Assembly (NCBI RefSeq): GCF_000002075.1
Contig: NW_004797480.1
Location: forward strand, 734,001 to 798,000
Source of the DNA: Aplysia californica
Taxonomy: Eukaryota
Direction of reading: 5' to 3'
Length of the DNA stretch: 64,000 bases
Shown: positions 1 to 64,000 of the stretch, in pieces
Position numbering within the stretch: the stretch's first letter is position 1
Layout of the letters: the number at the start of each line of letters is the position of its first letter
Notes under the pieces: generated by a model
Databases searched by the model: none
Seen by the model: only the letters and a program-made list of their open reading frames with translations
What the model was told of the DNA's origin: nothing
Made by a program: the position numbers and the translations under genes

Positions 1-45
1 CCTCTCTCTCTCTCTCTCTCTCTGTGTCTCTCTCTTTCTCTTTCT
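1..45. repeat. (CT)n microsatellite
   Basis: CTCTCT run directly visible. Confidence 0.9.
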
Positions 46-48
46 ATC

Positions 49-550
49 GGGGGCTCTCGTGGCCAAGAGATCAAGGTGTTCGCCTCTCATTCAATAGATC
101 CCGGGTTCAAATCCGGATAGCGACATAATTTTTTTCTCTAAAATTGTCTCCTTTCACCTCCTTTCCTGCTCTCTAACAATGTTCTGTCCTCTGCTTTCGT
201 CTCCACCCTCACCCCCTTTGCCCCCTCCTCTGGGCCCCTGACTCTTTCTGCAGCCTTTCTACTGCTACTCCTTGGCTCCTTCTAACTGCTGTCTTTCAGC
301 CACACCCCTGATCTTCTGGTAGAAAAGATCTACACATGATGCCTTCTTGGACAAGGGCAAAAAATCTCGGAGGTCGCGTGTGCAAGTTGCGCACGTTAAA
401 GATCCATTGGTGGTCCAAAATCGATAAGAGTTGGCTTAGGCCGGCACCCGGGCAAAATTCAAATTTTCCTACCAACTGAAAAAGTTGTGTCCCGCGCGCT
501 CATAACATATGACTTTGTGCAGTTGCGAGCGCCGTAAAACACTTACCGGT
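49..550 (+). mobile_element. tRNA-derived SINE, full-length copy 1 (tRNA-Glu-like head, pyrimidine-rich linker, Meta/MESC-like core, shared 3' tail)
   Basis: Head has A-box-like TGGCCAAGAGA, CTC anticodon position and B-box GGGTTCAAATCC. Core GCACGTTAAAGATCC at ~391; tail GCGAGCGCCGTAAAACACTTA. A colinear second copy lies on the minus strand at 35327-35835. Confidence 0.85.
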
Positions 551-1603
551 ACCCCCAAAAATATATTTCTGTCTCTTTCTCCCCTCCCCTCCCGCCCACA
601 CTCCCTAATCACACCCTCTCCCCTTAGATTGTCTTGTTGGGTAACAAGGACGCAAACAGTTCACCCCCTCCCCTCCTTGTCGATTATATACTCCCCCCCC
701 CCTTATACACCTGTCAGCTAACTGCCCTTGTGTGCTGTGCCTATTTTAGCTGCCCCCGCCCCTCCTCCTTCCCCCATGAAACAACTTTCTGCGCGTTAGT
801 TTGACCTCGCACCCCCGTGACCACCTGGATTGTGTACGTTCTAAAAAGTTCAACTAGTTGGTTGGGTCGCGTTGAGAAGAAGGCTGCCACTAGTGGTACT
901 TGTTGGTAGGTCCAACTACTTCTTTTCATTCCCTCTGTTGTCTCTGTTTATCTTTCTTACTTTTTCTCTACACTAAATGACAGTTGTTCTGTCAATGTCC
1001 ACCTTTCAAACTCAAACAAACAAACACTTTTATGGGCTTGCCTCTGAGTTACATGCTACATGTTCTAGGTATCTTTTGAATCGTTCTGGCATACCCCAGG
1101 CTACCAGTTGCCATCAACCCCCCCTCCCCACGTGTAGTAGTTATGCGTTTTGCTGTCGCACATAGAAGTACAGTGTATAAGATGCGAGTTCGATTCCTGT
1201 GGGAAGATTTTTTTAGTCGAGTATCTTCTTTTGTCTGCTGGGATGTTGTCAGCACAGGTAGTTTTACCAGTGTCATACAGTATACACATTGGTGGCAATA
1301 TTATACCTGTACATGTATTGGATTTATTGAGTGTTTTAATTATAGAACCTTGGCAGGATGTGAAGGGTTAGAAGATACTGTTTTACCTTCTTTGCATTTT
1401 TATTGCTATACTGTGGCTGTTACCATACTGTTTTGGTTAAGGTTAGACTTAATCCCAATGGCAAACTAAGGGACCCAGAAACGTGCCCTTTTCCTCGCTG
1501 GTTTCAGATGGTCCTGAGTGACAAGATCATATATCAATAATAATATATATATACATATTATGTACATTATGTTGTGTATTTTTTTTCTTCATCAGACTGC
1601 AGA

Positions 1604-3106
1604 ATGACAGAAGGCATTGAGGCCTGTCTGCAGGAGCTCCACTCACCCTGTCATTCTGTGACGGCTCACAAGGAGGAGCCTCTGCATTGTCTTCTGACCA
1701 AGTCACCCCTCCACATTGAAAAGTCTCCATGTGGGTTCCCTTCTCTCCTGCAAACGTGGTCGGGGTCGCCCAAATCTACTGCAATGAACTGGCCACAAGC
1801 AGACAAAAGGAAACATGCTCGCTCTGCTCCATATAGTACTTCCCGACCTAGACGAAATAGCCTAAAACAGAATTTGTTCTTGGAAGGTTTCCAAGACTGT
1901 GCGTCAGAAGTTGTACGTTTTCTCAAAGAGGAAGAGCAGATAGATGATTCAAATCCTCTTCTCCACGAGTTGGAGTCTCATCTTCAGCGCGTAAGCCAGG
2001 TTATCTGCCAGGAAAAGATTGAGGACGTGGACAGCGAGTCAGACTCTCTGAACAGCTCTGCCTGCTCAGGCTACTCATCTAGTCCTGGGCGTGCCAGTCC
2101 GGCTTGTTTGCACCACGCGTCAACGTCTCAGCTCAACTCCCCAACTTTTTCTACCTTCACAAGGATATCTGAGCTGGATGCGTCTCTGAGTGAGTGTGAA
2201 GTTACATCGTCATCACAAATGACAGCTCAAGAGATGAATCAGAGCCACTCTCCAATTGCTGAACCTGGGTTGTCTCAAAATTTATCTGTGTCTGACTTAG
2301 TGGACAACTTTGGCGCTCATTTAGCTTCATGCACTGACAACCCAGACAATAATATATCACCCTCATTGTGTGGAAGTAGTGCAGTGCAGGGTTCATGTGT
2401 TCTATCTTTACAACAACTGGCCCTGTCAGTGGTCTCTCAGCAAAAACATTCTGAAACACCTCTAGGTAAGGGGAAACCGGACACTGTTTCAGAATCACTT
2501 TTTTCTCTTGTGCAATATGGGTGTTCTATACACCCTTCAACGACTGTGTCACTTCCCCGCCATCCCCAGACTCTCTGTGGTCTGAATTTGTCCCAATTGT
2601 CCGATCAAAGACTCTCAACTGACTCAACTCTTCCTTCCGGGAGTACACAAATGCCCCAAATGAGCTGGGCACTGAAGAGTTCAAGTACTACCTCACCTTC
2701 CACCCCCACCTTTATGAACAACACAATAGATACACCAAGTACGTCTTTGCAGCACATCAGCTCGATCTTAGAACTGAAACCCAACTTTTTGCCTGGTATA
2801 GGAACCTCATCTCTGGCATCAGGTAATTTTGCAGATATTCTGTTAAGTATAGAGTCATGTCAGCATCACCATGACCCCAAAGTTCGTGCTCTGGCTGATG
2901 AACTTGTCCACCTCATACATAGTACTGGTTCAGATGATGAGGAGGAGGATGATGATGATGTTTCAGATGAGGATGATGATTTACAGGACGAGGACCAGCA
3001 AGATGTGGACTCAGACTCTGGTGTAGAAAATGTTGAGGACAATAGGTCTGATGTGACAGTTCAGAGTATCGATTGGGGAAGCCCAGTGGACATGATAGAA
3101 CAGTGA
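1604..3106 (+). CDS. Hairy-Orange domain protein (~500 aa in a single large exon; no bHLH or WRPW visible in the window)
   Basis: 1.5 kb stop-free ORF after a splice acceptor (ttttcttcatcag, AG 1594-1595). FLEGFQDCASEVVRFLKEEEQIDDSNPLLHELESHL (1877-1984) matches the HEY/HES/cwo Orange pattern. Also KRKHARSAPY (PY-NLS-like), a Ser-rich middle and an acidic D/E tract near the C-terminus. Confidence 0.8.
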   Translation: MTEGIEACLQELHSPCHSVTAHKEEPLHCLLTKSPLHIEKSPCGFPSLLQTWSGSPKSTAMNWPQADKRKHARSAPYSTSRPRRNSLKQNLFLEGFQDCASEVVRFLKEEEQIDDSNPLLHELESHLQRVSQVICQEKIEDVDSESDSLNSSACSGYSSSPGRASPACLHHASTSQLNSPTFSTFTRISELDASLSECEVTSSSQMTAQEMNQSHSPIAEPGLSQNLSVSDLVDNFGAHLASCTDNPDNNISPSLCGSSAVQGSCVLSLQQLALSVVSQQKHSETPLGKGKPDTVSESLFSLVQYGCSIHPSTTVSLPRHPQTLCGLNLSQLSDQRLSTDSTLPSGSTQMPQMSWALKSSSTTSPSTPTFMNNTIDTPSTSLQHISSILELKPNFLPGIGTSSLASGNFADILLSIESCQHHHDPKVRALADELVHLIHSTGSDDEEEDDDDVSDEDDDLQDEDQQDVDSDSGVENVEDNRSDVTVQSIDWGSPVDMIEQ

Positions 3107-3346
3107 TTCAAGTTCAGGCTAGTCATTCATGAAAGAGACTTTGCGAGCATTAGAATATTAGTAGATGTTATAAATTGAATCTGTAAGACAGTTCGACTTT
3201 GCAATGTTCCTTACTTTTTGTCTATGGTGGAAAAATCGTTATCATTAGATTAGATGAATCTCTGATGTCCTTGATTAAGTCTTTAGACTAGAGTTAAAAC
3301 TTTATTTTATCTGGATTATATTTTCCTGCACGATAGTTTATTATTT

Positions 3347-3490
3347 CATCATCATCATCATCTGGTGCATTGTCGACTGGTGTGGGCGATCATGACCTCC
3401 ACTTCTCTCTGTTCTGCAGCTATCTATTGATTGTCCATGAGTATGTTACTAAGCCCTTCTTTAATAGTAACATGTTATTGGGGTAAAGTC
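3347..3490 (-). mobile_element. RTE-clade LINE 3' end fragment in the 3' UTR of the Orange gene
   Basis: Minus strand reads ...QNREKWRS..., followed shortly by a (GAT)n tail, typical of RTE 3' termini. Confidence 0.55.
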
Positions 3491-6400
3491 TGTTACTCAG
3501 AAGAGACTGTTTTGATTTTGACAGTCAATAACTTTTCATGCTTTTGTGACTTTTGACTGGACATAATTCTTGACGCTGACCAATGCACATAAAGGCATGC
3601 ACATAGTCTTTCCTGAGCCATGTGTTCAAATGCAAACATACGTACATCAGTGACAGAGTAGTGGCAATGGAAATGTAGCTTTCACCAATCCTTTAAATTA
3701 TAAGAGAAGATAATAGAATGACTCTTGCAGCTAGAGAAGTAATATGGCCTCTTGTGCTCTGACACACTTTGAGATGATTCTCTCTGTTCTCTAGGCATAC
3801 TGGGTTTCTCATGTCATTGCTGTCACAAGAATCTAAGTAAATTCCTGTATTTGCCTTGCATTGCAGAGTGAGTCAACAACTCATTTTTCATTTACGACAA
3901 CGAGAATAGTGATTTTATACACAGCAAATAACTGCCCTGTAAAATATGTACATTATTTATTTATTTGTAGTAAAATTTTATATTAATCTGATAGCCATAG
4001 TAATTTTGTTGTGGTGTGTCATACTTTGGCAGAGAATAGATTTGAAATCATTGTTTTTCTATCGTTTATTTACAACTTCAATGATGTTGGTTTTGATGAC
4101 ATAAAATTTACCCATTTAAAGAAGACTGATGGTTTATTTTGTCGTGTTGAATGTTAACACTTTTCTTTCATTCCTCAACTTGTTTGAAGTGGCAGGACAG
4201 CATGGAAATTTTTATTTGTGCTGTTACCACAGTTTGTATTATTCTGGACTTATAGTATGGGCCACTTGGGTTTGAATCTTTGTTAGGGGTGTTCCAGAAG
4301 CAAGCTCATGTGAATAGTTTTCAAAGAGCTCTCTGTTTTCATGCTCTATTGAGTTCGAGATGGACTTAATTTCCAAGTTCCAAACTAAGCCAAAAATGTA
4401 GCATTTTAAAGTATGAATTACGTGTCATTAGTGAAAGTTCCTATTGCCGTAAAGTAGGTTGAATGCCCCCATTGACACAATTTAGAAAGAGGCATGCCTG
4501 CATGAGAACAGGAGTGGGGTGATTTGACACTGCCTGTTGGGGCCTGCTCAGGCTGCAGGCATATATAGGCTACTTACATTGCAGCAGAAAGATGACAGTA
4601 TTCTTGTCATAGTTAACCAGAGATGCAAAACTTTCTGTGTGTCTCCATCTGATTGAAGACACATTTAACCCATTATATTTATATCTTTGACAAAGTAAAA
4701 GAATGCTCATATTTGGTTGATCTGAAACCTAAATTTATTTTTCCATTTATTTACCATCTTAATCGACAGTGAAAAAAGAACAAACATGAACAACAAAGCA
4801 ACCATTACCTTGCGTAGTAGTATGTTATTAACATTATTCCATAAATACGAAGTTACTATGCTATAATAAATATATTTATATAACTAAAAGAAAAACTGTT
4901 AAAGCAGTACATTAAAAAATCACATAAAATGAAATGCATTTTGAAACTGGATCTGAACAAGATTGAAACATCATTCACACTCATAAATAACAGCATCATT
5001 CCTAATTCATGAATGCAAAAACTGCCTCCTTGTAAAATGTATCACTACTACTACTACTACTACTACAACTAATTTATAAGAGTTGCTCTATGCTCTTTAA
5101 TTACAGCTAAAATTACCCCAGCAGACCCTACGACACTAAAAAACATTCTTGGCTTTCCGGAAAGCTTACAGTGCAAGTAGCCTTTTAAGCGTTAAAACTA
5201 TCCCTCAAACTACCAAGGCAGATCCTGACGAATTCCAGCAACCTGTGGTATACTGTATGTGGTTTATAAATCAAATTGTGACAGATCTACATGAAACTTG
5301 TCAATCAATAGGCTACATGTATAGATCCATATGCTGTCCCATAAAATTTAACTCATTCTTGTCTGAGAATTATCTTTCTATTATCATCAGATTTCCATAA
5401 TCTTCAGAAACACTGCATTAGAAGACTTGTACCGTACTTTTACTTTTACGCAGGATTAAGTAATTTTAAGGAAGCCAGCTGTTTTCACTCTGCTGCTCGG
5501 GGCTAACTTGCCAGAGTGAGATACAGCTTCAAAGCAGGCAGACAGAGACAGGGCCTACATGTAGATCTACTTAATTAAAGAATTTTTATAAATGGGAAAT
5601 CACTTCTGTGAGCAGATGTGAAGAGAGTGATGACACCACAGCAGTGATGGCATGGGTGGTGGAGTTGATTGCCATATTAAAAAACATACTCTATGGAAGG
5701 TTGAGATTGGAATCTGAGAGTTATAATTATAAATAAATATGTTTTCTCTTCCATTGTGCCAGGGCACTGCTGTTTTTGCATGGATATTGGGGGGAGAAGG
5801 AAAGGAGTCAAGTGATATATATGTTTTCAAATCCATTTATATGTCTACAGATAGGATGGTACCCCAAAACAAGAATGCAATTGAAAAAGCTCAGTAAATT
5901 AAAAATGCTATTGACTACAACCATTGCAAACTTCAATCTAGAGGCAAAAAGATGAGCAGAAAGCGAACATTAAAATAAAAAAAGCAATAAACCAACACAA
6001 TAAAAAGGAATTAGTGGAGACTGAAAACATGTGTGCAAAATAGACTATTTTCACCACTGCAACTGACTGGAGAGGACACAAAGTTCATGCTTTACCATCT
6101 TATAATTACTAGTGAAGTGTAAGGCAGAAAATAAATACCTGATTCACCAACTCTCCTCCATCATTTACTATATTTTACCATAAACTCTCAACTTCTTTGT
6201 ATCAGAAGACCACAGATAAGAACATCAGTGACTGCCGTAGAAATGAAATTATTCAAGCTGCCACAAGTCAAAATTAACTTGGAACAACGCAGAATGAACA
6301 GAGGAATGTTTAGAGATAAAGTTTATGGGAATGAAGTAAAATATTCTAAAATATCAAAGTAATAATAACACACAGAGTTTGTACAAATCCTGACTTGAAT

Positions 6401-6835
6401 CACATTCACAACCGCATATTTATTGTTATTGCTATCTTAACGCATCTCTTGTGTGTGTTGTATTGATCTATACAGTACATTGGAAAAAATCCTGGAACTA
6501 TGGGGGCAGTGTTTACAATACATAGGTAAATATTCATATAACATAACACACCTTAGATACATGTGAACACACGCTCACTCTCACAATCAAAAGGCCTTGA
6601 ACCTTGAAAATCACTGGCCAGATGTCAATATAAAATAAATTTAAAATGCAAAAAAATGGCGGTGACCATGCAACAATAGATTGTAGCCTTCTGCAGCACC
6701 TTTATATTTATAAATCATTAAGGTTACCAATACTTCATTAGTAACGCATAAATATATAAAAGTCTGATGCCTCAATCAATAGAATTGACATAATAGGGAA
6801 AAGTAAGAGGAGGTGGGCTGCTTCAACCCTGTTTG

Positions 6836-6884
6836 CCAGGTGGGCCAGCCCAGGCTGAATGACTGCCTGGGCTGGCCCACCTGG
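6836..6884. other. Perfect 20-bp GC-rich inverted repeat with 9-nt loop
   Basis: CCAGGTGGGCCAGCCCAGGC-tgaatgact-GCCTGGGCTGGCCCACCTGG; 20/20 complementary. Confidence 0.9.
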
Positions 6885-7581
6885 TAGATGAGACACCACA
6901 TGCCAGCAGAGAGACTGAGAGAGAGACTTTCCCCACACAGGAACTGATCTCATGTCTTCTATCATGTGCAGTGGTGAAGAGCCAGACCGATGCACAACAG
7001 GTGGCTGACCAACACTAAACAATGATGTGGTGGAGAAATGTTAGTGGTGTCTATGAAAGAGGACAAAAGGAAAAAAACAAAAGACATCATTGTACAAGGT
7101 AGCAAGATCTCAGACATATAATAAATACAAAGAGTAATATCTGAAATAAACTCAACAGATCGTCCTGAATTTGATAAAAATTCTCCATCCGCCCCCCCCC
7201 CCCCCCCCTCCAAAAAAAAATCCCAACAAAAATAAAAAAACAAAAAGAACCAAAACAACGGCGAATACCCCTAATACAAAAGTAGAGAATCTTTGCTAAT
7301 ACTAAAACATAACAAAATAACCCCCCCCCCCCAAAAAAAAATAAAAAAATAAAAACCAAACAAACCCCAACAACAACCCAGCTCAGTATTTTAATCAAGC
7401 AAACCTTTTAATTTTAAATAAATTCTAAGACACAAAACAAAATCAAATGAAAAATTGTGGTAGTTTCAACGGAGAGACATTGTAGTCTGACATGAGTCTC
7501 ATCTACAGCTTGATACATTTATATTTTATGTGTGTAAACACTGCAAGGTTATTGTAATCTAAAAGATGGCAATTCCAAATA

Positions 7582-8602
7582 CAGTCAAACTTGCCAAGAT
7601 GGCTACCTGTACAAACGGCCACTTTCCATTTAACCCTTGCGTCTTTTCTATTTTAAATTTCACTGTGTAAAATGGCCACCTGTCCAAAGCAGCTAGGGCT
7701 ACCCTATTTAAAATACCGAAAATGAAAAAAGTCCAAAAACCTGTCCAAGTACAGCCATGCAAATCTCTCATTGGCCAACGCTTTGTCATTTATGAATTAT
7801 GTATTGGCTCCTAACACCGTGGACGAGCCGTCATAATCCATTCACCTGTTGTTATTGCTACTCCCTCCAATGTCCAATCATGTCGGGTAGGTCCCACCCA
7901 CTGTTGTTCATCCAAGTTGACCACCCAGTAACAATAAATTTTAAGCTGCTGGCGAGGGAAACGTGTGGTACGTCATAACATACAAGCACCATCCACAACT
8001 CAAACACAAATCATAAGTGAGGTGACCAGTCACTGTTTACCCGGTCTTTAAAAATGAACATGAACTTGAACTCATGAATTTGCGACAGAAGCGTTGCTCA
8101 TTCTCTGAGTAGTGGCGACCCACGTGTTTATTTTAACCTTGTCTTCCTTGTCTGTCGTTTTGTTTTACCCTTGCAGTTACACACAGTCTCCCTCATTTGA
8201 TACACTTTGTGGAATTTAACACTTTTTACAGCAGTCGTGAGATTGTCTCTCTGTTAACCAAAATGTTTCACACATTCAATTCAGATAAATTCAGCTGTTG
8301 ATGATGGCATCAATGTAGAAATGTAATCCAGTGTCCTAAGCCTGCAGCCAACTCCAGTATGGAACTCAGAAGGGAATGTTAAAAAAACAATAACAAAAAC
8401 GTTCCTACCCCCCCAAAAAAATAAAAAAATAAAAAATCCCATTTTATTTTTTAATTAGAATCTAGCCTTATGCCAGTCCTTAGCCTGTAACCACCTCCAG
8501 TTTGGACCTCAAAAGGGAATGGTTTGTTTTCTTCATTTACATCAGTCCTGCCTAAGAAGACAGCCACTTTTGTCCTCAACAATGGTTACTCAGGTTCGAC
8601 TA
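7582..8602. mobile_element. pogo/Tigger-type MITE (CAGTCRAAC termini, TA flanks)
   Basis: TA|CAGTCAAACTTG ... CAGGTTCGACTA|TA. Internal segments recur reverse-complemented at ~31519-32240 and directly at ~19370-19512. Confidence 0.65.
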
Positions 8603-8744
8603 TACTCATCTCTGATAGTAGCGATAGGACTGAGTCAAAAGGGTGGAGGGCACTGAAAACTATTGAAATTAAAGAAAGTCCTGTTCAAGATAAAAACTCT
8701 TTAGTCCAACAAGAAACCAAGGCAATGATGCACTCATTTCAATT

Positions 8745-8775
<31 letters not shown>

Positions 8776-10862
8776 TGATAATAAAGAGTTAGTGACTGGA
8801 GTACACTGTAACAATAATGACTATATAAGTTAAGGACATGGTGAATACTTGAGGACATAATAAATATATAGAAAGATTTAAGGAAAGATGGACAAAAGAA
8901 GTATACTAGCTGCACCCTTCAGCTACCCAGGAATAATAAAGACTCTGCAAGATAAACCATTTGCAAGTGTGTAAACCACATGAGTTAGTGTGAAAACAGC
9001 ACCTCTTCACAATTCAATATATCAACAAATTGCACTTAAAAGTTCAGGGTTCAAAGTTTACTATTTTGACATTTTTCTCAGCAAATAAACCCTCAATATG
9101 TGGAGAGCGTCTGCTTTGATTGCTGAACAACAAAATAGTGGTTCAATGAATGAGTGACAAAAACTGGAGAGTGCTGCTGCTGGAACTTTACTGTGAATTT
9201 ACGGAGGGTAGACACTATTGGCAACTGGCAGAGAAAAAAATTGAAAACATTTTTGTTTTGCAACTACCATATTATTCTGTCAAAGATCCCTGACAAGGCG
9301 ATAGGTTGAAAAAACAACTGAAGACAAAAGTTTGGAAACCCTCTTGTAATGTAGAAGTAGAAGTTAAAAAAGATACACATACTTCTTAGATCATCCAAAG
9401 CTTTGTGCATAGTCAGGTTCTGAGATATAATGGTTACACCATTGTGTAAACTTATTTTCAAAATAAAAAAAGGTATTTTGAGTACTTTCAAAACAGAGAA
9501 GTAATATCAAAACCAGACAGGAAACTGAGGATTACCGAAATGTGTTTGTAGTGAAACAATTTCTCTTTTATAAAGACACACAGATTTTTCTTTCTAGCCG
9601 GAAGACAGATAGATAGTGAAAAAAACCACACAAAAATACTAATGTACTAAGCTATCATTTACCTGTCCAAGTTCATTTCAACTTGCACACAGGTTTTCTT
9701 TTGCCTCAAGAATGTATTGCAAATATATATTATATTATGAACTAAGACAAAGTTACAAATTTCAGATGCATAGGAAACCCCTTATTTGCATGTTACAAAG
9801 AATATTCTTCTTGATTAAAAATGAGCAATACAAGGAACCCGAATGATGAAAAATATGGAAAGAAACAAAAATCATTTCATTCCTTTGATAGAAAACAGAC
9901 AGTGAATCACAATCAAAACTTACCACAAATCATAAAATGGTAATAAGGATCATTATTGGTAAGACATTTTGCTAGAATGCAAACACTGGCTAAAAATCAA
10001 AACTTAAATTTAAAGTATAAGAAAGGGAATGTTTAGAACTGTTTGAACACAAGATAATCGAAAAACACATACAGATATAGAAAAGCTGCAGTGAACAAGG
10101 CCATAAACAGAAATGGAATCCGATAAAAACCAAGAAAAAAATTGTTGACAGAAATTTTTGCAGCTGTGCAGTGACAGTAACAACTACAGGTATGAGTAAG
10201 CTGAGTGTCCCCATCAAACATTCGCTGGAAGGAAAGCACATAATTTCAAGACTAGATTACATTACTGAAAAGATACACAAACTTTTTGCTAACACATGAA
10301 AGGAACACCAATTACACTATGCATAACACACTATGTGAAGCTTTAAACCCAACACAGTGGCTTCGGCCTACTCATTTGACACAGAAGGATTAAAGGCATC
10401 TTATAGACCCCATCACAAACAATGCTGTACACAAAACAAGTGGAGTCAGTCTGTCAGACTATGGTACTGAAAAGATCATAAATATTAGATATCCAGTATC
10501 TTGAAAAGATGTTTTAGCTGCTTCGAGAACAAAACAGACGACAACTTGGACTTGAAAAGCATCTTCTGAAGCCAAGACTTTATGGGGAGTCCCACATGCA
10601 GGTCAATAAAATTACTCTAAAATGACAGATTTATGGAGAATTTAGAGAAGACAATGGCAAGTCAAGTATTGTAATGATTTTGGAAATCATAAAATAGTGA
10701 CAACATTCAATTGCTAAATTAAAAAAATTCAAAACAAAAAAGACAAGTCTGTGAAAACATTCCAGTGAACACAATAATGACGAGGAAGCTAAAACACTTA
10801 CAAAGACAACAGCTGAAGCGTAAAAAAACCAGCTCAGTAAAACTGCATTGCTTAGGTAATTA

Positions 10863-11630
10863 CAGTGTATAAGACAGAATCGCAAGGGAGCCACAAAAAA
10901 TTCCGTATTTAACAGGGGAATTTAGTGGGGAGGTGGAAGGGGGGGGGGGGTTTAAAGGCCTAGCCGGTGGGATCAAGGGTCGCTTGTCTGGTCTGCAAGC
11001 AGTCACAAGTGGTCTGCTATCCTCTCTGATAATTACATGCGCTAGTCTTATTTATCCAGTTACCATTATCACCAGTGCTTGCATTTCATAGGACCACTGT
11101 TCGACCAATCAAAAACAAACGTTTGAACATCTCCTTTGCTTCTACCCTTACCCCCATCCATCAGTGTAATAAGCACAGTCAACCAATGCCACACCTCACT
11201 GCCATGTAACAACGATTCAAGGAACTCTTTTCTCGACTAGCCGTACGATCAGGACGGCAGGCATAGGTCAAACTAATTTCACACCTCTGGCTACAAATGA
11301 AAATTTCCATGCTGGATGGAGAGTCATTCAAGCACTTTCACTAGCACTCATGAGATTTCACATCCACAACACCCTGACCATCTTCATCACTCAAGGCTCA
11401 TATAGATGGGGTAACATCTATCCTCAAATAGCACTCCTACTCCCCTTCCTCGTCTGGCAGCATAGCGTTAAGTTTAGAGCCGGCGGAACCAAACTTGTGA
11501 GTTTTGTTCCAAATCAAGGCTGAGCGGGCAAAGCATTTCCAGTCTTAGACAGTTCCCGTTTTATACAGGTAATTAAAGAGGACTATGTCAAGGGGGGAGC
11601 GGGTAGATTCCGTTAAGACAGGTTCGACAG
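10863..11630. mobile_element. degenerate pogo/Tigger-type MITE
   Basis: Right end TAAGACAGGTTCGACAG|TA with repeated AGACAG/ATACAG subterminal motifs. Left end TA|CAGTGTATAAGACAG is degenerate. Confidence 0.45.
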
Positions 11631-12771
11631 TACACCATTCATGAACAAATACATGCATGCATTTCTACATTTATTGCATGAAGGAAGACTTTGAACTTTT
11701 GAGTTTGTCGACTTAAAGAAAAACACATTGACATGACTGGTTATTTAAAAGAGCTGGGACACATCAAATAACATTTGTACACAATGCAAACAGAGAGGGA
11801 TGAAGAAGAATTTGCAAGAGGCACCTTCAATTCTTCGTCTTCAAAAGAATGCAAGGTTAAAGACTACCTTCAACATTATTGAACACTAAATAAAAAATAT
11901 GAAAGAAATTCTAAGATGTAAAAAGAAAAAAAGAAAAAAGGAAGTGCAAAATTAAAGTAACAACATCTTGTAAAAAACAAGTAGGCAAATTTGTGCACTG
12001 TTTGCACTTGCAACAAAACTGTTCCAGTTTGTTCAACAACTAGGCCCTATATGATAAATAAGCTCTAAATAAATGTGAAATGTACGAAAGAATTCTCAAC
12101 ATCTAGTCCAACAGGAGAGGCAAATTCGTGTCCAGTAATATTATTAGACCTTTACATTCTTTTAGTCTCCATCGAAAAGGAGAAGACTGACAGGAGGGGT
12201 GAACATAAAATCAAAACTTTTATGAATCATAAAAGTAGATGAAAATATGACAATAACAACTGTTTTTGACATATATATAATTATAATGCTGGTGATTCAT
12301 CAAGGCACTCACTTTCGTACTTTTGAGTTTGAGCAAAACATCACTTGCTGGAAATTGAACGTCCTCTGACAAAAAGTACTTCATTCCACAGGCATGCAAT
12401 TTACTTTTTTCTGTGCATTTATCACATCTGGGCATTACAACATAATGAAGGATTAAGTTTATTTTTAGATACCTATAGGATCTATATATATGTATGTAGT
12501 TTCAGGTGTAAAGGGAAATGAATTTGAATTTGAAATGTAGGTTTGTTATTACGATAATTCAAGAAGAGGCTAAATAGTCCTGAAATGCTTTGTCAACATT
12601 AAATGTTCTTTAAATAGTAGCTTAGTGAAAAAAAAATCAAGACACAATAATACCCCATTCTAATATTGTTTTTTGAATTCAAAGAATAAAACACATGTCT
12701 CTGTTATCATTTTGTCATGTCAATCGTAATTTTAAAAAGAACACCTGTCTATATTTCTGACAATATATATT

Positions 12772-13636
12772 CAGTAGTCTCCCCCTAAGATCCCACCGCT
12801 TATGATCCCGGTTCGCTTAAGATCCCTCTGTTAAAAACACCCCAGAACTTTTACTATACAAAAGTCACCCCTAAGAGCCCGCATTTCTGATAATAATTTA
12901 CGGAATAAAAACTCGGGCAGGCACAGACGATCAACCGAGAGGGAAAAGTTGAGATCAATGAACTGCCCTACGTGTCAAAGATCAGCCACTCTCGTGAATG
13001 TGATCACATATATAAGTGTTGTAAAACTCGATGAAACGGTACAATGTTTGCCCCAGACGGGTCACACCAATGTGTGAACTGACCGACGCTTTTGTTTTCA
13101 CCAAACATTGCACTTGCATCTCAGCTCTCCACCTAAACTTACATCCCTTCGCTCCAGAAGGGATCACATCGAACTGTGAACTCTTCCCTGACCACTGCAG
13201 AAGTTTTCTCTATTCCCGAATTTGCGAGACAGACTGAATTTTAATTGGTGTGGTCACAACGTAATGGTGCGTAACGACAAAGGCGGGGGAACTTGATCAG
13301 AGATGGAAAGCTATAAATTTTTGACAGGTAAAGGGGAGGTGCAACTGGACAACCATAGATTTTGAGACGTACTATTGTGAAAATGGCACATCTCATGCCA
13401 CTATGCACTGTGATAGGTCATCAAGGTTAACCAGTCTTTGCTCGCGATATGTCATAAACCCACCCAGGTGTCAAGTCAGTTCATTTTAGAGTGGAGGGAG
13501 ACCATTTTACCAATGGTGAGTCTTAACATGGGTCAACATTGATTTTTCCCTGGGTAAGTCGGCTAAGATCCCAGTTCGCCTAAGATCCCGCATTTTCCTT
13601 GCTCTTGAGGACCGGAATCTTAGGCGGAAACTACTG
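12772..13636. mobile_element. Tc1/pogo-type MITE with TAAGATCCC subterminal repeats
   Basis: TIRs CAGTAGTCTCCCCCTAAGATCCC / GGAATCTTAGGCGGAAACTACTG|TA. A related right end lies at ~20680-20766 and a related element at 39925-41592. Confidence 0.8.
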
Positions 13637-16246
13637 TATATGGTGACTTGAAACCTTTAAAAAAAAGCATATATTGCCACAAAAATGGTCGTTTAGTGTT
13701 GGCAAAAAGCAAAACTGACACAGAAACAATAGAGTAAGGCTTAAAAAGTAGGATTTTCATAGAGGCATTCCCAACCGTCTGTGACCCGGTACATGACATA
13801 TAAATGAAAATAATCTAGCTCTCCTCATACAGAAACACATGTAATATGTTATTTTCAGCCAATGTTTATCAGTGCCATGATGAGACTACAGCACTGAATC
13901 TGATTTTCGTTTTTTAAAAGTTTTTTTTTGCATAAAACTTTGAATACACGATGATACATTCAAATATATTTGCTAACTAAAATAAAAGAAAGCAGGAAAA
14001 ATTAAACAACAGTCTGTAGTCTTCATCAGAAGCATTCTCCAATTGTTAACCCACAAAAGCAGAAAAAAAGGAGTTCATATATGGACTTCTACTTCTATAA
14101 CATATTAAGTTCAATGAAAGAATTTGGCATTCAACCAAACAAGATTGAAAGAAAGCATTAGAATTATAAAATTAATAGAAGAGAAAAAAGAAACAGGAGA
14201 AACAAACAATGGGCAAAATATAACAAAACATTACAGATTTTTATATTTAATATCCTTGAGGTTTCAGTTGTGTTGCAGGCCGACAATAACAAACATCACA
14301 ACAGCTGCTGCAAACACAAAGTGGTCTACTTGAGATATTCAGAAGAACTTGAAAATTTTCACACACAAGTTATAAAAATAAACCTGCAAGCTCCGTGCTA
14401 GTTTCAGTTGAACAGTGGAATATTCAAGTATAGGATATATATCGTTTTTATAAGAATTTTACAGTCCTGTACCAAATACACAATTAAAATAATTGACAAA
14501 AGATGAACAGCATTGTCAAACATGTATACACATGTAACCTACTAAACATTTTTGCACCTCCTCTCCCAATATAACACTATGATAACCTCTGAAAATAAAT
14601 CCCAAATTATTTCACTTGATAACTCATAATTTTGATAAATAACTGGAAGTCTCAAAACAGACAAATAATAAAGAAACAAGTTTCCTTTCATCGAGAGAGT
14701 TAATGCTCACAGTAAAATGTTCTTTGCTTTATCTTGCTAAACATATGGTCGCTTTTAAGGACAAGCGGGCTAACCCAGATTTCGGGGGTTTCCAAAAATC
14801 TTGCCCTACAACAAAATTGAGTATTGCCCTACCTGCTACCTATAGGAGAAGTTTGGTTACATTGATGGGTATATTTGCCTGGTTATAGAAAAAACTCTCC
14901 TTGTATTTTAATTTTAAAGAAACTGTACAAGGGTTCAAAAACTTTACTTTCGATTTTCTCAAAACAGCATTTTTCGGGATATCCCCCTTGTGCTTAAAAG
15001 CGAACACGTAAGGGTAAAAGTATTATTTATGAACAATTAGAAATGACTCTAAAACAACTGATAATTAGAGTGAAATTGCAGAGATCACACTTCATTTTAG
15101 CTGAATTCTATTTGATGTGTGGTCATGGTCAGTCGGAATTTCTACTCTGCCTCAATCAAGTGGACCCAGCAGGTCAGACAAATGCCAACCTCACTTCAGG
15201 ATAACAACAGAGCAGTAAAAATGGATACATTTTACATGTTTTCAGTTACCTAATCTGTGACAAACATGGAAGTACAACCATTATATTATAATATTGATAC
15301 TCCAAAATTGCCTGGACAACTCAGAATTCAAAGAAATCGAATTCATGTACAAAGGGCTGTGAAGGAACTGTCATACAATGGTGAAATTTCGAAAACGTGA
15401 TTTTTATCTTTCATGAACACTCACACTGCATGTGAAATTTTGGGAAAATCTGATGAGAAGTGTGAACTTCCAAATATTTTTTCTCAATGTAGTGCTTGAA
15501 TACTAAAAGACAACTCTATTTTCCTTGAGATGAATCGACACTTCAAAATTTGTTAAAGCTCAGCTCTACCATAATCATACAATGGCATTTCACCTGAGCA
15601 TCTGAAATTTGTGTGATGACAATTCCATCAACTTTATATAACTATAATATATCAATAGCAACACATAAAAACTCCCAAAACATACTCTTCTATATTCAGG
15701 AAAGCAGCTTCTTATAAACCGTGAAAGAAAAATCAGTTTGAAATTGTCTTTGATAGTTATAGGTACTTTCCATTTCTCTCAGTAAAAATTCAAAATATGT
15801 TTTATAATAATCAAGCATGGCACAGAATATTTTCCTTTAGAAAATCTTTACAAAATTGAGTCAGGTGAAATTGTATCTCTTATTACTGCTATCAGCAATG
15901 TCAGAAGGAACAGATCTTAACATCATGTTAAAGAGGTCAGTGCAGTTAAACAGGATGAGCCCTTAAGAATTAAAGCAACAAAGAAAACTTAAAGGCAGTC
16001 TGATTAAAAAGACAATATACAGAAAATAAAAATTTGAAAAAATTCATAAACTTCCCCAAAACTCTAACATTCTTTTGATACTGTTCCAAAAAATATCCTG
16101 CCAGAGTTCCTTATTTAGTGAGATCCTAATGAATCACACTCCTGATGTTGCACAGAAGTTTTAAAATTTTGTTGTAAAAGTTTATACCAACATAATTGGA
16201 AAAAATGAACACAACACAAAATGAAAAAAAGTGGTGAAAGGGCCCT

Positions 16247-16729
16247 CTACACTGAAGCAGCTATTGGAATGATTATGAAGAACAAAAGAAATCCCAGGCC
16301 AACGCTTGCATAAATACACCACACTGCCAATTTCAAGTCTTTTTGTGCCATGCCCATTAGGCCTTTAGATTGTTGTCGCTTTCCTCTTCTCGCATATCGG
16401 ACTGCCATTAGACCTGTGATAAAGAAGAGGAGGACGCTGAAATATGACGCAATCATCACCTGCTCGAAGGTTTTCCACGGCCGTGGAACGAGATCAGCTA
16501 GAGGAATGTGTCGTAAATTAATGTCACTTTGAGTAGTGTCCCTGTAAGGGTTTTCTGAAGAGTTGCTGAACTCTGGATCAGAGTATGTGGAGTAAGCACT
16601 TTTGTGATCCTGGCGATGTGCCCCAGATCCAATCAGAGACGCTGAAGCCTGTTCTGGCTCTGCTGGATGGTCGAAGTCATTGCCCGTTTCATCCCCTTGA
16701 GGAATCGGCTGATGGTCTGAGCGGTTCAT
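16247..16729 (-). CDS. CD225/dispanin (IFITM/PRRT/SynDIG-like) membrane protein, 160 aa, intronless CDS
   Basis: Disordered acidic N-terminus, then PRPWK..MIASYFSVLLFFITGLMAVRYA, a basic loop ..G..GMAQK.. and a C-terminal TM helix (AVWCIYASVGLGFLLFFIIIPIAASV): CD225 topology. Good Kozak (GCCATG). Splice acceptor ctctctcacag ends at 16746. Confidence 0.8.
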   Translation of the reverse strand: MNRSDHQPIPQGDETGNDFDHPAEPEQASASLIGSGAHRQDHKSAYSTYSDPEFSNSSENPYRDTTQSDINLRHIPLADLVPRPWKTFEQVMIASYFSVLLFFITGLMAVRYARRGKRQQSKGLMGMAQKDLKLAVWCIYASVGLGFLLFFIIIPIAASV

Positions 16730-17672
16730 GGCTCTATCAAAAAACCTGTGAGAGAGTTATAAATTACAATATCAGAACAAAACACAGTTCAGTAGAGCAC
16801 GTTTTTTCGCTAATGTACAAAAATACTATTTCTACATGTGCTGAAATATCACAATTATAATATAAAAATAATGTAGAGGCATACAAGATAGAGTAGATAC
16901 AAATATAGATTGTGTCACATTCTCTTGACAAGAATAATGTATAACACGACTGTCAGAATCTAAAAAAGAAACAGNNNNNNNNNNNNNNNNNNNNNNNNNN
17001 NNNNNNNNNNNNNNNNNNNNNNNNNNNNNNNNNNNNNNNNNNNNNNNNNNNNNNNNNNNNNNNNNNNNNNNNNNNNNNNNNNNNNNNNNNNNNNNNNNNN
17101 NNNNNNNNNNNNNNNNACAGTATAGTATGTCTTTCTCTTGAGACAGCAACAACATACAAGGCTACTGAAGACTATAAACAGACAAACTGATGGTTCAAAA
17201 TCAGAAGTTTTAAAAATTTGACTTGCAACAAAAATGAGGCAGTTTGCAACCTAGTGTTTGTTTTACCATGCCACTCGGTCTTCATTGTCTAATATTCTTT
17301 ATCCTTGCACAAAATGAGCAACCAACCCCCCCCCCAAATAAAGCAACTACAACAGAAAAAACTTTCTTACACTCTTCCACCCCCCCAGGGCTCCCCTTTT
17401 CAGGCCAACTTATGAGGTTCCTTCACCCTTTGGTTTACTATCTTAAGGGGTATTTAAACCCTTGTTTTAGAAACTTAAAGGGTAAAAGTCAATATCTCAT
17501 TATTTTATATTAAGACTTTTTGCTTGTAAACTTTTAGTATAGTATGGGGTTTTACGGCGCTCGCAACTGCATAAGGTTATTTGTAAACATTTAACTCACA
17601 CGCACATTCACACTGACACATACAGAGTGACCATGACTATGATTGAATGCTAACGATTTTTAATTAACTTAA

Positions 17673-17909
17673 CCCTATCCGTACGCCCTGGGGTCATTTT
17701 GTACACCCGGGGTGGTATTCTTCACATTTCAGAATACTTCTAGTACGAAGATCTCTTTGAACTTTTCAGTACTTCTTAAAAAATTTTGACAGACTGCTCT
17801 GCAAAGCGTACGGATAGGATTAACAAATAAATTTCCTCTTTGGAAAGTGGTGGCACAGGGTTCCCCACGTTGTATGGATACGATAGTAAAACACGACGTA
17901 TGGATAGGG
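17673..17909. mobile_element. piggyBac-type MITE, copy 1
   Basis: TTAA|CCCTATCCGTACG ... CGTATGGATAGGG|TTAA. Homologous copy at 34168-34413. Confidence 0.85.
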
Positions 17910-19533
17910 TTAAGAAATAAATGAGTAATATTGACTAGAATTAGAGCTGTGTCCATAAGGAAGGGGGAAGAGTGGTGGTGGTTGAGCAGTTGGGCCTATC
18001 AAAATAAAGTTGATAAACCAAAAGGGGTCAATTCCGACTGTAATACACCAAGAAAAACAGACCTTCCACTCTATGAACTCTAAAAGTCAGGATCTCAGTG
18101 GGGAAAAAATTGGGACTAGGTGAACAAAATCGGGATCAACGACAAATCACCTAGGTCACTGCCAAGCCGACTGAAAAAAATTTCAGGGGTGTCCATTATT
18201 ATATATCTCTATGTATATTCCCTCTGCCCGCGCACGCGTGTGTGTGGAGTATGTGTGTGTTTGTGTGTGCGCACGCGTGCCTGTGAGTGTTTTATCATTA
18301 TATTTTAAATCCTGAAGTATTAAGTCAAGCTCTTCTAGTCCAAGTGTTTTACAACCCCACCCCCCCCCCCCCCCCCGGATAAGTCCCGAAAGACGCTTCA
18401 ACCACTGCACATGAAATTAAATTGACCAAGTCAAAGGACGGTCCCCGCAACACGCGGAACTCACATGCTGAAGTCAAGTCACACAGTGCGATCGCGCGAT
18501 TGAAACAGTTTTACTGACGGTCTTGATGACGGGCTCAACTAACCGGAACTTGGACAAAGCATGTTTTGGCGAAAGTAGATCTTGAGAATGTCTTAAGTCA
18601 GACGGCCAAATCAATACCACTTCCATTATACCTGAAATAACACGTGTGAGCAAAGATCCAACACCACTTTTGGTGAGTCAACTACTAAATTCAACATAGA
18701 CAGAAATGAAGGCAGAGAAAGATAGAAAAAAATCCTGCACAACAGACGGAACAACAAAAAACAAAAAAAACCCAAACAACCCGGGTACGTGCGATCAAAA
18801 TCTGGAAAATCTGGATGCTTGAGAGATTTAAGACAGGGATGAGAGGAAGGTTTGGAAAATAAACTGATTCATTATTCTTCAACGCCATCCCAGGGTTCAC
18901 ATTCCAGTCTTTCCAGACTTTCAATGGTGGACAATTCATGTTTATTAGCGTATTAAAGAAGGATGGTGGTAATCTCACGGCAGGGGTAAACTCGAGGCAA
19001 GACACCGGCAAATGTGAGCGACCGACCAGAATGTGGGTGGAGCTTCTGTGCTGAAGCCAGCCGAATAAGTAGGTCGACTAGTCGACTTCTTCTGAGACAG
19101 AAGGTGACTGTCTTATCAAATCATCGACTCGGCTTCGGGATAGATCATAGAGAAGGGGGAAAATGATGCTTGCCAGACGCAGACCACCGAGTTTTAAAGT
19201 GTATGCAAACCCCCGAAATGAAATTATAAAGAATAAAGCTCACGCATCACCAGAACTTTAAGGGGGTAATCAGCAGGTTTAATGTGTATACGCACATTTG
19301 TGCGTAAAGGGGAGCCATGACCCACCCCCCTTTCTTTCAAAAGAAAACAAAAAACCCTTTTGAATTCGCCCTACGGCAGTCCCAAGCCTGAATCAGCTCC
19401 GGCTTGGACTTCAGAAGGGAATGGTTTACTTTCTTCATTTTGATCAGTCCTGCCTATGATGGCCACCTTCCTCCATGACAATGGGTAGCCGTTTTACACA
19501 GGTTCGACTGCAGTAAATTACAGGTCAAAGTTA

Positions 19534-20188
19534 TTAGCTCTTTTCAGACGTATCGCCGATATATTGGTGCGAGTCCACACTCCTTGCGGACGTATCACCG
19601 ACAGCTGTGATAGGGTGCCTCAGTATTGTTTCGTTTTAACACGATCCGTCATTTATAATTACTTTTTATTGCTATTGAAAAACTCGGAAAGGATTTAGGA
19701 AACGAAAACATCTAGTTTCACTTTTTCAAAGCGTGGGTTTGGGGAAAAAAAGAGTGAATTAGTTCTTGCGGTCTTGCATCAACAAAATGATGTAACCGGA
19801 CTCAGTACAAAAATTCAAACAAAAATTGGAATATTGCTTTCAAATAAAAAACTGCGCATTCACAAATTTATGGATTTATGCTCTTGGCCTGTATGAAGGA
19901 TAACTATGCTGATTTGCTGTCACAAGTTTGGCTCACAATGTTATTTTTTCTGTCAAAATTTATTTTTCTCATCACCATCGCCATTTTTAACCCTTCTAAT
20001 GCATTGTTCAAAATTAATCCTTGTTTCATATTGGGATGTATTCCTAATTCAATTTCCTTCAATTTGATCATTAAGTTTTGAGTGATGGTTATCTAAGAAG
20101 TTATTTTGAACACCACCTGCATAGCCAAATTGAGCCACAAGTTAAATATGTCTAGACGCCCCAAAAAACTACGTCCGGAAAGAGTATA
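19534..20188. mobile_element. degenerate TIR element (unclassified)
   Basis: Ends TAGCTCTTTTCAGACGTA and TACGTCCGGAAAGAGTATA are imperfect inverted repeats. Confidence 0.4.
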
Positions 20189-20991
20189 GTGACTAAAGAC
20201 TTTGCAAGTTACCATAACCCCGTAGAGCGTCTCCTGGCCAAGGTATAGATCGATAAAGTGACACGGTCCAGCAGAGCGACTAGATCTACATGATGTTATA
20301 TAATCACTTGTTCCGCTGTGCTAATTTTATGTACTAATTGTTAATTTAATTGCGTCTTGCGCTTTCTTTGTATTTATTTGATTGCTTATTATTTTTGAAA
20401 GGCTCATTCTATCAGCTTTTCCTTAAGAAAAGATATAAATTATATGCCTTTTTTAAACATCTGTTGAGTCGTAAAAGGTCATTTTTCAGTAGAAGAGGCA
20501 GATCTAAATCTCCGGTATCTCAGCTGACATGTCCCCGCCAAACCCCCATGTTTACAACCAATTGGATGTGGTGGCATGGCATTTTGGGCAGGTGAGGCTA
20601 CTTCCGGTGAGCGCTTCTGGGTTAACGTGGGCGGGTCACCATATAGAGAGTCTTACCCTGGCCTGGAGCGCCCGCTCAGAGTAAGATCCCGTTTGCGTAA
20701 GTCGTAAGATCCCACCTCTTCCGTGCTCCCGAGCACCGGAATCTTAGGCGGAGACTACATCTACTGTACAGTGTACTTCTACTTCTACACATGACATATG
20801 ATATGATGACTTGTTAAGCTGTTAGCCTACTCTTTGACTTTACTTTGAGTCTAGAATCTAGTAGTGTGTTACTCTGGAATCATCATTCTATGACATGAAT
20901 GAAGTCTACAAATTACAAAGTCAATCAATGATTCTTATACTTATAACCAACTGAATACGAATGCTTCTAAAAAGGAAAGACTTTGACGTAC

Positions 20992-21080
20992 CTGGCTGAC
21001 GCACGAAGATGAGATATCAAAATATTGGAAAGCACCACGCATGCAGAGGGCTTTGTTTACAAACAGTGCAGTACACGCAT
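20992..21080 (-). other. putative non-coding first exon of the CD225 gene
   Basis: Minus-strand donor CAG|GTACGT (intron starts at 20991), next to an ETS-like CGGAAGT (~21081) and an NRF1-like CGCATGC motif. The upstream limit is approximate. Confidence 0.45.
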
Positions 21081-21532
21081 CGGAAGTAGATCTTCTAGGC
21101 CTCTACTCCTTTTTGCACAAAGCTAGGCTAGCTAGGGACGGAGGCGATGGAGCAGTAATCGGGGCATTTCATTAACTCAAAAAAATAATTCAGGCATTCG
21201 TTTTGCTCTTCACCAAATACATTTTTAGGCTACAAAACCATGTATCCATCAATAACTTTTAATTTTATTCTACTTGTTTTGAACACTTTCAAATGTTTAC
21301 ATACTTATTTTCGATTGAAAATAATGTTTAAATAATTTTCAATGAGTTGACCCCGTATCCTTCATACGAAGGGAAACAACTCCCAACAAATCCATTTTTT
21401 TGCCGTTTGGCGTTTGTTTGGTTACAAAAGCATGACTTTGAGATACATATTTCGTCATTGACACGAACGGCTCATAGCAAGTAATTTCCCTCGGTTTTTT
21501 TTTTCAGAACTGCTTGCTGCCCAGCATCTACC
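21000..21532. promoter_or_regulatory. putative bidirectional promoter (CD225 gene / COX17) including the COX17 non-coding exon 1
   Basis: Opposite-strand 5' splice donors at 20991 (-) and 21533 (+, CC|GTAAGT), about 540 bp apart. CpG-richer sequence; (TAGATC)n runs just inside the COX17 first intron. Confidence 0.5.
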
Positions 21533-21552
21533 GTAAGTGCGTTTATTTATTA

Positions 21553-22007
21553 TTTAGATCTAGGTCTAGATCTAGATCTAGATCTAAACGTTGTCGTTGT
21601 CACTGACACTGTCATTACTGTTGTGTGTTTCTTGCGAGTGTCAGAGCTTTGTTGGGAATGCCGGGTACACATTGTTGAATCAACGATTTGACGATGAAGA
21701 GGACTTACCCTTCCGTTGTCAAGTCTACCAGAGATCAACCTTGATTCTGTTGACCAACGACTGACCCGTTGCCAACGTCCATTCCATCTCCACCATGATC
21801 TCAAACTAGATCTCTAAGATTTCTAGATTTAGCTTCATATGAATGAAGTTGTTAGCACTTCTGAACTGCACTCTTCAACTTCAAGTAGATCTAGATCTAG
21901 ATCTAGTCTAGATCTCATGAGTCATTCAATTTCCAGTGAAAATCTCGCTTACTCACCCTGACTAGATCTAGAATCTAGATCTAGATCTAGACCTAGACCT
22001 AGATCTA
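21553..22007. repeat. clusters of self-complementary (TAGATC)n hexamer repeats
   Basis: Runs at ~21555-21587, ~21886-21915 and ~21962-22007. Confidence 0.85.
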
Positions 22008-22064
22008 CCCTTTTTACCATACACACTTTTGTTTTCTGCTTTGCTGACATTTTTCATTTTATAA

Positions 22065-25000
22065 ACGAAGTGACTATTCGGACTCGAGTCCGATATGAAA
22101 AAATGTTATTCGGACTCTGATTTTTGTCCAGCATGACATCATTTCTGACTTCCTGTGACTCGTGACTCCGGCTTCCTGTCCTGCCTCACTCGTAACTCGC
22201 CTCAGGCTGGGTAGAGACCGTGATCACTTTGGGCAAAATGACTATTTGTGCGGGAGCCGATTTTTTATCTTATGTTGAATTTGAGGCCAGCCTGAAAAGT
22301 TATAGCGCTTAAAGTAAATAATTATTTGTCAAAAGGTCTTCAGAAGCAATTAAAGATGGCTCGTTAGCGTGTGTCGGGGTCGAATGGGCGGCCTGCACAC
22401 GTGTGGCTGTGTGTGCGTGTCGGGGAGGGGGCACTAGCGGTCCGGGCATTGAACGTTGCATACGAGTCAGTCTTTTTTCCCCCCGGCAACTGATCATTGT
22501 TACAATAATAAGCTAGTCTTGACGTAGATCTACGTAATGAATTGTGCGCTGGTTTATGGAATCAAAAGTTGCCGTATGCTCGTCTCTACACAGCAACACA
22601 ACTTTTTCTTGGTAAACAATCGAGATGACACAGGCTTGTGTATTTGAACGAATCTGTCTTTTTTTCTACACACAGCTCGTAATATGCAGGCATTTCAGGC
22701 ACTACTTGTGTAGCAATGCCCACTGAGCGCGTTTTGTTCTGCCGATTTTTGTCCCCCGCAGCGGGGGTGTTTCGTGGGACGCACTAACGCAAAGTTTGTT
22801 GTCTTCAACTCGCTCTCACGCCGCTTCTCGTAAATGGATATGAATGAAACTTGGCAGCCAATCAGAAAAGAGGTCAATCTCGTAGTATGCTGTTTGTCAA
22901 CATTGTACCCATCCAAGAAGTAGTCGAAAACGTTTGCGAAAGTGGTTGATGTGGTGCGCTTTGAAGATTTTTCGGAGCTGTGATTTGTCAAACTGACTGA
23001 TACTTTGTACACCATTTTTCTTTATTCCCTTAAAATTTCGTACTTCTGTGTTTAGCGGTTTTCGCCTAATCTTAAAAAATGTGGGAGTAACTAAGGGATA
23101 AAGCGGCATTGCCGTTTGCGCGTGCTGGGTGAACGACCGGCGGCTGGGAAATTTCCACTGAATCAGAGTGACGTCATCAGCCATCGGTCGCCTCAGGCGC
23201 TACAAACGAGGCCCTGCTTATGTGAACCGGAAAGGGGGAGGAAGGATACACTTGGAAACTAAACAGGGGCCTTGATAACTTGCGTTTTTGTTGCATTTTA
23301 GTCAATAGATGTAGTCATTTTTATTTGCTTGATTGTATGACAGAAGAATAGAAACAGAAAAGCAAACATCTTGAGAAGTGGTATGGCATTGTGTTTGCAT
23401 TTTATGAAAGCCTATTCCCCCCTCTTGGGAAAGCACACACTTGGACTCGTCCTGTGTGCTCTGTTTGGAAAAGTGAGGCATTAAGATTGTTATTAAAGAG
23501 TATGGTACTTATTTAGTCCAGTCTGGGAAGATAGTCCCGTTTATACATTGTTATCGTTCACGCGTGCATGTGTGTGTGTGTGTGCGTGCGTGACAGAGAG
23601 AGAGAGAGAAAAGGGGGGGGGGGGTGTAAATATGTTACATTTATTGTATAAGTTGTAGCCTACATATGCGAAATATTCCCATGACTTGTAAACTATATTA
23701 TCTGAACGCGTCTTAATCTACCACACAATAGGACACTATCCAACAATGGATACACAGAGACGATCTTATTTGTAAACTATATTATCTGAACGCGTCTTAA
23801 TCTACCACACAATAGGACACTATCCAACAATGGATACACTTTTTGTGACAAATTGATCCAGAGCGCATTGCTTGGCAAGGAGGAACCTTTTATGTTGCCA
23901 AGTTTCATTAATCCAGCTCTCTACTTACTTTTTGTGACAAATTGATCCAGAGCATTGCTTGGCAAGGAGGAACCTTTTATGTTGCCAAGTTTCATTCAAA
24001 TATCATGACTTTGTGAGAACATATATGATTGATAATCTTTGTAAACCTGTAAAGAACGCCACTTTTTTACCTGTTAATGTCTTTAAAACTCAAAAAGTAT
24101 GACAGATAATAAAAATCTGACAGCATGACTAGATTCTGCATTAAAAAATGTACTAGACTGCCAAGTTTCATTTACATATTCCAAGAAATAGGCGAGCTAT
24201 GACAAATATTGTCTCGAAACGCACCGAAAACGGCCACATTTTTACCTATAAACGTCTTCATAACTCAAATAATAGGATAGCTATGAAAAATCTGAAAGCA
24301 GGACTAGATTCTGCACTAGAAAATGTACTGGGTTGCCAAGTTTCTTTTAAATACTCCAAGAAATGAGCGAGTTATGACGAATATTGTCTCAAAACTCACC
24401 AAAGAACGTCCCATGTTTTGGGTTTTTTCATTATATAAAAGTGTACCAAAAATTAATTGATTAAAAAATTCGTAACTTTTTTGTTTATTGATGGATTTCA
24501 AAAATTCAAAAAGTTACATGCTCTGTGAAGATACAGCTACAAAATGCACCTATTTGCAAACACTTTCTGGCAAAAAAAGGTTTTTCGTGGTCATTGCTAA
24601 CTTGTGGCTATTACTTGCTCAGTGCTTGTAATTATCTACACAAAACCTCGTGTTTGCTATAACGAACACTCGGATTCAACGAGCTTTTAGGTCAAGCCCA
24701 ATGACCTTGTTGAATCCGAGTTCCACTGTATAGAGTAGAGTAGATATTTATCTCCAGGCAAATCACTGTCGTCGCAAAGAGACATGGTGGCTTTAAGACG
24801 AGGAATCTCCTGTACAAAATTTGGACGATTGAACGATGGTTGGGAGACTCTGTCGAGAAATCAAGCGTGGCTTGATATTTTCTGTGCTATCATGTTCAGA
24901 TTTGAGGGAGACGCGCTGTGACGAAGATTCATTTTGAAATTTGCTGCTGCGTAGAATTAAACTCAAGACTCTAAATTTTTAAAATAATTATCGAACGTCA

Positions 25001-25141
25001 AAACTGATTTCATATTCCAATAAATATTGGAAATATTTAGGAACAAGGGTCAGAATTCGGAAGGGACGTCATGCTGGACTCGATTCAGAGTCTGAATATA
25101 ATTTTTGTTTCATCGGACTCGAGTCTGAATAGTCACTTCGT
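22065..25141. mobile_element. ~3.1 kb non-autonomous element with ~80-bp terminal inverted repeats in COX17 intron 1 (unclassified; contains nested repeats)
   Basis: Left ACGAAGTGACTATTCGGACTCGAGTCCGAT...CCAGCATGAC; right end is the reverse complement (...ATCGGACTCGAGTCTGAATAGTCACTTCGT). A third degenerate end lies at ~25230-25312. Confidence 0.7.
23688..24420. repeat. tandem duplications / minisatellite (CCAAGTTTCATT-type units)
   Basis: A ~70-bp unit is duplicated (23688, 23770), a second ~70-bp unit is duplicated (23838, 23927), and a ~180-bp unit is duplicated (~24050, ~24230). Confidence 0.8.
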
Positions 25142-25711
25142 ATAATATAGTGAAATCTGGGTGTAATATTTGGTTGTGTTAATTCATCTATCTACACTCT
25201 GCCTAATTGACCCCTTTTTGGTGGTTTCAGAAGTGATGTCATTCTGGACTCCATTCAAAGTCCGAATATAATTTTTGTTTCAATATAAGTTTTGTCCTAA
25301 TAGTCACTTTGTACAGGAAAACCCGTGGACAAAAATTAATTAAAGTAGGCAGGGGAAAAAGCCAAACTTACTACAATGCCGACCAGTTTTTAGAACCAGA
25401 GAAATTGCCTTGTTTTTGCGAAAAAATGCCTAGTGAAAAGAGCTAAGAGGAGCTGCTGCATGAACAGATGCCCCTCATGTCTCGTTTATTGCTGCTAAAA
25501 AGTTTCAGATCCCTGTGTGTAGTACATTTTACGTACCAACTTAAAATAACTTAAAATAACTACCCATACAGCGATTTAGAAAAAAGAGCCGGAAACTTAT
25601 GCTTTGCTTTTATGTTCTCAGGTTAGCAGTAAAGAATATTATTTACTGTGGCATTTATGTAACTAATTCATATGTTGTGTGGTTAATGTATTCATCAGGT
25701 CAGTCCTAGGT

Positions 25712-27119
25712 ATGCCTTCTGAAAAGCCACAAGTTTCTAAAGCTGGAGGTGATTCCAGTAGCCCTGATCAACAGAAGCCCAAGTTGAGGCCATGCTGCGC
25801 CTGTCCTGAGACAAAGAAAGCCAGGGATGAATGGTAAAGTTCTCAGAATATGTTAAGTCCTCTGTTTCTTTCCCACAACGAAAAAAAATGAACAAAAATA
25901 CAGTCAAACCCCCATTATGCTGCCACCCCCTCTCCCCTGTTATACCGTTAGGTTTTGCCAGTGCATAAATAGAAATGCCTGTATAAACATACACTTTGCC
26001 CCTATAGACCGCTATCTGCTAATGGTCAGATTTGCACAATCCTTCCTGAAATACTACTATAAATTTCCCCTGCAAGCGAACTGGCAGCCAGAGGTTCTCA
26101 ACACACTGTGCATGGTAGCTGCACAGTGATAATTTCCCATTCTGTCACACACAACTCTGGGAGCTAGTACTTGTCCATTAGCTCTCTCTCCACCCATCCC
26201 ACATCCACATCCTTGTCTTGAAGTTTACATGAAGCTTTGGTTGGGCAGTTCATGTAATTTTCAATTTGAATTGCTACACACACAATTAGAGAGAGATTCT
26301 CAACTCTTTACTTTAAATACATGTAAATCACCAACAAAGAGATATTTTTCAAACACATGTTGCTAAATTGAATAATAGAATAATTTCCCTTGAATTTATC
26401 AGTTACTGCTGTTTGGCAGGGGACCCATCTAGAAAAAGAACCCTGATATACCACCAGCCATGCTATACCTCCACTTTAATGTTTACCCCAGTTTGGGAGT
26501 ATAATGAGGTTTGACGTTTTTGTCCCGACTACCATTACCAGTCAACCATCTATTGCAACTCAGCAAATGCTTGGATAACATCAGACATTCAGAGAAATTT
26601 TTCTCTAGTGATTTGTTGAACAAGTATGTTATAAATTCATAGAATGCAGCTAATTACTTGACTAATCTGTAGTCTAATCCTATAACAATAGATATATTCT
26701 AGCATTTTGTATTTCGAGTGACCAATAAAAAGACATTTCAGTCGCTCCCAAACATATTGCCGGCCCAATACTAGACTTGTGTGTTTGTGGACTGTTCTCT
26801 GTCTGATGTTTCAATATTGGGCCACGTTCTGGGTCAGGAATCAGAATAAAACTAGAAAAAGCTCAAGCAAAGAAGTGAAAGAAACTGGTCTTGCATTTAT
26901 GTTTAACAATTATAAATCTTGTCTGCATAAATTTGCAATGCTTCTTATAGCATTAGGATCTTTGTCTATTCTGTCATGTTAAGCCTTGGCTGCAACCTGA
27001 TAATATTCTTGTCTTCTTTTTGTTTGATGCTCAGTGTGATTGAAAGAGGTGAAGAAAACTGTGGAGACCTCATTGAGAAACACAAGCAGTGTATGAGAGA
27101 TCTTGGATTCAAGATCTGA
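25712..27119 (+). CDS. COX17: Cytochrome c oxidase copper chaperone COX17, join(25712..25833,27035..27119), 68 aa
   Basis: Spliced translation [68 protein letters not shown]: CCxC copper site plus twin CX9C. Phase-2 GT-AG intron. Not in the ORF track because the exons are short. Confidence 0.97.
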
Positions 27120-27779
27120 AGGAAGGTAGGCCCATTACACATTACGAAGTTCTGTATGTTCAAAACATCCTTTTTAAAAATCTTTAATTTCATTAGTACT
27201 TCAAAGTTAATACCAACATCTCTGCAGTGTAGTTGTTAGACACTTTGCTATTGTACTCAGGAGACTCTAGTTTGATTCCCGAGTGGGAAGAAATTTTTTA
27301 TTGAGTGTCTCAGTCTTTTTGCTAGGATGTTGTATGCCTCTCACTGAGGTTGGCCCTGACTGGCAAGTTTAATGATCTAAATGTTGTTGATGGGGGCATA
27401 GAACAACGTACATAAATAAAGACTATCCAAACAACTTTGAAGTTGATGGGTGTATAAAATGTGCAATCACAAACATAAGCAATCCACACACCATTGCTGG
27501 TCGCCACAATGCAGACCATAGATGCATTGTCTTTGAGCTAGAGTTATGGTGTCTTTTTAAGGATACACCCCAGGGACCACCCACCTAAACATCGCATGAC
27601 ATTATTGTCAGTGAAAATTGCTTTAGTGTAATGGAAAGTTATGGCTCAATTCTGAAGTATTTTTTAATGTAAACTGCAGAGGAAAGATTGATAGTAGTAA
27701 AGGCCCTACTTGCCTTGCTTTAACGTAGTACTTTCACTTTTTTACTTTTCATCCACTGTTGCTGTTAAGCATTGAGGGG

Positions 27780-28560
27780 AGATGCAGTCCTCTTTGATAA
27801 GCCAACCCTGCAGCTCTTTCAGTTGAGCCTGGCGGGTTAGGTAACATTTGTAACAGGTGGCCAAACCATTAAATTCACTTTTTTTTCCCCTATGAAATAC
27901 AGGCATCGAACAGTTGCTCTTATATTTTTATTTCTGTGCCTGTCTCTTCTTGCAATGTTTAGGGTTATGCGGGTGCAGGTAGTGATTTTGTTTTCTTCGG
28001 TTGTACTTAAGAACAGGTCAGGTTCCGGTAACATAATGTTGGTTTGAAGTGATAAACTGTCTCTTTGCTTCTGTGGAGATGTTTGGATGAAATAGGGGTG
28101 CGAGCTGAAAGGTGATAGCGTTGATGGCTTTTTAAGTTCATTTTTCTATTTCTCTATCTATGGACCAGTTTTCAGAGAAAATGCTGCCTAGATATTTAAA
28201 CTCTTTGACCTGTAGTAGTTGTTTTTTATTCATATTAATATTTAAGTGACTGTTAGTATTGTTTCGGATAACTTTGGTTTTTGGTATGCTTATTCTCAAG
28301 TCAAATTTCTCGCAGCTGATGTTCAGTTTGGTAGTTTCACCTTGGAGACTGTTTGTTTTGATGAATAAGACATTAGTTGTCTGCAAACAAAAGTTCATTG
28401 AGGCTTTCTGGGCTTTGATTTGCATCTTGCGCTATCTTGTCCATGTATGTTATGAAAGGAGGCGAGATAAAATGCTTCCCTGTTGTGCTCCTGATCTTAC
28501 TTCGAACCAGTTTGTGTTGCCTTTATTTTTTCTTACTAAAGTTCTGCTTTTAACTTAGTA
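27780..28560 (-). mobile_element. RTE-clade LINE reverse-transcriptase fragment (decayed)
   Basis: Minus strand FEVRSGAQQGSILS and LRISIPKTKVI...LLQVKEFKYLGSIFSEN (ORF 28138-28425) are non-LTR RT motifs. Confidence 0.85.
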
Positions 28561-28802
28561 AATTGTTCAATAATAATAACTTAATTTTGTGGAACTCATA
28601 TTTGAAATAGTTTATTTTACCCCATTGCATATTCTTTTAAGCTTTGATTTAAAGGTGTGATCTCCAATTTGACTTCCCTCTGTGCGCGTGGAATTAGTTC
28701 ATTGTTACCACAAACTAAAAAGGGATCCCAAGACATGGTAACTTTCTCGGATATGATGTCTTTCGAGGTATAAAAATATAGTAAAGTTCATGAAAGAATG
28801 TA

Positions 28803-29732
28803 CGAGGGGGAGTCAAAAAATAATGCAAGTTCATTTATAACTTAAAGAAAAAAGAACGCACTGGCAACTATCATTCCTCAAATTAAAGGGGACTATCTGA
28901 GGATCAGATTTCTATTTCTCAACATAGTCTCCATTTTGATCAATAGCCACTGTCCACCCTTTACTAAGTCTACATATGTCAACTTCGTAAAACTGAGCAG
29001 GTTGGTCGTAGGGGTACAGCAGTCTTGAGTTTTCTAACGTTTCCGTAGTGTTGACCTCTCGATGGTTCTTTTCTAGGTTCGAAAGGGTGGAAGTCTGAAG
29101 GTACCAAATCAGGAGAATAAGCTGGGTTTGGCAGTGTTTTCCACCTTAATGGGGTGATTGTCTCCCTTGTTTGGGCACTGTATGCAGGCAGGCATTGTCA
29201 TGTTGAAAAAGAACCCTCTTCCCATTCTTTGGTCTGACTCGTCGAATTATTGCTTTCAGTCGTTTCACTGTTTCAACGTAGGCTTCAGGATTGACTGTTG
29301 TTCCTCGTAGTAAAAAAAAATATATGAGAAACAGTCTATGAACATCCCAAAACACGGTTGCCATGATTTTTCCGGATGGTTCTTCGGTACGATGCTTTTC
29401 TGACAAGCATGTGGACACCTCTTTCTCTTCTGACGGTACATTGCTTGCTATAACGTCTAACCCACATATATACAGTGCCAAAATCTAGGGGTTAGTCCTT
29501 GTAAACATTTTGACAAGAAATTCAATTGCAGCTCTTTGCGTCTGACACACCTCCAAGGGGGCAGCCATTTTGATGTGACGTCATTCAGACATAAATCAAA
29601 GGAACTTAAAATTTAACGGTTTGAGTTCCAAAGTAGGCCTACATGTGCAAGTACTTGTGAGCTGAATTTAATATAATTTGCAAAATTGCGCAAAATACTG
29701 AACAACTTGCATTACTTTTTGACTCCCCCTCG
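28803..29732 (-). mobile_element. mariner element (irritans/Hsmar2-like ends), internally deleted, transposase pseudogene
   Basis: TA-flanked 29-bp TIRs CGAGGGGGAGTCAAAAA(A/G)TAATGCAAGTT with 1 mismatch. Remnants MAAPLEVCQTQRAAIEFL, KIMATVFWD..GTTVN..FQHDNA and PAYSPDLVPSDF. Confidence 0.93.
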
Positions 29733-29824
29733 TATAAAGGAGGTTAATGAGGTAGCTGAGTTCCTGTATACTATTTTGGTATGAATTATGATGTTTGTAT
29801 ATTTCTTTTGGTATCATTTTCCAG

Positions 29825-30110
29825 ATCCTCCACTGTATGTGCACATCTGTGATTCTGAAGAAGATGGATGAATGATAATTGTCTGTTCCTGAAGAGCTAC
29901 AGCTGAGATGACTGCTGAAATTGACTTGACTAGTGTTACTGTTGTAATGTTGCGAAGTTTGTGTTCATTGAACCATTGCGTTTTGTTGGATCTTTGTTGA
30001 TAGATGCAATGGTTTATTCATATGATTGCAAAACTGATTTGTATGCATCTTGTGAGAATGTTTTACTGCTTGTTTCATCTTGTAAATAAATTTTTACTGC
30101 TCTTTACAGT
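29825..30110 (+). other. COX17: putative COX17 terminal non-coding exon with polyadenylation signal
   Basis: Donor AG|GTAGG at 27126, just after the stop. Acceptor cattttccag ends at 29824; AATAAA at 30085-30090 followed by a T-rich tract. Confidence 0.65.
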
Positions 30111-30201
30111 TTTCAGTAGTTCCTTTCATTTTTTTCTGTCCTATTTATGAATCTCTGTTGTTTTGACCGTAATATAGAGGCCTTTTTGTTCCATAAAAAT
30201 A

Positions 30202-30966
30202 CAGTGGGTGTCGCATTCAACGAGGTTGCCGGGACTGGCATATTGTCCTCGTTGGATCCGACCTCTCGTTGAATGTGACAAAGGCTAAAGAAAAGAAAGG
30301 AGACAAGTTATTATATTACTCGACGTACCAATACCGGTAATTAAAACAGCTGTTCCCCCTGATGACGAAAAAATCTCAAACAGCATCAGTATTTGTGTGT
30401 TTGAGCTGTGTTCTGACTGTCATTTCTGCATTCTTAAATATTTTTTCCAGAACACTTCTCGTGTGGAAACATACCCTCTCACATCTAGGCCTAGATCTAC
30501 ATCAAGTAAAGGCGGGAGCTTGGATTTTCTGATCAGGGGAAGGAAAGAAAATTGAAAAAAATGGTATCGATCTAGACCTACCAATCCAGAGTTCATCCAG
30601 TTTCACACAGTCCGCATCGCGTATCCACCCACCCCCTCCCATCCTTACCGTAGGCTAACCCTTGTCCATCGTCTTGGCTTTGGGGCCCATATTAGGAGGC
30701 ACACTGGATCTAGCAATAATACATTGTGTAAGGAATCGATGATGGGCCTTGTGCTTCGTGTGAGATGGAGAGAAAGGAGAACAATTCTTCGCTTTTGGGG
30801 CCGCTAATTGCTTTTATTTGGTTATTGCGACCTCGTTGAAAGCGACTTCTGTCTGTTTGCCACCTCGTTGGAGCTGACGTACATTTACAAAGAGATATAG
30901 AGGAAAATAATCGGGGATTGAGGATTGCCTCGTTGAATGTGACCTCGTTGAATGAGACACCCACTG
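30202..30966. mobile_element. Tigger/pogo-type MITE
   Basis: TA|CAGTGGGTGTCGCATTCAACGAGGT ... ACCTCGTTGAATGAGACACCCACTG|TA, with CCTCGTTG subterminal repeats. Confidence 0.88.
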
Positions 30967-31518
30967 TACTCTTGCTGAAAGAATATCGTTCTCAAGTAGT
31001 TGTGTTTTAACTTATTTTAAAAACTTAGAAAGTTCATCTTATGATGAATCTTGCTCTCAAAGCCATACTGCTTGTGATGTCATGTAACATCTTGTGTATG
31101 GATGCAGACTTGGTTGACAGTGTACCGTCATAATATAATAAGTAATGTAATAAACCTCTTTAATCAGATTATGCTATGGTATGATGATGAGGGTTTTGAA
31201 TGACTCTTTCAACAGAGCTAAGTTGTTATTGAAAGCGTGACTTCTGATTCTAACATTCAGGCTGGTTTGAGCAAATATGGAGACCTGAAAACCCCATTTA
31301 TTAAAAACCCAAGCGAACTAATTTGAACTAATGTAATCTATGTCACATTTTGTGTGATACCAACAGAACTTCATGCAGATAGTGAAAATGAAAAAAGAAA
31401 GAGATGCCTGTATTGGGAGAAATGTTGTGGGTTTGTTTTGTTGAATTTGATTACAAACACGTTTCAATCAGATTCTTGTGAGTGTGTTCTTGAAACACTT
31501 GTACCTTGGTACTAACTA

Positions 31519-32240
31519 CAGTGGAACCTATGTAACACGGCCAGGCGTTGTCGAGGAGAAAAGTGGCTGTATAAGACAGGTGGCTGTCACACACAGGACT
31601 GATCAAAATGAAGAAAAGCCAATTACTTCTGAGGTCCCAACTGGGGGGTAGTTGCAGGCTCAGGGCTGTTACGGGTAATTCAGATGTTGGGTTGTTGTTT
31701 TTTTTAAAGGGGAAGGGGATAGGAAGGATTTTGTGTTGGGATTTTTTGTTGTTGGTTTTATTCATTTTTTAAATTATGGTTTCGTGCAAGTTTAAAACAG
31801 AAACAAAATGTGTTTGACAAGGAAGACCGAGTGCTATAGGCTATAGTACTGTAAAACAAACAAATGGGTCGCTACCACTTGGTAAAGAAGCGACACTTCT
31901 GTTGTGAGTTATTGTTGACATCCATTGTTTTGGACTGGGTTTACAAACTGGGTAGGGCTTAACAGTAACAGTGACCTCTCATTTCACTTACGATTTTTGT
32001 ATGAGTTGTGGACGGGGTCACCAGAAGCTGAAAATCTATTGTTACTGGTTGGTCAACTTGGGCAAACATTGGGAGCAACCTAAGCAACATGATGATTGGG
32101 AGGACTAACGTTCAATAACAACAGGTGAATGGATTATGATGAAAGCTCGTCCACAATGTCAGAGGCTGATACTGATACATAATTTATGACAAAGCGTCAG
32201 GATCGGGTGATGAGAGTTTTTCATGGCTGTCTCAGACATG
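31519..32240 (-). mobile_element. inverted copy of the 7582-8602 MITE family
   Basis: TA|CAGTGGAACCT start. Blocks are reverse-complementary to 8470-8600 and 7770-8060. Confidence 0.6.
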
Positions 32241-33139
32241 TATTTTTGGCTTTGGTTGTAAGTTGATAAAATATTTTGGCCACAGCTGCGTTGCAAAGAG
32301 GCAGCACAACAATCTTTTGATGAGGTATGCTGCATTCTGTTCTCTGTGTAATGTTTACAAGCAATAAATTGCTCACAATGTTTTATTTGAATTTTCTGTT
32401 TCGTTGTATGCTCAGTTCTCTGCTCGTTCAAATCCCCACCCATCCCATCACTAGGATGTTACCAATGTTTTAAAAGAAAGACAAATGTGAGGCATTGTGC
32501 GGAAATCATGCACTGGCCAAAACAATGAAATGAAAGAAACCAGCATTTTTTTTTTTCGAATTATCTAATTTGGATCAACGGCTTTTATGTCCTTTTAAAA
32601 ACATATTTCTGTGTGGATTTTACTGAAAAACGTGGTCAAAAGCACAAAAATTGTAAATGTGCATTTTTCAGTGACACTCAAACTCAAACTTTGGTGGCCA
32701 TTTTATTGCTAATTTTACTGTTGACACCAGACGACTTCTACCTCTTTCAATTGCAAAGGTTAGCACCTTTATAAAATTCAAGGTAGATGGGTATTTTTTT
32801 TTCAACTAAAGTAAGACAAATATAGACAAATTAATGAACAAGGTTTTAAGATGATTACAATAAAAAATATAGTGCATTTATGTTGTGCATTACAATTACA
32901 TTCATAAGATATCACATTTTTAAATTATCCGACACGTATGTGCGTAAAATAATATTTTATATTTTCTATGTGGAAATTACTCGCGCCATGGGCCTGGCAA
33001 TTTGTGCTAAAAAAAATGTAGAATACAATAATTTAATATAAAAACTCACTAACAGTCACAATAAATCTGCACCTTGAATGGCTATATAGGAAAAATAAAA
33101 CTTTGGTTCCTTATAGTCTATTAGAGATAGATAGAATAT

Positions 33140-33900
33140 CATTTTCGCTTCTTGAGGTAGTACGTGTGGCCAACAGTCAGGGTCGAGAAAGAGCTTAGCG
33201 AATACAGGCCAGTTCGCAGAGGAGTAAGACAAGGTGTGTCTAATCTCCGGATTTCTATAATCTGTACAGAGGAATGATACTGCTTATCATAAGTGATTTG
33301 GAAGGAGTCAAGGCGGGTGGCTACAATATAATCATAACCAATGGTGTGCTGATGAAATAGTCTTGATAGCTGATTCTGAGTCCATGTTCCTAGAGATTCT
33401 AACAAGAGTGACATATATTTTTTGAAAAGCGAAAGGAAGGGGCTACAACTTGCATTATTACACAAAAGATGCGAAAAGCGACTCGCTGATAAAAAAGAGG
33501 ATTGCAAAAATCTTTTATAGAGAAACTTTTAACAAGATGAAACCTGTCTTCTCAAACTCAAACACAACGTAGCGTGAACTCAAAGATAAGAACCCTGAAA
33601 ACGTATGGGTATGGCCGGTCCTTTTGTATGGATGCGAGAGCTGGACTCTTAAACAAGAACACAGAGAGAAGTCTGTAAGTCACCAAAACGTATTTCATTA
33701 AGGAGAATACTCAGCAATCTCATGGGCAGGGAGGAAACAAGATACGGAAGTGCTCCAAATAGCAGGTTATGAAAGATCTAGAAATAGAACAATCAGAAAA
33801 CACTCCAGACCTGACACCTGAAGAAGAATGAGAAGTAAATGGAGACCTATTTGATTTGTGAGATTCAGAATGTACGCATAAGGTATGATATACATTGTAA
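33140..33900 (+). mobile_element. RTE-clade LINE fragment (decayed)
   Basis: VRRGVRQG (RT) and PVLLYGCESWTLKQE motifs. Confidence 0.75.
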
Positions 33901-34167
33901 CTACATGTGCATCTTATTATATAACATGACTTAGTTTGATGACTTCTGAGTAAATAGATATTTGTTGGGGGTTTTTTTTGTGTGTGTACAGATGACATTG
34001 TCCAGGATGGTCATCCACTGGCAAGTAGAAAAGTGGTTGTCATAGACATCTTGGACAGTATCGAGTATCATTATATAATAAGGGAGAAATGTGAAGTGGT
34101 CATTTGACAGGTGATTGTCTTGGACAGGAAGCAGTTGGAGCAGGTTCAATTGTATTTCCTATTTTAA

Positions 34168-34413
34168 CCCTATCCGTACACCCTGGGGTCATTTTGTACC
34201 CCTGGGGTTGTATTCTTTACATTTTAGAATACTTCTAGTACGAAGATCTATTTGAAACTTTTAGCATTTCTCAAAAAAATCATTTTGAGAGATTGCTATG
34301 AAAAGCGTACGGATCAGATTAAAATTAAAGAGTAATTTCCTCTTTGGAAAGTGGTGGCACAGAGTTCCCCACGTCATATTGATACGATAGTAAAACATGA
34401 TGTACAAATAGGG
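34168..34413. mobile_element. piggyBac-type MITE, copy 2
   Basis: TTAA|CCCTATCCGTAC ... AATAGGG|TTAA; colinear with 17673-17909. Confidence 0.85.
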
Positions 34414-35326
34414 TTAATAAGCTATTGTAACTTGATAGGTTAGTTCACTGTATTAATAAATTAGTTTATGTATTATAATTTAGTGTATTGTTTTGAACAA
34501 AATAGTTGTCTTGGCTGCACTTGGTTTTCTCTCAGTCTGGCCCACTTTGAAAAAAGTTTGGTGACCCTTGGTGCAATGGTAAGGCTCTTCACTGTTGCAC
34601 ACAGCTAGCGTAAGTTTAATTCTCGAATGGGAAAGTGTGTGCTACCATGTATCTCCTTTCTTTTGCTGAGGTTAGTTACAGCATCCTAATCGTGGGTGGT
34701 TGGCGGGTGCTCTGGTGTGGTTTGCTTCTTCTTTTCTATCAAACGTCCATCGTCTTTATTTCCCCTCCTTCTTTTTTGTGTTAGTTACTCTCTAGTAACA
34801 CCTCGAATCTTCGACACTTATATATGACCTTTTTGCGTTGCAAGTGCCAAAACACTTACTACTAAAAAAGCATCCTAATCCCACTTACTAATTCTAGGTT
34901 GGTCCTGACAAGCAAAGTCAAAACAGCCACCTCCTAAATTAGATCTATCTAAATTGTGTAATTGGGGGCACAAAACATGTATTTATATCATAATCAAAGA
35001 GTCAGACTAAAAAAAGCAAGGGGAGTTCAGTGGCTTAAATTCCCCCTGGTTCCCTCTTCTCTCACTCTGTCATTGTACGTTGTTTAGGGAAGTCATCATA
35101 TTTATTATTCCTTTCACAGTTGGATGTTACTTTTGTCTTTCGCCCCATGCCTTTTTCCTGAAATTCCTTCCTTTTTTGTCTGTCACATATGGAGATGGCC
35201 TTTTGAAGTGGTTGGCATTCTCCAAGATTCTATTTTGGAGAAGAGTATAGCCCCTGTAGATTTTCCTGGTTCCTCTTCCATAATTGTTACATATACTTAA
35301 AGTATGTTTTCTTTGTTTTTGTATTG

Positions 35327-35835
35327 TAAGTGTTTTACAGCGCTCGCAACTGCATAAGTTCATAAGAGCACGTGGGACACTCTAAACATTTTTAGTTGGT
35401 AGGAAATTTTGAATTTTGCCTGGGTGGCGGCCAAAGCCTACTCTTATAGATTTTAGACCACAGAGGGATCTTTAACGTGCGCAACTTGCACACGGGACCT
35501 CCAAGATTTTTTGCCCTTGTCTGAGAAGGCTAGGTGTAGATCTTTCCTACCAGAAGATCAGGGGTGTAGCTGAAAGACAGCAGTAAGGAGTGCAAGGAGT
35601 AGCAGTAGAAAGGCTGCAGAAAGAGTCAGGAGCCAAGAGGAGGGGGCAAAGGAGGTGAGGGGGTGGGGGCAGAAAGGGGAGACGAAAGTAGACGACAGAA
35701 CATTGCTACAGGCAGGAAAGCAGGTGAAAGTAGACAATTTTAGAGAAGAAAATTTTTTCCGTCACTACCTGGATTCGAACCTGGGACCATTGAATGAGAG
35801 GCGAACACCTTAACCTCTAAGCCACGAGAGTTCCC
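35327..35835 (-). mobile_element. tRNA-derived SINE, full-length copy 2
   Basis: Reverse complement of 49-550 along its whole length, with B-box GGTTCGAATCC and core GCACGTTAAAGATCCC. Confidence 0.88.
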
Positions 35836-36934
35836 TACTTTAGGAGTTAGAGCCATGGCCTTTCACACTAAATCACACCAAAAAAAAAAGCTTTCATAAT
35901 CCAAGTGGAAAAAGAATGGAAAGGCTGGACTCGAATGTTAACCGTCAGCAGATACACGTTATCCCGTTTCACCACTTTTTGATATTACTACTCAGAGCAT
36001 TTAAATAATTTATTATTACATGGATTATCCTTGTGTCAAGCTCTTAGAGGTTGCAATGTTGCATGTAAAGTGTTCATCACATACTATATTTCTGAAAATG
36101 TACGCCCAGTTTGAGTGAACGTGAACATACAATTACAATAACAACTGTTTAAATATAGGGCTAGCGAAAAAAGCAAGATAGACAAAAACAAAAAAGGAAG
36201 AGTAAAAAAAGAAAATAGACCTATAGGTCCTAAGACTACTAAGGGTCCCCTTTTCAAATCTAGCTCTACTTGACTAAGGATAGAAGGCAAGAGCCTTTTT
36301 TCCCTCTGTCGCTGTGAGAGCTTTATATTTCAAAGAATTGCTCTTTTCTTTTATGACAAAAATAAACAAACTTTAGAAATAAAAGCTAAGAAAAAAATTT
36401 GCTGGATTTTGGTTAAATATAAATGTTTATTCACAACAAGAATGTAGCTTAGTTTTCAAATGAAAACATGTGTAGACCTATACAAATTGTAGCTTATGAG
36501 AAGAAAAACAACAACTTTATGATGCCTAGTTATACAAGTATGGGACACAAGAATGAGTGAAATGTAGACAGGTCTTTTTGAAATCGACCTAGTAGCTGGA
36601 GACTCTGGAAGGACTTTATTATCTATTTGTATATATATTACAACTGACGACATAAAAATGTTAACTGTAAGCCAGATTTAAAACAAAATTTCTTTGAAAC
36701 AGCACAAATGTCACTGTACACACATCAATTTAAATCTTGACAGCTATTTCGCATACATTTTAAATGTTGACGACTTCAGAACCAAAGAAGCCTATTTAAA
36801 GAACAAAAATTTTTCGTCATCATCAGTATTTTTGTGTCTGTAATAAATCAATATTATTGTGAACAACATCATTTCCCCTTCCCCATTTTTATTTTCTTTC
36901 ATCCCCTTCAACCCTGCGTACGACAACCCTATAT

Positions 36935-37088
36935 CTATAAAAGCAGAGCTCTTCGAACATGCTCTTTCTTCTCTGGGGTAAGAGATGTGGGAAATTCAAT
37001 GTCAAACTCGATGATCAAGTCCCCTCTGTCACATGGTGCAACCACCAGAGGCATTCCCTCTCCGGGCACAATCTTCTTGTAACCGGGT
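36935..37088 (-). CDS. DNAJB13: DNAJB13 exon 7
   Basis: [13 protein letters not shown]...RRALLL*. Confidence 0.95.
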
Positions 37089-40000
37089 CTGCGGAACAGA
37101 AAAAGGCAATTTTATAATTCTCTTAGAACAATTTTCCTTTTTGCAGTCTTGTTTATGGGAGAGGTATAACAATTTTATATGTCTCTATTGGCTATATACA
37201 GTATACAGCTCAAGTTTTTCATAATCTGCTATGAAAGGATAATGACACCAATTTGAGTAAAGGGGTAAAGGCATGTACTTTGTTTTGGCAATGGTTTAGC
37301 TGAATTGACACACAAGTTGACCTTGTTGATACTGATGATACTCTACTGTGCCAGTGTCTCGGATGAGATGGAAAATATTCTATCTGAAGGGAAAATCCCC
37401 CAAACATATGATCCTTTCATCTCCTTCAATTAAGCAGTTCAGTGAAAATTTCAAATAAGCTTGGATATTTTTTTTACAAAAGCTTGAAAAAAAAAAGGTC
37501 TTGCCTTCCAGGTAATCATGTTTAAAAAAAAGTGTAAATAAACTTTAGTCGTTCAAAAAATATGAACATTTTTGTGATTAAAATTTTGCCTTGATTTGGT
37601 CCATTTTTTGCACCGGTTTTTGTGCCAGAATTAAGACACATTTTAGACAAAAAAGTCATTATTTTGATAACCATCCAACAGATTTACATGTATTACAAAC
37701 CAAATTTTAGCAAATTGCAAATGCTATTACAATAATCAAATTAAAAACATATTCTTTTATTTCTTATTCTTCCCATTAGCCAGATCATTTGTCAAGCTGT
37801 AGAACTCCCCCCCCCCCCACCTTCCCATAGTTAAGTTTAGGCTTTTACTTGTTTATGTTGGAAGAGAATGTTGACCTATCTCCCATGGAGCTATGTCATT
37901 ATTTCTATGACAACACTCGGCTAGCTTAGTCTAGAAATCAACATAAACAAATGGGGAGCCATCATTATTGATGCAAAAGAAATTAAGTATCTGAACCACA
38001 TGAAGTTTTGCTCAGCCATCTTTCTTCCACATACATGAGTAAAGGAAATCGTAAACACATCTAATATTTCATAAATTACTTTAAAAATCAATTTAAAAGG
38101 TCGAATTCAAGGAACACCAAGACTCCCAAAAGAGCATGGAAGCATGTGACGTCACCGTCAGCTAAGCCCGGCCGGGAAGGGAAACATGGGTTTCTTGTGT
38201 TCGGCGGTAGCCTACCTATTGTCGAAAACAAGAATGGCTTTGCGCTTGAATTAATTAAAATATTTTAAAAATTAAACAGTAGCAAAATGGAGTATTTACA
38301 TACACTGGTTAAGTCTCGAGAAAGCAAGACAAATGGATTAAACTTTACATTGATCTAACATTTATCTCATTTTCGCAACAAAATCCTTCCACTTCTACTG
38401 CATCAATCTCAACATGGAAAACACTATATTTTTAAAGCTCAGGTTTTCCTTTTTAAAATGATATGCCGGAAGTCATGAGTATTCACAAAACGAAACAAAA
38501 CAGCAAGTAGTTTCGGACTCACCCAAAACGCGACCCAACATGACCGAGATAAAAAATTAATGAGGCACTGCAGTGGGGATTCCCATATGGGCATTTGCAT
38601 TCATTAAACTGCCTACTTCAATGCCATATTGGCATACCTCTGTCCCCATAGAATTATTCAAATTTAGATGGCTAAATTATGCAACAAAAAAGCAAAATTA
38701 TGCAAAAATTATGCAAGTTACCGTAGCACCATTCGCGACATGTTTTGCACTTTTTCAACACGAATTTTCATGATATTCATGTTTTATGCACAGAAAAATA
38801 GAAAACAGAACATATCAGTATCAGTAATTTGTTGTGTATTTGGAAAGAAAACAATACCCATCAGCCAGAAAAAAACAACAACCAAAAATTATAATCTCTG
38901 TAACTTTCAGCTATAGATATCTAGATTCTAGAGAGGAAAGAAAAATGAAAAAGAAAAAAAAAAAAAAGGACATCTGGACCTCTGATGGTGGCACATTACT
39001 AAAACAAGGGACATCTGTCAAACATGAAACATCAGCAGACATGAGAACAACAAGTTCAACTTTTGATGGATTGAAAAATTGAACATGCTCAAGGAACAAA
39101 ATCCCAACCCATAACCAAGATCTTCTAACAAGGGAAATAACCAACTTATCAATTAAATGAGACTTATTACGGTGATAATTTCCCTTTAGAAACATGGCGA
39201 GGCGTTAGTTAATTGTTTTGTGTAAAAAAAGGAAAAAAACGTGAAAAAACGCGGGAAATCAAAAATTATGCAAATGTTGCAGAATTAAGCGAAAAAAAGC
39301 ACAATCGCATAATCCTATCGGGACAGATACCAGGTCAGTGTACGCTACACCATGGAATTGCACCATTTCCAATTTAACCCACATCTTGACATCAGCAAAA
39401 TGCAAAAAATGCTGTATAAAAAGAGTTAACTAGATTATGGTGCAAATAATTCATGGAGACTTCATAACACTGAGGAATTTGTACCCTGGGTGTGTCCAAA
39501 TATTTCTTTCCATCATCTTTCCTTTCCCGCACACTAAATGACCATTACAGGGTTGGTTTGCATCTCTTTCACTCAACCCTGGTACTGCAAGAGATACTCA
39601 CTTGACAATATCATTGATAGGAATGTGCAGAATTCTCTCATCCAGCGTATGAATCTCTACTGTGCATCCGGTCAGGGCTTTGCCAAGAGGAACTTTGGCA
39701 GTGTGGATCAGGTTGGCACCTTCACGACAGAACCTGGGGTGAGGTTTGTCCTTCACAATAAAGACGATGTCAGCTGAAACATGAGAAATAAAATATAATG
39801 TTATATTCTTAAATTATTATAAAGGTCCTTAAAGTTTACTTGACAAGAGAAAGGAAAAATATAATGCGCATTGGTATTAATTCATCTACTGAATATTCAA
39901 GGGTGTCATGTTAGAAATTAAGTACAGTAGTCTCCGCCTATATGCTGCACACAATACAAAAGTATGTTCCACTCAAAAGTATGGTTTCATTATATGACAG

Positions 40001-43000
40001 GCTTTAAACTATACAATTAAGACATACAAACACATGTTCACTTCTTCTAAACGCACGCTTTAATCCGCAAAACACGTCAACAGGTAAAGCTTGACAAGAG
40101 GAGAAATTTTTGCTGCTGCCTGCACAGCTTGCATAAGACAGGTCTAGACAATTGGATATACTTGTTGAGACTGACCCTCGCACAGAACAAAGAGAGTGAT
40201 TGACAGTGTTTTCATACCCAACTGTCCACAAACTCATAGATCTAGGTCTCGGACTGGTCGGGTGATATGTTTGGTGGGGGTGGGGGGTGGTCATGGCTGA
40301 AATGTCTTTTAATTGGTCACTCGAAATGTGTCTTTCAAAGAAGGTTTCTGATTGGTGTTTGAGTGACTGCATACGTAATGTTTAATTAGTTCTATGAATA
40401 TGATGCACAGCACTCGTGAATGCTGTAGAACACCAGATAGGCCTCTATATATAGGATTAAAGACTATAGTACGGTCAAAAATTCATGGCACCACTTATTG
40501 TAAAAAATTTCCTAAAATATCGAACATAGACTCTCCAGCTTTAGCACAATGACTTGTATCTTTGTCTTAACAGATCAATATTTTTGTAAACACCTGTTAA
40601 CTGTATTCTAGAAAATTCCTTAATAAATACTAATTAAAAAATCAAAGTGGGTGTTCCTGCAGATTTTAAAAGGTTTGCAGCTAGGGCAATATTGTTTTTA
40701 GAAGCAAGATTTAGTGCAAAAAAATGAGTTCACCATAAAATTTATTTCTTTTTGCAAGTTTTGCCAATAAAACCTGTCATTGGTGAGCTGTGACATAGGC
40801 CATATATATACGTTTGCAAAATGTGTGTGAGAAATGAGAAATTCTGTGAACAATCCCATTTTCTGCATGAAAGAGATTTATAGTATTTTATATAAATTTA
40901 TGAAGAAAAGTTTTAAATTTAGCCTCAATTGTTGTGAAAAAACATTATTGTTAAGTTAAGACATATTGATACAAACTGCTGTGCAAAGTAGGGAAGACAT
41001 TGATTCACCTGTTAAAGAGAGAGATATTTGAGGGTAAGTTGCGCCACAACTATTTGACTGCACATAGTCAAGTAATCAGCAGCGCTTGAAGAAGTAATCA
41101 GCAGCGCTTGAAGAACTTATATGTATTTGTTCAACGAATCACAAGAGAAAAGTCTCTTGGGATGTGTCATTCTGATGTCATCCATGCATAGATTTACCAA
41201 GTTGCAATAAATCACAGGCAGTTGGGAGTGGTCATTTGGAAAGCCATGTTGCTGAGGGCTTTTCCCTCTATAACTATCACCAACAGTTTCCTCTTATCAG
41301 CTCTCAACATTTCGCAGTGCATATCAGTACAATGAGTGCGTCCTTCTGCTTTCATCCCCACCCTTTCAACGCCTTTGTATTTGTAATTCATAACCGCAGT
41401 CTGGGAATTCTTCACAAAACAGTCATGTGTCATCTCATTATCGGCCAATTTAAAGTGACCCCCCCCCACCGGAAGTCACTAAAATATCAAGAAAATGAGA
41501 TGATTGCGTCCCTTCTTTCATATTAACGCACACTCCATATAAACACACGCTTAAAATCCCTCCTGAACACTGCGTTTAGGCAGAGTCTTCTGTACTTTTT
41601 CTGAACAGACCATAAGCGTTGACTTGAAATGGATTCCAGTAACAATGTGGGATACTCCTTTCAAGACTTTATGATAGGTGTGTATACTCTTTTGGAAAGA
41701 TACTCAAGGACAATGTAGACGACCAAGGTTCAATTCCCATACATTCTACCCAATCACTTTTCATTTGTAGGGCCTACATGAAAAATATTACGAATGAGAA
41801 AGTAGCTATCAATAGTATGTTCAAAGGGCCTACATTATGTTTCAGAAGAAAGTTTTTCTATGATCATAAAAGGCCTGCATATAGTTCAGACCATGAACCC
41901 TTTTTTTTCTTTCAACCTTTCTTCCATTTGAGTTCAAGTGAAGCAACACAACCAGCTAGTCTAGCTAATTGAAACATTAAATTGTTGTAACATACCTGGT
42001 ACATTGTTGGGGCCTTGGTCACCTTCTTGAGGGAAAGTAATTTTTGTGCCTGGGCGCCAGCCTTTCTTCACTGTTATTGTGAGAATTTTGTCTCTGATAC
42101 TTGATGTGTGACCATCTTCATTCATTACCTGTTTAGAAAAAAAAGGATCTCAGTTATACATATAGACCTAATGCACTCCATTGATTTTGTCTTTGTTAAG
42201 CATTTGTCATCTTGTTTTTATGTCTTGTTTAGCCTGATTTTTCTTATTTCCCTCAACGTCTTTACTGCAAGTCATGGATGGGAGTGTGGATTTTACAGAA
42301 AACCGTTGATTAAAGAACAAAAATGTAAATTTGCAGTATTCAAGGACCATCAAACTTTGGAAGTCACCATACTTTAGCGGGCATTTTCTTGCTAATTTTA
42401 CCTTTTAAACAAGGCGGCCCCCACCTCTTTCAACAAAAAATATTTCGGCTTCTATTAAAAATAAGATGGATTTTTTTATTTATTGAAAGCTAGACAAATG
42501 AACAAGCTTGGGGTTGATACCAATAACTCTACATGCCCAAAAACTGACGAGCGTCTGATTCCATCGCATCGTGACGCAAATATTAAAAATTTATAATTTA
42601 CCATTGAAAGCAGTACATCATTTTGCTCCATACAAAAAATTCTTTACATTTAAGTGTTGAGATAAGGCTTCATAAAAAGGTGTTTAATTTTTATTTACAG
42701 GTGTTCAATGTGTACAGCAACATAAATTTTTCCTTTTGAGAAAGAGAAGAATCTAAATATGAGAGGCTTAAAAATGTTTGTGATCATTCAGAAATGAATT
42801 ATCGTTGTTTAAAGCTATTCAAAAGAGGATAACTATTTCTTCCGCAAACTAGCTCAGACTTCATTTTAAGAAAACATAACAAAGTGGAGTTAATCATATT
42901 TCTTCGTATAAAGTCAAACAGCATTATAAGCTAAGAAGAGAACAGTTTGCTCATATTAGGTTGGTGGATGTCACAAAACTTACCCTCCTTGAAATTTTCA

Positions 43001-46000
43001 TTTTCTTTGTGCATCCATGGAAAACTTCTTCAAGACTAAGGTACAGGTCTCTCTCAATAGGTGGGTCCTGCTTTTTGGCACCTCGGCCATGCAGACCACC
43101 AAAACCCATGCTCAAGTCACCATCTACTCGATCGTGGAACTCTGTAAAAATTATTAGCAACATATCAATGATGGAAAATGGGTCAATTCAGAGGAAGGCT
43201 TCACTTCGGTCTTATTTTGATCATCCATATTCTTGAAACCTGGAAAAAAAGGATCCAAACGCACTTAAGTGGATTGTTTGCAGCACTGACAATATGCAGA
43301 AAAGATGCTACCCCTGTGCCCACAAGGCAGTGGCACAAGAGAAGCATTTTTTCCATTTTATCCCTTGAAAGTGGACAGGGAGACCATCTATATCACATAA
43401 GATAAGGCATCTGGAAGATACAAATATGATAAATATTAAGTAAGATATTAAAAGGTGGTGTGATGAGTGAAAAGTCAAGTTCATGGTGTATACAGTCTGT
43501 TATACTTCAAAAGTGAAAGTGGGGGGTTACATACATTTTTTTCTGATTTTTTCTTGAATTAACTTGAATTTTAGGCTTTTTTTTCTACTTTTGACAATCA
43601 AGAATTATTTTACTCTCACGTTTTCTACATCAAAAAATGATTTCATCATTATTTATCTAAAATAACAATACAGTTGTCACAGAGGGTTGGAAGAGAAACA
43701 TTAACTTTTTCTTCAGGAATGTCTCTCACCCTGAAATGGGTTGTCTCCGCCAAAGAAATCTCTGAATACTTTTTCAGGGTTTCCATGGAAGGTGTAGCCA
43801 CTGGTCCAGGCTCCGGCCTCGCCACTTCCAGCTGGGACACCATTCTTCAGTCCCTCTTCCCCAAACTGATCATAGACAGCACGCTTACGAGCTGCAAGAT
43901 AAAGCAAATAAAATAAATGTTTTGTTAAAGTGCAATCATGAAATATGAAAAAAAAAGTTATAATTCAAACACAATGATCGCACACACATAATATAATTTG
44001 GGGATTATCCTTCAATTTAAAAATAAAAACAAATTCGTACAGCTTTTTGGGCATTCAAGCTGCATTCAAGCATTATAGCTGCATTACAGGGCAAAATAAA
44101 TGGTCATTTCTGCATCAATTAAAAAAAAATCTTTGAACAATACAAAATTCAAGCCTGTGTATGAACACAAAATTTGTCAATGTGAAGAAAATCAACTGAC
44201 GTATTTGAAATATATCAATTTCTAAAAATTTACACTAAAACTGAGTAAAATGCAAAACTTTACGATTTTTTCAAAATAAACAGTAGTGCGTATTAAACTA
44301 ATTCATTCAAAAACGTATTGAACTCAGAGAAGAGCTGCTATAAAATAATCATGCTCCAGGTGTTAATTATTTCTCTCCAAGTTTTGAATACACTGCTAAC
44401 GCTGGGAATTTTGAATAACCCTGTGGCATATGTTTCTTTGTCAGTGATTTGGACTGCACCTTTTCAACTAATGAATTTCAATTCTTCAGTTACCAACGTA
44501 AAGGAAAAAAGGGGGTTCAAGTCAGAGGAATCTGGCAACCATTCATTCATTCTGCTTATATAGTGTTCCTAAAATCTTTTCTGGCAACCATGCAAGATCC
44601 TGCTGGCAATAGCATCCTCATTACCCCCCTCTCCGTTTTAGACTTTGAGCCCACGCATATTTCTTCCCCCCCCCCCCCCCCAGACTTCTCCAAAACTTTC
44701 TCAGTGTGGTAAAATATCCACCTGGTGTAATGGTCATGTTTTTACTGTCCTCATCCTGAACTAGAATGCCCCTGCAGCTGAACCTGTTAAGTGTACACCC
44801 AGAAATCATTTAAGAAAAAAGCGATTATTTTTTAAGTTGCACACCAGTCTTTTTGAAATTTTACGCAGTATTGCCCTCCTAGTTCAAGTGGCTGCATGCA
44901 TAAAATGAATGAAAACTGGGGGAAACATTGCACTTTGCATGGGTCCTCCTTTTTTCAAATTTGGACACCCTGTTTTTGTAATATCATTCTGGAAAGGTGC
45001 AATCCATTCTTATCACTTTCAATATGAAGGATGAATGTAGTCTGAGATTATATCTTTACACAAAAAAATCCTTACTGCTTTCTTATTTCGATCAGAACTT
45101 AGTGAACAGCAGTGAAAAGTTCATAATTTACTGTGATAGAGCCGACTATCTTGAACACCAAAGTACAGGAACATTAAGAGGAACTCACGGTCTGATAGCA
45201 CATCATATGCCTCTGCAACTTGCATGAACTTATCTGAAGCATTTTGATCTCCAGAATTCTTCTCTGGATGATACTTCAAGGATAACTTCCTGTAGCTGAA
45301 ATGTAACAAACAACAAAATAATATTAAGAAACAATTGTAGACTGGTCTGTTTGTCATATATATCACTTTAACGAGCAGAGGGAGAAAAAATAAAGTAAAG
45401 GTGAGACGGCCGGAGGGTAATCTAAATACAGGTAGGCTACATGAATCAGCTTGCACTTGTCTTCAAGATTTATAATAGGGGAGAGTGGGGATCGGGGCCT
45501 CTACACGAGGAGACTTCTGATATGTCAATTCTTACTAAACTATGGATAGTGCACATTTTGTCACAGGATCACATAATGTGTAATTTGAGGTTTAGCTTGC
45601 TGTGTTTTTGGCCACCTCACTGAGCAAAATCTCTGCTGTGAAAGAAATTGTGTTTTTGTCAAGGGTGTATCTAAGTTTTCACACCTCAGTTTGTTAGGTT
45701 TACACGTCAGAAGAGTGCACCAATCCTTTCACAAACTATGTGTCTGTGCTTTAGGGTATCTGTTTCAAGCCAAATTCATAAAATGAAACCTAGCTTTCAT
45801 AATGTCTGTTTCAATAATTTCATGAACATGTTTCCTATACTACCCCAATGTAGGGATTCTCGACACTTCGTACAGGGGGTGGGGTGACTTCGTACACAGT
45901 CTGAAGTCTCCCGACGACTAATGTAAGAGTAGTTGGAATAAGAGTTTCCATAAAAATTGAATTTTAAACGTACACTGTAATCGGGTTGTTGTATTTCTCA

Positions 46001-46117
46001 GACTGAATCGTGTCACGGAAATATATATCTATAGAGCCCTAAAAAGAAAAGAACCTGTTAGTTCACAAAAAGATGAAACTCGCAATGCATGTACTTGTTA
46101 ATGACTTACTGTCTTTG

Positions 46118-46151
<34 letters not shown>

Positions 46152-49100
46152 TACACAATATGAAGAAATCTACTCGGAAACATTCTATCTAAAATGGTGT
46201 GAAGACATCAGTGCGTTTTAGAGACACTCTTTTATGATTGCATAATTTTCCGATGATCCTCTGAGGAAAAAAATCTCTCGGAGTACATTGTTTGAAAAAT
46301 ATTCCAGGATGTTCTCCTAACCTGACATTTGTCATTATCATAATGTGTCACGGCAAACATTATAATTATGCCAGAAACATGACATATGAACAAAATCTAA
46401 CCCAAAAAGACAGGCTTTCTGGCTTCTGGGTCGAAAGTGGAACCAACTTTTGTCGTAATTGAATTTGGGAATATTGGTGAGTGTATCCATCTCGTTGGGG
46501 AAGGGGTGTCAGAGAAAGACGAAGAGGGTGACTTTGAGAGTCTTCCCTCTACTAGGGAAATCTAATAAGAAAGCAATTCTTTCATCTATCGACCTGTGGA
46601 AGATTTGGCTATTGTAAAGTGAGACCAGTTATTCCTCCACTGATTTGAGGTTCAACAAAGAGAGGTCAGAAAGCTCCTATAAATTTGCAGTTAAAATGGC
46701 ATCCATTAATGTTTCAATTCACATTGAAGTCTCCAGTGCCTTTATATTCCGACTTCAAAAGCTCTTTTCAAAAAGAAAATTATGATTCACTGTTTTTAAG
46801 CAGCAGACTTTGTTTCCCTTAGCTGTTTTGATTTGGTTGTGGAATAACTCTTCACGGACACTATAATAATTGTAAGGTTATTTGAGAAGGTGGATCTCCG
46901 AATTTACGTCCTTCTCAGTCAGGACGGGACAGGAGGCCATGAAAACTATTGAAAACCCTTCAAACAGCCCATTTTCAAGAACACACATACCTGGATTTGA
47001 ACCAGAGGCCATTGCTCAGAGAGAAATAGTGATAATAGCTTAGTAAATAGAGCTCCTCGATCATTAATACCGTGCTCTCACCAAATCCAGACGTTGATAG
47101 ACTCGGAAACTAACGAGGAAAAGAACACTTTTCATCTCTGTTTATCACTGCAAAAACTAGCTTGTTTATAGGGGCATTAGAGCTCTGTTTGACAGCAATA
47201 AGGGGAGATTTCAAGTCATCGCGTACAAATGTGCATAAAAGCGGGATGGTTTATATGGTTGGATCACTGTTTTCTTTGATTTCCAGTGAGTCTGAAATAC
47301 ATTTTCACACCTCGAACAAGATGTAAAAGTAAAGATCTATGCCAGGTCAAAGTTTTGCCTCTCAAAAATAATATTTGTGAGGCAACGTGGTGGAATCAGG
47401 CTCTTGTCAAAATAATCAAAGTGAAGAAACTTGCATTTTTCCGCAGGTTTGTGAATTTTTATCAAATTTTTGTTTTTTGGCTCAGCACCTTTCATGTTCA
47501 TTCTGGGTGGATTTTTCTGAAAAATGTTGATTAAAAGCACAAAAAATGTAAATTTTCGGTTTAAGCTAAGGAAATAACTAATCTTTGGCGGCCATTTACT
47601 CTTTAATTTTTTCTCTGAAAACAAGCGACCCCCACCTCCTTCTTTTGCAAATATCTCGACTTGTATTCAAGATAAATGGATATTTTTTCATCCAAATAAG
47701 GACAAGTGAACAAGCCTTAAGGTAATACCTATAACTCTACATGTCCAAAAACTGATGAGAGCCTAATTCCACCACGCTGCCTCACATTTGATACATGAAA
47801 CACACTGTCCCAAGTCATCCGTCTTCGTCCGAAGTTTCCTTCACTTTTGTCCGGTCTCCCACTGAGCGGTAGGCCTACGTTGTGTTGTTTTGGATAACTT
47901 AGGGAACCTTAGTAAAACGTGATGATGCACAAATAGCTGATATAACAAGTGGAGAAGCCCAAATGGCTTACAATAATGGTGAAACCTTTTTCTTTGGCTT
48001 AAATTGTTCCTGAAGCCAGCAGTGGAGCCAAACGTAAAAAGTGTCCGAAGCCTATCCCTGCTCTCCCATGGCCTGTATGAATATATAAAGGCGTATATAG
48101 TCTAAACAAACATAATAACTCTCTCAGAGAGAAATAGGCTGTTTCAATGTAAAATATTGCAAGACTGTAAATGAGGACTTATAAAAAATGTAATTAGGTT
48201 AGAAATGTTGATCAACATAGATCTATATAGGTAGATCTTTTTTGCGAGTTGTTAATATTTGTTTTCAGTTGACTTTAATTAATTTCTGAATTGCAGATGC
48301 TTTCATTTACTAGTAAATAAGACTTTGTTAGCTTTATATATTATTATTGTCAAATAAATGAATTTGTTATTGATCTAAGTTATAAGTTATAACGTGTCCT
48401 TATTTTTGGAGTACATCGACTAGGCATCTCGTGCTGACTTGAGCTTAGATAATTTAATGGGTTCCTTTACCGACCGATTTTGATTTGAAAGCACAAAAAG
48501 ATGGCGTTTTGGCTAGGAATGACATATTGAGAGACTAGAATCAAGTGTACTTTTCTCACACTCACACAAGTGTTGGGCTTTAGTCGATATCGATATCGGG
48601 TACTCATCGATACTGGTTTTCTTAGTCGATACTCGATATCGCAGAGTCCCTTAGTCAATACTGATCAGTGTAATGAGTGTAGTGTTTGCCGCCTAATCTG
48701 CGTGATATCAGAGAGAAACGTGCTGTCTACGATCACCCGTCTTTTGTTTCTAAATAGGCTTAGTCACGTTCAGAAAGAAGAAGAGCACTGTTTGGACATA
48801 TTTTGAAGAGCTTCCAGGAAACAAAGAGGCCAGGTGCCTTGTTTGTCACGACATATTTAAGCATCATGGGAACAGCACAAATCTCATGAAACATCTCCAT
48901 GCCAAACATCTAAGCGAAAATGCTGCACTTTCACTTGACAAGGAGAAGCAGGGCGGTAGCAGCAGCGGTAGTGCTAGTCTGATAGAAGAGAAGAGGAGAG
49001 TGAAAAATAAAGGAGAAGGGTTGAAGGCTATCAGTTCACGACCTGATAAGGCTTGTGCTTGTATACGTTGGCAAAGGATTCTTAATTATGATAATCATAG

Positions 49101-49287
49101 GTCATAGGGAGGCACGTAATTACCATTTTGGCGTTTAGTTTATAATTTTGAACTCTTGTCTTTTAAATGAGTGAAAGGCTTACCTTTCTATTAAATTATT
49201 GTGCCCCAAGGTTACTTACTATTTCTTGATATCAGCATCCGATGCACTTCTGGTTAGACCAAGAATACTGTAGTAATCAACACCCAT
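36935..49287 (-). CDS. DNAJB13: DnaJ homolog subfamily B member 13 (radial spoke HSP40/RSP16 orthologue), 317 aa; complement join(49220..49287,45189..45295,43730..43891,42984..43141,41996..42128,39602..39773,36935..37088)
   Basis: Seven GT-AG exons with consistent phases total 954 nt: [35 protein letters not shown]...[23 protein letters not shown]...[80 protein letters not shown]...HVRRALLL*. The VMNEDG.SS.RDKILTI signature is DNAJB13-like. PolyA signal at 36426-36431 (-). Confidence 0.95.
38640..39326. mobile_element. MITE with CTGTCCC termini and AATTATGC subterminal repeats (unclassified)
   Basis: CTGTCCCCATAGAATTAT ... ATAATCCTATCGGGACAG inverted ends. Confidence 0.6.
39602..39773 (-). 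CDS. DNAJB13: DNAJB13 exon 6
   Basis: [14 protein letters not shown]...HIPINDIV. Confidence 0.95.
39925..41592. mobile_element. Tc1/pogo-type MITE (12772 family) containing a nested Tc1-like MITE at 40472-41060
   Basis: Outer TA|CAGTAGTCTCCGCCTA ... TAGGCAGAGTCTTCTG|TA. Inner CGGTCAAAAATTCATGGCACCACTT ... AAGTTGCGCCACAACTATTTGACTG. Confidence 0.55.
41996..42128 (-). CDS. DNAJB13: DNAJB13 exon 5
   Basis: [10 protein letters not shown]...GDQGPNNVP. Confidence 0.95.
42984..43141 (-). CDS. DNAJB13: DNAJB13 exon 4
   Basis: FHDRVDGD...KKMKISRR. Confidence 0.95.
43730..43891 (-). CDS. DNAJB13: DNAJB13 exon 3
   Basis: [17 protein letters not shown]...FFGGDNPFQ. Confidence 0.95.
45189..45295 (-). 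CDS. DNAJB13: DNAJB13 exon 2
   Basis: [35 protein letters not shown]. Confidence 0.95.
47377..47785. mobile_element. Sola1-type MITE (AWWT TSD); family also at 57012-57453, ~32487-32860 and ~42270-42578
   Basis: ATTT|GTGAGGCAACGTGGTGGAATCAGGCTC ... GAGCCTAATTCCACCACGCTGCCTCAC|ATTT. The copy at 57012 is flanked by ATAT on both sides. Confidence 0.75.
48569..49107 (+). mobile_element. hAT transposon 5' end with intact BED zinc finger (reading frame 48766-49107)
   Basis: AGTGTTGGGC terminus with ATCGAT/GATATC subterminal repeats, like the hAT MITE at 52434. Frame reads [44 protein letters not shown], the BED consensus S-x-VW-x-YF...CxxC...TNL-x-x-H-xxx-H. Confidence 0.85.
49220..49287 (-). CDS. 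DNAJB13: DNAJB13 exon 1
   Basis: [22 protein letters not shown], donor GTAAGT. Confidence 0.92.
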
Positions 49288-49692
49288 GGCTGTCTTCTTG
49301 GTGTGGTTATTTACAAGTGCAACCAACGAGTGACACTGTATGACAACAATATGGCGGCCTTAGATACCAGCCTGCAAAGCTACGAAAAAGTTTCGAATAA
49401 TCACTAAGTTTGAGATATTGCATTTAATGATATAGTTCTGTTATTTTCCTTACTTTTCCAAACTTATTTCCCTTTTATAATTCAATATTTAGTCTATACA
49501 GGTTCCAGAAGCAGAATATTTTCCATCAATAATATGTACAAAAAATCCGAATCAGCGTCTCTAAAGGAACCTACCGTATAGAGTCCCAAGCAACCAGAAA
49601 ACATGTCCGCTGTGCTGGACGCCACTTCTGTTGGCGATATCTAAATAACTTCAAATTGAACTTTCAAAGTCTCTTGCTGCAAATATTGAAAG
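49288..49692. promoter_or_regulatory. bidirectional promoter DNAJB13/CFAP47 with RFX X-box-like, forkhead and YY1-like motifs
   Basis: ATGs 405 bp apart on opposite strands. X-box-like CTGTATGACAAC (49336-49347), CCTTAGATAC (49358-49367) and GTCCCAAGCAAC (49583-49594). GTAAATA on the minus strand (49308-49314). AATATGGCGGC (49348-49358). Confidence 0.7.
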
Positions 49693-49842
49693 ATGGAAGG
49701 AGACGTATTTGGTGTAAGGATAATTCCATCAGTTCTGCAGTTCTTCAATACAAAGCCAAAGACTCGCTTTGAACTTCCCATCACTGTGAAAAATGTCAGT
49801 AAATCAAGCAAGAACATTCGCTATTATGGACCAAAAAGCGAG
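49693..49842 (+). CDS. CFAP47: CFAP47 exon 1
   Basis: MEGDVFGVRIIP...YGPKSE, donor GTATGT. Confidence 0.9.
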
Positions 49843-61800: not shown

Positions 61801-64000
61801 GGCCATCCCAAACCAGGGGATTCTCAAACCCTACCAGAAAGTTCCTATCTTCTTCAGATTCAGCCCAAGGTACAGTGAGTTATGAAATGTGAAATGTTTC
61901 ATTAAATAAGTTCTTTAGTTTTGTGACTTGAAAGACTTGAGAGGCAAAAATTTCATCATTATATTTTGTCATGTTTTGTGCTAAGCCTTTAGGCATTCCA
62001 TCTTGCATTTGTTTTAGATAAGATGGAGGCAAAACATTTTTGTTGATACATTTTGAAAATAAAATAATTGTATAGCTATATTTTTCTATGAAAAAGAGAT
62101 TGAATTGAAAACTTTAGGCTGAGAGGTCTGCCTTTGAATTGAGTTGTCTTACATCTGAGAGGGTGTTAAACACTAAAAATATCTCTTTCCATGTTCTTAT
62201 TGACTCTTTCCTGTTCCAGATGGCATGCATCTCGTCAAGGATGGAAGAGCCAGGTGTGTCCCCCACCCAGAAAGGATTTTGCCCTTTTTATGAGGCTTCA
62301 GATCATTGGCTCCAGCAATGGCTTCATCAGTGACCATGAAAATGCATTGAAAGGAAATAAAAGCAATGTGGAAGGTAAGTGGATGGGAGGCAGAAGAAGA
62401 ACAAGGAATCTATTGTTTCAATTTCCCACCTTTTGTAGAAATATGAAAACTACAGTAAAGAATGTTTTTGATATTGTGATAGAAACTATGATTTTTTGTA
62501 ATGATATCAATGTCATTTTTTATGTTGGTTTCAATGGTGAAACAAACTGCTAGGTCAGCCAGAAAGGTAATCATGATATTATCATATTTCAGTTTTGATT
62601 GGTGAAACCATCAACATCTCTCCCCTCCCCCTCCACTCAATACTGGGTTATTAAAATCTTATAAAGAAGAGATATTGGGGATTTGGGACACTGCAAGCTG
62701 GAGTTTAGGGTAAGAAGACTTTTCTACGCGTTTATGTGTGTCCCGGTTTTATCTTAGATAGAAAGTTATTGCAATGTTTTAGAGCATATTGGATTACTCT
62801 CTGCTCTACCCCCCCCCCTCCCCCGGGGCGCTGCTACTGACTGAATTGTCTTTACTCCATTCCCAAAGGGGGGACATTAACATGTTCTTATGCACTGTGG
62901 AATTGTGAATAGGCTGATTCATCAATATCATGCTCATAACTGTGCCTGAAATGCAACAGGGAACTGCTGCTTTTTCTTTCCTAATCCTTACTATCATCTT
63001 TTTTCCTCTGCTTCCCTTTTATGTTCGTCACACTCATGTGACCCGCTATTTCCAGAGTGCCTTGATAGTCAAAGCAGACTTTGTGCTTTTGAAGCTAGAG
63101 AGGTGAGCTGAGTAAGCCTGATTCCCAGTAAGGACTTCTCTGTTGACATCCACCCCTTGGCGCTCATATGACCTTATGCTGCTGCGTGCGCCGTAAAACC
63201 TCTACAAAAAAAAAAAATCTCTACTCTGATTTTTCTCCCCAGGTGTTTATGCAGAGGTTGCTTTAACGGGCACTGCTCTTCCTATCCTCTTGAACATTTC
63301 CCCTGCTGCCAAATTTGACTTTGGCGAGTGTCCAGTCGGGGAGCATGCAGACATTCTGTGTACCATCAAGAATGAATCCAACATTCTGCCCGCCCTGTTT
63401 GAGTTCCGCAGGATTGCCCACTTCACTGCTCACCCACCCAATGGGAAAATTCTGCCAGGGCAGACCCAAGATGTGATCTTTTCCTTTGCTCCAAAACAAG
63501 CTGGTGAGTCTTTACAGTTGTTTTTTAACCCTGCTGACGCTCTGAGTGTAATTTATGGGAACATTTTCAACCATGACCCAGGACTCTCAAGAGCAATGAA
63601 ATTTTACTGACGTGTCCTCGTAAGAACTTTACCATACATGTTGTAACCTCATTTGAAAATAATTTCCAGGAAGAAAATCCCTGTTTACTTCTCAGTATCG
63701 CCTTTAATCAACAAAAGTGGTCCCCCTTTGCTCATTGCCATTACTCTGCAAACAATCTTGTACTGTTGTGTGTCTCTGCTGTCAAAGTACAGGATGCCTA
63801 CTTGGTGACTATCAGATAAGCAGGCTTACAGTTTAAGTCATGTGATTATTCATAACCATGTGTCCTTTGCAGTTGGAGGTTCACATACAGGCTCATAGTA
63901 GGACATCCAGCTTTGTTGCTTGTAAAGCAAATAACAGTATCATTCATACATCATTTTTGTTCCTTGTTGCTGAGTCAGATAAACTATCTCCCCCAGGATT
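49693..64000 (+). CDS. CFAP47: Cilia- and flagella-associated protein 47, 5' part; join(49693..49842,56183..56337,57610..57817,58557..58603,59650..59881,61703..61869,62220..62374,63243..63503, possibly 63997..>64000)
   Basis: Phase-consistent GT-AG exons give VRIIPSVLQF..ELPITVKN, VASGL, VDFGTVVANSKVVAKEITLTN, CIRFG..YYG...YNNGPEPVNFVAVVDEDAIAQELG, PNQGILKPYQK, DFALFMR and EVALTGTALP. These follow the N-terminal ASH/Ig-like repeats of human CFAP47 (CXorf22), as I recall that sequence. Confidence 0.92.
52434..53215. mobile_element. hAT MITE nested in the Sola1 element
   Basis: TIR TAGTGCTGGG / CCCAGCACTA; 8-bp TSD GTGTGCAT / GTGTACAT; ATCGAT subterminal repeats. Confidence 0.85.
52754..53070 (+). 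mobile_element. RTE LINE 3' fragment nested in the hAT MITE
   Basis: MQFLGHLNRHKGLEHLALTGKIEGKRGRGRPRTTYL (from 52854); GATAATGAT tail; flanking TGGTGTG direct repeat. Confidence 0.82.
55319..56968. other. N runs (55319-55490, 55569-56064, 56572-56769, 56814-56968; also 16975-17116), probably masked or unresolved simple repeats
   Basis: N blocks are flanked by CT, CA, TG or ACAG low-complexity sequence. Confidence 0.7.
56183..56337 (+). CDS. CFAP47: CFAP47 exon 2
   Basis: SFSLKVKNPEEPVASGL...IEVPIF. Confidence 0.9.
57610..57817 (+). CDS. CFAP47: CFAP47 exon 3
   Basis: HPCQPIMDFDDEVDFGTVVANSK...EQKIK. Confidence 0.92.
57827..57880. repeat. (TTG)n microsatellite
   Basis: Directly visible just inside CFAP47 intron 3. 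Confidence 0.9.
58557..58603 (+). CDS. CFAP47: CFAP47 exon 4
   Basis: VEYVTRISGKFAEEA; its phases bridge exons 3 and 5. Confidence 0.85.
58884..59155. mobile_element. piggyBac-type MITE (second family)
   Basis: TTAA|CCCTCCAAGTGTC ... GACACTTGGAGGG|TTAA, perfect 13-bp TIR. Confidence 0.85.
59650..59881 (+). CDS. CFAP47: CFAP47 exon 5
   Basis: VYLEGKE...DAIAQEL. Confidence 0.92.
61703..61869 (+). CDS. CFAP47: CFAP47 exon 6
   Basis: GIDLTQ...FFRFSP. Confidence 0.9.
62220..62374 (+). CDS. CFAP47: CFAP47 exon 7
   Basis: WHASRQGW...KSNVE. Confidence 0.9.
63243..63503 (+). CDS. CFAP47: CFAP47 exon 8
   Basis: VYAEVALTGTALP...FAPKQA. Confidence 0.92.

Follow-up and report, generated by a model that had tools for sequence, protein, structure and literature searches.

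An Orange domain protein without a bHLH at LOC101851806 of Aplysia californica: a conserved mollusc-annelid family and candidate partner of HEY/cwo/HES repressors

Group E bHLH-Orange proteins (Hes/Hey/Helt/cwo/Dec) are defined by a bHLH plus an Orange domain, and Hes and Hey proteins also by a C-terminal WRPW or YRPW. What, then, is a protein that has the Orange domain only? The question is raised by a stretch of 64,000 nucleotides from Aplysia californica (the window), in which an earlier note, drawn up from the letters alone, had described an exon encoding an Orange domain with apparently neither a bHLH nor a WRPW tail and had proposed an Id-like regulator of HES/HEY/cwo factors. The locus is A. 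californica LOC101851806, RefSeq XP_005099403.1. In the window, frame 1604-3106 comprises 500 open codons and then a stop; its C-terminal end is IDWGSPVDMIEQ, with DMIEQ as the last residues. The RefSeq protein consists of this frame plus 18 extra N-terminal residues, for a total of 518 aa. The transcript is built as follows:

G000:C210:~723745-724170 (L019:1729-2154), upstream of the window: exon 1, with the ATG at G000:C210:724125, 15 codons plus one base, and a GT donor after it
1576..1595, + strand: 3' end of the single 11,425-base phase-1 intron, a pyrimidine tract followed by AG
1596..4125, + strand: exon 2, whose coding part ends at 3106 and is followed by a 3' UTR of about 1 kb

The conceptual translation of exons 1 and 2 is identical to XP_005099403.1, and in-frame stops precede the exon 1 ATG, the nearest lying 26 codons upstream. 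Contigs from 4/4 runs start at 1592 (four letters are shared with the donor) and extend to 4048-4125. The run X6 contig (2877 letters) places its positions 420-2877 on window 1592-4048 and 1-423 on L019:1729-2154, the two pieces being treated as one record as they agree in run, length, and depth. In run X15, one loose end of the contig matches the end of exon 1, which gives a splice to the 1596 acceptor, and another, a run of A's, falls at 4125, with a variant poly(A) signal at 4100. Pieces from runs X11 and X17 end at the exon 1 donor and begin at 1783 and 1740, and run X7 gave a partial piece only. That the runs are RNA was deduced from the splice itself. On the evidence of the spliced contigs and the RefSeq protein, the start codon most likely lies in an exon about 11.4 kb upstream of the acceptor, adding 18 residues, and not at 1604 or 1784, the two in-frame ATGs pointed out in the earlier note.

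Run X15 also carries a 6-base in-frame deletion at window 2700, and no frameshifting indels were listed for the coding region in the 4 runs. Separate contigs from 3/4 runs cover window 4757-5794, just downstream of the 3' end, and may belong to an extended 3' UTR, a different transcript, or a repeat. AU-rich elements were not enriched in the 3' UTR (6 versus 4.2, p=0.23), and Rfam gave no match in window 1-20000. A second genome match, L002, which lies in repeat-rich DNA, was discarded as a low-complexity chance match.

We then asked whether a bHLH could have been overlooked. The earlier note had warned that coding exons might lie upstream, as the frame is open back to the acceptor; one such exon exists, and the caveat is settled by its content, 15 codons without a bHLH spliced onto the 1596 acceptor. 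PF00010 (bHLH) had no match on the 518-aa protein at E ≤ 10. A vestigial HLH that seemed apparent by eye in the N-terminus was rejected by a shuffle test, as no remnant rose above shuffled sequences (p=0.13 for helix 1, 0.43 for the joint score). Contig C210 was absent from the 64 PF00010 matches listed genome-wide, a scan known to be incomplete since it listed no bHLH for another Orange locus of Aplysia, C1031. No HLH was seen in 135 of the 192 open frames in the window and 60 kb upstream; these were the longest frames, of at least 80 aa each, with five that overlap the gene left out, and short exons would escape such a scan. It is highly improbable, and largely refuted, that this is an ordinary bHLH-Orange gene with missed bHLH exons, a decaying relic, or an annotation artefact. 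The incompleteness of the PF00010 scan leaves some room for missed exons, as do the intron and upstream DNA, which partly read N, and the contigs, which prove presence and leave rare isoforms and the true transcript start beyond their reach; against this, the spliced contig skips the entire intron, in-frame stops precede the ATG, and the RefSeq proteins of both Aplysia and Biomphalaria (four accessions, one sequence) lack an HLH. The claim of a missing bHLH thus held up. Relative to known classes, the Aplysia protein has the Orange domain of group E and not its bHLH, does not end in the WRPW or YRPW of Hes and Hey, and lacks the HLH that, without a basic region, defines Id/Emc proteins (class V/group D).

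The conserved parts of the protein and the segments between them are as follows:

1805..1834, + strand: putative PY-NLS-like basic motif, KRKHARSAPY
1874..2026, + strand: Orange domain, two helices, at 109-127 and 136-159 in the residue numbering of the 518-aa protein
2027..2773, + strand: linker, Ser/Thr-rich (22% Ser), poorly conserved, predicted disordered, pLDDT mostly <50
2774..2818, + strand: block just before the hairpin, conserved in the alignment in long gastropod forms only
2828..2923, + strand: C-terminal helical hairpin, family-wide, residues 427-458, pLDDT ~93
2933..3034, + strand: acidic tract downstream of the hairpin
3071..3106, + strand: conserved C-terminus (..IEQ) with the stop codon, standing where WRPW/YRPW would otherwise be

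The Orange domain is genuine, if divergent. PF07527 (Hairy_orange) was the only Pfam match on the 500-residue frame, at frame residues 94-130 (window 1883-1993; E 6.7e-5), and its score of 23.5 bits lies just below the cut-off of 25.3 bits. A genome-wide PF07527 scan scored the same place at 28.8 bits, above the cut-off, as one of 9 Orange matches. In an AlphaFold2 model based on 53 relatives, pLDDT was 96-98 across both Orange helices, the second of which exceeds the length of the Pfam model, and the chain outside the Orange helices and the hairpin was disordered. The top Foldseek match was the Orange domain of HEY1, 2db7_A (probability 1.00, TM by target 0.74, E only 0.056). The Pfam match, the confident helices, and the HEY1 fold together establish the domain that the earlier note had read from the letters.

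By sequence comparison, the Aplysia protein belongs to a conserved mollusc-annelid Orange family without bHLH or WRPW. A profile built from five relatives retrieved 61 proteins (E ≤ 0.001), including 14 with E ≤ 1e-10. PF07527 matched 58/58 of the profile matches scanned (E ≤ 0.1) and PF00010 only 1/58; in 18 further proteins, PF00010 was found in two Saccoglossus isoforms only. Names were looked up for 20 profile matches beyond the first three proteins, and most short members are unnamed predictions. The named gastropods are the heterobranchs Elysia (3 species), Plakobranchus, Bradybaena, Lymnaea, Bulinus, and Biomphalaria, together with Patella, and outside the gastropods we found Octopus (3 species), a chiton (Liolophura), and two annelids (Capitella and Ridgeia), so that the suggested search for Orange-only orthologues in lophotrochozoans was successful. 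Several members are labeled in UniRef merely as "Orange domain-containing protein". For family-wide counts we used a set of 68 members, which leaves out the bHLH-bearing P0030 and P0060, a HEY fragment without its bHLH. The sequence P0035 shares 86% identity with P0084 of the chiton (Liolophura LOC135461914), yet begins downstream of an HLH remnant in the latter. Some short members may therefore be 5'-incomplete, and we grade the claim by species: our data show bHLH loss in Aplysia, and gene models indicate it in other gastropods, octopus, and annelids.

Two members from Bradybaena, P0009 and P0064, have adjacent locus numbers, and one has a 19-residue extension similar in length to Aplysia exon 1; they are isoforms or a tandem pair. 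Among ESM Atlas Orange clusters without PF00010, the commonest taxa were arthropods (170 aa) and chordates (188 and 369 aa), with scores of 0.81-0.86; these clusters may extend the family or be fragments.

The C-terminal hairpin is the second conserved element of the family and was overlooked in the earlier note. Its second helix is amphipathic and carries a hydrophobic-x-x-hydrophobic-hydrophobic core in 59/68 members, a pattern drawn up after viewing the alignment, and in 59 members the 25 residues after this helix have a mean D/E fraction of 0.49. The last residues are EQ in 21/68 members and W/Y-R-P-W/Y in none of the 68, in agreement with the reported lack of a WRPW/YRPW tail. Both the Orange domain and the hairpin are conserved across molluscs and annelids and the linker between them is not, which argues against a decaying relic. 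The hairpin was considered as a second Orange domain and rejected (hhalign probability only 5.9%). It showed no clear known fold in whole-model searches, which barely test it. A possible folding of the hairpin back onto the Orange domain was looked for in the model of a compact 150-aa member (pTM 0.44), which had no fold match spanning Orange and hairpin. The basic motif KRKHARSAPY resembles the PY-NLS consensus. It is present as described; however, a similar basic-PY motif occurs in only 6/13 long relatives (1.04 expected) and is absent from 7/13.

Where could such a family have come from? The sole intact bHLH-Orange protein matched by the profile is XP_002738771.1 of Saccoglossus (Sko2738771). 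Within the Aplysia genome it matches the LOC101851806 locus best, and the two are reciprocal best matches; in Orange scores, the Aplysia and chiton proteins come top (97 and 113), the next being HEY at 77-80. Sko2738771 resembles the Aplysia protein in its Orange domain, the closest by score, and in lacking WRPW/YRPW; it differs in its intact bHLH (E 2e-14) and in the absence of the C-terminal hairpin and acidic tail. Gazave et al. 2014 (PMC4172395) could not place Sko2738771: their likelihood tree assigned it to none of Hes, Hey, Helt, Stich, or Dec, and their Bayesian analysis placed it within Hey; together with it, amphioxus Bfl109346 was left outside all families. Helt has been reported as lost in Aplysia and annelids. 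Saccoglossus has a separate SkoHelt besides Sko2738771 (PMC4172395), which argues against the lineage of the Aplysia protein being Helt.

The chiton protein retains what appears to be a trace of this ancestry. We built an HLH-remnant profile from six helix-1 and six helix-2 sequences and tested 19 proteins. P0084, which has no Pfam HLH match, scored a joint p=0.003 (300 shuffles), and its remnant matched Sko2738771 best, with 34 versus at most 29 in one helix and 27 versus at most 23 in the other. Its basic region is degenerate and, in an alignment read by eye, without the basic-region Glu, a residue of known role. In octopus, a helix-1 remnant reached p=0.017, a weak result for one of 19 proteins tested. 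With a degenerate HLH, an Orange domain, and a C-terminal hairpin, P0084 offers the best intermediate for studying bHLH loss.

The intron phase of 1 equals the phase before the Orange exon in 4/4 Aplysia bHLH-Orange genes whose acceptor was read; one in three agrees by chance, and the position is not anchored by flanking homology. PMC4172395 also gives the position of an intron between bHLH and Orange exons. The long low-complexity Orange exons of three Hes-like genes of Aplysia (G000:C1022, C1031, and C704; L012, L014, and L016) were read without their ends.

HEY and cwo (Stich) share the Orange fold (2db7) with the Aplysia protein, which differs from them in lacking a bHLH and a YRPW. In Aplysia, HEY (C365) and the cwo-like gene (C4) are separate genes. 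The latter is presumably cwo-like by its sequence features. The designation also draws on the XRDP motif described in PMC4172395, and the Stich-specific motifs given there were not seen by eye in the Aplysia protein. We built an Orange tree from 54 columns of 43 proteins, chosen from those in hand, and 8 Aplysia paralogue pieces. In this tree, the family, Saccoglossus, and the half of the Aplysia cwo Orange that could be read formed a group with 96/91 support against HEY and HES, the half-domain sitting on a long branch. AU tests did not reject a sister position for Saccoglossus or for HEY (p 0.165 and 0.162). From these comparisons, we infer descent from an orphan bHLH-Orange lineage near cwo/HEY, in which the bHLH would have decayed stepwise and then been lost and the hairpin gained; the order of these events we infer likewise.

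We then examined whether the Orange domain could still pair with its relatives. An ESMFold2 complex of residues 98-168 with the Orange exon of Aplysia HEY scored 0.62, against 0.40 for the best of three controls, with contact agreement of at least 88% and partner pLDDT of at least 73. In benchmarks, the mark was reached by 51/78 solved and 2/108 mismatched microbial pairs and by 39/65 solved and 2/126 mismatched eukaryotic pairs. The model predicts an Orange-to-Orange four-helix contact with HEY, with interface residues in helix 1 (109-121), and so supports docking. The HEY1 Orange entry 2DB7 consists of two chains, and since this dimer is already solved, the pass may reflect likeness to it or memory of it; nor does a pass identify which HEY/cwo/HES member binds.

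We propose that the protein is an Orange-docking antagonist or adaptor that weakens repression by HEY/cwo/HES proteins, a proposal that we consider about evenly poised between right and wrong. The Orange domain would dock on these repressors, and the resulting complex would repress less because the Orange-only protein cannot bind DNA or recruit Groucho/TLE. The acidic helix could bring in a cofactor of the CBP/p300 type or cover the Orange surface that otherwise grips activator domains, and with its Su(H) and class-C sites close to the 5' end the gene would be a feedback element. As reported in PMC1950541, Orange strengthens Hes/Hey dimers, Helt-Hes5 binding goes through the Helt Orange, and Hes6 antagonises Hes1. 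In Hes1-Hey dimers, the same paper states, contact is HLH-driven and Orange only stabilises; an Orange-only protein may therefore bind weakly.

For the same reason, the analogy with Id drawn in the earlier note is imperfect. Id/Emc, Hes6, and the Aplysia protein likely share a logic in which the pairing surface is kept, DNA binding is dropped, and relatives are antagonised (PMC4357701, PMC8657788, and PMC1950541). Id/Emc proteins are defined by an HLH without a basic region, whereas the Aplysia protein has no HLH at all; Hes6 retains bHLH, Orange, and WRPW; and neither has the acidic C-terminal hairpin of the Aplysia protein. Since Id blocks the HLH surface and Orange only stabilises, pure sequestration is less certain than the second idea of the earlier note, an adaptor acting through its acidic tail, and the conservation of the C-terminal helix, as judged from alignments, favours the adaptor. 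A bolder extension, which we regard as doubtful, would make this mollusc-annelid family one of polarity-switch adaptors: erstwhile bHLH-Orange repressors that lost DNA binding in steps, exchanged the Groucho tail for an acidic helix of activator type, and, attached to HEY/cwo/HES by the Orange domain, convert Notch- or clock-driven repression to activation, a feedback arm that every survey based on the bHLH would overlook.

The 200 bases that precede the longest contig at its 5' end (L019:1530-1730; G000:C210:723546-723746) contain a single Su(H)-type site, a single CACGTG E-box, and three sites of the class-C/N-box kind. The Su(H) and class-C motifs were defined by their consensus. The Su(H)-type site is the only CGTGGGAA in the 116 kb read. 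Compared with dinucleotide shuffles, their excess over chance is only modest, with p=0.043 for Su(H), 0.023 for the three class-C sites, and 0.20 for the E-box.

The conserved helix also admits a reading without any Orange-to-Orange pairing, in which the protein is a decoy on the activator side: the free Orange domain would bind activation domains of E-proteins or proneural proteins and shield them from HES, or the C-terminal helix would imitate an activation helix of this kind and so bait Orange domains. According to PMC4357701, the Orange domain of E(spl)m7 binds Daughterless AD1, and according to PMC4066744, AD1 and other KIX-binding domains use the hydrophobic-x-x-hydrophobic-hydrophobic core that we found in the family. 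This core is short and common, however, and the Orange-Orange model beat its controls, which makes a decoy unlikely. A pattern search of the genome for the E-protein activation motif found nothing. Rather unlikely, too, is a homodimeric scaffold, in which the Orange domain pairs with itself and the protein has new partners beyond the HES/HEY/cwo network, which it serves as adaptor or cofactor. It would suit the conservation of Orange core residues alongside the family's own distinct signature and the two-chain entry of HEY1, as well as the binding of non-bHLH proteins such as BOIP by Orange domains (PMC1950541); the HLH remnant of the chiton points instead to past bHLH-type partnerships, and the heterodimer model was supported. 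We retain docking on HEY/cwo/HES repressors as the working proposal.

The literature that we searched, outside subscription papers and supplementary tables, contained no description of the family or the gene, although an expression table may list the gene; this conserved mollusc-annelid family is apparently unstudied. Lophotrochozoan surveys of Notch and bHLH genes retrieve or classify by the bHLH domain (PMC8166818 and PMC5381572), and the Hes/Hey queries given in PMC4172395 all had a bHLH. A branch without a bHLH would be missed by design, because such surveys rely on that domain. If the proposal is true, the family would be a natural "Orange-only" class of antagonists or adaptors parallel to Id/Emc and a clean natural test of what Orange does alone, and the unplaced hemichordate/amphioxus orphan would gain a protostome relative. 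Aplysia, Lymnaea, Biomphalaria, or Capitella would allow the proposal to be tested, and should the mechanism prove wrong, there would still be a conserved family with a graded record of domain loss.

Elsewhere in the window, we noted a mariner-type transposase fragment (29149-29484, - strand), a partial DnaJ domain (45124-45462, - strand), and a BED zinc finger (48754-49104, + strand). Exons with HYDIN/CFAP65/CFAP74-type Ig-like domains at 57539-57868 and 63230-63607 (+ strand) probably belong to a large ciliary-protein gene.
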